From Prochlorococcus sp. AG-402-N08 (lineage in GTDB: Bacteria > Cyanobacteriota > Cyanobacteriia > PCC-6307 > Cyanobiaceae), in assembly GCA_003216535.1 (NCBI GenBank), contig QCIS01000002.1, forward strand, positions 157,774-221,773: a DNA stretch of 64,000 bases, read 5' to 3'. The notes beneath the pieces were generated by a model. The model saw only the letters and a list, made by a program, of their open reading frames with translations. It made no database searches and had not been told where the DNA came from. The position numbers and the translations under genes are program-made. This document shows positions 1 through 64,000 of this stretch, piece by piece. Numbering within the stretch: position 1 is the first letter of the stretch; each line of letters opens with the position of its first letter.

Positions 1-1079
1 CTAATTATATTTTCCATATTTTTATCAAACCACTTATGCAAGCTAATGGTGCTTTTTGCAAAAAACCCCCTACGTCTTTTATGTTTACCTCCCGCTCCAG
101 GATCAAAAAAATGGATACTATTTTTTATTGCCCATTCAATTGGCTGGTAATAGCATAATTCAAAATGTAAATTAGATATTTCTTCTTGACTACCCCAATA
201 TCTACCCCATAAGTTGTTTTGATTTTTAACGCACATCGACATAGCAAAAATTTCATTTGAATCATGTTTTGATGCACTAAAAAGTAAAAGATTTTTTTTA
301 TTATCAACCAGTGTTTCGAAAAATGTAGATGTTAGATATTTACTTCCCCAAACTCCCCACCTCGAGCAATGCTGTTCATAAAAATTATGCATTTTTTTGA
401 GGATTTCTTGGTTGATATCATCTTCATCAAAAATTTCTACTTTAATATCTTGTTTGGTAATTGATTTCCTCTCTTTTTTTATATTTTTTCTCTGATTAGA
501 GTTAAATCTAGAAAGAAAATCATTAAATGTTTTTTCTCCATTACTCCTCCATTCACTGCTGGAATTTATCCATTCATGGTATCCCAAAGATTTAAGATGG
601 TTGCCCCAGCTTTCATCAATATATAAAAAATTACAACTTAGAATTTTGTTTGTAATCGCAAAGCTTTCGATGTGGTTTATAAGTAAATTTGTAATTTCCT
701 TCTTGTCTTTATTTTTTTTATAAAGGAATTGATATCCATTTACAGGACTATAAGGACTCATTCCAATTAATTTAGGGTAATAATTTAAATTCAGCTCTTG
801 AGCCAATCTTGCAAATGATTGGTCAAAAATGAATTCTCCATAGCTATGATTTTTTAAAAAAAGTGGAGCAATTCCTAATATCTCTTCATTTTTAACAGCA
901 ACAAAATATAGTGGCTGCCAACCAGTTTCTCTTGAAACACTTTTTGATATCTCAAGGTTTTTAATCCAAGTCCATTCATAAAATGGATTATTAATTTCAT
1001 TTGCTAATTCATTCCATATCTCCTTGGAGATTTCCTTGATTGATAATTTGACTTCAACTTTATGTATTGGTTGGTTCAT
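1..1079 (-). CDS. GNAT/FemAB-like DUF482 family protein (3' end runs off the window)
   Basis: Not in the ORF track. Manual translation from ATG at 1079 (MNQPIHKVEVK...) is open to the window edge, with HSYGEFIFDQSFA, LWGRYWGS, LHFELCYYQPIEWAI and FDPGAGGKHKRRRGF motifs typical of the family. Confidence 0.85.
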   Translation of the reverse strand, partial: MNQPIHKVEVKLSIKEISKEIWNELANEINNPFYEWTWIKNLEISKSVSRETGWQPLYFVAVKNEEILGIAPLFLKNHSYGEFIFDQSFARLAQELNLNYYPKLIGMSPYSPVNGYQFLYKKNKDKKEITNLLINHIESFAITNKILSCNFLYIDESWGNHLKSLGYHEWINSSSEWRSNGEKTFNDFLSRFNSNQRKNIKKERKSITKQDIKVEIFDEDDINQEILKKMHNFYEQHCSRWGVWGSKYLTSTFFETLVDNKKNLLLFSASKHDSNEIFAMSMCVKNQNNLWGRYWGSQEEISNLHFELCYYQPIEWAIKNSIHFFDPGAGGKHKRRRGFFAKSTISLHKWFDKNMENII

Positions 1080-1096
1080 TTATTATTGAATCTATT

Positions 1097-1747
1097 TTAA
1101 ATTTTTTTGTAATGAATATGGATTTCATTATTCATTAAATTTTTAATTGATTTTATTTCCCATAGTCTTTCGAGATTAAAAATCGCATTTGTTTGTTCTG
1201 GAGGGATCCATGTATATCTACCTCCAATAATTCGTGGAATTATTGTAATTTTTAGATCTGTTATTAGATCCTCTTTTATAAATGAATTTATAAGTTTTGC
1301 ACCTCCTAAAAGAGCTAAATCATTTATCCCTTGTTTTTTGAGTGAAATTAAAGTTTTTTCCCATGAATCTTCGAAAAAAAGTTCTTTCTCGAATTCATTA
1401 TTCGACGAATTATCAACTTTACTTGAGCTTATTAGCCATCTTCTAATTGGTTGACGAAAGTATTTCCAATTACTGTTAAATTTTTTGCTATTTGAAGCAA
1501 CTATAGAAATTGGTTGGCTTTTTGATATATTTACTTCGTCATTATCATTGAGATTTTTAACTAGGTAAGTTGATTGATGAGCTATTAAAGTACCTAAACC
1601 AAAAATGGTGGCGTCAACCATTGATAAGTTTTGATTTAATATTTTTTTATCTTCATCGCTTCCAAGATGCGATTCGCCACCTCCAGGAAATGCAATTCTC
1701 CCATCAAGACTTGATGCTATAACAATTATTACTCTTGGGATACTCAA
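1097..1747 (-). CDS. RibD C-terminal / dihydrofolate reductase-like protein
   Basis: IASSLDGRI N-terminal motif and LLGGAKLINSF...DLKITIIPRIIGG. Confidence 0.8.
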   Translation of the reverse strand: MSIPRVIIVIASSLDGRIAFPGGGESHLGSDEDKKILNQNLSMVDATIFGLGTLIAHQSTYLVKNLNDNDEVNISKSQPISIVASNSKKFNSNWKYFRQPIRRWLISSSKVDNSSNNEFEKELFFEDSWEKTLISLKKQGINDLALLGGAKLINSFIKEDLITDLKITIIPRIIGGRYTWIPPEQTNAIFNLERLWEIKSIKNLMNNEIHIHYKKI

Positions 1748-2670
1748 GTTTGCGTTATTAAACTATTTTCAAATTTCAACTTCAATGAATTGGTTAACTT
1801 TTGATCAACATAGATTTCTGCAGCATTATTTGGACTCTCTTGGAGTCTTATTTTGTGTAATGTTGCACCAAGTTGATGTATTGGTTTTTTAAGAATATCA
1901 GAAATATATAAAGCTATATTTTCAGCAGTTGGAACACAATTATGGAAAAATTCGATGTCTTTATTAAGAAAAGTATGATCTAGTTGTTCAACAACTAAAT
2001 CGTTAATTATCTCTTGAAGGGCAGATAAGTCGCAAACCATTCCTGTTCTTTTATCAATTTCTCCTTTTACAGTTATATCGACAAGATAGTTATGACCATG
2101 TCCATTAACTCTGGCACATTTCCCATAGATTTTTTTATTTTCATCAAAAGATATCTCTTCTTTTGCAAGTCTATGAGCTGCTGCAAAATGAGTTTGTACT
2201 GTTAAAAATGCTTCCATGTTTTTTCCAAAATAATCTGCCCATAAATTTGGGTTTTCATAAAGTCTTAGACTTGTAAGAGGTAAATCATCCTTCAGACGAT
2301 GCCAAATGACCTTTACTAATGCTTCAGTTGTGGGAAGTATACCCTCTTGATTATCAACATTAAATTCAGGCCAGACATTATTTAAAAAACGAAAATCTAA
2401 TTGTCCAGTAACCTTATCTTTAATGGAGTGTTTTACATCAGAGAGATTAAGTACCATTCCATCAGAGTCTAGTTCTCCACCCATTGAAACAATAAGTTCA
2501 TAATTATGACCATGTCCTGGTGCAATACTGCACTTTCCAAAAAGAGATAAATTTTCTTCTGGGCTTTTTTCAGGAAGCCAATAACGGTGACTAGAACTAA
2601 AGCAGGCACGTCGAGTTATGACGCATTCACGTCCTTTTCCATGTAATGGTTTGGATTGTGTAGAAGTCAT
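1744..2670 (-). CDS. 6-pyruvoyl-tetrahydropterin synthase / QueD family, two tandem domains
   Basis: Two copies of C..x..GHGHNY plus LDFRFLN/LDHTFLN and PTTE/PTAEN motifs. Confidence 0.85.
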   Translation of the reverse strand: MTSTQSKPLHGKGRECVITRRACFSSSHRYWLPEKSPEENLSLFGKCSIAPGHGHNYELIVSMGGELDSDGMVLNLSDVKHSIKDKVTGQLDFRFLNNVWPEFNVDNQEGILPTTEALVKVIWHRLKDDLPLTSLRLYENPNLWADYFGKNMEAFLTVQTHFAAAHRLAKEEISFDENKKIYGKCARVNGHGHNYLVDITVKGEIDKRTGMVCDLSALQEIINDLVVEQLDHTFLNKDIEFFHNCVPTAENIALYISDILKKPIHQLGATLHKIRLQESPNNAAEIYVDQKLTNSLKLKFENSLITQT

Positions 2671-2720
2671 ACCTGTCTGCGATAATACTATCTTAAGGTT
2701 TTAAATACGCTTTTGTCTTT

Positions 2721-3278
2721 ATGGAACAATCCATTATCGAAAAAACAGTTCATACGATCAAGGGCAGAAGCATATTTTTAATAGGAATGATGGGTTCTGG
2801 CAAGTCACAAACTGGTTTGAAGCTGGCTGAATTATTGAAGTATAAATTCATTGATTTAGATTCATTAATAGAGAAGTTGGCAAAAAAATCTATCAATCAA
2901 ATTTTTAATGATGAAGGAGAAGATAATTTTCGTGAATTAGAAGCAAACTGTCTTAAAGAAACTATCAAAATTCCTTCATTAGTAATCTCCACTGGGGGAG
3001 GAATAGTTACCAAATCAGAAAACTGGGGAATCTTAAGACAGGGAATAATTGCCTGGATAGATCTCGACAAAGATATAGCAATTGAAAGATTGAAAAATGA
3101 AATTAAAAATAGGCCACTTCTTCAGGGAAAGAATCTAAATGATCTATATATGAGCATTTTTCAATCTAGAGAAAATTTGTATTCTCAAGCAGATTTAAGA
3201 ATTCAAGTAAAAAAAGAAAATATTGAAGAAGTTGCTATGAAAATAATTAATGCAATTCATAAAGAAATAATTAGTTAA
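2721..3278 (+). CDS. aroK: shikimate kinase
   Basis: LIGMMGSGKS P-loop, IDLD, FRELE, STGGG, RPLL. Confidence 0.95.
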   Translation: MEQSIIEKTVHTIKGRSIFLIGMMGSGKSQTGLKLAELLKYKFIDLDSLIEKLAKKSINQIFNDEGEDNFRELEANCLKETIKIPSLVISTGGGIVTKSENWGILRQGIIAWIDLDKDIAIERLKNEIKNRPLLQGKNLNDLYMSIFQSRENLYSQADLRIQVKKENIEEVAMKIINAIHKEIIS

Positions 3279-3532
3279 TCTGGTTCAATTCTTACTGCAA
3301 ACCATTTGATAACGTATCCTAATTTTATTTCTAATTCATAAGTGCTTTCCAATAGTTCTTCAAAAAATTCCTGATCAGGATCTTCTATATTTTGATATAT
3401 TGTTTGTGTCTCTGTCTTACTAAGCCAATTCTTTAACCATAAAATTGCTTCTTGCTTTGATACAATTTTTTCTTTTGAATCTGGCTCTAATAATACATAA
3501 TGATCTGATGCTCTTATTAGTGGATTTGACAT
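3275..3532 (-). CDS. chlororespiratory reduction 7 (CRR7) family protein
   Basis: NPLIRASDHYVLLEP and C-terminal LEIKLGYVIKWFAVRIE pattern. Confidence 0.75.
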   Translation of the reverse strand: MSNPLIRASDHYVLLEPDSKEKIVSKQEAILWLKNWLSKTETQTIYQNIEDPDQEFFEELLESTYELEIKLGYVIKWFAVRIEPD

Positions 3533-3533
3533 A

Positions 3534-4241
3534 ATGAAAATTCTTCTAGGATTAATTCTTTGCTTGATTTTTCAAGGAATTTTTTTAGAAAGTTCTTTTG
3601 CTCTAGTAGATTCTAACCTACGAGAGTTTTTGGAAAATCGTGTAAATCAATGGCCAGAATTATATTTGCCAAATTTTAAATTATCGGATAATTCTAAGGA
3701 TTTAATTTATCCTAAATGGTTCGAGGGGAATTGGCTTGTTACTTCTCAAGATATAGTTAATGATTCAGAAGAGCCAGTTATTTATAAAGTAAATTTCTTT
3801 AAGAATGATTCAGATTTAATTGTTGGTAATCGTGCAAAAAATTCTGAATCTATTGGAAAAGCAATATTTGGTGAAACCTTAATTAAGGTTGTAAATGATC
3901 CTCAATCTATTAATAATCAAATTACTTATTTAAAAGATGATTTTTATATCGATTCAAGAATTACAGGGAGAAATCAGATCCAAGATGATGATATTTTTTT
4001 CGCAGATGAGCTAGTTATACAAACAGCACATAAGCCAGGTGCTTCAAGGATTAATCAGGTAGAGACCATTAGTAAATTTCAAAAATGTTCCGAAGAAATA
4101 TTGGAAGTTGATAATTCAATCAAACCATCAATTTGTGGAGTGCAATATGTTGCTTCTTATGGTTCAAAAGTTGGTGATCCTTCTATTCATGCTATAAAAA
4201 CAAATAAATATAAATTGAAGTTTGAATTTATTGAGAGTTAG
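3534..4241 (+). CDS. conserved hypothetical protein with signal-peptide-like N-terminus
   Basis: 235 aa ORF, hydrophobic N-terminus ending SSFA, DLIYPKWFEGNW motif. Confidence 0.65.
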   Translation: MKILLGLILCLIFQGIFLESSFALVDSNLREFLENRVNQWPELYLPNFKLSDNSKDLIYPKWFEGNWLVTSQDIVNDSEEPVIYKVNFFKNDSDLIVGNRAKNSESIGKAIFGETLIKVVNDPQSINNQITYLKDDFYIDSRITGRNQIQDDDIFFADELVIQTAHKPGASRINQVETISKFQKCSEEILEVDNSIKPSICGVQYVASYGSKVGDPSIHAIKTNKYKLKFEFIES

Positions 4242-4953
4242 CACTAAAAAGATATTCTTCTAAGTTGTTCCTCCAAATGAAAAGATTTTCTAGATAAGGG
4301 TTATTGATGTATTCTTGACTTCCCTCTCCTGAAAGAATTGGCCCTGAAGACTTTGGAAATTTAAGAAGGGATAATTGAGCTGCAATTGAAATATCTGCAA
4401 TTGATAAACTTTCTCCAACTAAATATTTTTTGTTAATCAAGGATTTTGATAAAGCTTCCAGTAATTTTTGAAGTTCTAAATTATCTTTAGAAGACAAAAC
4501 TACATTAGAGATTTTACTAAGATTTTCAAACGGTAATTTATCAACAATACTTTTAACTGAAGAAGGTATTTCATCTGGAAGTAATGCAGTTCTTAGCTGT
4601 GGATTTTCTATTGCAGATTTTATTAAAGCTTTTCTACAAGTAGTAGCCATTGTAGTATCTGCCCAGTCTTCAATTAGTTTGCATTGTGCAAACAATATTG
4701 GGTCCTCAGGAAAAAGTTGATTGTTATCATTTTTTTTATCTATATATTCGCAAATAGTTGAAGAGTCATTAATAATTTGATCATTACTATCGACTATTAC
4801 AGGGACTTGTTTTTGACCTGATAATTTAAAGATTTCAAATTGACCTATTCCAGGTGTTACTTCTTCAACTCGATATTGTAGTTTTTTTGCATGAAGAGCC
4901 ATTCTTGTTTTTAAACAAAAAGCACTATGCCTAAATTGATATAATGTAATCAT
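4228..4953 (-). CDS. glutathione S-transferase family protein
   Basis: LYQFRHSAFCLK, GQKQVPVI, DSSTICEY, SIADISIAAQL. Confidence 0.9.
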   Translation of the reverse strand: MITLYQFRHSAFCLKTRMALHAKKLQYRVEEVTPGIGQFEIFKLSGQKQVPVIVDSNDQIINDSSTICEYIDKKNDNNQLFPEDPILFAQCKLIEDWADTTMATTCRKALIKSAIENPQLRTALLPDEIPSSVKSIVDKLPFENLSKISNVVLSSKDNLELQKLLEALSKSLINKKYLVGESLSIADISIAAQLSLLKFPKSSGPILSGEGSQEYINNPYLENLFIWRNNLEEYLFSANSQ

Positions 4954-4998
4954 GCTGTTTAATGTTTGTTAAAACTTAGCTAAAAAAGTAATCTATTT

Positions 4999-5217
4999 GT
5001 GGAGCTGATGGGCGAATTTTTCTCAAATGTTGCAAGATATCCCAAGTATTTAATATCCATTATTGTTGGGGGACTTGCTGCATTACTTGAACCTTTATTC
5101 AAGAATCTATCAAATCCACTCACAATAGTAGGTTTGATATCCTCTGTCTTTAGTGCTTTCATAACTGTTTATTTTGTCTTGCAAGCGATGACAAATCCAA
5201 TAAATTTACAATCATAA
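4999..5217 (+). CDS. DUF751 family small membrane protein
   Basis: FFSNVARYPKYLISI motif, upstream of rbfA. Confidence 0.8.
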   Translation: MELMGEFFSNVARYPKYLISIIVGGLAALLEPLFKNLSNPLTIVGLISSVFSAFITVYFVLQAMTNPINLQS

Positions 5218-5615
5218 TGCCAAATAATCACCGTCTTGCAAAAGTTTCTTCTCTTTTGAAGAAAGAAATAACCCTTATTTTGCAAAATGATTTGGAAAAT
5301 GATCTTATTAGAGATCATTTCATCAATATTTCTAAGATTGATTTATCAGGTGATTTGCAACGCTGCAAAATTTACATAACTTCAACTGCTCAAGATAAAG
5401 TGAGGAAAGAGATTGTGGCAAATTTGAATACTGCTAAAAGCTCCATAAGGTACAGTTTAGGAAAAAGAATAGAGATGAGAAGAGTTCCAGAGATAATTTT
5501 TAAAGACGATGTTGTTCTTGATAAAGGATTATCAGTCTTAAAACTTCTCGATGAATTAAAAAATAAAAATCAAGAAAATAATGATGAGGATAAGGATAAC
5601 GATGCCAATAGTTGA
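5217..5615 (+). CDS. rbfA: 30S ribosome-binding factor A
   Basis: RLAKVSSLLKKEI, DLSGDLQRCKIY, MRRVPEIIFKDD. Confidence 0.93.
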   Translation: MPNNHRLAKVSSLLKKEITLILQNDLENDLIRDHFINISKIDLSGDLQRCKIYITSTAQDKVRKEIVANLNTAKSSIRYSLGKRIEMRRVPEIIFKDDVVLDKGLSVLKLLDELKNKNQENNDEDKDNDANS

Positions 5616-6399
5616 TCTACCCCTTGATCAAAGAAATATAATTATAACTCGATCAAAAGAAGGGATATTGGATATAAAAAAGATATTTACAAGCAAGGGC
5701 GCTAATGTATTTGATTTGCCTGCAATCAGTATTGGTGATCCTGATGATTTGAATCCTCTAGACGAAGCATTAAATCAAATAAATGATTTTCATTGGGTTA
5801 TTTTTTCTAGTAGTAATGGAATCAAATTTGTGGACAAAAGACTTAGATATTTTAATAGTTCATTAAAAGAGTGTTCAAAAAAAACAAAAATTGCTGTAGT
5901 CGGAGAAAAAACCTCAAAAACTCTTGATGATTTTGGAATTAAGGCTGATTTCATACCTCCAGAATTTGTTGCTGAAAGTTTAATTGATAATTTCCCTGTG
6001 TCAGGTTATGGACTTCGAGTCTTTGTACCAAGAGTCCAAACAGGTGGTAGGGATCTAATTGCAGATCAATTTAGAAAGGCTGGTTCCCGTGTATTTGAGG
6101 TTGCTGCTTATGAAACTAGGTGTCCCGAATCAATTCCAGAGGAAACAATTGATATTATTTATAATCGAAAAGTCGATGCAATTATTTTCTCAAGCGGTAA
6201 AACAGTATTAAATGCCGCTTTTTTACTAGAAAAAAAACTTGGTAAAAAATGGTTAGAGTATTTTGATCAAATTAAGTTGTTAACTATTGGACCTCAGACA
6301 ACAAAAATATGTAACAAGATTTTTGGAAGAGTTGATAGTCAGGCAAAAAAATATACTTTTGAAGGTCTACTAGAAGTGGCGATTAATATTTTTAGTTAG
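5602..6399 (+). CDS. hemD: uroporphyrinogen-III synthase
   Basis: IIITRS, WVIFSSSNGI, IAVVGEKT, AYET, IIFSSGKTV, TIGPQT. ATG at 5602 is a more plausible start than 5581. Confidence 0.9.
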   Translation: MPIVDLPLDQRNIIITRSKEGILDIKKIFTSKGANVFDLPAISIGDPDDLNPLDEALNQINDFHWVIFSSSNGIKFVDKRLRYFNSSLKECSKKTKIAVVGEKTSKTLDDFGIKADFIPPEFVAESLIDNFPVSGYGLRVFVPRVQTGGRDLIADQFRKAGSRVFEVAAYETRCPESIPEETIDIIYNRKVDAIIFSSGKTVLNAAFLLEKKLGKKWLEYFDQIKLLTIGPQTTKICNKIFGRVDSQAKKYTFEGLLEVAINIFS

Positions 6400-6862
6400 A
6401 AAAATCTTTTGTATAGTTCTTTTCAACTAAATCCTTGAACCTATCAATATTGGCCTGCAATTCTTTTGTTACCATTTTGCCTAAAATATTTTCTTCCATA
6501 AACCGAGCAACCATTTTAGGTAGCTCATACGTTATGGCTAAATTTACCGTTGTGATTTGATCATTTTTACTTTCGAAAACTACTGATCCCTCAGTTGGTA
6601 AACCTCCAATTGATTTCCATTTTAGTTTGCTTTTTTCGACCCTTTCTGTAATTTGAGCTTTCCATTTAAACTTAAATCCATTTGCAGCTAAGGTCCATTC
6701 TGTTAGATCAGGTAACGTATTAGTTTCTTCATCAACAGTTTTTACAGATTCAATCCAGCTCATCCAAAGTGACATTGAGTCTAAATCGCTCCATGTATTC
6801 CAAACATTTTCAAGTGGCGCATTAACAACTGTTATTACGTCATGTTTTAGCCAAGTACCCAT
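6392..6862 (-). CDS. SRPBCC (polyketide cyclase/dehydrase) family protein
   Basis: VNAPLENVWNTWSD, FKFKWKAQITE, WKSIGGLPTEGSV. Confidence 0.85.
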   Translation of the reverse strand: MGTWLKHDVITVVNAPLENVWNTWSDLDSMSLWMSWIESVKTVDEETNTLPDLTEWTLAANGFKFKWKAQITERVEKSKLKWKSIGGLPTEGSVVFESKNDQITTVNLAITYELPKMVARFMEENILGKMVTKELQANIDRFKDLVEKNYTKDFSN

Positions 6863-6865
6863 CAG

Positions 6866-8320
6866 TTAACTCACCGCAAGATTCTTTGCTAATTCTGCTT
6901 GCTTCTCTAAAATTGCAGCAGCAGCCAAATGCCCACTCATCGTAGCTCCCTCCATAGAGTCTATGTAATCTTGTTTTGTATAACTACCAGCCATGAAGAA
7001 ATTAGATATGGATGTTTTTTGATCGGGTCTAAAAGGTTCCATACCGGGAGCTTCTCTATAGAGTGATTGTGGAATTTGTACCACGTTACTCCAAAGCAAT
7101 TTAAGGTTTTTTGAGGATGGGAATAGACGGCGAACCTCTTTATCAATTTCTTTTGTAATTCTTTCTGTGGATCTTCCCATCCATCTATCGCCAGGAGTTA
7201 AAACACATTGGAGAAGCGATCCCATATCTTTTTTTCTATAGTCTGCTGGACTTGCTAGTGCTAAATCAGCAAAACAACTGAAAGAGGCATCAGCAGAATA
7301 AAGAAGGTTATCTAGTCCAATTGGTTGGTTTCCAGTATTATCTTTTTGTAATTCAGTAACCCAACCGTCATATCTTAATTGGATTGTGGCAACAGCTACA
7401 GCTCTAAGTTTTTTTAAACCTTCAAATTCTTTAAATTGATACCATTCTTTTGGAATTATTTTTTTTATTCCAGGAACATCACAGGCAGCTAGAAATTTAT
7501 CTGCAAACACTGCCTTAATTCCTTCAGGAGAAGATATTTTTAATTGATTTACTGAATAAGAGGAAGATTCCTTTTCATAGATGATTTCATCTACCTTATG
7601 GTTAAGATGTATTTTTGCTCCTTTGTTTGTGATGTAGTCGACGATAGGTTGAGTTAACCACTTATGTGGGGAACCTTTTAAAAGATTAAGTTTTGAGGCT
7701 TCTGTTTTTGAAGCAAACATCATGAATATAGTTAGCATGCATCTTGCTGAAATATCTTTGCAATTAATAAAACCTAATGCATATGCAATGGGATCCCACA
7801 TTCTTTCTAAACTTTTTTCACTTCCACCATGGTTTAAAAACCATTCTTTAAAACTAATTCTATCTAGATCTCTAATTATTTTCATTGCGCCTTCATAGTC
7901 TATCAATCCTCTAACGATTGGACTTGTCCCTAAAGCTAAGGCATTTCTGAACTTATCTACCCAAGTAAGTTGTTCGGTGGTAAAAAAAGCTTTAAGTCCG
8001 TTAAATGGAGCACCTAAAGGGAATCTGAAGTCTAACGATTTTAAATTACCACCATTATTGATAAATAGATGAGTATGATCTTTCGGGAGTAAATTGTTTA
8101 GAGCTCCCACTTTTTTCATTAATTTAAAAAGATTTGCATAATTGTAAAAAAATACATGTAAACCCATTTCTATGTGGTTGCCATCCTTATCTTCCCAACT
8201 TCCTACTTTACCTCCCCAAAATGACCTGCTCTCATAAATTTCTACTTCATGACCTTCATCAACTAAATTGACTGCTGCTGTAAGACCAGCTAATCCAGAA
8301 CCAACTATTGCAATTTTCAC
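6866..8320 (-). CDS. zds: zeta-carotene desaturase
   Basis: [12 protein letters not shown]-binding motif, [24 protein letters not shown]. Confidence 0.95.
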
Positions 8321-8419
8321 TTTTTCTTAGAATTATAACAAATCAAGTTTGGATAACGTTTGTTCTATGCATCCTATCAATTAAGTTTTTATATTATAAA
8401 TAGTAGAAATCCCTTGTTT

Positions 8420-8812
8420 ATGGAAAATGTAGAAGTTAAACAGGAAATTAAAAATTCTGATGATGGCAAAGGTATCTTAATTACGAATGATGCTATAGAA
8501 CAAATTTCAAATTTATTGAAGGGCCAAAGTGATAAAAAAGCACTAAGGGTAGGAGTAAGATCTGGCGGTTGTAGTGGGATGAGTTATACGATGGATTTTA
8601 TAGGAACTGATGAAATAAATCCTGATGATAAAGTTTATGATTATTCATTAAAAGCTGATCAAAGCTTTCAAGTTGTTTGTGATCCTAAAAGTCTTTTATA
8701 TATTTATGGAATGCAGTTAGATTTTAGTAAGGAATTAATTGGAGGTGGCTTTAATTTTGTAAATCCCAATGCCTCTCAAACTTGCGGTTGTGGAAGCTCT
8801 TTTGCAGTTTAA
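8420..8812 (+). CDS. HesB/IscA Fe-S cluster assembly accessory protein
   Basis: LRVGVRSGGCSGMSY, GGGFNFVNPNASQTCGCGSSF. ATG at 8420 is the likely start. Confidence 0.92.
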   Translation: MENVEVKQEIKNSDDGKGILITNDAIEQISNLLKGQSDKKALRVGVRSGGCSGMSYTMDFIGTDEINPDDKVYDYSLKADQSFQVVCDPKSLLYIYGMQLDFSKELIGGGFNFVNPNASQTCGCGSSFAV

Positions 8813-8818
8813 TAAATA

Positions 8819-9247
8819 ATGAATAACGAAATTAATCCCATCGAAGAGGATTTTAATGCGGCTTTATCAAGATATAAAGCAGGGCAAGATTTAATTCCAA
8901 TTGTTCAAGATTTTCAAAAAATTATACAGCAAATTCCAAATCATTTTGCTGCTTGGACTTGTTTATCATGGCTTCAATTACTTTTGAAAAATAATGAAGA
9001 AGCTTTGTCAGCTGCCAGACAAGCTGTTCGATTAAATCAGCAAGATCCACAAGCAAGAATGAATTTGTCTTTAGCTCTTTTAGCTACTAATAATAAAGGT
9101 GTTAGGGATCATATTGAGTTAATAAAAAAAATGTCTATGATGATGCCAGATGTGAAAAGTGAGTTGAAAGAATCTGTTGAAGACGGATTAAGTAGATATC
9201 CAGATTGGCCTGAGTTAACCAAAGTAAAAAAATGGTTGGAATTTTAA
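8819..9247 (+). CDS. TPR-repeat protein
   Basis: AAWTCLSWLQLL...EALSAARQAVRLNQQDPQARMNLSLALL. Confidence 0.8.
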   Translation: MNNEINPIEEDFNAALSRYKAGQDLIPIVQDFQKIIQQIPNHFAAWTCLSWLQLLLKNNEEALSAARQAVRLNQQDPQARMNLSLALLATNNKGVRDHIELIKKMSMMMPDVKSELKESVEDGLSRYPDWPELTKVKKWLEF

Positions 9248-9248
9248 A

Positions 9249-10448
9249 TTGTTTAAGATTTTAATTTTAAGCAATGGGCATGGAGAAGATCTATCTGGCA
9301 GTCTAATAGCTAAACAATTCGTAAAAAGTGGTTATTCTATTCATGCTTTGCCAATTGTTGGTATGGGAAACCATTACGAAAAAGAAAAAATTAAGATTAT
9401 CGGTAAAACTAAGGAATTTAGAACTGGAGGAATTGGTTATAATTCTTTTAAGGGAAGATTTACTGAGATATTAGGAGGAGAAATATTTTATCTTCTAAAA
9501 AGATTATATTTAACTTTTAAAATAAGAAAAAAATATGATTATTTTTTTGTAGTTGGAGATATTGTGCCAATTTTTTTTGCATGGGTTTGTAAGAAAGATT
9601 TTTTTACATATCTAGTTGCTTATTCCAGCCATTATGAAGGGAAGTTGAAATTACCATGGCCTTCTAAATTTTTCTTGCTCTCACAAAAAGCAAAAAAAAT
9701 ATATACGAGAGATTCCCTTACAGCTAATGATTTAACATTGCAATTAAAAAAGAAAGTGTCTTTTTTAGGCAACCCATTTATGGATAAGTTTTTTCCTAGA
9801 AACAAAGAATTAAATAAAGATGAATTTAGTGTTGGATTATTTCCAGGAAGTAGATTCCCTGAGATTTTAGATAATTTTGTTTTGATTTTAGAGGTATTAG
9901 AGGCATTGTCAGATTTAAAATATTTTCAAAAAATTCAGTTTAATTTTGCAATAGTTAATGCTCTATCTTCATCAAAAATAAAGGAGATATTTCAAAAAAG
10001 AGGATGGCTAAAAATAGAAAATATAAAAGATAATAATCTCTTGAAATTCCAATATAAATTTTTAGAAGTGAATATATATTGGAATAATTTTGACAAAATA
10101 TTATTGAAAAGTAGATTCTGTATTTGCATGGCAGGAACAGCAGCAGAGCAAGCGATTGGATTAGGAAAACCGGTTATTCAGATTGAAGGTAAAGGTCCAC
10201 AATTTACAAAAAATTTTGCAGAAGCGCAAAGACGTTTGCTTGGAAAATATGTTTTTTGTGCCAGTAATTATAAAGACAAAAATGATCAAATCAATCAGAC
10301 AATTAAATTGATCATAAAAATAATATACCTTATACGGCTAAATAAGAAGTTTATGATCTCATGTAATGAAAATGCTAAAAAAAGACTGGGTGAAAACAAA
10401 GCTTGTCTTAAAATGGTTGATGATATGAATATTGTTATAAAAAAATGA
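9249..10448 (+). CDS. lipid-A-disaccharide synthase-related glycosyltransferase
   Basis: SNGHGED, GNPFMD, LFPGSRFPE, MAGTAAEQAIGLGKPVI. Confidence 0.85.
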   Translation: MFKILILSNGHGEDLSGSLIAKQFVKSGYSIHALPIVGMGNHYEKEKIKIIGKTKEFRTGGIGYNSFKGRFTEILGGEIFYLLKRLYLTFKIRKKYDYFFVVGDIVPIFFAWVCKKDFFTYLVAYSSHYEGKLKLPWPSKFFLLSQKAKKIYTRDSLTANDLTLQLKKKVSFLGNPFMDKFFPRNKELNKDEFSVGLFPGSRFPEILDNFVLILEVLEALSDLKYFQKIQFNFAIVNALSSSKIKEIFQKRGWLKIENIKDNNLLKFQYKFLEVNIYWNNFDKILLKSRFCICMAGTAAEQAIGLGKPVIQIEGKGPQFTKNFAEAQRRLLGKYVFCASNYKDKNDQINQTIKLIIKIIYLIRLNKKFMISCNENAKKRLGENKACLKMVDDMNIVIKK

Positions 10449-10714
10449 CTAAGGAGAATAATCAAAATAAGTTAAAACAAATTATCGATAATTTGTTATT
10501 AATAAATTTATTTACAGTCATTTTTTTTGCAATATTTTTTATTTTTGCAATCATCATGCAATTTAATGGGATATTTATTTTTATTAATTTGATTCAGATA
10601 GTTTGGAATCCTCTTGTAGTTCCATTGATAACAATTCTTATTATCGGTGCTTTAGTAAACGGTATTAATTCTTGGTGGAGGCGTAAATTGCTTTCTCAAG
10701 AAGAGGATATTTAA
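10445..10714 (+). CDS. hypothetical membrane protein
   Basis: Two hydrophobic stretches. Overlaps the previous gene by 4 nt and the convergent next gene by 50 nt. Confidence 0.6.
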   Translation: MTKENNQNKLKQIIDNLLLINLFTVIFFAIFFIFAIIMQFNGIFIFINLIQIVWNPLVVPLITILIIGALVNGINSWWRRKLLSQEEDI

Positions 10715-11591
10715 AATTATAATTTTTGATTTTACTGCTAATTACTTTTTGTCCTTCTAAAACAACTTTCGCTCCATCTCCTAACAATATTTTTAAAACC
10801 GCTCCAGGCACTGGAAGTAAATTAGGTCTATTCAGACATTTGCCTAAAGTCTGAGAAAAATCTCTCATTAATACTGGATTTGGTGCAACAGCATTAAATA
10901 CTCCCGAATACTTTTTATCAACTAATGCTTGAATAATTAATGCACATAAATCAGTTCTATGAATCCAACTCATCCATTGCTTACCATCTCCAATTGGTCC
11001 ACCTAATCCAACTTTGAAAATAGGGATCATTTTTCCTAATGCTCCTCCGTCTTTCTCTAGAACAATTCCAATTCTAAAAATAACTAACCTTGAGAAAAAT
11101 GGTTTTTCAGCGGCGACCGCTTCCCATTTTTTGCAAAGATTAGATAAAAAGTCTTTTCCTCCAGGACTATTTTCAGTAAATTCATTAGACAAACTTGTAC
11201 CGTAATAACCTATAGCTGATCCATTTATAATGACTTTTGGGTTTATTTTTAAATTTTTAAGGGTCTTCATCATAAATTTCGTGGTGTTAATACGACTATT
11301 TTCAATCTCCTGTTTTTGTTCAGAAGTCCATTTTTTTTCTGCTATGGGTTCTCCCATCAAGTTAATAATTCCATCTGTCTCTCTTAGAATATTTATAAGA
11401 TTTTCGTTATTCCAGTTTTTTTCTTTTGATAAATCTATTTGAAAAAATTTCAATTTATTGAAATCTAAATCAAGCTTTAATTTACTTATGGGTTTTCTAC
11501 TTACAATGTATAGTTCGTGATTTTCATTGAGAAGTGTTGGTACTAATTCTTTACCAATAAATCCAGTGCAGCCAAATAGTAAGAGACGCAT
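10665..11591 (-). CDS. NAD-dependent epimerase family oxidoreductase (YfcH/TIGR01777-like)
   Basis: LFGCTGFIG, INLMGEPI, SAIGYYG, RIGIVL, QWMSWIH. Confidence 0.9.
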   Translation of the reverse strand: MRLLLFGCTGFIGKELVPTLLNENHELYIVSRKPISKLKLDLDFNKLKFFQIDLSKEKNWNNENLINILRETDGIINLMGEPIAEKKWTSEQKQEIENSRINTTKFMMKTLKNLKINPKVIINGSAIGYYGTSLSNEFTENSPGGKDFLSNLCKKWEAVAAEKPFFSRLVIFRIGIVLEKDGGALGKMIPIFKVGLGGPIGDGKQWMSWIHRTDLCALIIQALVDKKYSGVFNAVAPNPVLMRDFSQTLGKCLNRPNLLPVPGAVLKILLGDGAKVVLEGQKVISSKIKNYNFKYPLLEKAIYASTKN

Positions 11592-11728
11592 ATTTTATAG
11601 ATATTTATCATTTAAGGCTATAAAATTTTTAAGACGTTTGTAATTATTATTCCGTTATCAATTCTTTTTTAATATTTATCAAACAAGTTTTTGTATAATA
11701 AATTTCTATAAACTTTGTTTACTTTATT

Positions 11729-11965
11729 ATGACAGATTCTATTCCAAAGAAACCTCTCAAGAAAGGCAGCTTAGTTTTTGTTGATAGAGAAAATTATATA
11801 AAAAGTATCGAAGCCCTAGCTAGTGATAATGATCTACCTAATTATGTCTTTGAAGGTCCTGGAGAGATTCTTTCAGTAAAAGAGGAATATGCTCAGGTTC
11901 GATGGCGCAGACCTGTACCAGATGTTTGGTTGAAATTAGATCAACTCAAAGAATATCTTCAATAA
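11729..11965 (+). CDS. ndhO: NDH-1 subunit O
   Basis: LKKGSLV, SIEALASD..LPNYVFEGPGEIL, VRWRRPVPDVWL. Confidence 0.9.
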   Translation: MTDSIPKKPLKKGSLVFVDRENYIKSIEALASDNDLPNYVFEGPGEILSVKEEYAQVRWRRPVPDVWLKLDQLKEYLQ

Positions 11966-11975
11966 ATTTTTATAT

Positions 11976-12653
11976 CTAAAAGTTTTTATTTTTTTTCTCT
12001 GTAGACATTTTTGATTGGATTCTTTTTGCTTCTTTGATCATTTCTTTACCATCAAATAAGTAATTATCCACATATCCTTGGGTATATCTATCAAATTCTG
12101 ATAGTGCATCTTTAACTTGTGAAAAACAATGATAAAGATCGAGGCCTAAAGCTGAAATAGACTTTGGAACTATTTTTTTGTTGTAGATTTTTTCAACTTT
12201 TTCTATTTTCTTTTGTGAAAGAAGTATATAACTGCAAAAATTTTCCATTAGTTGGTCATCATATGGATCCGCAGATAGTTCTTTTATTTCGTTGCTCAAA
12301 GGTTTAATTATTTGACTAATTAGTCTATTTATCGGAGTGTAAATTTCTTTAATCCATGTTTTAACTTCTTTGTCTTTAATTGATGAATTATATTTTTTTG
12401 AATTAAATTTCTCTTCCCAATTTTCATTTAATGAATCAAATGATGAACTGGAAGAGAAAAAACTTCTATCATATTGTTTTTTTTTGATAGGGTCATTTAG
12501 AGTCTCCCAGGCATTTTGTATCGCAAGAAATCGTTCTTTTTTCCCGCCTGCATCAGGATGATGTTGCTTAACTAAAGAACGATATGAAGATTTAATTTCA
12601 CTTCTAGTTGCATTTTTTTTGAGGCCTAATTCTTCATATAAATTTTTTTCCAT
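11976..12653 (-). CDS. J-domain (DnaJ-like) protein
   Basis: LYEELGL...HHPD...AWETLNDP. Confidence 0.88.
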   Translation of the reverse strand: MEKNLYEELGLKKNATRSEIKSSYRSLVKQHHPDAGGKKERFLAIQNAWETLNDPIKKKQYDRSFFSSSSSFDSLNENWEEKFNSKKYNSSIKDKEVKTWIKEIYTPINRLISQIIKPLSNEIKELSADPYDDQLMENFCSYILLSQKKIEKVEKIYNKKIVPKSISALGLDLYHCFSQVKDALSEFDRYTQGYVDNYLFDGKEMIKEAKRIQSKMSTEKKNKNF

Positions 12654-12669
12654 TTTTATAAATTATTGA

Positions 12670-13638
12670 TTAAAGATAACCATCTTTTCTAGCTTGAATA
12701 GAGGTATTCGATTCAAACATTGCTGTTGATAAATATCTTTCACCAAAACTTGGAAGAATAACTATCAATCTTTTATTCATTAGTTCTTTCCTTTTACCGA
12801 TTTTTATTGTTGCTGCTAAAGCTGCACCGCTGCTGATGCCAGATAAAAGACCTTCCAATCGAGCTAATAAACGCCCATAATAAAATGCTTCATCATCATC
12901 TATTTTTATAATTTCATCAATTAATTTAGTATTCAATACTTTTGGTACGAAACCTGCTCCTATTCCTTGAATAGAATGAGATCCAGCTTTTTCTCCAGAA
13001 ATCACAGCACTTTTTTTGGGCTCTACAGCATAAATTTTGCAATTTGGATTAACTTTTTTTAAAAAACGTGCGCATCCAGTAATTGTTCCTCCTGTGCCTA
13101 CTCCTGTAACTAGTCCATCTAAATTGTTATTGGATTGGGACCAAATTTCTTGAGCCGTTGTTCTTTCATGTATATCTGGATTAGCAAAGTTTTCAAATTG
13201 ATTAAATTGATAGCTATTTGTAATCCTTGAAGACAACTCATTAGCTAAATATAAAGCTCCTTTCATTCCTTCTATACCTGGTGTTAGCTGTAATTCAGCT
13301 CCATATGCTCTCAACATTGCCCTCCTCTCAATACTCATCGTATCCGGCATAGTCAATATCAATTTATAGCCTTTTGCCGCAGCTACCATTGCTAATGCGA
13401 TGCCAGTATTCCCACTTGTTGCTTCTATTAACGTTGTTTTATCTGGTGTTATCAATCCTTCTTCTTCAGCTTTACATAACATTGAATAGGCGATGCGATC
13501 CTTAACGGAAGCTGATGGATTGAAACTTTCTAGTTTGGCTATTATTTCTGGATAACAATTAAAATACTTTCTGATTCGATTTAATTTAACTAATGGTGTA
13601 TTTCCAACTAGAGAAGTTATATCATTTGCTATTTCCAT
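12670..13638 (-). CDS. cysK: cysteine synthase A
   Basis: KLESFNPSASVKDRIA, EATSGNTG, GVGTGGT, QGIGAGF. ATG at 13638 is the likely start. Confidence 0.95.
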   Translation of the reverse strand: MEIANDITSLVGNTPLVKLNRIRKYFNCYPEIIAKLESFNPSASVKDRIAYSMLCKAEEEGLITPDKTTLIEATSGNTGIALAMVAAAKGYKLILTMPDTMSIERRAMLRAYGAELQLTPGIEGMKGALYLANELSSRITNSYQFNQFENFANPDIHERTTAQEIWSQSNNNLDGLVTGVGTGGTITGCARFLKKVNPNCKIYAVEPKKSAVISGEKAGSHSIQGIGAGFVPKVLNTKLIDEIIKIDDDEAFYYGRLLARLEGLLSGISSGAALAATIKIGKRKELMNKRLIVILPSFGERYLSTAMFESNTSIQARKDGYL

Positions 13639-13790
13639 GAAATGCTTTTTAATTTGATAAATAAAATCTCCTAAATACATAATAATTGTATTTAAAGATC
13701 TTTAATATAATTTTCTCAAAATAATTTAACTGAAAATAACTTTCTGCATAAAAATATTTACTATTATAAAAGATAGTTTTTATAATTACT

Positions 13791-14063
13791 ATGTATTCGT
13801 TGGAACTAAGTCTGAGATATTCGCCTTTTCCACTTTCAATTCAGAAGAAAGAATTTGATGATGTTAAACGAATTTATGATGAAATAAAAAATTCTATGAA
13901 TGAAACTTCAGACTCTTCAAACTTGATCGAATTAAGGTGTGACAAAGTGAAAGATAAATTAATTGCTGTCAGAGCTAAAGAAATTATTTCTGTTCAGATA
14001 TATGAAAAATCGTCAGTAGCAGGAGGAGCTAAAAGACCAGGATTTTCTCTCAACATAGATTGA
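13791..14063 (+). CDS. conserved hypothetical protein
   Basis: 90 aa ORF, overlaps the next gene by 4 nt, C-terminal GGAKRPGFS. Confidence 0.65.
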   Translation: MYSLELSLRYSPFPLSIQKKEFDDVKRIYDEIKNSMNETSDSSNLIELRCDKVKDKLIAVRAKEIISVQIYEKSSVAGGAKRPGFSLNID

Positions 14064-14746
14064 TGGAATTAATGCGAGATTCTCTTGAAAATGAAATACC
14101 TCGTATTAAATTCAAAGATGTTTCGTTTTCATATCCTGGAAAAAAAGAAAATTTAATTTTTGAATGCAACTTCTCAATAAAAAAACCTGGGTTTTGGATG
14201 GTGGTAGGTAAAAACGGAAGCGGAAAAAGTACTCTTTTAAAATTAATTAATGGAATAATCAAACCCCAAAATGGATTTATTGATTCTAAAGCAAATATTG
14301 GCATGGTGTTTCAAAACCCTGATCATCAAATCTTGATGCCAAATTGCAGGAGTGAACTTCTGATAAATATTAATCAAAATATAAGTCAAAATGAAATTAA
14401 TAAAAAAATTGAATATGTGCTTGATCAGGTAGGAATGACTGGTTTTGAAAAAAGGCCAATTCATACTTTAAGCGGTGGACAAAAACAACGCTTAACTATT
14501 GCATGCGCTCTTATTAGTAATAGAAATTTTATTCTTTTGGATGAGCCTACAGCGTTACTTGATCAAACCAGCCAATTAAAAGTTTTAAAAACTATTAAGA
14601 AACTTTCAAGTGACCATAAAAAACCTTTATCTGCTTTGTGGATTACTCATCGTTATGAAGAATTAACTTATGCTGATGCAGTAGCAGAGTTGAAAAATGG
14701 TTTTTTATCTAGCTGGCAAGAACCATCAAAATTTCAATATAATTAA
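14060..14746 (+). CDS. ABC transporter ATP-binding protein, ECF/CbiO-like
   Basis: GKNGSGKS, FQNPDHQ, LSGGQKQR, ILLDEP, WITH. Confidence 0.9.
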   Translation: MMELMRDSLENEIPRIKFKDVSFSYPGKKENLIFECNFSIKKPGFWMVVGKNGSGKSTLLKLINGIIKPQNGFIDSKANIGMVFQNPDHQILMPNCRSELLININQNISQNEINKKIEYVLDQVGMTGFEKRPIHTLSGGQKQRLTIACALISNRNFILLDEPTALLDQTSQLKVLKTIKKLSSDHKKPLSALWITHRYEELTYADAVAELKNGFLSSWQEPSKFQYN

Positions 14747-14794
14747 TTTTTTTACTTGTCATAAGGCACTTTGAAGAGTTAAATTCGTTTATAT

Positions 14795-14866
<72 letters not shown>

Positions 14867-14892
14867 TTCATTTTCAATATTTAACTTTCAGG

Positions 14893-14916
14893 AGACTCCA
14901 TTAAGAGTCTTTTTTT
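14893..14916 (+). terminator. putative intrinsic terminator after tRNA-Asn
   Basis: AGACTC-CATTAA-GAGTCT hairpin followed by a T run. Confidence 0.65.
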
Positions 14917-15106
14917 ATTTCTTTGAGATTCTCATGGTTGGGAAATGGTGGGGAAGTAATTTTCATAGAGAGACAAATCTATAATGAACCAAATTCGACG
15001 TCTCGATAGTTTGTTCGGAAAAAATTCCTGAAATTATTTTTTACATTCTATAAAATCAAGATATGCTTTCTTTTTGTACGTTAAAAATTACATATTGAAG
15101 GTAATT

Positions 15107-15466
15107 CTAGTCATCCCACATATCCGTTTTCTTTTCATCTAAATTATTCCTATCAAGTAATTCCATTCTTTGTTTCTGAGGATCTATTTCTGTTTCGAGA
15201 ACGTTTTTATCGTCAATGTATTTTGATTGTATTTCTAATATAATTATTTCAAATTGTTCTCCAAAAAAATCTGACATTTCTCTCCATGCTTCCATTTCCT
15301 CTTCTTTGCCAATAGTATCGTTTATCTGATGAGAAATAATTTCTAGTACATATTCTTTAAGTTCTTGATGACTCATAGATTCAACTTTTTTTTGAACGTA
15401 AAGTTCTTTAAGATTGTCTAGTTGTTTTTTTGATAAATCAGAATAGATAATAGAATTCTTTTTCAT
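15107..15466 (-). CDS. acidic hypothetical protein
   Basis: 119 aa, E/D-rich, standalone between tRNA-Asn and rpaA. Confidence 0.7.
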   Translation of the reverse strand: MKKNSIIYSDLSKKQLDNLKELYVQKKVESMSHQELKEYVLEIISHQINDTIGKEEEMEAWREMSDFFGEQFEIIILEIQSKYIDDKNVLETEIDPQKQRMELLDRNNLDEKKTDMWDD

Positions 15467-15866
15467 AGATACTCAAATAATTTAAATATATACAAAATTA
15501 TTACTTTAAATACTTAGAATAAATCAAAAACTTTAAACTCAGTTAAATCCTCTTTGAAAACTGAGATCACCACTTAATTTGATTTTCAGATTTCTTATTA
15601 TGGCAATTTTAGTTAAATATTCTTTTAAAATAAATCATTTTCTTTCTAATATCCTCTTGATTATTAAGAAATAGTAAATAGAATCGAAAGAAATTGTAAA
15701 ATTTAAACTTATTTAAAATTTGCAATTTCCCTCTAATACCCTGCAATTATTAAGTTAATTGATAAATCTAATTGATAAAATTGTTTACAGCAATTCAGCA
15801 ATCTTTATAAATTCTTGAGAGAATTATATTACTAAAACTTAATTTTATTTTAATAGTCTATACAAT

Positions 15867-16649
15867 ATGAAAATTTCAATCCTCCTAATTGAAGACGATC
15901 GTGATATGCGTGATTTGGTGGCAAGACATTTAGAACATTCTGGTTTCGATGTCCAAAAAGCTGAAGATGGAATTAAAGGACAAGCATTAGCTCTTCAATA
16001 CTCACCAGATTTAATACTCTTAGATTTAATGCTGCCAAGTGTTGATGGGTTAACTTTATGCCAGCGACTTAGAAGAGACGAAAGAACATCAAATATCCCA
16101 ATTTTGATGATAACTGCATTAGGTGGTCTTAAAGATAAAGTGACTGGGTTTAATTCTGGTGCAGATGATTACATTACTAAACCATTTGATCTAGAAGAAT
16201 TACATGTACGCATAAAAGCGTTATTAAGAAGAACTAATAGAGCACAATTGAATTCTAGTAATCAGCAAGAAATATTAAATTATGGCCCCTTAACACTTGT
16301 TCCAGAAAGGTTTGAAGCAATCTGGTTTGAGTCTCCTGTAAGATTAACGCATCTTGAATTTGAATTGCTTCATTGTCTTTTGCAGAGGCATGGTCAAACT
16401 GTATCGCCAGCATTAATTCTTAAAGAAGTATGGGGATATGAACCTGACGATGATATTGAGACAATCAGAGTCCATATTAGACACTTACGCACAAAACTAG
16501 AACCCGATCCACGTAAGCCTATATATATAAAAACTGTATATGGTGCTGGATATTGCCTTGAGTTACCTGTTGGCTCTAAAGCTGAAACTGCTAAGCAAGA
16601 GTTTATTCAAACAAGAAATCCTGATTTGATAAATACTGCAGTGGATTAA
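15867..16649 (+). CDS. rpaA: OmpR-family response regulator RpaA
   Basis: [54 protein letters not shown]. Confidence 0.93.
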
Positions 16650-16651
16650 TT

Positions 16652-17614
16652 TCATACATCTTCCATTGAAATTTTTAAAAAAGTAATTTCCCATGCCAAC
16701 CTTGGTTGAATGTTTTTTCTTAAGAGATATTTTAATTTTTCAAGTTTTTTAATTAAATCAATATTTTTTGTATTTCTCCACCAGATAGTTTGAATTAAAT
16801 TGACTAAAGAAATCTGTTTATAAATTTCTAGTTTTTCAGATATTAATTTAGATATTTCTAATATTTCCAAAATATTTTTTATTGGAAAATCTAATTTACT
16901 TATAATTTCATCTGAAAAATCATTCCAAATTTCAATATTTTTCAATAATTTATTTGGAGATCCATTGGCAGAGTTTATTAACTCTTCAAATTTTAATTTT
17001 GTATTGATATTTAATTTAGAAGTATCTAAATAATCTTTCAAAATAGACTTTATTTGTTTGCTAGAAAAGGGTCTAAATCTGACTATTTGACATCTTGAGA
17101 TTATCGTATCTAAGAGAAGGTTTAATTTAGATGTTAGTAATATAAAAATTCCATTACTAGGTTCTTCTAAGGTTTTTAAAAGACAATTTGAGGCTGCTTC
17201 GTTTAAGAGGTGTGCATCAATAATTAAAACAATTTTTTTTTCTGAGTTTATTGATTTTTGACTAAGAAATGTTTTTATATTACGTATTTGAGCAATTTTA
17301 ATAATCTCAGATTCACTTTTTATGATTTTTTTAAGATCAGAACTTTCTGAACTTTTTATAGCCAAGAGAGAATCAGGTTCGATAATTAAAAAATCAGGAT
17401 GGTTATTGTTGGTAATCCTCTCTTCAACATTCTCGCTTGGTGAATACTGTTTGAAAATTTCTTTTATAAATTGAAGAGCAGTTTGCTTTTTCCCTACTCC
17501 TTCAGCACCATAAAATATATAACCATTAGCAAATGATTTGTTTTTAATTATGTTGTTAAGACAAGTATTTACTTCTTCATTCAATAAAAAATTATTTTTT
17601 TTAACCTCAATCAT
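16652..17614 (-). CDS. holB: DNA polymerase III subunit delta'
   Basis: [32 protein letters not shown]; adjacent to tmk. Confidence 0.9.
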
Positions 17615-18249
17615 TTGTTAGTAGAAAAATTGTTTAGTACAGTCTCTTTAATTTGATTAGAAATAGTTTTAATATTTTGTGAGGCAGATATTACTTTCCA
17701 GTTTTTTTGTTTGGCAATTAGTTTGAAGCCTTCATTTACTTTTTTTAAAAATCTAATACCTTCAGATTCTATTCTATCTGGAATTTCATTTTTTCTTCGG
17801 AATATGCTCTCTTCTGGAGATATTTCTAAGAAGAAAGTTAGATCAGGAGATTCTCCTTGACACACAATAGATTCAATATTCTTAATTATTTCTAAATTTA
17901 TATTTCTTCCATATCCTTGATAAGCCAAGGTGGAATCGGAAAATCTATCACTTATTACCCAATCATTATTATTTAACGCAGGTGAAATAATTTTGGAAAC
18001 GTGTTCAGCTCTATCAGCTGAATAAAGCAATAATTCGGCAAGAGATGAAGGCTTGTTATTTTCATTATTATCAAGAATCAGTCCTCTAAGTTTTTTTCCT
18101 AGAAGACTGCCTCCTGGCTCTCTAGTTGTGATTAATTTAGACCCTTTCTTTATCAGACCACTATTAGGTAGCCATTTAGATAGTTCATCTATTTGGGTAG
18201 TTTTACCACATCCATCAATACCCTCAATAACTATAAATTTTCCTTTCAT
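17611..18249 (-). CDS. tmk: thymidylate kinase
   Basis: [30 protein letters not shown]. Confidence 0.95.
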
Positions 18250-20553
18250 TTAATCCAAAGATAAAGCATTAATTACAACTGTAATAGAGCTAATAGCCAT
18301 CAATAGTGCTGCTATTGAGGGAGTAAGAAGAATACCGTATTTAGGGAATAAAATGCCGGCAGCTAAGGGTATAGCTAGAAAGTTGTAACCAAAAGCCCAA
18401 AATAGATTTTGCCTTATTTTTCTTATAGTTTTTTTTGCAAGATTTAAGGCGTATGGTAATCCATTTAGTTGATCTCCCATCAATACTACATCTGCATTTG
18501 CTTTGGCTATTTGAGTCCCTGACCCCACTGCAATTCCTAAATCTGAGGATGCTAAGGCTGGGACATCATTAATACCATCACCAATCATTGCTACTTTATT
18601 ATTAATTTTTAAATTTTCTATAGTCTTTAGCTTCATTTCAGGAAGAAGATCCCATTTTACTTCTGTTTCTTTACAACCAATTTTTTTTGCTAAAGCTAAA
18701 ACTGTTTGTTTTCTATCTCCACTTAAAATATTAATTTTAAATTTGCTTTCTCTCAAATTTTGAACTGTTTTAATTGAATCATCTCTGAGTAAATCTCCTA
18801 ATAAGATAAAGCCTAATAATCTATCTTTGATACTTACTCCAATGATAGTGTTCGTTTTTGTCTCTTCATTTTCAATAACTTTTTTTGCATCACTATCAAA
18901 AATTATTCCTTTGCTTAGTAGCCATTCAATATTTCCAATATTAATGAGCCCATCGATTGAATCTAGTTCTCCAGAAATACCTCGACCTGAATGAGTGAAA
19001 ATTTTTTTTATTGGAAATAAATTTAAATTTTGTTTTTTTGCCTCTTGAATTAATGCATCCGCGATTGGATGTCTGCTTTCCTTTTCTAAACTGGCAGCTA
19101 CTCTTAATAAAAATGAATGATCATTATTCTTTTTATAATCAACAATGAAAGGCCTACCTTTTGTTAAGGTACCTGTTTTGTCAAAAATAATGTGATTAAT
19201 TTTTGAAGCCATTTCTATTTTGTCCCCGCCTTTAAATAAAACCCCTTTTTTTGCTGCTTTACCTGATGCGACAGTTATTACAGTGGGGGTGGCTAAACCT
19301 AATGCACAAGGACAAGCTATAACTAAAACAGCAATTGACAATTGAATTGCTAAACTCAGGAAATTCTCTGCATTACTACCAAGCGAACTATGAAGTGTAT
19401 GGCTTGAGTGAGTGATCAATTGATTATTATGACTTAATAAATCAGGCCAAATATTTCTTGCCTCTTTCCACCAAAAGAAGAAAGTCAAAGTAGCAAAAAT
19501 AAGTACAAAGTAAGTAAATTTTCCTGCAATTTCATCAGCTATTCTTTGAATGCGAGGTTTTCTAGCGTTTACAGATTCAATAAGATTTACTAGTTTTGCA
19601 AGAGAAGAATCACCTCCAACCTTTTGTACTTTAAGTCTAAGAGTTGAATTAAGATTTAAAGACCCACTAGATAGATTTTCGCCTTCTTTTACTTCGATAG
19701 GTTTTGATTCTCCAGTAATATGAGAAACATCAACATATGAATTACCTTGAGTAACAATGCAGTCAGCAGGAACCCTATCACCTGCTAAAACTTGAATCTC
19801 TTGATAAGGTCTTAAAGTGTTTACTCTTATTGATTTTATTTGATTATCTTTTGTGTAGATATTTGCCATTTCAGGTTGAAGATCTAATAACTCACCAATG
19901 GATGAACCAGTTTGATATCTAGCTCTTTCTTCTAAGAAACGCCCTATTAGGATAAATCCTAATAGCATAACTGGCTCATTAAAAAAACAAGGAAAACCAG
20001 TGGCAGGAAATATTAAGGATAGAAGACTTGTTGTATATGCGCTTGTTACTCCAAGAGCTACTAAAGAATCCATATCCGGACGATTCTTAATAAATGATTT
20101 AAATCCATTAATAATTATTCCTCTGCCAGGAAATAATAAAGCTAAGGTTGCTAATGAAGCATGAAAAAATATATTACCTAATATTGGAAAATTAATATAT
20201 CTTCCTTCTGCCAGATGACCTAAAACTGAAAATAACAAAAGTAATAGGGCAAAAGTCAGTTTTTTCCATTGATTATTCCAATCCTTTTTTTTTTCTAATT
20301 CTGCTTTATTTATTTTCTTTGAAAAATCATTTATGTAAATCTTTGCTGGGAAACCATTCTCTTTTAGGTTTTCGAGAACTGTTTTTATTTCTATATGCTT
20401 CTGGGTAATTTCAAAATATGCACTTTCAGTGAGTAAATTAACAGAAACATTTTCAATACCATCAGAATTATTCAATATTTTTTCTACAGTACTAACACAA
20501 CCTCCGCACTTCATTCCTGTTATGCTTAATTGAATGCTCTCCATGTTTTTCAC
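18250..20553 (-). CDS. Cu(I)-type P1B ATPase (CtaA-like)
   Basis: N-terminal GMKCGGC, TGES, CPC, DKTGT, GDGIND, YN and MAISS in the last TM helices. Confidence 0.9.
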   Translation of the reverse strand: MKNMESIQLSITGMKCGGCVSTVEKILNNSDGIENVSVNLLTESAYFEITQKHIEIKTVLENLKENGFPAKIYINDFSKKINKAELEKKKDWNNQWKKLTFALLLLLFSVLGHLAEGRYINFPILGNIFFHASLATLALLFPGRGIIINGFKSFIKNRPDMDSLVALGVTSAYTTSLLSLIFPATGFPCFFNEPVMLLGFILIGRFLEERARYQTGSSIGELLDLQPEMANIYTKDNQIKSIRVNTLRPYQEIQVLAGDRVPADCIVTQGNSYVDVSHITGESKPIEVKEGENLSSGSLNLNSTLRLKVQKVGGDSSLAKLVNLIESVNARKPRIQRIADEIAGKFTYFVLIFATLTFFFWWKEARNIWPDLLSHNNQLITHSSHTLHSSLGSNAENFLSLAIQLSIAVLVIACPCALGLATPTVITVASGKAAKKGVLFKGGDKIEMASKINHIIFDKTGTLTKGRPFIVDYKKNNDHSFLLRVAASLEKESRHPIADALIQEAKKQNLNLFPIKKIFTHSGRGISGELDSIDGLINIGNIEWLLSKGIIFDSDAKKVIENEETKTNTIIGVSIKDRLLGFILLGDLLRDDSIKTVQNLRESKFKINILSGDRKQTVLALAKKIGCKETEVKWDLLPEMKLKTIENLKINNKVAMIGDGINDVPALASSDLGIAVGSGTQIAKANADVVLMGDQLNGLPYALNLAKKTIRKIRQNLFWAFGYNFLAIPLAAGILFPKYGILLTPSIAALLMAISSITVVINALSLD

Positions 20554-20666
20554 TTTAGAAGCAAATTAATGCTTGACCTCTTTTTTAACTATAATAATAA
20601 ATGTAGTAAACTTTTAAAAAAAGTTATTTTTTAAATTACTATCTTTATTTTATTAGAAATAGATCA

Positions 20667-21188
20667 GTGCCAAGTAATCAAAACAGAGACAATTTTATTG
20701 ATAAAGCTTTTACTGTAATTGCTGAATCTATAGTAAAAATAATGCCTATTGCAGAAAAAGAAAAAAAGGCATACATATACTATAGAGATGGCCTAGCTGC
20801 ACAAAATAATGGGGATTATTCGGAAGCATTAGAATATTACAAAGAGAGTTTACTGCTTGAAGAAAATAAAATTGATAGGGGTGAGACTTTAAAAAATATG
20901 GCAATAATATACATGAGTAACGGTGAAGAGGATTTGTCTATTGAAACATATGAAAAAGCATTAGTAGAAAATCCTAAACAGCCATCATGCCTCAAAAATA
21001 TAGGCTTAATTTATGAAAAAAGGGGAAGATATGCTGAACAAAATGGTGATTTAGATCAGAGAGATATTTGGTTTGACAAAGCTGCTGAAGTTTGGTCTAA
21101 AGCAGTGAGATTATATCCTGGTGGTTATCTCGATATTGAAAATTGGCTTAAAAACTCAGGAAGAAGTTCAATAGACATGTACCTCTGA
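20667..21188 (+). CDS. ycf3: photosystem I assembly protein Ycf3
   Basis: [39 protein letters not shown]. Confidence 0.93.
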
Positions 21189-21194
21189 AATTTT

Positions 21195-22556
21195 TTACTT
21201 TGATAAAGAAAAATCTATTGCTTCTTTAATATTAGAAATTTCTTTGATATTTATTAAATTTTTAAAATTATTATTTAGTTCCTGCCCTAATTTAGGCACT
21301 ACAATATTTTTGATCCCTAGTCTTACAGCTTCTTCTATCTTTGTTCGAAGGTTATTCGATTTTCTAACCTGACCGCTCAAACCCAATTCTCCAATAAATG
21401 AACTACTAGCTAAAGGAGGAATATTTTTTAAACTTGATAAAATTGATATTGCTACACCTAAGTCAGATGACGGATCACTAATTTCAAAACCCCCACCAGT
21501 AGCTATATAACAATCAAATTCAGATAATTTTATCCCTATGTGTTTTTCAATAACAGCTAGAATTTGATGCAATCTATTTATGCTAATTCCAGTTGTAGTT
21601 CGTCTTGGGTTAGTGTAGAAAGTTTTATTTACCAGTGCTTGTATATCAACTGCTAATGGTCTAGTGCCTTCATTTGTAATCGTAGTTGTTACACCTGAAA
21701 TATTTTCTTTATTTGTAAAAATTGAACTTGGATTTTTTACCTCAACCAGGCCTTTTTCGAGCATTTCAAAAATTCCAATCTCAAAGGTCGATCCAAATCG
21801 ATTTTTTATACTTCTTAGTAATCTATGTGAGGAAATATTATCTCCTTCAAAGTTTATTACTGTATCAACTAAATGCTCTAGAGTTTTCGGGCCAGCTAAA
21901 GCACCATCTTTGGTTACATGACCAATTATTAGAAGAGCAATATTGTTGTCTTTGGCAAGATTTTGCAATTCAGATGAACATGCTCTAACTTGAGAAACCG
22001 ATCCTGGAGAACTTTGCATTTCATTATTATGGATGGCTTGAATACTATCAATAATTGCGAAACTTGGATTTACACGTTTGATCTCTTCAATAATTACGGA
22101 TAAATTAGTTTCTGCAAAAACTTTTAAATCAATACTGTTTTGATTTAATCTTTCCCATCTAATTTTTACTTGTTCTAAGGATTCTTCAGCAGTTATGTAT
22201 AAAACTTTCTCATTGAGAGATATTTTTCCTGCTGACTGAAGAACTATAGTGCTTTTACCTATACCTGGTTCTCCTCCAAGTAAAACAACAGATCCAGGTA
22301 CTATTCCACCTCCAAGAACTCGATCGAATTCCCTAAAACCACTTGTAAATCTTGATATTTTTTTTGACGAGATCTCATTAAATGGTATAGATTTTTTACT
22401 ATTTTTAATATCTTTTATTTCTTGATATTTAGAGCTCTTACTTTTTATTTCTTCTACAATGGAATTCCATGAGTTGCAATTCAGGCATTTACCAAAGTAT
22501 TGAGAAGTCTCAGATCCGCAATTCTGACAAATAAAAGTCGATAATTTGCTAGACAT
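21195..22556 (-). CDS. radA: DNA repair protein RadA/Sms
   Basis: CxxC...CxxC Zn finger, GGEPGIGKST, KNRFG. Confidence 0.95.
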   Translation of the reverse strand: MSSKLSTFICQNCGSETSQYFGKCLNCNSWNSIVEEIKSKSSKYQEIKDIKNSKKSIPFNEISSKKISRFTSGFREFDRVLGGGIVPGSVVLLGGEPGIGKSTIVLQSAGKISLNEKVLYITAEESLEQVKIRWERLNQNSIDLKVFAETNLSVIIEEIKRVNPSFAIIDSIQAIHNNEMQSSPGSVSQVRACSSELQNLAKDNNIALLIIGHVTKDGALAGPKTLEHLVDTVINFEGDNISSHRLLRSIKNRFGSTFEIGIFEMLEKGLVEVKNPSSIFTNKENISGVTTTITNEGTRPLAVDIQALVNKTFYTNPRRTTTGISINRLHQILAVIEKHIGIKLSEFDCYIATGGGFEISDPSSDLGVAISILSSLKNIPPLASSSFIGELGLSGQVRKSNNLRTKIEEAVRLGIKNIVVPKLGQELNNNFKNLINIKEISNIKEAIDFSLSK

Positions 22557-22663
22557 TAGGTTTCTGAATGAAGTAATGGAACTAGAATGTTTGGGATATT
22601 GCCCCTCTACAAGTTAGATTAGGTTAATAATTAATTCTCTTACTGATTAGCTAATAGAAACAA

Positions 22664-23410
22664 ATGGCTCTATCTAGTCAAACTAAAGAAACTATACTGG
22701 TCGCAGATGACGAGGCAAGTATTAGAAGAATTCTGGAGACACGTCTCTCCATGATTGGCTACAAAGTTGTAACTGCAAGTGATGGTAAAGAAGCACTAAA
22801 GTTATTTAAGGATTATGAACCTGATTTAGTAGTGCTTGACGTCATGATGCCAAAGCTAGATGGTTATGGAGTTTGTCAAGAATTAAGGAAAGATTCTGAT
22901 GTTCCAATTGTAATGTTAACTGCATTAGGAGACGTTGCAGACAGAATAACAGGATTAGAATTAGGAGCTGATGATTATGTTGTGAAACCATTTAGCCCTA
23001 AGGAATTAGAAGCTAGAATTAGATGCGTTCTAAGAAGAATTGACAAAGAACAAATTCCTGGAATGCCTAATTCAGGATTAATTTTGGTAACTGATATAAA
23101 AATTGATACAAATCGAAGACAAGTTTTTAAAAGCGATGAGAGAATTAGATTAACTGGTATGGAATTTAGTCTTTTAGAGCTTTTGGTAAGCAGGTCAGGC
23201 GAGCCATTTAGTAGAGGTGAAATTTTAAAGGAAGTTTGGGGATATACACCTGAGAGACACGTAGATACAAGAGTAGTAGATGTTCATATATCAAGATTAA
23301 GATCAAAACTGGAGGCTGATCCAGCAAATCCTGAATTGATACTAACGGCAAGGGGTACAGGATATCTTTTTCAAAGAATCGTAGATATTGCTCCTTATGA
23401 CGGTAAATAA
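22664..23410 (+). CDS. rpaB: OmpR-family response regulator RpaB (Ycf27)
   Basis: ADDEASIRRILETRL, GYTPERHVDTRVVDVHISRLRSKLE. Confidence 0.95.
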   Translation: MALSSQTKETILVADDEASIRRILETRLSMIGYKVVTASDGKEALKLFKDYEPDLVVLDVMMPKLDGYGVCQELRKDSDVPIVMLTALGDVADRITGLELGADDYVVKPFSPKELEARIRCVLRRIDKEQIPGMPNSGLILVTDIKIDTNRRQVFKSDERIRLTGMEFSLLELLVSRSGEPFSRGEILKEVWGYTPERHVDTRVVDVHISRLRSKLEADPANPELILTARGTGYLFQRIVDIAPYDGK

Positions 23411-24829
23411 ATGGGCAAAGAAAATCTACAAAAAATTAATAAGCCCAGAGCTATTAGAAGATTAGTTATTTGGTACAAAAGAAACTCGGCTGTAACTTCA
23501 ATAGTAGATACTGCTGCTAGTTCTGCGGTAACGGCTAGTAATGTGGCGGGTAATGTAGTTTCTGGTGCTGGTTCTGTTGTGAGCACAGCTAGTAATGTTG
23601 CGAGTAATGTTGCAGGTAATGTTGCAGGTAATGTAGTTTCAAGCGCTGAATCAGTTGTGAATACTGCCAGTAGTGTTGTTTCAAATGCTAGTTCGATAGC
23701 TAAAAATACATTACAGCCATTTGTTTTTGATCCATTAAAAAGATTACAAAATAATGATAGTATTTTAGACAGGGTGGAGGAATCTCAATCTAAAAGAATT
23801 TGGATCGCAGTTGATGGTATGGGTGGAGATTATGCTCCTGGTCCAATTCTTGAGGGTTGCCTTGAAGCAATAAGTAGATTTCCAATAAATATAAAGTTTG
23901 TCGGCAAAATTGAAAAAGTTAAAGATTCAGCAGAAAAAACTGGTTTAGCAGAATTATTAGAAAATGAAATAGATAATAATCGTCTTGAATTAATTGATAG
24001 TGGAGAGCCTATTGGGATGAATGAAGAAGCCACTGCAGTAAGAAAAAGGAAAAATGCGAGTATAAACGTTGCAATGGATTTAGTGAGAAATAATAAAGCT
24101 GAAGCTGTCTACTCAGCGGGCAATTCAGGTGCCATGATGGCTTCTGCCATATTTAGAATTGGGAGATTGAAAGGGATTGATAGACCAGCTATAGGAGCAT
24201 TATTTCCAACAAGGGATCAAACTCGCCCGGTACTAGTTTTAGATGTCGGAGCAAATACTGATTGTAAGCCATCTTATCTGCATCAATTTGCTCTTTTAGG
24301 TAATATTTATGCAAAAGATGTCTTACAAGTAAAAAAACCAAGAATTGGCCTTTTAAATATTGGAGAAGAAGAATGTAAAGGGAATGATTTATCCCTAAAA
24401 ACATTTGAATTATTATCTTCTGAAAAAAGTTTTTATTTTGGAGGTAATTGTGAGGGACGAGATGTATTATCAGGTAGTTTCGACGTAGTAGTCTGTGACG
24501 GATTTACTGGAAATATATTATTGAAATTTCTTGAATCTGTAGGAGGAGTTTTATTAGATATTTTAAGATCTGAGCTTCCCCGTGGAAGGAGAGGGAAAGT
24601 TGGTTCAGCTTTTTTAAAAAGTAATCTAATCAGAATTAAAAAAAGGTTAGATCATGCCGAACATGGAGGAGCCTTATTACTTGGGGTGAATGGTATTTGC
24701 GTTATCGGTCATGGTAGTAGTAAATCTTTATCAGTAGTTAGTGCTCTTCGCTTGGCTCACTCCGCAGTGAATCATGGCGTTATGGACAATTTAAATCAAC
24801 TGCAAAAGCTTCAAGTTTTAAATTCATAA
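23411..24829 (+). CDS. plsX: phosphate acyltransferase PlsX with repetitive N-terminal extension
   Basis: AVDGMGGD, SAGNSGA, GIDRPAI, LDVGAN, VVCDGFTGN, GHGSS. Confidence 0.95.
   Translation: MGKENLQKINKPRAIRRLVIWYKRNSAVTSIVDTAASSAVTASNVAGNVVSGAGSVVSTASNVASNVAGNVAGNVVSSAESVVNTASSVVSNASSIAKNTLQPFVFDPLKRLQNNDSILDRVEESQSKRIWIAVDGMGGDYAPGPILEGCLEAISRFPINIKFVGKIEKVKDSAEKTGLAELLENEIDNNRLELIDSGEPIGMNEEATAVRKRKNASINVAMDLVRNNKAEAVYSAGNSGAMMASAIFRIGRLKGIDRPAIGALFPTRDQTRPVLVLDVGANTDCKPSYLHQFALLGNIYAKDVLQVKKPRIGLLNIGEEECKGNDLSLKTFELLSSEKSFYFGGNCEGRDVLSGSFDVVVCDGFTGNILLKFLESVGGVLLDILRSELPRGRRGKVGSAFLKSNLIRIKKRLDHAEHGGALLLGVNGICVIGHGSSKSLSVVSALRLAHSAVNHGVMDNLNQLQKLQVLNS
23534..23640 (+). repeat. in-frame 12-nt tandem repeat (RGTAATGTTGCR, encoding [S/G]NVA) within a duplicated block in plsX
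   Basis: AGTAATGTTGCG, AGTAATGTTGCA, GGTAATGTTGCA and GGTAATGTAGTT at 23591-23638; shorter copy AGTAATGTGGCG-GGTAATGTAGTT at 23537-23560. Confidence 0.9.
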
Positions 24830-24881
24830 AACATATTGCATCAAATTTATGTTTGACTTATATAAGTAACTAAAAACTCTT

Positions 24882-25889
24882 TTGGAAGAAATAAAGTTTA
24901 ATCAGATTGGAGTGTCATTTAAAGGAAGTGGAAGTTACGTGCCTGATCAAATACTAACTAATGAAGAAATAAGCCAAAAGGTAGATACGAGTGATGAATG
25001 GATAAAATCTAGAACTGGCATTTCTGAGAGGAGAATTTCCAGGTTAGAAGATAATGTTACGGATATGGGTTACAAGGCTGCATTAACTGCGATTGAAATG
25101 GCGAATTGGGATATTAAGACAATTGATTTGATTGTTTTAGCTACTTCTACTCCACATGATTTATTTGGTTCTGCGCCCTCTATTCAAGCTAAATTGGGCG
25201 CCTCTAATGCCGTAGCTTTCGATTTAACTGCAGCATGCAGTGGCTTTTTATTTGCCTTAATAACAGCATCACAATTTTTAAAAGCCGGTAATTTCAAACG
25301 GGCTTTAGTTGTCGGAGCAGATCAATTATCAAGCTTTGTTGATTGGAACGATAGAAGAAGTTGTATTCTGTTTGGAGATGGTGCGGGCGCATTAGCAATA
25401 GAAGCCACAAATAAATTTGATAATTTCATTGGTTTTGATATGAGAACTGATGGGGAAAGGGGTTGTTTTCTTAACCTTCCATCAAAAAATAATATGGATT
25501 CAATAATTGATAATATTGAATTCTTAAGTGGCAGTTTTTCTCCCATCCAGATGAATGGTCAGGAAGTTTATAAATTTGCAGTTAAAGAAGTTCCGATAAT
25601 TCTTGATAAGTTGTTTAGAAAAACAAATTATAGTTCTGATGAAGTTGATTGGCTTGTCTTGCATCAAGCTAATCAAAGAATATTAGATTCTGTTGGAGAT
25701 AGGTTAAAAATTCCTAGAGAGAAAATTCTTAGTAACTTAGAAAAATATGGCAATACATCAGCAGCAACAATTCCTCTAATGATGGATGAAGCTATAAGAA
25801 AAAATAGTATTAAAAAAAATGATATTATTGCAACAAGTGGTTTTGGTGCTGGGCTAAGTTGGGGAGCAGCCCTCATTAAATGGGGTTAA
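24882..25889 (+). CDS. fabH: 3-oxoacyl-ACP synthase III
   Basis: AACSGF, LFGDGAGA, HQANQRI, YGNTSAA, GFGAGLSWG. Confidence 0.95.
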   Translation: MEEIKFNQIGVSFKGSGSYVPDQILTNEEISQKVDTSDEWIKSRTGISERRISRLEDNVTDMGYKAALTAIEMANWDIKTIDLIVLATSTPHDLFGSAPSIQAKLGASNAVAFDLTAACSGFLFALITASQFLKAGNFKRALVVGADQLSSFVDWNDRRSCILFGDGAGALAIEATNKFDNFIGFDMRTDGERGCFLNLPSKNNMDSIIDNIEFLSGSFSPIQMNGQEVYKFAVKEVPIILDKLFRKTNYSSDEVDWLVLHQANQRILDSVGDRLKIPREKILSNLEKYGNTSAATIPLMMDEAIRKNSIKKNDIIATSGFGAGLSWGAALIKWG

Positions 25890-25907
25890 AAACAAAATAG
25901 GAACATT

Positions 25908-26804
25908 ATGACAGTTGCATGGGTATTCCCTGGACAGGGTTCTCAAAAAATAGGAATGGCAAAACAGATTGAAGATTTACCAAACACTAAGGAAAGGTTT
26001 AGTTATGCTTCAGAGATATTTGAAAGAAATTTATTTAAAATATGTGAATTAAATTCTGAAAAAACAAATCCATTTGATGATTTGAATAACACAAGAAATA
26101 CACAAATTTGTCTTTTTTTAGTTGAATCGATTTTATTAGATGCCTTAAAGGCAAATAATTTTAGACCAAATTATGTCGCTGGGCATAGTCTTGGAGAAAT
26201 CACGGCACTGTATTCTGCAGATGTTTTTTCATTCGAAGATTGTGTATTACTAATAAAAGAAAGATCTAAATTAATGGTTAATGCTGGAAAAGGATCTATG
26301 GCTGCAGTAATTGGTTTTGATAGAAATCAACTTGATTTATTAGTACAAAAAAGTGATGATATTGTAATTGCAAATGATAATAGCTCTTCCCAAGTTGTCT
26401 TATCAGGATCTAATGAAGCATTAGATAATTTATCAAAGGAAATTTCTTGTAAAAGATTCTTGAAATTAAATGTTTCAGGTGCATTTCATTCGCCATTTAT
26501 GAATGAGCCCTCAGCAAAATTTTCTGAGTATTTAAAATATATTGAATTTAAGAATCCTTCTTTCCCAGTCATCAGTAATTATGAACCTTCATTTTGTAGT
26601 GATCTAAATGAGCTTAAAATTAGATTTAAAAATCAAATGTGTAATGGAGTGAGGTGGAGAGAAACTATGGATTTAATGGCAAAAGATAGTGAACTGCATA
26701 TTGTTGAAATTGGCCCTTCTAATGTGCTTAGTGGCTTAGCAAAAAGACATTTGAAAGATGTAAAAATTTCTCAAGTTTCATCTTCTGATCAACTAAGTTA
26801 TTAA
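25908..26804 (+). CDS. fabD: malonyl-CoA:ACP transacylase
   Basis: FPGQGSQ, GHSLGE, VSGAFHS. Confidence 0.95.
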   Translation: MTVAWVFPGQGSQKIGMAKQIEDLPNTKERFSYASEIFERNLFKICELNSEKTNPFDDLNNTRNTQICLFLVESILLDALKANNFRPNYVAGHSLGEITALYSADVFSFEDCVLLIKERSKLMVNAGKGSMAAVIGFDRNQLDLLVQKSDDIVIANDNSSSQVVLSGSNEALDNLSKEISCKRFLKLNVSGAFHSPFMNEPSAKFSEYLKYIEFKNPSFPVISNYEPSFCSDLNELKIRFKNQMCNGVRWRETMDLMAKDSELHIVEIGPSNVLSGLAKRHLKDVKISQVSSSDQLSY

Positions 26805-26810
26805 TTTCGT

Positions 26811-27431
26811 ATGAAAAATGATATTTTGCAAAAAATAATCTATCAACTAGTTAGCAAACTTTTTGTATTTCCTATTTATAAATTTGTATTTCAAGGTCAA
26901 TTAATAGGTAGAGAAAATATTCCGCAAAAAGATTCTTTCATAATGGTTTCTAATCATGGTTCTTTACTTGACCCTCCTTTTTTAGGACATGCTCTTGGAT
27001 GTAATATATCTTTTATGGCCAAGGCGGAGCTTTTTAAAATACCTTTTCTCGGCTTCGTTATCAAGGCTTGTGGAGCGTATCCTGTAAAAAGGGGGATTGC
27101 TGATAAAAATACCATTAAAACAGCATGTAATAAATTATCAAATAACAATTGTATTGGAATTTTTATTGATGGGACTCGTCAAAAAAATGGTCGAGTTAAT
27201 AAGCCAAAACAAGGCGCTGCATTATTAGCCTTTAAAAATCAAAAATTATTATTGCCTGTTGCAATAGTTAATTCACATAGACTAATAAAGTTCAAATTCT
27301 GTATTCCTTTTTTTTCAAAAATAATTATTAAAGTGGGAAAACCTGTTCAACCGCCACAAAACTCATCGAGAGATGATCTAAATTTTGTCACTATGCTCCT
27401 TCAAGATAATATTAATAATTTGATTGGTTGA
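26811..27431 (+). CDS. plsC: 1-acyl-sn-glycerol-3-phosphate acyltransferase
   Basis: NHGSLLD (HX4D), FMAKAELF, FIDGTR. Confidence 0.88.
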   Translation: MKNDILQKIIYQLVSKLFVFPIYKFVFQGQLIGRENIPQKDSFIMVSNHGSLLDPPFLGHALGCNISFMAKAELFKIPFLGFVIKACGAYPVKRGIADKNTIKTACNKLSNNNCIGIFIDGTRQKNGRVNKPKQGAALLAFKNQKLLLPVAIVNSHRLIKFKFCIPFFSKIIIKVGKPVQPPQNSSRDDLNFVTMLLQDNINNLIG

Positions 27432-27435
27432 AAAT

Positions 27436-28089
27436 TTAGTTAATTGGAGCAATAGGGTAAAGTGGCAAAACATTTTTCCATGAATTGAAATTTGCATTTA
27501 ATAAATTTTTATTTGCTAAATCTAGTAATTCTCTTAAATCTTCTTCATCTTCATAATTAGCTTCAAAAAAAAGTTCTTTTCTCTCCAATTCTTGAATGAC
27601 TTTTGGTATAACTATTTCTCGAATGACTAGATCCGCATTTTTTTCTTCCTCATGACAAATCTCATATTTACCTGCAATAAATCCCTTTCGTTTTAATTTT
27701 TTGTAAATCCAGAATGATTGTTTGTTTGTAAAAATATTATTTTTTGATGCAATTCTTTTTGCCATTAATTCAAATGAACTAAAACTGTCTAGAGGACAAT
27801 TTATTTGTTGTGAAATAGTTCTTGCTAAAACTACAATAAGCCTTGAAGCATTAAAATTTGCTGGACCTATACTTACAGATATTTTATTTACTTTTTGTAA
27901 ATTTTCTTTGGAAATGAATTTGTTGAATTCAACAATCAAGTTGTTGCACAAGTCATTATCAAATTGTTTTATAAATAATTTATCGGAATCAATCATATTG
28001 TTTTTTCTATATCCAAAGCCAAAGGAATTATCTGTACTATGTATCACTAATATATTGTAGTTTTTTATTCGTTCGAGATAATAAGTCAT
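27436..28089 (-). CDS. TsaB/YeaZ-like protein (t6A biosynthesis), divergent
   Basis: ISVSIGPANFNASRLIVVLARTISQ resembles the TsaB GPGSFTGxR motif; C-terminal PLYP. Confidence 0.7.
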   Translation of the reverse strand: MTYYLERIKNYNILVIHSTDNSFGFGYRKNNMIDSDKLFIKQFDNDLCNNLIVEFNKFISKENLQKVNKISVSIGPANFNASRLIVVLARTISQQINCPLDSFSSFELMAKRIASKNNIFTNKQSFWIYKKLKRKGFIAGKYEICHEEEKNADLVIREIVIPKVIQELERKELFFEANYEDEEDLRELLDLANKNLLNANFNSWKNVLPLYPIAPIN

Positions 28090-28098
28090 CTCTTACCT

Positions 28099-28350
28099 TT
28101 AAAGAGGTAATTCTAACCCAGGATTGATTTTAGACCACTTTCCATATTCTTCTATAAAACTTCCGCATGATTGTACATCCCAATCTGTTTTGTAAACACC
28201 ATTATTATCCTCTACTATGGATACGTGTATGTATGGTTTAAGTGCTTTAAAATTAGGCACATCGCAAATATTATCAATATCATGATTATTTTCAACATCA
28301 TGATATGTAATACATCTATCAACCCATTTACAGTTAATGCAAATGCACAT
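28099..28350 (-). CDS. ycf34: Ycf34 family protein
   Basis: MCICINCKWVDRCITYH..E, WDVQSCGSF. Confidence 0.88.
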   Translation of the reverse strand: MCICINCKWVDRCITYHDVENNHDIDNICDVPNFKALKPYIHVSIVEDNNGVYKTDWDVQSCGSFIEEYGKWSKINPGLELPL

Positions 28351-28381
28351 AATAAAATTATTAACTTGAAAAATAAAAGTT

Positions 28382-29587
28382 ATGTACACTGATCATACAC
28401 TAATAATTAAAGAATTAGAAAGAAGTATAAAATTTAATAATTGGAATTCTATCTTATCTTTTTTACCTAGAGGATCCTATTTAGTTGGTGGTTATATAAG
28501 GGATATCATTTTGGGTAGAGTCACTGAAGAAGTGGATATTGATATTGTAGTACCCTTAAATGCTATTGAAATTGGGAAAAAAATTTCAGAGAATATTGGA
28601 TCTAAATTTATAATCTTAGATAAAAAAAGAGAAGTGGTAAGAATTATTCTCAATCATGTATCGATTGATATTGCTAATCAGGTCTCATCCACCATAGAAG
28701 GAGATTTGAGTGCTAGAGACTTTTCGATTAATTCAATTGCTTTTTTATTTGATAAGAAGCGTTTGATTGATCCAATAAATGGCCTTAATGCTCTAAAACT
28801 TTCTTTGCTTAGAACGCATTCGGAAATAAATTTGCTGAATGATCCGTTACGAATATTAAGATGTTTTCGGTTTGTTTCAGAATTGAATTTTAAAATTGAT
28901 TTAAAATTAGTCGACTTTATAAAAAAAAATAAAGGGAAATTAAATCTTGTTGCTAAAGAGAGAATTAATAATGAAATACAAAAAATTGTAAATGGGCAAA
29001 ATGCCCATGAAGCTGTAATTTTGATAAAAAAATTTAATATATTTGGATCTGATGATTTCTATAAAAATTCTTTTTTTTTGGATTTACAGAAAATTAATTA
29101 TACGGAACTTACTAAGAACGAAAAAGAGAAATTTTTACCATTATTTTTGTTGGCCCAAATTTTAGATGAAGTATCTCTTGAGAGATTTAAATTTAGTAGA
29201 GCTGAAATTGCAAAAACTAAGTTATTACGAAAATGGCACTTTTTCTTGGAGAAAAGAAATATCGCCCAATTAACTGAATCAGATAGATTTTCATTACATA
29301 AAGAATTAGAGATGTTTCTCCCATCTTTTATTTTTTATTTACCTCAAAACTTACGATTAGATTGGCTTTATAGATGGCGTGATAACGATGATAAATTATT
29401 TCATCCTTCAAACTTACTTAATGGTGACGTAATCAAAAAAAATCTAAAAATAAAGGATGGGCCTATCTTAGGAGAGCTTTTAAAGTATCTTTCTAAGGAA
29501 CTTGCGTATAAGAGATTGAATAATTTTGATGAAGCTATTTATAAAGCAAAGCGATGGATTGAACAAAATGCGCCAAAATGTGATTAA
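28382..29587 (+). CDS. tRNA nucleotidyltransferase / poly(A) polymerase family, probably CC-adding
   Basis: VGGYIRD, DIDIV, RDFSINSIA, DPLRILR. Confidence 0.88.
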   Translation: MYTDHTLIIKELERSIKFNNWNSILSFLPRGSYLVGGYIRDIILGRVTEEVDIDIVVPLNAIEIGKKISENIGSKFIILDKKREVVRIILNHVSIDIANQVSSTIEGDLSARDFSINSIAFLFDKKRLIDPINGLNALKLSLLRTHSEINLLNDPLRILRCFRFVSELNFKIDLKLVDFIKKNKGKLNLVAKERINNEIQKIVNGQNAHEAVILIKKFNIFGSDDFYKNSFFLDLQKINYTELTKNEKEKFLPLFLLAQILDEVSLERFKFSRAEIAKTKLLRKWHFFLEKRNIAQLTESDRFSLHKELEMFLPSFIFYLPQNLRLDWLYRWRDNDDKLFHPSNLLNGDVIKKNLKIKDGPILGELLKYLSKELAYKRLNNFDEAIYKAKRWIEQNAPKCD

Positions 29588-29645
29588 ATACACATAGCTT
29601 AGTCTTGTTTAGAAGTTTAGACTTCAAAATCATTTTTAAAATTTT

Positions 29646-30065
29646 ATGAGCATTCGCATTTACATTGGAAACTTACCACAAGGATTTAATCCAAAAGAAT
29701 TTGATACACTTTTAAAGTCAGTTTCTGATTCAATTAGATTTAAAGCAGTTCTAGATAAGGAAACTAAGGAATGCAGGGGCTTTGGTTTCGCGACAACTAA
29801 TAATGAAGATAATGCTAATTTATTAATTCAAAAGTTAAACGGTTTTGAATTTAATGGTTCTAAATTAAGAGTAGAACTATCAGAAAAGAAAGATTCTGCT
29901 TCAAACAAAAAAAATAGTGGAAAATTAAACAAGAATAAGAAGAGAAAAGACTTTAAGAAAATTGTTCACAGTGATGCTCCTAACCTGGAAGCTCCTGATC
30001 CAAGATGGGCTGGAGAACTATCTAAATTAAAAGATTTGTTGGCTAATCAAAAGACGCCTGCTTAG
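29646..30065 (+). CDS. RRM RNA-binding protein with basic C-terminal tail
   Basis: IYIGNL (RNP2), RGFGFA (RNP1), PDPRWAGEL. Confidence 0.9.
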   Translation: MSIRIYIGNLPQGFNPKEFDTLLKSVSDSIRFKAVLDKETKECRGFGFATTNNEDNANLLIQKLNGFEFNGSKLRVELSEKKDSASNKKNSGKLNKNKKRKDFKKIVHSDAPNLEAPDPRWAGELSKLKDLLANQKTPA

Positions 30066-30974
30066 TTATTTAATTCGAGAAATTAGAAAAGATATTGGAA
30101 TCTCAAGAGCTTTTACTGAATTTTTTACAAAAGCCCTATTATTAAAAACATCATAATCTAATCTTTCGATAGAATCTAATATTCCTCTGTAAAGACGTAA
30201 AGAAGTCCATACTGGCCATCTTGCGTCAGAAGATAACCATTTAATGCCATCCTCAGACTTTTGGAACCATTCGCGAGCCCTAGTTAATTGAAAGTTCATC
30301 AGTGATTTCCACTGCTTGTTAATTTTTCCTTTCATCAGTTCTTCTTCAGAATAATTAAATTTTTCAATATCAGATTGCGGGAGATAAATTCTTCCTCTAT
30401 GTCTATCTTCTCCCACATCCCTCAATATATTTGTTAACTGATTTGCAATTCCTAGAGCTATGGCTGCTTCAGAGGGGTCAGGCATAGCACTCCATGGGGC
30501 TGTTGTATAAGCGCTATCAATCCCCATAACATTCTGAGTCATTAAACCTACAGTCCCTGCGACTCTATAACAATACAGTTTTAATTCATCAAAATCTTTG
30601 TATCTAAATTTATTCAGATCCATTCTCTGGCCATCTATCATGTCTAGATAAGGTTGTATACTTTGCGGATATTTCTCGATGGTATCTAGTAAAACTGAGT
30701 CTAGTTCAGATCTAATATTACCTTTAAATACATTTTTAGTATTTTCTTCCCATTCATCTAGATTGTCTGAAAGCTCATCTTGCGATTTAGTTGAGGCTTC
30801 TACACTATCCATTATTTCATCTGTTCTTCTGCACCATACATAAATAGCCCAAATAGCTTTTCTCTTTTCCTGAGGTAGTAGAAGAGTTCCCAAGTAAAAG
30901 GTTTTAGCCCATTGTTGAGTTTCTTTTCGGCATATTTCGTATGCTTGATCTAGTTGAGAAATGGAATTTTTCAA
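30066..30974 (-). CDS. crtB: phytoene synthase
   Basis: AKTFYLGT, RRTDEIMD, YCYRVAGTVG, NILRDVGED. Confidence 0.95.
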   Translation of the reverse strand: MKNSISQLDQAYEICRKETQQWAKTFYLGTLLLPQEKRKAIWAIYVWCRRTDEIMDSVEASTKSQDELSDNLDEWEENTKNVFKGNIRSELDSVLLDTIEKYPQSIQPYLDMIDGQRMDLNKFRYKDFDELKLYCYRVAGTVGLMTQNVMGIDSAYTTAPWSAMPDPSEAAIALGIANQLTNILRDVGEDRHRGRIYLPQSDIEKFNYSEEELMKGKINKQWKSLMNFQLTRAREWFQKSEDGIKWLSSDARWPVWTSLRLYRGILDSIERLDYDVFNNRAFVKNSVKALEIPISFLISRIK

Positions 30975-31011
30975 AAAGTTTTAGCTAAATTTAAGAATTT
31001 TGTGAATGTTT

Positions 31012-32451
<1,440 letters not shown>

Positions 32452-32499
32452 TTAAAGTTAGAACATAATAGTTTTTTTCGTTGATTATTTTGTAAAATT

Positions 32500-32847
32500 A
32501 TGGAAAAAATGCTCTTAAAATCGACTACAAGACACGTAAGAATTTTCACTGCCGAAGTTGTTGGTGAGGAATTACAGTTTCATCCCAATAAACTGACTCT
32601 TGATTTGGATCCCGACAACGAATTTATTTGGAACGAAGATTCTCTAAACAAAATAAGTGAAAAATTCAATGAATTAATAAAAGAGAGAGAAGGAAAAGAC
32701 TTAGATGATTATGAACTTCGAAAAATAGGATCAGAAATCGAAGGTTTAATTAAATTTTTGCTTCAAAATGGTCAGCTAAATTATAATCCTGATTGTAGAG
32801 TAATGAATTATTCAATGGGTTTACCAAAGACAAATGAAGTGTTGTGA
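32500..32847 (+). CDS. ndhM: NDH-1 subunit M
   Basis: [38 protein letters not shown]. Confidence 0.92.
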
Positions 32848-33467
32848 ATAGATCATCCTCAAATAGAAGGCCAAGGAGAGGCCCAAATAGAAGTTATAAC
32901 CCTCCAAATCCAAGAGATATGGATTCTTATGGACAAAGAAACAATAGATTGCCTGCTTCTTCTGAACAAAAGATCAACTTCAGTACAGGAACTATTGCTG
33001 TTCTTGCGGGAGTTCTAATTTTAGGAGTTGGTATTGGGAGCGCTATTACCAGCACAACAGATGGTGGACAGGGAAATATAGCTAGTCAACAACAATTAGA
33101 TATGGCTGTGCCAGACCCTGAATTTTGCAGACAATGGGGAGCCAGTGCTTTTGTAATTGATGTTGAAATGTATACAACTCTTAATCCATCTACGAGTTTT
33201 GTAACACAACCAGCTCTTCAACCAGGTTGCGTGATTAGAAGAGAGAATTGGACAGTTTTACAAAAACAGGGGGCAATTAGTAATGAAGATGTCAGAGAAT
33301 GTAAGCAAAGGATGAATACTTTTGCTTATATTGGATCTATAAGAGATAAGCCAATAGTTAAATGCGTTTATCAGACTGATGTAAATGAAAATAAATTTAT
33401 CATAAAGGGCGATGGACAAGCCGAAGACGGAGGAGTAGGAATTAATAAAGAAGCTATTCAGTTTTGA
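32844..33467 (+). CDS. DUF3172-like conserved cyanobacterial membrane protein
   Basis: Single [42 protein letters not shown]. Confidence 0.75.
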
Positions 33468-33473
33468 TCAAAA

Positions 33474-34418
33474 TTATAGATGCCTCAAAGGGCTTTCTAA
33501 ACTAGCAAATTTTGGCAGAATATTTTTCTTAAATTCTTCTGATGCTCTTGATGTATATCTTGAAGGATTAGTAATTAATTTAAGTTCTCTTTTAACCTCT
33601 AAGTCAGCAACGAATGCTTTATGAATTGTTCCAGCCGATAATTCTCTTTCAATAGAAACAACAGGCAAAAAGGAAGCTCCTAAACCTGATTGAACTGCAT
33701 TCTTGATTGCTTCAAGAGAGTTAAGTTCCATCTCAATTCTTAATCTTTGAATATCAAGCCCAGAATCTTGAAGAAGTTTGTCAACAACTTTTCTTGTTGT
33801 AGATTGAGAGTCTAGTGTTACAAAATTTAATTTGTATAAGTCTTCTTTTAAAAGCTCTTTTTTGGTCGAAAGGGGGTGTGTAGAGGGTAAAACCAATGCC
33901 AATTGATCTGTGGCATAAGGAATTACTTGTAGCAAATTTTCTAAATCTCCTGGTAATTGTCCGCCAATAATGGCTAAGTCAATTTGTCCATTGGCGACAC
34001 TCCAACCAGTTCTTCTAGTACTATGAACTTGAAGTTGAACAGATACATCAGGGTATTTTTGCCTGAAAAGTCCTATCATTCTGGGCATTAAATAGGTTCC
34101 CGTCGTTTGGCTGGCTCCAATGACAAGAGTTCCACCTTTTAAGCTATTTAAATCTTCAATAGCTTTGCAAGCTTCGTCGCATTGATTTAAAATTCGTTCG
34201 CAATATTCAAGCAATAGTCTTCCTGCTTCAGTCAATAGAGCCTTTCTACCACCTCTGTCGAAAATTGTGATTTCAAGTTGTTTTTCTAGATTTTGTATTT
34301 GTAAACTAACGGCAGGTTGAGTTACATATAAGAGATCCGCAGCTTTTTTAAAACTTCCTTGAGCTGCTATCGCTTTTAGTATTCTTAATTGGTCAAGTGT
34401 AAATGGTAATTCTGGCAT
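33474..34418 (-). CDS. rbcR: LysR-family regulator RbcR/Ycf30
   Basis: [40 protein letters not shown]. Confidence 0.88.
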
Positions 34419-34501
34419 CTATTATGCCTACAATTACTTATAATTCTAATGCTTAGAAGCATTCTTGTTAAGAACAAAAATTATTTGAAAAATTTTAATA
34501 T

Positions 34502-35230
34502 ATGGAGACTCATAAAACTTCCCTAATAATTTTACTCTTGATTTTGATTTTTGCGGTAATTCATAGTGGTGGAGCTGCTTTAAGAATCAAAGCAGAATCT
34601 TTTATGGGGCCTAGGTTATGGCGGTTATGTTTTGTTTTTTTAAGTTTGCCATCTGCAATTATCTTGATTAGTTATTATTTAGCTCATAGATATGACGGAA
34701 TCAGATTATGGAATTTACAGGGTAGTAATTTCGTTTTTATGATGGTTTGGTTCTTAACTGCAATAAGTTTTTTATTTTTATATCCCGCTACTTACAATTT
34801 GCTAGAAATTCCTTCTGTTTTAAAACCTAAAGTACGAATTTATGGAACTGGGATAATGAGAATCACAAGACATCCCCAAGCATTTGGTCAAATAATTTGG
34901 TGTTTTGCTCATACTTTATGGATTGGCACATCATTCACATTAATAACTTCTATAGGCTTAATTTTGCATCACCTTTTTGCAATTTGGCATGGGGATAAGA
35001 GATTAGCAAATAGATTTGGAGAAGAATTTGAAAAGTTTAAAAAAAATACTTCCATAATCCCTTTTATGGCAATACTTGAAGGGAGGCAAGAATTTAAGAT
35101 TAAAGAATTTTTTAGGTTATCTCAACTTGGTATATTAATTGCAATAGGGGTACTTTGGTGGTCCCATCAGTATATAAATATTGCTGTTAAAACATTTAAT
35201 TCATCATTTTTGTCTGAATTTTTCAATTGA
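34502..35230 (+). CDS. NnrU family protein, probable 15-cis-zeta-carotene isomerase (Z-ISO)
   Basis: HSGGAALR, HRYDGIRLW, GIMRITRHPQAFGQ, HHLFAIWHGD. Confidence 0.8.
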   Translation: METHKTSLIILLLILIFAVIHSGGAALRIKAESFMGPRLWRLCFVFLSLPSAIILISYYLAHRYDGIRLWNLQGSNFVFMMVWFLTAISFLFLYPATYNLLEIPSVLKPKVRIYGTGIMRITRHPQAFGQIIWCFAHTLWIGTSFTLITSIGLILHHLFAIWHGDKRLANRFGEEFEKFKKNTSIIPFMAILEGRQEFKIKEFFRLSQLGILIAIGVLWWSHQYINIAVKTFNSSFLSEFFN

Positions 35231-35263
35231 CAGTTTAAAATTAAAATACAAATCCTTTAAAAA

Positions 35264-37285
35264 ATGCCTCAAGCTTCAGAAATTGCCTGGTTAATTCCTG
35301 TCTTCCCACTGATTGGTGCTGTGCTTTCTGGCTTGGGATTAATAAGTATTAATAAGAAAATTAATAATTCAAGAGAAATTGTTTCTGTGGGTCTGATTTC
35401 TTTCGTTGGGATTTCTGCGGTAATTAGTTATAAAGCACTTATTGAACAAGTTAATGGTTATCAATCAGTAGAAAAATTATTTATATGGGCTAATGCTGGG
35501 GATTTTACAATTCCAATGGGCTTTGTTCTTGACCCTTTGGGAAGTTTGATGCTTGCTTTAGTAACGACAATAACTTTGCTGGTAATGATTTACTCTCATG
35601 GTTACATGGCGCATGACAAAGGTTATGTCAGATTTTTTACATATTTAGCATTATTTAGTAGTTCAATGATGGGATTAATAGTTAGTCCAAATTTATTAGA
35701 AATTTATGTTTTTTGGGAATTAGTTGGAATGTGTTCTTATTTATTAGTTGGTTTTTGGTACGACAGAGATGGCGCTGCACACGCTGCTCAAAAAGCATTT
35801 GTGGTTAATAGAGTGGGAGATTTTGGATTATTACTAGGTATTCTTGGTCTTTTTTGGGCGACAAATAGTTTTGATTTTAATGAAATAGCTACTGGAATTT
35901 CTCAATCAATATCTGACAATTCAATACCCATTTGGGCTGCTTTACTACTTTGTTTTTTAGTTTTTTTAGGACCAATGGCAAAATCTGCTCAGTTTCCTCT
36001 TCATGTGTGGTTGCCTGATGCGATGGAGGGTCCGACGCCTATTTCTGCACTGATCCATGCTGCAACAATGGTTGCTGCAGGAATATTTCTTGTAGCAAGA
36101 CTACAACCTTTGTATTCAATATTCCCCTTTATTCAGTTCATTATTGCTTTAGTTGGTACCATCACTTGTTTTTTAGGAGCCTCTATAGCATTGACCCAAA
36201 TGGATTTAAAAAAAGGTTTAGCTTACAGCACAGTTTCTCAGCTTGGTTATATGATGCTCGCGATGGGTTGTGGAGCACCAGTAGCAGGAATTTTTCATTT
36301 AGTTACTCATGCTTGCTTTAAAGCAATGCTATTTTTGGGATCTGGTTCAGTAATACACGCCATGGAAGAAGTAGTTGGCCATGAGCCTGTATTAGCTCAA
36401 GATATGAGATTAATGGGCGGTTTAAGAAAAAAAATGCCCTATACATCAATAACATTTTTAATAGGTTGTGTCGCAATTAGTGGAATACCTCCTTTAGCAG
36501 GTTTTTGGAGTAAAGACGAGATACTCGGAAATGCATTTTTATCATTTCCAGCTTTTTGGTTTATAGGACTTTTAACAGCTGGCATGACTGCTTTTTATAT
36601 GTTTAGGCTTTATTTCTTGACATTTGAAGGGGATTTCAGAGGGGAGAACAAGGAATTGCAAAAACAGCTTTTAATAGCTTCTAAATCAAATCTAGATGAA
36701 GAAAATGAAGAGAAACATGAACAACATGGCTCCCTTCATGAGTCGCCCTGGTCTATGACATTTCCCTTGGTTTTTCTAGCTGTACCTTCTTTAATTATCG
36801 GTTTTATGGGACTGCCATGGGATAGTAAAATTGCAAATTTACTTGATCCCGAAGAAGCAGAGACTGCTGCAAAAGCCTTCGAACTAAAAGAATTTTTGCC
36901 TTTAGCAATAGCGTCAGTTCTTATTGCATCAGTTGGAATTATTATTGCTTATCAGGCATATTTTGTGAAAAAAATTAATTTGTCAGTTTTATTTGCCGAA
37001 AAGTTTCCCAATATCAATCAATTTTTATCCAATAAATGGTATCTAGATGATATTAATGAAAAACTTTTTGTTAAGGGGAGTAGAAAACTTGCTAAAGAAG
37101 TCTTAGAAGTTGATTCTAAGGTTGTTGATGGAGTTGTAAATCTTACTGGACTTGTGACTTTGGGTAGTGGAGAAGGTTTAAAATATTTTGAGACTGGTAG
37201 GGCTCAATTTTATGCGCTCATTGTTTTTGGAGGAGTAATACTACTAGTTGCCATATTTGGTTTTCAATCCCCTCAAGTATCTTAA
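35264..37285 (+). CDS. ndhF: NDH-1 subunit 5 (F)
   Basis: KAFVVNRVGD, AKSAQFPLHVWLPDAMEGPTP, HACFKAMLFL, GFWSKDEI. Confidence 0.95.
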   Translation: MPQASEIAWLIPVFPLIGAVLSGLGLISINKKINNSREIVSVGLISFVGISAVISYKALIEQVNGYQSVEKLFIWANAGDFTIPMGFVLDPLGSLMLALVTTITLLVMIYSHGYMAHDKGYVRFFTYLALFSSSMMGLIVSPNLLEIYVFWELVGMCSYLLVGFWYDRDGAAHAAQKAFVVNRVGDFGLLLGILGLFWATNSFDFNEIATGISQSISDNSIPIWAALLLCFLVFLGPMAKSAQFPLHVWLPDAMEGPTPISALIHAATMVAAGIFLVARLQPLYSIFPFIQFIIALVGTITCFLGASIALTQMDLKKGLAYSTVSQLGYMMLAMGCGAPVAGIFHLVTHACFKAMLFLGSGSVIHAMEEVVGHEPVLAQDMRLMGGLRKKMPYTSITFLIGCVAISGIPPLAGFWSKDEILGNAFLSFPAFWFIGLLTAGMTAFYMFRLYFLTFEGDFRGENKELQKQLLIASKSNLDEENEEKHEQHGSLHESPWSMTFPLVFLAVPSLIIGFMGLPWDSKIANLLDPEEAETAAKAFELKEFLPLAIASVLIASVGIIIAYQAYFVKKINLSVLFAEKFPNINQFLSNKWYLDDINEKLFVKGSRKLAKEVLEVDSKVVDGVVNLTGLVTLGSGEGLKYFETGRAQFYALIVFGGVILLVAIFGFQSPQVS

Positions 37286-37370
37286 TTACAATTGTGTGTC
37301 TTCACTGTCCATTGGGGTGAAAAAATACAGAAAATTTCTAGACTTTATTTAAGATAAATTTGTTATTAAA

Positions 37371-39020
37371 TTGAGTACTTATTTTTTTACACATTTTGCG
37401 ACACAAATGTTGGGAACTTTGGGACCTTTGGGAGCTGGATTGTCTAATTTTCCTTGGTTATCTGCCTCAATTTTATTCCCAATTGGTAGTGCATTTGTGA
37501 TACCTTTTTTCCCTGATAAAGGGGATGGCAAAGAAGTGAGATGGTTTGCATTGTCTATTGCGTTAATAACTTTTTTAATAACTGTAGGTTCATATATAAA
37601 TGGCTTTGATATTAATGATGAAAATGTTCAACTTAAAGAAAATATTAGTTGGCTCCCTGATTTAGGACTTACTTGGTCTGTTGGCGCTGACGGCATGTCT
37701 ATGCCGTTAATATTATTAACTAGTTTTATAACTGCTTTAGCAGTTCTTGCTGCATGGCCAGTAAAGTTCAAACCAAAGTTATTTTTCTTTTTGATATTGG
37801 TTATGGATGGTGGGCAAATCGCTGTTTTTGCAGTACAAGATATGCTTTTATTCTTTCTAACTTGGGAACTTGAGTTAATTCCTGTTTATTTATTACTAGC
37901 TATATGGGGTGGCAAAAATCGACAATATGCAGCAACAAAATTCATTATATACACAGCTGGCAGTTCTATCTTCATTCTTCTGGCAGCTTTAGCAATGGGT
38001 TTCTATGGTACAGAAATTCCTAACTTTGAGTTTTCTCACTTGGCAGCTCAAGATTTTAGTCAAAAATTCCAAATATTATGTTACGTGGGACTATTAATAG
38101 CTTTTGGAGTAAAACTACCAATAGTTCCTCTTCATACTTGGCTTCCAGATGCTCATGGAGAGGCTACAGCTCCTGTTCATATGCTTCTAGCAGGTATTTT
38201 ACTAAAGATGGGTGGATATGCTCTTTTAAGATTTAATGCACAATTATTACCCCTTGCTCATGCTCAATTTGCACCATTATTAATAGTTCTAGGGGTAGTC
38301 AATATAATTTATGCTGCATTAACTTCTTTTGCTCAAAGAAATCTTAAAAGAAAAATTGCATACAGTTCGATAAGTCATATGGGTTTTGTTCTTATTGGGA
38401 TAGGGAGTTTTAGTAGCCTTGGAACAAGCGGAGCTATGCTGCAAATGGTTAGTCATGGATTAATCGGTGCAAGTTTATTTTTCCTTGTTGGTGCTACCTA
38501 TGACAGAACAAAGACTCTTAAACTTGATGAAATGAGTGGTGTAGGACAAAAAATGAGAATCATGTTTGCCCTATGGACTGCTTGCTCCCTAGCTTCTCTG
38601 GCTTTACCTGGTATGAGCGGATTTGTCTCCGAATTGATGGTATTTACAGGATTTGTGACTGATGAAGTATACACACTTCCTTTTAGGATTGTGATGGCCT
38701 CTTTAGCTGCTATAGGTGTAATACTTACTCCTATTTATCTACTTTCAATGTTGCGAGAAATTTTCTTTGGTAAAGAAAATCCTAAATTAATCGAAGAACG
38801 AAAACTAATAGATGCAGAGCCAAGAGAAGTTTATATTATTGCTTGTTTACTTTTACCGATTATTGGAATAGGTTTGTACCCAAGATTAGTGACTGAAAGT
38901 TATATTGCATCTATCAATAATTTGGTTGATAGAGATTTAAACGCAGTTAAAAGTGCTGTGAAAACAAATATTTTTTCAGGAACTAAAAAAAATGACATCC
39001 TAAAAGCACCAACAATATAA
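37371..39020 (+). CDS. ndhD: NDH-1 subunit 4 (D); start may be ATG 37407
   Basis: [41 protein letters not shown]. Confidence 0.95.
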
Positions 39021-39143
39021 TTTTTTAAATTAATGCAATATTGTTTGGCATTAAATAAATTAAAAGATATCTTGTGAGTAGATTTTATCTATTTAAAAAT
39101 ATCTTATTTCAATCCTATTGATAGGCAACAATTAGGTCCTAGA

Positions 39144-39953
39144 TTGTTGATTAAGTTCCTTCAAGACGCCGCAGGGAAAGGTGAGCTTGATCCATGGGAT
39201 ATTGATGTAATAAGTGTAATTGATAGTTTTTTGGAGCAATACGCACATACTTTCAATAGATCTTCAAATAGTCAAATCACATATCAAAAGGATTTGGCTG
39301 AGACAAGTGAAGCATTTTTTGCGGCTTCTGTACTAGTTAATTTAAAGGCCCAGGTTTTAGAATCTGATGTTTTTAAAGAAAATTCTTCAGATTTTGAAGA
39401 TGAATTTGATTTGGATGATCAAGATTGGATTGATAAAGAATTTGATATTCCAAAATATCCTGAAAAATATCTGCGGAGAAGATCAATTGCACAACCAATT
39501 CTTAAACGTACAACAACATTGGGAGAACTTGTAAGTCAGTTAGAGTCAATAGCAGAAGTTATAGAAACCCAAGATCTTCTGCTCATGAAGAGAAAAAGAA
39601 ATAAAAAATATTCTGATAAGGCTCTAATTTCTCAAGTAAAATCATTAGCACATCGCGAGAAACTTCCAGAAACCACTAAAGCATTAGGGAAATTTATTAA
39701 TGAATGGGAAAAAACATTACAATGGACAGATTTTGAATATTTAGTCAAGAAATGGCAAACAGTTGTAAAAAATGATTTAGATAAAGATCGTTTGGGAGTT
39801 TTTTGGGCTTTGTTATTTTTATCATCTGAAAACAAAATTGAAATTAAACAAATTAATTCCTTATATGGTCCAATTCAAATTAAAAGAATAATACCTGATG
39901 GTGGCGTAGCTCAATTGCCTATAGAAAATCTTGAGGTAAGTAATGCTTCTTGA
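39144..39953 (+). CDS. scpA: segregation/condensation protein A
   Basis: GELDPWDIDV, AASVLVNLKA, TTLGELV, VFWALLFL. Confidence 0.85.
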   Translation: MLIKFLQDAAGKGELDPWDIDVISVIDSFLEQYAHTFNRSSNSQITYQKDLAETSEAFFAASVLVNLKAQVLESDVFKENSSDFEDEFDLDDQDWIDKEFDIPKYPEKYLRRRSIAQPILKRTTTLGELVSQLESIAEVIETQDLLLMKRKRNKKYSDKALISQVKSLAHREKLPETTKALGKFINEWEKTLQWTDFEYLVKKWQTVVKNDLDKDRLGVFWALLFLSSENKIEIKQINSLYGPIQIKRIIPDGGVAQLPIENLEVSNAS

Positions 39954-40012
39954 TCAGCTGCTTAGAAGCTTAATAGTAATAACGTATAATTTAGAAAAAT
40001 GATTTTGAAATT

Positions 40013-41191
40013 ATGAAGGCAATGATACTTGCGGCAGGTAAAGGCACACGTGTTCAGCCTATTACTCATATTATTCCGAAACCGATGATTCCGATTTTGC
40101 AAAAACCTGTAATGGAGTTTCTCTTGGAACTTTTAAGGGAACATAACTTTAAGGAAATAATGGTAAATGTTTCTCATCTGGCTGAAGAAATTGAAAATTA
40201 TTTTAGGGATGGGCAAAGATTTGGAGTAGAGATTGCTTATAGTTTTGAGGGAAGAATTGAAGATGGAGAATTAATAGGTGATGCTTTAGGATCCGCAGGA
40301 GGATTAAAAAAAATTCAAGATTTTCAAAATTTTTTTGATGAAACTTTTGTTGTTTTATGTGGTGATGCTTTAGTTGATTTAGATTTAACTCAAGCTGTTA
40401 AAAAACATAAGCAGAAAGGAGCTATTGCGAGCTTAATCACAAAGAAGGTAACTAAAGATCAAGTATCAAGTTACGGTGTTGTAGTTTCAGATGAAAATGG
40501 ACGAATAAAGGCTTTTCAGGAAAAGCCATCAGTTGATCAAGCTTTAAGCGACTCTATAAATACAGGAATTTATCTTTTCGAACCCGAAATTTTTAATTAC
40601 ATACCTTCAGCAGAGAAATTTGATATTGGAGCGGATCTTTTCCCTAAACTTGTTGAAATGGATTTACCATTTTTTGCATTACCAATGGATTTTGAATGGG
40701 TAGATATTGGAAAAGTTCCTGATTATTGGAGTGCTATTAGAAATGTATTAAAAGGTAAGGTACGACAAGTGCAAATACCAGGTAAGGAAATTAAACCAGG
40801 AGTTTTTACAGGATTGAATGTTGCGGCTAACTGGGAAAAAGTTAATATAACAGGACCTGTTTATATAGGAGGCATGACTAGGATAGAGGATGGAGCAACT
40901 ATTATTGGCCCTTCCATGATTGGACCAAGTTGTTGCATTTGTGAGGGAGCAACTATAGATAACTCAATTATTTTTGATTATTCTAAAATTGGTAAAGGTG
41001 TAAGGCTTATGGATAAATTAGTGTTTGGTAAATATTGTGTTGGGAAAAATGGAGATCATTTTGATTTGCAAGATGCCTCTTTAGATTGGTTAATAGCAGA
41101 TTCAAGAAGATCTGATTTAACTGAGCCATCACCTCAGCAGAAAGCTATGGCAGAATTATTAGGTACTGATTTGATTAATATTCCAGATTAA
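40013..41191 (+). CDS. NDP-sugar synthase, CugP-like (UDP-glucose pyrophosphorylase / mannose-1-P guanylyltransferase family)
   Basis: MILAAGKGTRV, PKPMIP, FQEKP, C-terminal hexapeptide repeats. Confidence 0.85.
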   Translation: MKAMILAAGKGTRVQPITHIIPKPMIPILQKPVMEFLLELLREHNFKEIMVNVSHLAEEIENYFRDGQRFGVEIAYSFEGRIEDGELIGDALGSAGGLKKIQDFQNFFDETFVVLCGDALVDLDLTQAVKKHKQKGAIASLITKKVTKDQVSSYGVVVSDENGRIKAFQEKPSVDQALSDSINTGIYLFEPEIFNYIPSAEKFDIGADLFPKLVEMDLPFFALPMDFEWVDIGKVPDYWSAIRNVLKGKVRQVQIPGKEIKPGVFTGLNVAANWEKVNITGPVYIGGMTRIEDGATIIGPSMIGPSCCICEGATIDNSIIFDYSKIGKGVRLMDKLVFGKYCVGKNGDHFDLQDASLDWLIADSRRSDLTEPSPQQKAMAELLGTDLINIPD

Positions 41192-42065
41192 GATCAGCTT
41201 TTTCAATAATCTCAGGAATTAAATGCTCTGCCTTTACGGCCATTAGATGCACACCATTTGCAATATTAATAAAATCATGAGCTTGTTCAGCTGCAATTTT
41301 AATACCTTCCTGTAAAGGGTCTTTTGCATCTTTCAGACGATTTAAGATATTTTCAGGGATATATGCCCCTGGAACGTATTTGTTAATAAAGAGAGCGTTT
41401 TTGTAAGACTTTAATAGGAATACTCCTGCAATTACAGGAATTTCAAGAGGATTGGTAATTTTTTTGCAAAATTCTATCAAATTTTGTTTTTCCATAACCA
41501 TTTGAGTTTGTATAAATCCAGCTCCAGCCTCTTTTTTCTTTCTCATTCTATTTTCTAAACTTCTTTGATTTCTGCAACTAGGATCAGCTGCCGCACCTGC
41601 AAAAATAAATGTTTTTTTATCGGAAAGTTCTCCTAGAGTAGGATCAATTCCTTTATTGAAAGCTTGAATTTGTTGAAGCAATCTAACTGACTCAAACTCA
41701 TGTACTGCCTTAGCATCTTGTTGATCCCCTGCTTTTACTGAATCACCAGTAATGCATAAAATGTTTCTAATTCCTAAAGCATTTGCTCCCAGAATGTCAG
41801 ATTGTAAAGCAATTTTATTACGATCTCTGCAAGATATTTGCATTACTGGTTCTATTCCATTTTCCAGTAATAGTTTGGACATTGCCAAGCTGCACATTCT
41901 CATTACAGCTCTGCTTCCGTCAGTAATGTTAACAGCATGTACCTTATCTTTCAAAAGTTGTGCTATCTTAAGAGATCTTATGGGGTTTCCACCTCTTGGC
42001 GGCATTAACTCTGCCGTTATTACCTTAGATTTTTTTTCTAAAGTCTGCTGAAGTTTTGATTTCAA
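41175..42065 (-). CDS. metF: methylenetetrahydrofolate reductase
   Basis: AELMPPRG, NITDG, CRDRN, LCITGD, FIQTQMV. Confidence 0.92.
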   Translation of the reverse strand: MKSKLQQTLEKKSKVITAELMPPRGGNPIRSLKIAQLLKDKVHAVNITDGSRAVMRMCSLAMSKLLLENGIEPVMQISCRDRNKIALQSDILGANALGIRNILCITGDSVKAGDQQDAKAVHEFESVRLLQQIQAFNKGIDPTLGELSDKKTFIFAGAAADPSCRNQRSLENRMRKKKEAGAGFIQTQMVMEKQNLIEFCKKITNPLEIPVIAGVFLLKSYKNALFINKYVPGAYIPENILNRLKDAKDPLQEGIKIAAEQAHDFINIANGVHLMAVKAEHLIPEIIEKADLNLEY

Positions 42066-42142
42066 TTGCTTTTGTTTCCTTGTTGGTTAACAAGTGTACT
42101 GAGATTGCTAAACTTTATTAATATAAAAAAGGAACTGTTTAA

Positions 42143-42421
42143 ATGCAAATGGTTGAAGAAGAAGTAAACAACATTGATATGATGGGTCTCTCTGCTAGAG
42201 AGATGGAAATCATTGATCTCGTAGCTGATGGGCTCACTAATCAAGAAATTGCGGTAAAACTAACTATCAGTAAAAGAACTGTTGATAATCATGTAAGTAA
42301 TATGTTTACAAAAACTGGCTCTAAAAACAGAGTAGCACTTTTGAATTGGGCAATGGACAACGGAAAGATTTGTAGAGATGGATTTAATTGTTGTTCACTC
42401 CCAGACTCTGATCAAGATTAG
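42143..42421 (+). CDS. standalone LuxR-type HTH regulator with Cys-rich tail (PedR-like)
   Basis: LSAREMEIIDLVADGLTNQEIA..L.IS.RTV.NH, tail KICRDGFNCC. Confidence 0.85.
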   Translation: MQMVEEEVNNIDMMGLSAREMEIIDLVADGLTNQEIAVKLTISKRTVDNHVSNMFTKTGSKNRVALLNWAMDNGKICRDGFNCCSLPDSDQD

Positions 42422-42572
42422 TATTAACTTTTTCTTTTTTTGTATCGTTAGCCAAATCCATTAAACAATAATTTGTAGAACCTAATTCGAAGAGTTCAGC
42501 ATATGCAATACATGTATCTTTGTCTGAATCAACAAATCTCAATATTCCTTCCTTGTCGTAAAGACCATACAT
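42384..42572 (-). CDS. small hypothetical protein
   Basis: 62 aa ATG ORF filling the gap between the LuxR gene and the CYTH gene; overlaps LuxR convergently by 38 nt. Confidence 0.55.
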   Translation of the reverse strand: MYGLYDKEGILRFVDSDKDTCIAYAELFELGSTNYCLMDLANDTKKEKVNTNLDQSLGVNNN

Positions 42573-42617
42573 GTGGAGAAAAATAAAAATAACTTTACTT
42601 AAATATAAAGAAAATAT

Positions 42618-42637
42618 AAAGGATGAGTGGCTCCTTT
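42618..42637 (-). terminator. possible terminator hairpin downstream of the CYTH gene
   Basis: AAAGGA-N8-TCCTTT inverted repeat 2 nt after the stop, followed on the minus strand by an A/T-rich run. Confidence 0.35.
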
Positions 42638-42639
42638 GA

Positions 42640-43137
42640 CTAGTTACTTTTAAAAGTTGTCAAATAGTCTTCTTTCCATTCTGAAAAAGGATTCTTAGCG
42701 AGACTGAAATTGGAGTAATGGGTCAGCCCAGTAATTTCTTTTGAAATGAAAGATGGAAGAAATAAATCTTCCTCTTCATTGGAAAGTTCAATTTCTGCAA
42801 TTACGAGTGGATAATTATTTTCTTTAAAGCAATCTATAATCCAAGATTTTTTTTCAACTTCTAAAAAGAATCTTTCTTTTTTAATTGTACTTGAAAGATT
42901 TGACATTATTGTTTCAGCATCGTTTCGCGGAATGGAGTATTCAAATTCAAAGTTGGTAAAGCCTTTGATATGTTTTTTGAGCGCAATTTTAGAGTCTTTC
43001 CCTGTAAACCTTAATCTTATAATCCAACCATCTAAACTTTTGGATAAATATCCTTGTTCAATATAAATTTTTTTAGTTATGAATTCTTTCCAATTATCAT
43101 TTTTTATAAGAAATCTTCTTTCTATTTCTAAGGCCAT
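42640..43137 (-). CDS. CYTH domain protein
   Basis: EIERRFL, IEQGY, IRLR, EFEY, KERF, AEIE. Confidence 0.9.
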   Translation of the reverse strand: MALEIERRFLIKNDNWKEFITKKIYIEQGYLSKSLDGWIIRLRFTGKDSKIALKKHIKGFTNFEFEYSIPRNDAETIMSNLSSTIKKERFFLEVEKKSWIIDCFKENNYPLVIAEIELSNEEEDLFLPSFISKEITGLTHYSNFSLAKNPFSEWKEDYLTTFKSN

Positions 43138-44049
43138 TTAGTTGTTTGGATTTTTTTGAGATAAATCACCTTTCCAATCTAGTTTTTTTATTAAGGTATT
43201 ATAGTAATTAGTGCTTTTTTTAAACTTTATTATTTTGCAGGGTGATTGCCCTTTTTTGATCTCACAATAATAATTCTCCTTAATAGTCATACATTTTGAA
43301 CCGTCTCTCCATAATTTAATTTCTCCTTTACTTTTTTTTACAGGTTTAATTATTACCTTACTTGTATTAGGTATAACTATTGGTCTACTAGCCAAACTCA
43401 TCGGGCATATAGGGTTAATTATCATTGCATCAATGCTGGGGTGCACTATTGGACCACCTGCAGCCATTGAGTAGGCAGTTGAACCAGTAGATGTAGATAT
43501 GATTAATCCATCACCTTTATATTCATTGACTTTCTCGTTATCTATTTCAATTTGTATTTGGTTGGTAGGAGAAATGTCTTCTTCAATAGATTTAAAATAA
43601 AAATCATTTAAGGCGTCGTAGCTTTTTATAATTTTTTTCTCAGAAGTTGTCCCATTAATACAAACATTACAATTTAATCTATTACGAAAGTCAATTGTAT
43701 ATTCTTCTTTTTCAAGAATTTCAATAAAAGATTTGTCAAACAAAAAATCTTTTTCTTGCGTAAGGAATCCTAGATTACCACCAATATTGATGCTCAACAA
43801 AGGAACATCATAATCAGCTAAAGCATTTGCACATTTTAGGAAGGTTCCATCCCCACCAAGAACTATGCCAATATTTGGTGGTAATTCTGGATTACAAAAA
43901 TGTTTTTCAATTTCATCTTTATGAAAATCACTTTCAATTCTTTTTGATTTTATATTTTTAGCTTTAAGGACTTCTTCGCAGAATTTAGAAGCCTCTTGAG
44001 CTATAAAACTATTTGAACGATATACAATAAGCACTAATGAAAGTTTCAT
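43138..44049 (-). CDS. NAD(+) kinase
   Basis: [38 protein letters not shown]. Confidence 0.95.
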
Positions 44050-44058
44050 TTAGTGGTT

Positions 44059-44379
44059 TTACCATTTTAATAAATTAAAACTTTCCATATCTACAGTCAC
44101 CCTATTTCTGTAAAGAGATAATAATATAGCTAATCCAACAGCTGCTTCTGCGGCAGCAACAGTGATAACAAAAATGGTAAAAACTTGTCCTTGAATTAAA
44201 TTATTATCAATATAGGAAGAAAATGCCATCAAGTTTATATTTACTGCATTGAGCATTAATTCAATGCTCATGAGAACTCTGACTGCATTTCTGCTATTTA
44301 ATAATCCCCAAATACCAATACAGAATAGTGCTGAAGATACTATTAAATAGGCTTGAATAGGAATTGATTCTAAACTCAT
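44059..44379 (-). CDS. ndhE: NDH-1 subunit 4L (E)
   Basis: [28 protein letters not shown]. Confidence 0.95.
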
Positions 44380-44397
44380 AATAAGAAAGTTGAAAGG

Positions 44398-44997
44398 TTA
44401 ATTTTTATTGGTAAGTAGTGGTTCTGAAGATTTTTCAATTAACTCTTGATCAACAGGTAATCCAGTGGAAATATCCTTGGTCATTACATCTCTTCTAGCT
44501 AAAACAATAGCCCCAATCATTGCCATTAAAAGTAAAACTGAAGCCAATTCAAATGGGAGTAAATAATCACTAAATAGATGTTCACCAATTCTGATAGTTG
44601 ATTCTTCTCCTATTGAGTTTTGAGGACTTGATAGGCTCCATACATTGGTCAAGTCAACTCTTATTAAGAGGCTTAGTAGGGTTAAGCATATTGATGTTGA
44701 TATTATTCTTCTCGATTTAATGTCATTAATAGGTTTTAAATCTTCTTTTTTATTGACTAACATTATTGCAAAAATTATTAATACATTAACTGCACCCACA
44801 TAAACTAAAACTTGTGCTGCAGCCACAAAACTTGCATTTAAAAGAAGATATAATCCTGCCACACTCATGAAAACCCCCCCTAGAAGAAAGGCTGAATAAA
44901 CAATACTTTCGAGCAATACAACACCAAGTGCTCCAATAAGGATAATTAAAGAAAGAACTGTAAAACAAATAATTTGAGTTGTTATTGCAATGGACAT
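44398..44997 (-). CDS. ndhG: NDH-1 subunit 6 (G)
   Basis: QVLVYVGAVNVL, YLLPFELAS, GAIVLARR. Confidence 0.95.
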   Translation of the reverse strand: MSIAITTQIICFTVLSLIILIGALGVVLLESIVYSAFLLGGVFMSVAGLYLLLNASFVAAAQVLVYVGAVNVLIIFAIMLVNKKEDLKPINDIKSRRIISTSICLTLLSLLIRVDLTNVWSLSSPQNSIGEESTIRIGEHLFSDYLLPFELASVLLLMAMIGAIVLARRDVMTKDISTGLPVDQELIEKSSEPLLTNKN

Positions 44998-45010
44998 AAA
45001 TTAATGGAAA

Positions 45011-45637
45011 TTAATTGCTTGGATTAGAAACTTTATCATTATTTTCATTGGATACAGGTTTCATCCAATCATAAACTTCTTCCGGTAATTTACCAACTCT
45101 AGTATCTGAAGCAGGGATTTCATGAGGGTCCATGACACCTTTAGGAAGATAGGCAAGTTCTCTTAGAGGTTTAACTGAGGGATCTGTTGTTACGTTTGTA
45201 GGTAACCTGCCAAGTGCAACATTATCAAAATTTAGATTGTGTCTGTCAAAAGTAGCTAATTCGTATTCTTCTGTCATTGATAGACAATTAGTTGGGCAAT
45301 ATTCAACGCAATTTCCGCAAAATATACAAACTCCGAAATCTATTGAATAATTTCTAAGTTCCTTTTTTTTGGTTTCTTTATTCATTACCCAATCGACTAC
45401 TGGAAGATTAATGGGACATACTCTCACACAAACTTCACAAGCGATACATTTATCGAATTCATAATGTATTCTTCCTCTATATCTTTCAGAGGGTATTAAT
45501 TTTTCATACGGGTATTGGACAGTAACAGGTCTTCTTCGAAGATGATCAAAAGTAACTGATAAACCATTATATAAATATTTGCCAGCATTAAATGCTTCTT
45601 TGATATAGCTATTTATTTGTTGAAGGAAATTTTTCAT
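45011..45637 (-). CDS. ndhI: NDH-1 subunit I
   Basis: [12 protein letters not shown] and [12 protein letters not shown] 4Fe-4S motifs. Confidence 0.95.
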
Positions 45638-45704
45638 TTGAAGAATTTACTTAGTTATTTTATTTTAGTGGATTAATTTTAAATTTAAGTATTTTTACTT
45701 AAGT

Positions 45705-46823
45705 TTAACCACCAAAGAATTGTGGAAAAGCAAGTTTTAATCCTGCAGTTATCAAAAGATTAGCAAGAGAAATTGGAAGAAGAAACTTCCATCCTAGATC
45801 TAATAGTTGATCTATTCTTACTCTAGGAGTTGTCCAACGCAATAATATTGCAATGAAAACTAAAAGATATGCTTTCAATACAGTCATTACAATTCCTATT
45901 GATGCAGTGAAAACTTGTATGAAGGGTGCATCAATTGGCAAATTTAGAAACTTAGCTATTAATTCAACTGGAATAGGAAAACCCCATCCTCCCAAATAAA
46001 GTATTGATACCAATAAAGCTGAAAGTATTAAATTAATGTAACTACCAAGGTAGAACAATGCGAATTTCATCCCTGCATATTCAGTTTGATATCCTGCAAC
46101 TAATTCTTCTTCAGCTTCAGGTAAGTCAAATGGAAGTCTCTCACATTCTGCAAGAGCGCAAATCCAAAAAACTATAAAACCAACTGGTTGTCTCCATATA
46201 TTCCAACTTAGGATTCCAGCACCACTTTGTTGGTTGACAATATCAATAGTACTTAGAGAATTTGTCATTAGTACGATAGCTAGTACAGATAAAGCTAAAG
46301 GAATTTCATAACTTATTGATTGAGCTGCTGCTCTTAAACCTCCTAATAAAGAATATTTATTATTTGATGCATATCCGCTCATAAGAAGTCCAATTGGCTG
46401 GATACTGCTTAAAGAGATCCATAGAAAAATTCCAATACCAACATTACTTATTAAAAGGTTTTGTCCAAAAGGAACTATTAGCCAGGAGAGAATCACTGGG
46501 ACAAGAACTAATATAGGTCCTGCAGTGAAGAGAATTCCATCCGCTTTAGCGGGAATAATATCCTCTTTGACAAGTAACTTAAGACCATCTGCAATTGGTT
46601 GAAGGACGCCAAGCGCTCCTGCATATTCGGGACCAATTCTTTGTTGAGCAGCAGCAGATATTTTTCTTTCAAGCCAAACTGTTACTAAGACCCCAACAAC
46701 TGCCGCTACTAAAACCAAAAGCATAGGTAGAGGCAGCCAAATTATATGAGCGATATCACTAGAAATGCCAAAACCTTTTAAGAATTCATTGAAACTATAT
46801 TCGAGATCTAATCCGTAATCCAA
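45705..46823 (-). CDS. ndhA: NDH-1 subunit 1 (A)
   Basis: [38 protein letters not shown]. Confidence 0.95.
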
Positions 46824-46898
46824 AATTTTTGTGTTATTTACTTAATACATTAACTCTTCACAAACAATATGTGTGTTTTTTATGAAAAGCTGCAAATA

Positions 46899-48044
46899 TT
46901 ATTTTCTATTATCTACGCTGATCCAATCTCTTGGTGATGAACCAGTATAGATTTGAGATGGTCTAAAAATTCTATTTGCGCCAAGTTGCTCTCTCCAATG
47001 AGCTAACCAACCTGCAACTCTAGAAATGGCAAAAATTGGAGTAAATAAATCGCGAGGAATACCAAGTTTTCTATATACAAGACCTGAATAAAAGTCCACG
47101 TTAGGGAATATACCCTTAGGGCCAAGTCTTGGTATTGCCTGTGCCTCTAGTGATTTAGCAACTTCATACATTTCATCTGCTCCAAATCTAATAAAAAGCT
47201 CTTCTGCCAGCTTTTGAAGAATAATTGCTCTTGGATCTTTGACTTTATATTCCCTATGACCGAAGCCCATTATTTTACTTTTATTTTTTATCGCGTTATC
47301 TAAAAAAGAAGCAGCATTTTCTGGCGTTTTGATTTCTTCTAACATTGCAATCACATCTTCATTCGCTCCTCCATGAAGCGGGCCAGCAAGGGTACCTACT
47401 GCGGATGCGATGACAGCATATGGGTCTGTAAGAGTGCTTGCAGTCACTCTAGCGCTAAATGTACTCGCGTTTAAACTATGTTCAGCATGTAGTATTAAAC
47501 ACCTATCAAAAACTTTTGCAGCTATAGGATCTTGCTCTTTTTCAGTCAGCATGTAAAGAAAATTTGATGAGTAAGTTAAATCATCACGAGGTTGAATAGG
47601 GTCTTGTCCTTTTCTAATAAGTTGAAAAGCAGCAATCATAGTGGGTATTTTTGCTATTAGTCTTATCACTGCGTTGTAGATGTAATTAGGATCATCTATT
47701 GCTCTACGTGAATAAAAAAGCCCCAAAGAAGCTGCGCTAGATTGAAGAGCGTCCATAGGATGACCTGTCGCAGGGAAACATTTCATCATATCTCTGACTC
47801 TAAAACTTAATCTTCGATGCATCTGAACTTCTTGTTCAAAATCTCTAAGTTGAATAGCTGTGGGTAATTCACCCCAAATCAATAGGTAAGCAGTTTCTAA
47901 AAAACTACTTTTTTTGGATAGTTCCTCAATGGAGTACCCTCTGTACAATAATTTACCTTTGTTGCCGTCAATATCACAGATAGATGAATTTGTAACTGGT
48001 ACACCCTCTAATCCTGGTTTTAAAATTAGTTTCTTACTATCCAA
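46899..48044 (-). CDS. gltA: citrate synthase
   Basis: GLEGV, HAEHSLNAST, GPLHGGANE, GFGHREY, PNVDFYSG. Confidence 0.96.
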   Translation of the reverse strand: MDSKKLILKPGLEGVPVTNSSICDIDGNKGKLLYRGYSIEELSKKSSFLETAYLLIWGELPTAIQLRDFEQEVQMHRRLSFRVRDMMKCFPATGHPMDALQSSAASLGLFYSRRAIDDPNYIYNAVIRLIAKIPTMIAAFQLIRKGQDPIQPRDDLTYSSNFLYMLTEKEQDPIAAKVFDRCLILHAEHSLNASTFSARVTASTLTDPYAVIASAVGTLAGPLHGGANEDVIAMLEEIKTPENAASFLDNAIKNKSKIMGFGHREYKVKDPRAIILQKLAEELFIRFGADEMYEVAKSLEAQAIPRLGPKGIFPNVDFYSGLVYRKLGIPRDLFTPIFAISRVAGWLAHWREQLGANRIFRPSQIYTGSSPRDWISVDNRK

Positions 48045-48168
48045 TTGCTTAATTCAATATCAAATACTTATAGATTAAACATAGTCAAATAATTTTTAAT
48101 TAACCACAAGATATTAACTTCAAAAAATTAAAATGATTGAGGTTGAAGCTTGTTTGAATAAATTTAAT

Positions 48169-48591
48169 TTAAAGAATTTTTAATATTGTTTTTGTATAAA
48201 GAATTGGATTTTTTTCGGGAATAGTTTGTCTTATGATTTCTAGCGATTCTTCATTTGATATTTTTAAAATATTTCTAATGAGAAAATTAAGGTCCTGCAA
48301 ATTAGAAAAATATTCAATTTTATTAGAATTACCATCTTTGATATCAACTTTTGAATAAAGAAAAGCAGATTTATCTTTATTATTTTTTAGGTTAAAAAAT
48401 TTTTTTGATATTTTCTCTAGTTTCTTACCATCAATTAAATAATTACTTATGGTTTGTAAATCTCCTGATTCTATTGAATAGATATTTTCATAAGTTAATT
48501 GTTTTATAACATCGTCTTTTTCTTCAAGAATATCTTTGGAATATATCGAATAGATATCTTCATTTTGTTTCAAAGTATATTTGTTAAAATC
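48169..48591 (-). pseudogene. 3' fragment of a hypothetical gene, apparently 5'-truncated at the junction
   Basis: Frame is open from GAT at 48591-48589 ([12 protein letters not shown]...) with no ATG. The upstream TAA (48594-48592) lies inside mnmE-derived sequence. Confidence 0.6.
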
Positions 48592-48594
48592 TTA
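48585..48594. other. probable rearrangement (inversion) breakpoint
   Basis: Both divergent reading frames are closed by stops within the same 10 nt, with no room for promoters or ribosome-binding sites. Confidence 0.8.
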
Positions 48595-49280
48595 TAGGTA
48601 AAACAAATGTTGGTAAAAGCTCTTTATTAAATTTGCTTGCAAAAAAAGAGAAAGCAATCGTAACTAATATTCCTGGAACAACTAGAGATGTTATTGAAGT
48701 TAATTTAACTATTAATGATATTCCAATGAAAATAATTGATACTGCTGGCATAAGAGAAACTCATGAACAAATTGAAAGTATTGGAATTAAAAAAAGTTTT
48801 GGGAAAATAAAAGAGTCAGATTTTATAATTTATATTTATAGTCTTGAAGAAGGATTTAATGAAGAAGACAAAAAAATAATGCAAGAAATTCCCAAAGAAA
48901 AATTAATTACTATTTTGGGAAATAAAAAAGATTTAATTGATTGCAAAAATATTAATTCAAATGAGTTAAAAAACACAATTCTTATGAGTATTAAGAATAA
49001 TGATGGTGAAAGATTATTAATAGACACAATTATAAAAAAATGCGGATTAAAACAAGTAGAAAATATCAATATATTTTTAAACGAAAGACATCTAACAAAT
49101 TTGTCTGCTTGCTTATCTAATTTAAATGATACTGATGAAATAATTGAAAATAAATTGCCATTTGATTTGTTATCAATTGAGCTGAGAGATGGAATTCAAA
49201 ACTTATCTAAAATAACTGGTCAAGAATTAACAGAGGAACTTCTAGATAATATTTTTTCTAAGTTTTGTATTGGTAAATAA
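48591..49280 (+). pseudogene. mnmE: 3' half of tRNA modification GTPase MnmE/TrmE; N-terminal half missing
   Basis: In frame from 48591: [14 protein letters not shown] (G1), [20 protein letters not shown], terminal FCIGK. In-frame TAA at 48585-48587. Confidence 0.92.
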
Positions 49281-49362
49281 ATTTGAGTTAAATTACATAG
49301 TGATATATAGTTGATTCTCTAACTTCAGTTGAATTTTTATTAATTAATTATTTCTTAGTTTA

Positions 49363-50229
49363 GTGGATTTAAATACTCCAATAATAAGTAAAATCATTGA
49401 TAATTGGATCGATGAAGATATAGGTAGGGGAGATCTTACAAGTTCCTCTATTACAGAAGAAAATGGTAATGCATATTGGATTGCAAAAGAAGAGGGTATA
49501 TTCTGCGGGGTTGAAATTATAAAAGAAATTTTTAGAAAAATTGATTTAAAAATCAGTCCAAAATTTAATATCTCTGATGGAGATCAATTTGTTAAAGATC
49601 AAAAACTCTTAGAAATATATGGGCCTTCAAAAAGTTTGCTAGCTAGTGAAAGAATAAGCTTAAATATAGCAATGCATTTATCTGGAATATCAACATACAC
49701 AAAGAATCTTGTAAATAAGTTAGAAGGTACAAATATAAAATTAGCAGATACTAGGAAAACGACTCCTGGCTTAAGAATATTTGAAAAATATGCATTCAAA
49801 TGCGGAGGTGGAGTCAATCATAGAATGGGATTATACGATGCAGCTATGATAAAAGAAAATCACATTGCATGGACAGATAATCTTAATAATGCGGTAAAAA
49901 AAATTCGACTAAATTCGCCTTTTACAACACATATCATAATTGAAGCTGAGAATATCGAACAGGCAAAAGAAGCAGTATTAGCAGGAGCAGATAGTGTCTT
50001 ATTGGATGAACTTAGCCCTGAAATAATCAAAAAAAATGTTCAAGAATTAAGAGATTTATCAATGAATAGCTTAAAAAAAGAAGTAAATAAAAATTTGATA
50101 ATAGAAGTTTCTGGAATTAACCCTGAAGAAATTAGTAAATATCTAATAAAAGGTATTGATTTGATTTCAACAAGTTCTTCAATTACCAAAAGTAATTGGA
50201 TTGATTTAAGTATGCGTTATATTAATTAA
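49363..50229 (+). CDS. nadC: quinolinate phosphoribosyltransferase
   Basis: EDIGRGDLT, DTRKTTPGLR, HRMGL.D..MIKENH. Confidence 0.95.
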   Translation: MDLNTPIISKIIDNWIDEDIGRGDLTSSSITEENGNAYWIAKEEGIFCGVEIIKEIFRKIDLKISPKFNISDGDQFVKDQKLLEIYGPSKSLLASERISLNIAMHLSGISTYTKNLVNKLEGTNIKLADTRKTTPGLRIFEKYAFKCGGGVNHRMGLYDAAMIKENHIAWTDNLNNAVKKIRLNSPFTTHIIIEAENIEQAKEAVLAGADSVLLDELSPEIIKKNVQELRDLSMNSLKKEVNKNLIIEVSGINPEEISKYLIKGIDLISTSSSITKSNWIDLSMRYIN

Positions 50230-50256
50230 TTATATAGATAAATAATTGAATAATTA

Positions 50257-52071
50257 ATGCTAATCATTTTTAAAGAATTAACAAAACACTTTGAACAAGC
50301 TCTTTTAGATAGTCTTGAAAAAAATAATAAAAAAGGAGAATTCGAAAATCTTAAAAAAAATTTAATTACACAATCATCAAAAGAAGAGTTTGGTGATTAT
50401 CAATGTAATGTTTGTTTAAGTTTATCTAAAATATATAAAAAGAAACCAAGAGAAATCTCTGATGATTTTGTTAATCTTTTAAATAAAAATAAAAGCATAT
50501 TAAAATTATGCAAGAGTCTAGAAATAGCAGGACCTGGATTCATAAATATAAGATTAAAAGATGAAATTCTAATAAATGAAATCAAATCAAATATTCAATG
50601 CCAAAGGGCTGGCATACCTCTAATTAAAAAAAATTTAGATAGTGGTTTATCTAATAAAGTTATAGTAGATTTTTCTAGTCCTAATATTGCTAAAGAAATG
50701 CATGTGGGGCATTTAAGATCAACAATAATAGGGGACTCAATATCTAGAATTTTCGAGTTAAGAGGTTATGAAGTATTAAGACTCAATCATGTTGGTGATT
50801 GGGGAACACAATTTGGAATGCTGATTACTCAGCTCAAAGATTTATATTCAAATGATCTAGAAGAAATAGGAAAGATCAAAATAAGTGATTTAGTTGAATT
50901 TTATAAAGCATCAAAAAAAAGATTTGATAATGAATCTGAATTCCAACAAAGATCTAGGGAGGAAGTAGTAAAATTACAAAGTGGAGATTGTAACTCGATA
51001 GAAGCCTGGAAATTGTTATGTGATCAATCTAGAAAGGAATTTGATGAAATCTATAAAAATTTAAAAATAAAAATAAAAGAGAGAGGTGAATCTTTTTATA
51101 ATCCATTCTTAAAGTCTGTTATTGAGGATTTGAAATTTAAAAAAATACTCATAGAAGACCAAGGAGCAAAATGTGTATTTTTAGATGGTATGACTAATAA
51201 AGAAGGCAAACCTTTACCGCTAATTATTCAAAAAAAAGATGGCGGTTTTAATTATGCCACCACAGATCTTGCTGCTATAAGATATCGATTCAATAAAGCT
51301 CCTAATGGGGATGATGCTTCAAGAATTATTTATGTAACTGATCATGGACAAGCAAATCATTTTGCTGGAGTTTTTCAAGTTGCAAAAAAAGCAAAATGGA
51401 TCCCAGATAATTGTCAAGTAGACCATGTCCCTTTTGGGTTAGTTCAAGGAATTGATGGCAAAAAACTAAAGACAAGAGAAGGTAAAACAATACGGTTAAA
51501 AGATTTATTAAAAGAAGCTGTCAGAAGAGCAAAAGAAGATTTATCGAAAAGATTAGAAGATGAAGATCGTTACGAGAACGAAGAATTTATTGCAAATACT
51601 TCAAGAATTATTGGATTAGGCGCTGTTAAGTATGCAGATTTAAGTCAAAATAGGATTACTAATTATCAATTTAGTTTTGATAAAATGCTTTCCCTTAATG
51701 GAAATACTGCTCCTTATTTGTTATATACACTTGTAAGAATTTTAGGAATTAAAAGAAAAAATGATTTTGTTTATGACTCTAAAGATTTTCAATACATTAA
51801 TTATGATAATAAATCTGAGTGGAAACTTATCAAAAAATTACTTAAGTTCGATGAAGTCATAATCTCTATTGAAAAAGACTTAATGCCAAATAGACTATGC
51901 AATTATCTGTTCGAGCTATGTCAGACTTTTAATAGATTCTATGATCAAGTTCCAATCCTCAAAGAAGAAAAAAATATAAAAATTTCTAGACTTAATTTAT
52001 GTGACCTAACTGCAAAAACACTAAAATTAAGCTTAGAGCTTCTAGGAATTGAAACTTTAGAAAGAATGTAA
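50257..52071 (+). CDS. argS: arginyl-tRNA synthetase
   Basis: [50 protein letters not shown]. Confidence 0.96.
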
Positions 52072-53180
52072 TGAATGATTTTGATCCATTAAAAAATCTT
52101 TTCCCAAAACCAAGAGAAGAAATAATAAATATGCAATCTTACTCTGCACCTTTAGAAAATAGAAGAAATTTACTCCGCTTAGACTTTAATGAAAATACTT
52201 TAGGTCCTAGTCCTAAGGTTTTAGAGGCATTACAAGCGATAAAATTAGATGAGATTTCAATTTATCCAGAATATAATTTTTTAAAAAAATTCTTATCTGA
52301 TAAATATCTCGATTCAAGAAAATTTGATATTGATGAAATAGGAATTTTCAATGGAGCAGATGCAGCGATAAATGCAATTTTCAATTGCTTTGGAGAAAAA
52401 GATCAAATATTTCTAACCACAAATCCAACTTTTGGTTACTATTCTCCTTGTGCAGAAATGCGAGGAATGAAGAAAATAAGTTGTTCTTACGTTGGAGAAA
52501 ATTTTCTATTCCCCATCGAAGAATTTAGGAAAAAAATAATAAAGCATAATCCAAAGTTAATATTTATTTGTAATCCAAATAATCCAACAGGAACAGTTTT
52601 AAGCTCCCAAGAGATAATTAACTTAGCTAATATCAAACACGATTCATTAATAATTGTTGATGAACTATATGAAAAATTTAGTGGAGATAGTCTTCTTGAA
52701 TCGATAGATTTTGAAAAGACTAAAAATATACTAATAATCCAATCTCTTTCAAAAACTGCAGGTTTAGCTGGATTAAGAATAGGTTTTACTTTTGGTAATA
52801 AAAGTTTAATTCAGTACATTAATAAAGTTACAGGACCATATGATGTAAATAGCTTTGCTATAACAGCAGCATTAGCTGCACTTAAAGACAAATCATATAT
52901 TGATAAGTATGTTTTGGAAGTAAAAAAAGCAAGGGAATGGATTTTAAATAAATTTAAATCAACAATAATCAGAACTCACTTTAGTGGAGGTAATTATTTC
53001 TTAATTTGGCCAAAAAAAGATTCTAAAATTTTAATACAAGAGATGAGACAAAAAGGAATTCTTATTAGAAGTATGGAAAACAAAAAAGATATTGGTAAGT
53101 CAATAAGGGTTAGTATTGGAACTAAAGAACAAATGATTTTTTTCTGGGAAAATTACAAGTTATTAGATTTAAAAAATTAA
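52071..53180 (+). CDS. hisC: class I/II PLP aminotransferase, histidinol-phosphate type
   Basis: LDFNEN, CNPNNPTG, VDELY, SLSKTAGLAGLRIG. Confidence 0.8.
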   Translation: MNDFDPLKNLFPKPREEIINMQSYSAPLENRRNLLRLDFNENTLGPSPKVLEALQAIKLDEISIYPEYNFLKKFLSDKYLDSRKFDIDEIGIFNGADAAINAIFNCFGEKDQIFLTTNPTFGYYSPCAEMRGMKKISCSYVGENFLFPIEEFRKKIIKHNPKLIFICNPNNPTGTVLSSQEIINLANIKHDSLIIVDELYEKFSGDSLLESIDFEKTKNILIIQSLSKTAGLAGLRIGFTFGNKSLIQYINKVTGPYDVNSFAITAALAALKDKSYIDKYVLEVKKAREWILNKFKSTIIRTHFSGGNYFLIWPKKDSKILIQEMRQKGILIRSMENKKDIGKSIRVSIGTKEQMIFFWENYKLLDLKN

Positions 53181-53902
53181 TTACCGAAGATATAAATTGT
53201 ATTTTGATCTATTCTTTTAGGTTTTATTTGAAAATCTTTTCCAACATACTTTACTTTAAAATCTTTCATATTTTCGATAAATAAATCAGCATTTGAGAAA
53301 TCACATTCTTTATTAATTCTTTTGCCACTTGCAAAGTGAACAGGAATAACTAAATTAGGTTTTAAGATCTTAGCTATTCTTGAGGCTTCTTCCCCATCGT
53401 AAGATTTTATTCCTCCTCCAATGGAAATAAATAAGATATCTGGGCGAGACAAAATAATTTGACTATTAATATCAATATCACCAGCAGCTCCTCCCATATG
53501 AACAATTTTAAGATCATTCTGCTCCCAACTCCAAACAGTTGCCATCCCAAATCTTCTTCCCTCTACTCTGTCATGTGGTACAGAAATTCCATTTAATAAA
53601 ATATCCTCAAATTGATAGATTCCTGGCTCAACAAACATTAATTGATCATTTGGGTTATATCCTTCGTCTGGAAGCCTAGAACTAGCCAAAATAAAATCTA
53701 CGTTGACTTCTTTTGGCTCCTCTAAATTACTTGCACAACCTATTGCTTTAAACGGATTTATAAGAATAGATTTTTCTGCACTATTAATTAAAAAACTACC
53801 ATGTCCCAAACTTTTTATTACTAAATTCCTTGCCAATAATGAGGTAGGTAAAAAGGAGCTAAAGAATATAAAAAAGAAAATATTTTTAATTTGAGAAATC
53901 AT
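53177..53902 (-). CDS. metallo-beta-lactamase-fold protein with degenerate metal motif
   Basis: SLGHGSFLI, INPF, VPHD, VHMG, IPVH. Confidence 0.8.
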   Translation of the reverse strand: MISQIKNIFFFIFFSSFLPTSLLARNLVIKSLGHGSFLINSAEKSILINPFKAIGCASNLEEPKEVNVDFILASSRLPDEGYNPNDQLMFVEPGIYQFEDILLNGISVPHDRVEGRRFGMATVWSWEQNDLKIVHMGGAAGDIDINSQIILSRPDILFISIGGGIKSYDGEEASRIAKILKPNLVIPVHFASGKRINKECDFSNADLFIENMKDFKVKYVGKDFQIKPKRIDQNTIYIFGN

Positions 53903-53922
53903 AAAATTAATTTTTTAGTATT

Positions 53923-54519
53923 TTACTTTTGTTCAGCCATTTTTAGAAAATTACTAATTAATTTATGACCAAATTGTGTTAAAACACTTTCAGGATGGAA
54001 CTGTACCCCATGTAAATGTTTATATTCTTTGTGAGAGATAGCCATAATAGTTGATTCTTCTAAAGTCGCAGTTATCTCAAAACAAGATGGTAAAGAACTT
54101 GAATCAACTATAAGACTATGGTATCTTGTCGCAACAAATGGAGAATCGATATCTTTAAATAATCCTTTTTGATTATGAAATATTTTAGATGTCTTACCAT
54201 GCATAAGTTCTTTCCCAACTACAACCTTACCTCCAAAAGCCTGAGCCAAAGCTTGATGACCTAAACAAACTCCTAATATCGGAATATTTTTAGATAATTT
54301 TTTTAGTATTGGCAGACAAATTCCAGATTGATCTGGATTCCCAGGACCTGGAGATAATAGGATACCACTAGGGTTTAGTTTGATAATTTCTTCTAAAGTG
54401 ATTTCATCATTTCTTTTTACTATTAATTCTTTAGTTATTTCATGCTCAACAGAAAGTTCTCCTAAATATTGAACAAGGTTGTAAGTAAAACTATCGTAAT
54501 TATCAATAACAAGAAACAT
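53923..54519 (-). CDS. anthranilate/aminodeoxychorismate synthase component II (TrpG/PabA)
   Basis: IDNYDSFTYNL, SPGPG, GVCLGHQ, RYHS, QFHPES. Confidence 0.93.
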   Translation of the reverse strand: MFLVIDNYDSFTYNLVQYLGELSVEHEITKELIVKRNDEITLEEIIKLNPSGILLSPGPGNPDQSGICLPILKKLSKNIPILGVCLGHQALAQAFGGKVVVGKELMHGKTSKIFHNQKGLFKDIDSPFVATRYHSLIVDSSSLPSCFEITATLEESTIMAISHKEYKHLHGVQFHPESVLTQFGHKLISNFLKMAEQK

Positions 54520-54531
54520 ATTTATATAGAT

Positions 54532-54942
54532 TTAAAATAACAACTTTATTTTAGGAACAAAGATATATACAGCAATAATAACAGAATGAATTGAAGCTAA
54601 TAATACAGCTCCTGAAGAAGTATCTTTTGAAATTTTAGCCAAACTACTAAATTCTCTTTTCACAACTAAATCAACTATTGATTCAATAGATGTGTTTAAT
54701 ATTTCTAATATTAAAACAGACATAATTGTGGCAATCAGAATTACAAAATCACTTAGACTAATTTGTAGTGAAAAACCAATTATTAAACATGTAACTGCAA
54801 AAATTAATTGAATTTTAAAATTTCTTGAAGTTTTTAATACGTAACTAATTCCACTGAAAGCATATTTAAAACTTTTTAATACATTACTAGAAGTTTTGTA
54901 TGATTCTTTTCTATTTTCTAAAGAGTGTAATTTTTTTTCCAT
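54532..54942 (-). CDS. dgkA: diacylglycerol/undecaprenol kinase family protein
   Basis: SFKYAFSGI, EILNTSIESIVD, AKISKD.SSGAV. Confidence 0.85.
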   Translation of the reverse strand: MEKKLHSLENRKESYKTSSNVLKSFKYAFSGISYVLKTSRNFKIQLIFAVTCLIIGFSLQISLSDFVILIATIMSVLILEILNTSIESIVDLVVKREFSSLAKISKDTSSGAVLLASIHSVIIAVYIFVPKIKLLF

Positions 54943-54948
54943 AGATTT

Positions 54949-55488
54949 TTAATCTAATCGAGTAATTAAATATTCCTGAAAATTTAACATATTTTCCAAA
55001 TCAAAATCATTATTATGTTCCCATCCCAAAAGATGTAAAAATCCATGACTAGCCAACCAGAGCATCTCTCTATAGATTGAATGTTTATATTCATAAGATT
55101 GCTCAAGTGCCATCTCAAATGATATAAATATATCTCCCAACTCTATGTGATCAAAATTATTTAGAGATTCATCAGAAATGATTGGAAAAGATAGAACATC
55201 AGTTGGACCATTTTTTTGCATCCACTTTTTGTTCATAGAAGCAATTTCTTTATTAGAAATTATCTGTAAACCTAATGAAAAAGATTTTTTTTCAAAAATA
55301 AAATTTGGCAATTGATAATCGTCTTTTTTTAATATCGTATTTATCCAAGATAAAAAAACTTTCTCCCAAAAAATAGATTCAAAAATAAGTTTTGTTTTAG
55401 TATCTTTTAACTTATTTAAAAATTGAGAAAAATCATCACATTGAAAAACCAAATCTAAATTTATTTCAGAAATAATTTTTTCTTTCAT
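54949..55488 (-). CDS. ybeY: rRNA maturation RNase YbeY
   Basis: [27 protein letters not shown]. Confidence 0.93.
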
Positions 55489-55494
55489 ACATTC

Positions 55495-55677
55495 TTATAC
55501 AGGGATATTGGGCTTACCTATTGTGGCCACAAGTATTAATATCCCAATTAACACTAGAAAGGTTATTAAAAAATGAGAAATACTTTTTGAACCCTTCCTT
55601 ACCATATTTCTCATAGCAAGCTTTATAAAGCTTGGAGGAGCAACTTTTTTTTTAAAATTTTCGTTTTTATTTTCCAT
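55495..55677 (-). CDS. DUF3285-like small membrane protein
   Basis: PPSFIKLAMRNMVRKG followed by one TM helix. Confidence 0.75.
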   Translation of the reverse strand: MENKNENFKKKVAPPSFIKLAMRNMVRKGSKSISHFLITFLVLIGILILVATIGKPNIPV

Positions 55678-55695
55678 TAGTTATTAAATAGATTC

Positions 55696-56803
55696 TTAAG
55701 AAGAAATATTCATGCGTAATAATTCATGAATAAATGGTTCAAGTCCACCATCTAAAACACTATCTAAGTCGTTGGTCTCCTGCATAGTCCTAAGATCTTT
55801 TACCATTTGATAGGGATGGAAAACATAATTTCTTATTTGATTGCCCCATGCAGCTTCCACAATATCACCTTTAATATCAGCGACTTCTGCAGCTCGTTGT
55901 TCTTTAGCAATCACTAATAGTTTAGACTTAAGAAGTAACATAGCTTTTTCTTTATTTTGTAATTGAGATCTTTCTTGGGTGCATCTTACTGAAATCCCTG
56001 AAGGCAAATGAACAATTCTTACTGCTGTTTCTACTTTATTAACATTTTGTCCTCCAGCTCCACCAGATCTACTAGTGGTAATTTCTAAATCTTTTTCAGG
56101 TATATCAAGTGAAATATTGTCATCTAATTTTGGCATAACTTCCACCCCAGCAAAGCTGGTTTGTCTTTTGCCATTAGCGTTGAAAGGAGAAATTCTTACT
56201 AATCTATGAGTTCCTTTTTCATGTTGCAAATAGCCGTATGCATATTTTCCATCAATTTCAAACGTTACACTTTTAATACCTGCTTCTTCTCCTTGAGATA
56301 AATCATTGATGATAAGGCGCATTTGATTATTATCGGCCCATCTTGAATACATTCTCAATAATATCTCTACCCAATCCTGTGCATCTGTTCCACCCGCACC
56401 TGCGTTAATAGAAACTACTGCTCCTTCCTTATCGTATTCACCACATAACAATCTTTCAAATTCCCATTTATCTAAATTCTCTCTTAATTTCTTTAAGCCC
56501 TGCTGGGATTCCAAAATCATATCCTCTGCAGGTTCTAAAGAATAAAGTTCAAGAGAGGCAATAGCATCGGAAATAAAAGTTTTCCATTTATCTAATAATT
56601 CGAGTTGTGCTTTGACATCATCAAGGATTAACATTTGTTTTCTAGCTTCTTCTTGATTCTCCCAAAATTCAGGCTGAGCAGAAATTTGCTCTAACTCTCG
56701 CCTTTGCGCTTTTAATCTTGGAACGTCAAAGACAATCCTGAGCATTACCCAGGCGCTCTGTAAGTTCTGAAAGATCTTTTTTGAAATCTGTAATATCTAT
56801 CAA
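55696..56803 (-). CDS. prfB: peptide chain release factor 2 with programmed +1 frameshift
   Basis: 25-codon first frame from TTG 56803 ends CTT-TGA-C at 56731-56725; the second frame carries SPF and GGQ motifs. Confidence 0.95.
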
Positions 56804-56879
56804 AATAGAATTTAATCGTTATTTATAATCTAACAAGCACTTTTATTTAATAGTATAAACTAAGTATTATTTTAAAAAA

Positions 56880-57134
56880 ATGTCCAAAGTTGAAATTTAT
56901 ACTTGGCAATATTGCCCATTCTGTATTCGAGCAAAATCTCTACTCAAGAAAAAAAATATTAATTTTACAGAATATAAAATAGATGGCGATGAAGATGCCA
57001 GAACATTGATGACTGACAGGGCTGATGGTAGAAGAACATTACCGCAAATATTTATAGATAATGAGGGTATCGGAGGATGCGATGATCTCTACAAGTTAGA
57101 AAATGAAAATAAATTAGACGCATTATTAATCTAG
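56880..57134 (+). CDS. grxC: glutaredoxin 3
   Basis: CPFC, TLPQIFI, IGGCDDL. Confidence 0.93.
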
Positions 57135-57139
57135 ATCTT

Positions 57140-58063
57140 ATGAAATTTCTATTCGTAATAGATCCAATAAAAAATATTAATCCCTTAAAAGATTCATCTG
57201 CTGCTTTAATGCAAGCATCATCAAAAAAAAATATTGAAATATGGAGTTGTACTCCTCAAGACCTTGAAGCTAGAGGTGATGATGTATGGGCATCTTCCGT
57301 ACAAGTTGAAGTAAATCCATGGATTTCTTTCAAAGAAAATGATTGCATACCTCTCGCTGAATTTAATTGCATTTGGATGAGAAAAGATCCTCCTGTAAAT
57401 GAGGCTTATTTATATGCAACCCATCTTTTAGAAGTTGCCGAAAGAAAAGGTGTAAAAGTAATTAACAAGCCTTCATCTTTAAGAGCATGGAATGAAAAGC
57501 TAGGTGCCTTGAGATACAGCCACTTAATGGCACCTACAATAGTTGCGAGTAAAGTAAAAGACCTTATTAATTTTGCAAATATAAATCATGAAGTAGTCAT
57601 AAAACCTCTCGGAGGAAAAGGTGGTCAAGGGGTTATAAGGATAAATAAAAATTCTCCAGGAATTAAATCAATCATTGAATTAATTACTTCTCAAGAAGAA
57701 TTACCCGTTATGATGCAAAAATTCATTCCTGAAGTCATAGAGGGTGATAAAAGAATAATCATCGTAAATGGCGAAGCAATTGGATCTATAAATAGGATTC
57801 CTCAAGGAGGAGATTTTAGGAGTAATTTAGCTATGGGAGGAAAGGCTGAACCAACATCATTAACAGAAAAAGAAAAAAGTATCTGCTCAGATTTATCTCA
57901 ACACTTCAAAGATGAAGGTTTATTTTTTGTGGGTATTGATGTAATAAATGGAATGCTCAGCGAGATTAATGTAACAAGTCCAACAGGTTTAAGAGAAATA
58001 GAAAATTTATCCAATAAGAATGTTTCAGACGAAGTTATTGAAAAATTAGTGGAAATTATCTAG
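57140..58063 (+). CDS. gshB: glutathione synthetase
   Basis: [34 protein letters not shown]. Confidence 0.95.
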
Positions 58064-59468
58064 GATTTTTAGCGAAAAATATTTGTTTTACTATAGATTC
58101 AAGTTTTAATTTAATCTCATCTATTTCTTTCTCTAAAACAGATCCTGAAACTATACCTGAACCGGCAGTAAATTCAATATTTTCTTCAATATATCTTGCG
58201 CCTCTTATTGCTAAAAGAAATGAAGCATTTCCTGATTCATCAACCCAACCCATTGGCGAAGCATAATTCCCTCTAGGAAAAGACTCAAGAGTGTTTATCC
58301 AATTCAATGCTGCATTTTTTGGGTATCCACAAACAGCAGGAGATGGATGTAGATTTTTCAGCAATTCAAAAGGACATATGTTTTCAACTTTAGAGAAAAT
58401 GAGTGTTTGCAAATGAGAAATATCTCCAAATGAATTCACCTTGATATCACTTTTTTTAAAGTTTGTTATGTTTAAAACTTCTAAACATTGAATTAAGTAA
58501 TGTATTACATAATTATGTTCCTTTAAGTCTTTAGTACTTTTTAGGAGTTTCTTAAAATTTGAATTAGTTAAGATAGTTCCAGCAAGAGCTTCCAAAGTTA
58601 AATTAGGTTTAGTAAAAGAAAATAATTTTTCTGGAGATGCTCCAAACAAAATATCCTTGCTATTCCTTTTCCAAACGTATCTGCATGTATTTGGTTGATT
58701 CTTTTTTAATCTTTTTAAAATTTCTACTAAATCTAATTTATTTTTAAGTTTTATTTTAATCCTATTTGCTAAAACTATCTTTTCGAGGATACCTTTCTCT
58801 ACTAATTGAATTCCTCTATTTACTACTTTTTTCAAATTTGTATTAGAAGTTTCTAATGAGTTTAAGAAATCATCAATAATAGGAAAATCAAAACTAGTTT
58901 TTAAGCTAGATAATTTCATTAATTCTGAGCCAGAATTAATAACTTGATTTCTAATTGCCCATATTTCTTCAATTAATGTTCTTAATGATGATTTACCTTC
59001 AACATGACCATTGATTCTTAACCAGCAATTCTTACCACTTTTAATAATTAATATTTTTGGTAAGATGGCTTCCAAACTAGGAACATCTGAAGATAAATTC
59101 TTATTATTCAAATTTTCAGAAAAAGAAAATAAATAAATAATTTTTGAAAGTGCAGAATTATGTGATTCATCAGTTAAGTTAATTAAATTTTTAAAATTCT
59201 CAGAATTAAACTCTTTTGCTAGATCAAATCTTTTTGGACCATCCAAAGTAACATATTTACATTTCTCGAAAGCAATATATGAAATACCATCAGATTCCTC
59301 CCAAAATGAAGAAAACGGATATTTATTTATAAACAATTCATATACTTGAAATAAATCAATACAAGGAATCTCAACACAAATACTTACTAATCCAGAATTT
59401 TCCACTTTCTTATCGAAAGCGGAAAATACATCTTTTAAAAAATCTGTTAAGTTTAAATCATTTTTCAT
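58056..59468 (-). CDS. menF: isochorismate synthase
   Basis: [36 protein letters not shown]. Confidence 0.9.
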
Positions 59469-59570
59469 TACTTATTGAAAATAACTAAAAATCATGCAAT
59501 AAAGTAAAAAATGTAACTCAATTTATAAACTACATTTAATAATTATCGAATTTTGTGTGTTAATTAAAAA

Positions 59571-60488
59571 ATGGACGAAGATAAAAAAAAATTATGGAAA
59601 CAAGCAATAAAATGGCCTCTTTATTCAGTTGCCATACTTCCGGTTTTAATAACAGGTGCTTATTTACTCAATCAATATGAAAAGGTAAAAATTTATAATT
59701 TGATTGCATTTACTTTAGCTGCAATTTTGATATTACTTTGGGAAAATCTAACTAACGATTTATTCGACGCAGAAACAGGAATCGATGAATTTAAATTCCA
59801 TTCAATTGTAAATCTTGTAAAAAATAAAAAAATAATTTCATTTATTGCATATACATCTTTAGTTGTTGGTTTATTAATAATTTCAATTATTTCAGTATCA
59901 ACAAGTATAAACATTTTGATTTTGGTAGCAGCTTGCTGCTTCTTAGGATATTTATATCAAGGGCCTCCTTTTAGATTTGGCTATCAAGGTTTAGGAGAAC
60001 CATTATGCTGGCTTGCATTTGGACCTTTTGCTTACTCTGCAGTCTTAATTGCTTTAAATCCGTCTAATATTTACTTCGAAGATATTCCTTGGAAAATTTC
60101 TTTATTACTTGGTTCAGGACCTTCCTTGGCAACAACTCTTGTATTATTTTGTTCTCATTTTCATCAAATTTCTGAAGATAAAAAGCATGGAAAAAATTCA
60201 CCTTTAGTTCGCTTAGGAGCAAAAAAAGGTTCTCAATTAGTGCCTTGGATAATTTTTATAATATATATTTTTCAACTTTTCATTATAGTTACTGGATTTA
60301 TTCCAGTGTTTTGTATCCTTTATTTGATTAGTTTTCCTCAAGCAACAAGACTTGTAAATTTATTAAAAACTTCATATAAAAAACCCTCTGCAATAAAAAA
60401 TTGCAAATTCGTCGCAATAAAATTTCAAACTCTTAATGGAGTTGGCTTAATCACAGGATTAATATTTAATTACTTATTTAATAAATGA
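59571..60488 (+). CDS. menA: DHNA phytyltransferase
   Basis: AIKWPLYSVA, NLTNDLFD, HFHQISED..HGK. Confidence 0.9.
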   Translation: MDEDKKKLWKQAIKWPLYSVAILPVLITGAYLLNQYEKVKIYNLIAFTLAAILILLWENLTNDLFDAETGIDEFKFHSIVNLVKNKKIISFIAYTSLVVGLLIISIISVSTSINILILVAACCFLGYLYQGPPFRFGYQGLGEPLCWLAFGPFAYSAVLIALNPSNIYFEDIPWKISLLLGSGPSLATTLVLFCSHFHQISEDKKHGKNSPLVRLGAKKGSQLVPWIIFIIYIFQLFIIVTGFIPVFCILYLISFPQATRLVNLLKTSYKKPSAIKNCKFVAIKFQTLNGVGLITGLIFNYLFNK

Positions 60489-61450
60489 ACTTAATATTTA
60501 AAAAAAAATCTTATAGCTTTAAGTTATCTACAAAAGTAGAAAATTCTAAAACCACCTACCTTACAAAATCGGGTTGGATTATTAAATTAAAAAGTAATGA
60601 TAAAAAAATTGGGTTTGGAGAAGTTTCACCGCTTCATAAAGAAGACTTAAAAAAATGTGGAAAACAACTCAATATGATCCCTGAGTACGTAGGATTATTT
60701 AATTTATCTGAGCAAATCAATATTTTTCATCCATGCATTCAATCTGCAATAAATTCTGCATTAGCTGAGATAAATGGAAAAATAATTTTTAAAGAAAACT
60801 ATTTCTTTGATGAAATTGATACAACAGCCATACTTTTAAATCCTGAAAATGTAATTTCAGATCTAAATGAAATTAAAAAAAGACAATCTAATATTGGAAA
60901 ATCATTAACCATAAAATGGAAAGTAGCATTAAAAAATAATCATAAGGAAGAGAGGATTTTAGAAGAAATTTTAAGCCAAATAGGGAATAATATTAAGTTA
61001 AGAATAGATGCTAATGGTTCATGGGGAAGAGAGATAGCTAATAGATGGGCTGAAATTTTGAAAGATAACAAAAATATAGATTGGTTAGAACAACCTCTCA
61101 GTGTTGATGATATTGATGGAATGACAGAACTCAACAAAAAAATCCCAATAGCCTTAGACGAATCACTTTTAAAATTTCCAAATTTGATTGATGAGTGGAA
61201 GGGTTGGCAAATTCGAAGGCCTTCTCAAGAAAATAATCCAGTTAAGCTTTTAAGAGAATTAGAAAATAAAAAAGCTCTAATATCTATAAGTACCTCATTT
61301 GAAACTGGAATAGGGAAGAGATGGCTTTATCATTTATCATCTCTACAATTACAAGGACCAACTCCAAAAGTTCCTGGTTTAGCAATGAATAAATTTCCTA
61401 ATTCGTTTCTATTTTTAAATGAAGCAAAAAAGATATGGGATCAACTGTGA
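60485..61450 (+). CDS. menC: o-succinylbenzoate synthase
   Basis: GFGEVSP, KWK, LRIDANG, LEQP, IALDES, ETGIG. Confidence 0.85.
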   Translation: MNLIFKKKSYSFKLSTKVENSKTTYLTKSGWIIKLKSNDKKIGFGEVSPLHKEDLKKCGKQLNMIPEYVGLFNLSEQINIFHPCIQSAINSALAEINGKIIFKENYFFDEIDTTAILLNPENVISDLNEIKKRQSNIGKSLTIKWKVALKNNHKEERILEEILSQIGNNIKLRIDANGSWGREIANRWAEILKDNKNIDWLEQPLSVDDIDGMTELNKKIPIALDESLLKFPNLIDEWKGWQIRRPSQENNPVKLLRELENKKALISISTSFETGIGKRWLYHLSSLQLQGPTPKVPGLAMNKFPNSFLFLNEAKKIWDQL

Positions 61451-62649
61451 AAAATAAAATTTATACTATTGAAGTTGAAAATAATGAAACTCAATCTGTA
61501 GAAAAAATTATTGAAAAAATTAGAGAGAATAAAATTATTTATGTAAAAAACAAATTTTATAAAGACGAAGATGTATTAGATTCAATTTCTGAACATGGGC
61601 CAGCAATTATCTTAAACAGTAGTGGGAGTTCTGGAAAACCAAGAAAATGTTTTCACCATTTAAATAATCTTAAATTATCTGCAGTTACATCAGGACAGTG
61701 GTTAATTGAGCAAGGATTTGAATTACAAAACTGCTTAATTTTAAATACTTTACCCCTGAACCATATAAGTGGATTAATGCCAATTTTTAGAAGTCAAACT
61801 TGGGGATGTGATTGTATAAATATTTCTCCGAATTTAATGAAAAAAACTCGAGAACTTTTACTTTTTACGAATAAATCTAAAAAAAACAAAAAACACTTGA
61901 TTACATCATTAGTACCTACCCAATTACAAAGACTTTTAGCTCAAAAAGATGGTATTAGTTGGCTAAAAGTTTTTGATCTAATTTGGGTAGGTGGAGCTTC
62001 AATTTCAGGCGAAACCGCTGAACAATGTATAGAAGAAAAAATAAAATTAGCACCTTGTTACGGCTCAACTGAAACAGCAGCAATGGTTACTAGTTTAAAA
62101 CCAAAAGAATTCTTAATAGGTTTAAAAAATGTTGGAGAAATACTACCTGATACAAAAATAAGAATTAACGCACAAGGATTAATCGAGATAAAATCAGCCA
62201 GAATTGGAATCGAAATAATAGACTCTTCAAAAACAGAAAATTTCAAAAATAAAAATGGGTGGTGGCAAACTGGTGATTTAGGTGAAATTAATCAAATCAA
62301 TAATTCTTTATATTTAAACTTTCTTGGAAGAAGTGATAACGCTTTTAATTCAGGAGGAGAAATCGTTTTTCCAGAGGTAATTGAAACTCGATTAAACGAT
62401 TTTATTATAAAAGAAAATGTTCCAATTAATAAATTCATTATTTCAAAAATATCCGACAAAATTTGGGGAAATAAAATTAAAGTAATTGTTGAATTTAGAG
62501 AACTTACAAATCATAAAAATATTGAAAATTCATTAAATTTGTTAAAAAAATTTTCTCAAAGTTGGCCTAAACATGAAAAACCTGAAAAGTGGATTGTTAA
62601 AAATAAAAATACTAGTACAGAAAAAATAAACTATAAATTTAAAAAATAA
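61435..62649 (+). CDS. menE: o-succinylbenzoate-CoA ligase
   Basis: SSGSSGKP, LPLNHISG, SLVPTQL, YGSTET, QTGDLG, SGGE. Confidence 0.88.
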   Translation: MGSTVKNKIYTIEVENNETQSVEKIIEKIRENKIIYVKNKFYKDEDVLDSISEHGPAIILNSSGSSGKPRKCFHHLNNLKLSAVTSGQWLIEQGFELQNCLILNTLPLNHISGLMPIFRSQTWGCDCINISPNLMKKTRELLLFTNKSKKNKKHLITSLVPTQLQRLLAQKDGISWLKVFDLIWVGGASISGETAEQCIEEKIKLAPCYGSTETAAMVTSLKPKEFLIGLKNVGEILPDTKIRINAQGLIEIKSARIGIEIIDSSKTENFKNKNGWWQTGDLGEINQINNSLYLNFLGRSDNAFNSGGEIVFPEVIETRLNDFIIKENVPINKFIISKISDKIWGNKIKVIVEFRELTNHKNIENSLNLLKKFSQSWPKHEKPEKWIVKNKNTSTEKINYKFKK

Positions 62650-62652
62650 TAA

Positions 62653-63105
<453 letters not shown>

Positions 63106-63113
63106 TTAAAGAA

Positions 63114-64000
63114 TTATCTATCAACAGATCCCATAATGACATCTATTGAGCCAAGGATTGCCATAATATCTGCGATTTTTGCACCTTTAAGAATATGAGG
63201 TAATATTTGCAGATTGTTTAAATCAGCTGCTCTGATTTTGAATCTCCATGGGGTAACTTCATTATTTCCTTGAATAAATACACCTATTTCTCCTTTACCG
63301 GATTCTAATCTTGTATACAATTCTCCGTTAGGAATTTTAAAAGTTGGAGCAACCTTCTTAGCTACATATTGATAGTCAATCCCAAATATTTCACTTTTCT
63401 TATCTTCAGTCGCCATTCTTTGAGCTTCTAAATTTTCTGTTGGACCTCCTGGAATCATTTTACAGGCTTGGCGAATGATGCTTAGTGATTGTCTCATCTC
63501 TTCAACTCTTACTCGATATCTTGCATAACAATCCCCTTCTTTTTCTGAAGCAATCTGCCAATCAAAATCGTCATAACATTCATAACTATCGACTTTCCTT
63601 AAATCCCAAGAAACTCCAGAAGCTCTAAGCATTGGCCCAGACAAAGACCAATTAATTGCCTGATCTCTTTGTATTGTTCCGAGACCTTCAATTCTTTTTC
63701 TAAAAATTGGATTATTGGTGATTAATTTTTCGTATTCATCTATCTTAGGACCGAACCAATCACAAAAGTCTATACATTTTTCTAACCATCCGTATGGAAG
63801 ATCACATGCGACACCACCTATCCTAAAGAAATTATTATTTATTAGCCTTTGTCCAGTAGCAGCTTCCCAGAGATCATAAATCATTTCTCTTTCTCTAAAA
63901 ATATAGAAAAATGGAGTTTGAGCACCTACGTCTGCTAAAAAGGGACCAAGCCATAAAAGATGATTAGCAATACGATTAAGTTCGAGCATAAGAACTCTGA
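63114..64000 (-). CDS. ndhH: NDH-1 subunit H (5' end beyond the window)
   Basis: [36 protein letters not shown]; frame is open to the right edge. Confidence 0.95.

Follow-up and report, generated by a model that had tools for sequence, protein, structure and literature searches.

Back-to-back truncation of mnmE and a hypothetical gene in a Prochlorococcus contig, most probably an inverted chimera of single-cell amplification

Two gene fragments joined without a spacer

The window analysed here, a stretch of 64,000 nucleotides, belongs to the high-light clade of Prochlorococcus and contains, 48 kb in, a junction at which two genes have both lost their 5′ parts; the contig that carries it is 224,895 bp long. 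At 48591-48593 the 3′ part of mnmE, on the plus strand, abuts the 3′ part of a hypothetical gene, on the minus strand, with a spacer of 0 bp, as read from the sequence and its translation. The two truncated genes overlap by 3 bases, and no intergenic DNA lies between the fragments. The back-to-back truncation is a definite fact of the sequence rather than a statistical pattern. An earlier, sequence-only reading of this DNA had reported that both genes lose their 5′ parts at the same base and without a spacer, and sequence, translation and tblastn all agree with it.

The mnmE fragment (48591-49280, plus strand) comprises codons 232-460 and the stop codon, i.e. the last 229 codons of the gene, and covers the G domain from the G1 motif onwards as well as the C-terminal helical part ending in CIGK. 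Following a TAA at 48585-48587, its frame is open through the G1 motif to the stop at 49278-49280. Pfam matches were obtained to MMR_HSR1 and to the C-terminal part of MnmE_helical. The TrmE_N domain gave no Pfam match in the fragment and the start codon is likewise missing, and tblastn with full-length relatives showed that the window encodes only residues ~232-460 of the 460 of MnmE. The fragment of the hypothetical gene (48169-48591, minus strand) comprises codons 347-486 and the stop codon, its first 346 codons and start being absent. From a TAA at 48594-48592 the frame runs open for 140 codons to the stop at 48169-48171, beyond which lies gltA (46899-48044, minus strand). No Pfam match was found for this fragment, and only residues 347-486 of the 486-aa protein are encoded in the window according to tblastn. 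The same tblastn comparisons found neither missing half, of mnmE or of the hypothetical gene, anywhere within the 64 kb.

In nearly all related genomes the full-length homologues of this protein measure 486 aa, and the N-terminus of the native protein is hydrophobic, resembling a signal peptide or membrane anchor. The gene, located between rhodanese/trpB and gltA, belongs to no Pfam family, is quite variable (81-93% identity) and by its sequence would encode an uncharacterised, clade-wide protein of the envelope type. Two of its homologues from short metagenome contigs, P0181 and P0182, contain internal duplications and reach 568 and 405 aa, respectively; these probably reflect misassembly of a variable gene of low complexity.

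The join was resolved by comparison with both parental arrangements. The left parent, metagenome contig L091, was retrieved via a homologue of the hypothetical-gene fragment and reads TTTGTTGAAATCTTTTAGTTTTTTCAAAGCAC across the site, and the mnmE parent, represented by L001 and others, reads ATATCCATTGCGCTTATAGGTAAAAC. Homology to the hypothetical gene reaches 48593, or 48597 if one mismatch is accepted, and homology to mnmE begins at 48591. The sole stretch identical in both parents is a CTT at 48591-48593 (window sequence TTTGTTAAAATCTTATAGGTAAAAC). Aligned on these three bases, the window reads TTTGTTAAAAT-CTT-ATAGGTAAAAC, the hypothetical-gene parent TTTGTTGAAAT-CTT-TTAGTTTTTTCAAAGCAC and the mnmE parent ATATCCATTGCG-CTT-ATAGGTAAAAC. 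The intact mnmE gene reads ...GGAATATCCATTGCG before the breakpoint and CTTATAGGTAAAAC... after it, and the intact hypothetical gene, in the orientation of the window, ...TTGTTRAAATCTTTTAG before and TTTTTTCAAAGCAC... after; the uninterrupted parental sequences spanning the two breakpoints are ...CCATTGCGCTTATAGG... and ...AAATCTTTTAGTTTTTTC....

The CTT match extends to 48597 in the form CTT[A/T]TAG, with agreement at 6 of 7 bases, the A at 48594 being the base of the mnmE parent. A perfect 7-bp microhomology, hinted at by the first alignment to a metagenome contig, was rejected since direct comparison reveals the mismatch at 48594. The hypothetical-gene parent cannot have carried an A at this position, as it would place a stop codon in the gene. 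Only with the A of the mnmE parent at 48594, in place of T, does the hypothetical-gene frame acquire its closing upstream TAA (48592-48594, minus strand; CTA AAA to CTA TAA). The mnmE frame is closed upstream by a TAA (48585-48587, plus strand) composed of antisense sequence of the hypothetical gene. The microhomology had previously been placed around AATCTT; the comparison of the parents corrects this to CTT, or to CTT[A/T]TAG at 6/7. Around the junction, no flanking repeat longer than chance AT-rich matches was detected, and no IS element or recombinase gene was found near it, as had been noted from the sequence alone.

Gene order on the two sides of the junction

The left block (38069-48590, minus strand) contains ppnK, ndhE, ndhG, ndhI, ndhA, gltA and the 3′ part of the hypothetical gene in standard order, and is collinear with positions 20633-10103 of L091 at 94.2% identity. 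The right block (48591-64000, plus strand) is inverted relative to the left one and consists of the mnmE 3′ part, nadC, argS, a hisC-like gene, lactamase_B, GATase, DAGK, ybeY, DUF3285, prfB, grx, gshB, menF, menA, menC, menE, a thioesterase gene and ndhH, the last cut by the end of the window. In L091 the order is menE, thioesterase, ndhH, rsmH, ..., trpB, rhodanese, hypothetical gene, gltA, ndhA/I/G/E, ppnK. Chaining the window with the loci L001-L010 and L091 gives the standard order as mnmE, nadC, argS, hisC-like, ..., prfB, grx, gshB, menF, menA, menC, menE, thioesterase, ndhH, rsmH, ..., trpB, rhodanese, hypothetical, gltA, ndhA/I/G/E, ppnK. A single ordinary contig, L091, matches the two sides of the window in opposite orientations, with 38069-48597 in reverse and 62177-64000 forward (L091 1-1825), and everything to the right of the junction is inverted with respect to the order standard in high-light Prochlorococcus. 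The gene order from gltA to mnmE that the sequence-only reading had put forward is the correct one, as seen in L001-L010 and L091, and the reversal of order and orientation that it described is equally evident from the opposed matches to L091. In L091 itself, a long-read, pilon-polished metagenome contig, both the hypothetical gene and gltA are split by frameshifts at ~10000-10040, which have the look of assembly-specific sequencing errors and not of biology.

For the right side, NadC and the MnmE fragment served to retrieve 90 related loci, which are 90-97% identical to it in nucleotide sequence; NadC is present in 804 blocks, from which the longest contigs were taken. All 90 are collinear with the right block as far as each locus extends (at most ~11.6 kb, near window position 60,230), and each has DUF2062 and spoT ahead of mnmE. 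Collinearity was found for 12750-33415 with L115, for 38069-48597 with L091, from 48598 to ~60,230 with the 90 loci and for 62177-64000 with L091, and 48591 is the only structural break seen where references are available.

The layout is exactly that of one end of an inversion, which is how it had been interpreted. In the standard arrangement the two breakpoints are separated by 23.7 kb, and any reciprocal junction would therefore lie near window coordinate 72,280, ~8.3 kb beyond the end of the window; the geometry of L091 thus agrees with the earlier placement of the partner breakpoint past 64000. The predicted sequence of the reciprocal junction is CCATTGCGCTTTTAGTTTTTTCAAAGC (also given as ...CCATTGCGCTTTTAGTTTTTTCAAAGCAC...).

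The junction in other sequence data

The junction string occurs in none of the 90 related loci, and the exact parental mnmE string is present in 65 of them. In each of the 89 loci that could be evaluated, no stop codon interrupts the mnmE frame over at least 234 codons ahead of G1; the 90th ends at a contig edge. Likewise, no contig from eight deep marine metagenomes spans the junction: pieces matching the left side end at 48590-48597 and continue as TTTTTTCAAAGC..., and pieces matching the right side begin at 48590/48591 and are preceded by ...CCATTGCG (also given as ...GGAATATCCATTGCG). Among JGI metagenome contigs the junction had 0 matches, against 13 for a matched parental control, and in a 31-mer index the junction-spanning 31-mers were present in no public run. 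The junction is private to this assembly.

Many gene calls of 215 aa representing the C-terminus of MnmE are found in metagenomes. The ten that were examined break elsewhere, through frameshifts, runs of N or contig ends, and a natural breakage hotspot within mnmE was rejected because 10 of 10 contigs examined carry the parental sequence at the site. Another truncated mnmE was observed in locus L105 (5493-6000; ENA metagenome contig NODE_1333, 11.4 kb), in which homology starts only from about codon 98 (L105 5559, equivalent to L001 8829). Its upstream neighbourhood is unrelated, containing an amino-acid ABC transporter, a XerC-like integrase, rpsB, tsf, pyrH and frr, and its breakpoint differs from that of the window; it is probably a chimera of metagenome assembly.

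A search for proteins combining the two genes in the manner of the reciprocal junction returned no such hybrid, with the list complete at E ≤ 1e-60 on the MnmE side and covering the best 120 of 675 on the side of the hypothetical protein, and none of the matches listed came from the 224,895-bp contig. The top scorers of this search, P0181 and P0182, were rejected as hybrids on account of their internal duplications.

Sequence conservation of the mnmE fragment

The mnmE fragment has a pN/pS of 0.12 and a single private residue in comparison with 90 orthologues; argS and the hisC-like gene, its intact neighbours, have six private residues each. To judge by these substitutions, the fragment has evolved as a pseudogene for practically no time, so that the event must be very fresh, unless it is not biological at all. 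The sole private change is in codon 97 of the fragment (48876-48878), where the window has Met and all 90 relatives have Ile (KKIMQEIP vs KKIIQEIP).

Nature of the template

All 15 window proteins that were checked are listed as "NCBI, Logan" (one as "NCBI" alone), and none is in nr or UniRef. This pattern matches that of known single-cell contigs, whereas isolates instead have WP_ and UniRef entries. A Logan contig found via RpaB, SRR7040944_6 (locus L116; 12,245 bp), is 100.000% identical to window positions 13192-25436, and run SRR7040944 is almost certainly the read set of the source itself. The accession number and date of this run would be compatible with SRP141175, the large data set of Prochlorococcus single cells. 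The template thus looks like an amplified single-cell genome in an unannotated assembly. Genomes of the large Prochlorococcus single-cell data set were amplified by MDA or WGA-X and assembled with SPAdes --sc, and in benchmark cultures this workflow gave 1.5 misassemblies per 100 kb (PMC6122165; PMC11247762), which corresponds to about one per 64-kb window.

The exact ORFs of 134 aa and 215 aa that arise from the junction are also listed from Logan. As each of them requires the stop codon upstream at the junction, a second assembler appears to have crossed it as well. If so, the chimeric molecule would be abundant in the reads, and the join would not be a scaffolding error.

Origin of the junction

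In combination, these observations make it most likely that the junction is an inverted chimera formed by MDA or WGA during single-cell amplification. The proposed amplification and priming would account for what is directly observed, namely the anatomy of the join, its uniqueness and the fragments without decay. One Prochlorococcus cell would have been amplified by MDA or WGA-X, and a growing or displaced 3′ end terminating in ...AAAATCTT, within the hypothetical gene, would have annealed via CTT (and TAG past one mismatch) to a displaced mnmE strand 23.7 kb away on the same chromosome. Extension from the annealed 3′ end would then join the two loci head to head, and the chimeric product, if amplified early enough to dominate local coverage, would have passed into the assembly. 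Coverage of amplified single cells is very uneven, so that the chimeric path could outweigh the true continuations and the assembler would walk through it. In the real cell, mnmE and the hypothetical gene would both be intact and in standard order.

The published features of such chimeras largely correspond to the present case. Among 475 MDA chimeras, 85% were inverted and 76.8% had at least 2 bp of complementarity, with a range up to 21 (Lasken & Stockwell 2007, PMC1855051). As in that collection, segments of one chromosome are here joined in inverted orientation, as established with L091 and the 90 loci, the intervening sequence is skipped, no mobile element is involved and only a few bases are complementary (3 bp perfect, 6/7 overall, within the range of 2-21 nt). 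The spacing differs: the join sites of inverted chimeras were <10 kb apart in 337 of 406 and >10 kb apart in 69 of 406 (PMC1855051), so that 23.7 kb is allowed yet atypical and falls in the minority class, in which complementarity is also rarer (34.8%; PMC1855051). Also to be counted against an amplification chimera are the position of the junction deep in a 224,895-bp contig and the requirement that the chimeric path dominate the reads, as it seems to do locally. Inverted MDA chimeras are nevertheless known to contaminate single-cell assemblies. Inversion misassemblies reported for SPAdes in the SCGC single-cell benchmark (PMC6122165, PMC11247762) similarly switch strand and locus with respect to all references and lack a repeat; the difference is that the membership of the present source in that workflow is presumed from its database pattern and run number.

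A real and very recent inversion of 23.7 kb in this cell or lineage, by illegitimate recombination at inverted CTT(A/T)TAG and with inactivation of both genes, appears unlikely. It would explain the inversion-like layout, the microhomology at the join, the location deep within a long contig and the seeming reproduction of the junction when Logan assembled the same reads. Microhomology-mediated illegitimate recombination underlying bacterial inversions resembles the present case in its intragenic breakpoint, in the few inverted identical bases and in the lack of a recombinase or IS element. However, it requires a reciprocal junction and no parental junctions, and it would normally be met in more than one cell; the population data oppose it. 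The junction was not encountered in independent genomes, metagenomes or runs (90 loci, eight metagenomes, JGI contigs, 31-mer index), and no reciprocal hybrid ORF was found at the depth given above (MnmE side complete to E ≤ 1e-60, best 120 of 675 on the hypothetical side). The inversion would moreover destroy mnmE, a gene intact in 89 of 89 evaluable relatives, and the absence of any sign of relaxed selection would require it to be practically new. By our own rough prior, a fresh gene-killing rearrangement in a wild cell would be far rarer than the published misassemblies of single cells. The site also lies in the core backbone, whereas the rearrangements so far described in Prochlorococcus concentrate around genomic islands (PMC6102989). 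That we are looking at a wild cell just after a spontaneous inversion of 23.7 kb at a 3-7 bp microhomology, with mnmE and the envelope-type hypothetical gene lost together, is a shade more doubtful still. Of the earlier interpretation, the geometry of an inversion end consequently stands and a biological inversion is improbable. The "probable large inversion" lacks support, given a private junction, an undecayed mnmE fragment, no reciprocal product among the protein matches listed and a source that looks single-cell. The fallback offered with it, an MDA or assembly chimera, explains the data better.

Any other artefact, such as a chimera of library preparation or a mis-join by assembler or scaffolder at a short shared word, we regard as very improbable. 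The restriction of the junction to this assembly would fit, as would an assembler mode tolerant of uneven coverage if the source belongs to the data set above. However, the 3 shared bases (6/7) are far below any assembly k-mer, which renders a mis-join in the graph implausible unless chimeric reads exist; chimeras from library preparation are infrequent and would lose out to the true path, and the same ORFs apparently recur in a second assembly of the reads.

Finally, a native arrangement, i.e. a naturally split mnmE or an old rearrangement shared by the clade, has nothing beyond the sequence itself in its favour and is effectively excluded by the reference loci: the N-terminal half of mnmE is absent from the window by tblastn, an intact 460-aa mnmE lies beside DUF2062 and spoT in 89 of 89 evaluable relatives (90-97% identity), the examined 215-aa C-terminal calls are all on metagenome contigs that are parental at the site, and the fragment is under purifying selection equal to that of intact genes. 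References with a natively split mnmE at the same adjacency, which the sequence-only reading had named as the finding that would overturn an inversion, were not found, mnmE being intact in all 89 evaluable loci.

Implications

Should the junction be real, it would represent an inversion private to one cell, very recent and probably harmful, and thereby a direct snapshot of structural mutation in a natural population. That would amount to minor evidence on how structural mutations arise spontaneously in a streamlined genome, rather than to a new biological system. As an artefact, which the amplification chimera favoured here would be, it would mean that the contig is misjoined at 48591, and synteny or pangenome studies should not count the junction as a rearrangement. 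Two core genes truncated back-to-back, with nothing between them, would furthermore be a useful flag of chimeras in single-cell assemblies, and neither mnmE nor the 486-aa hypothetical gene should be scored as lost from this Prochlorococcus.
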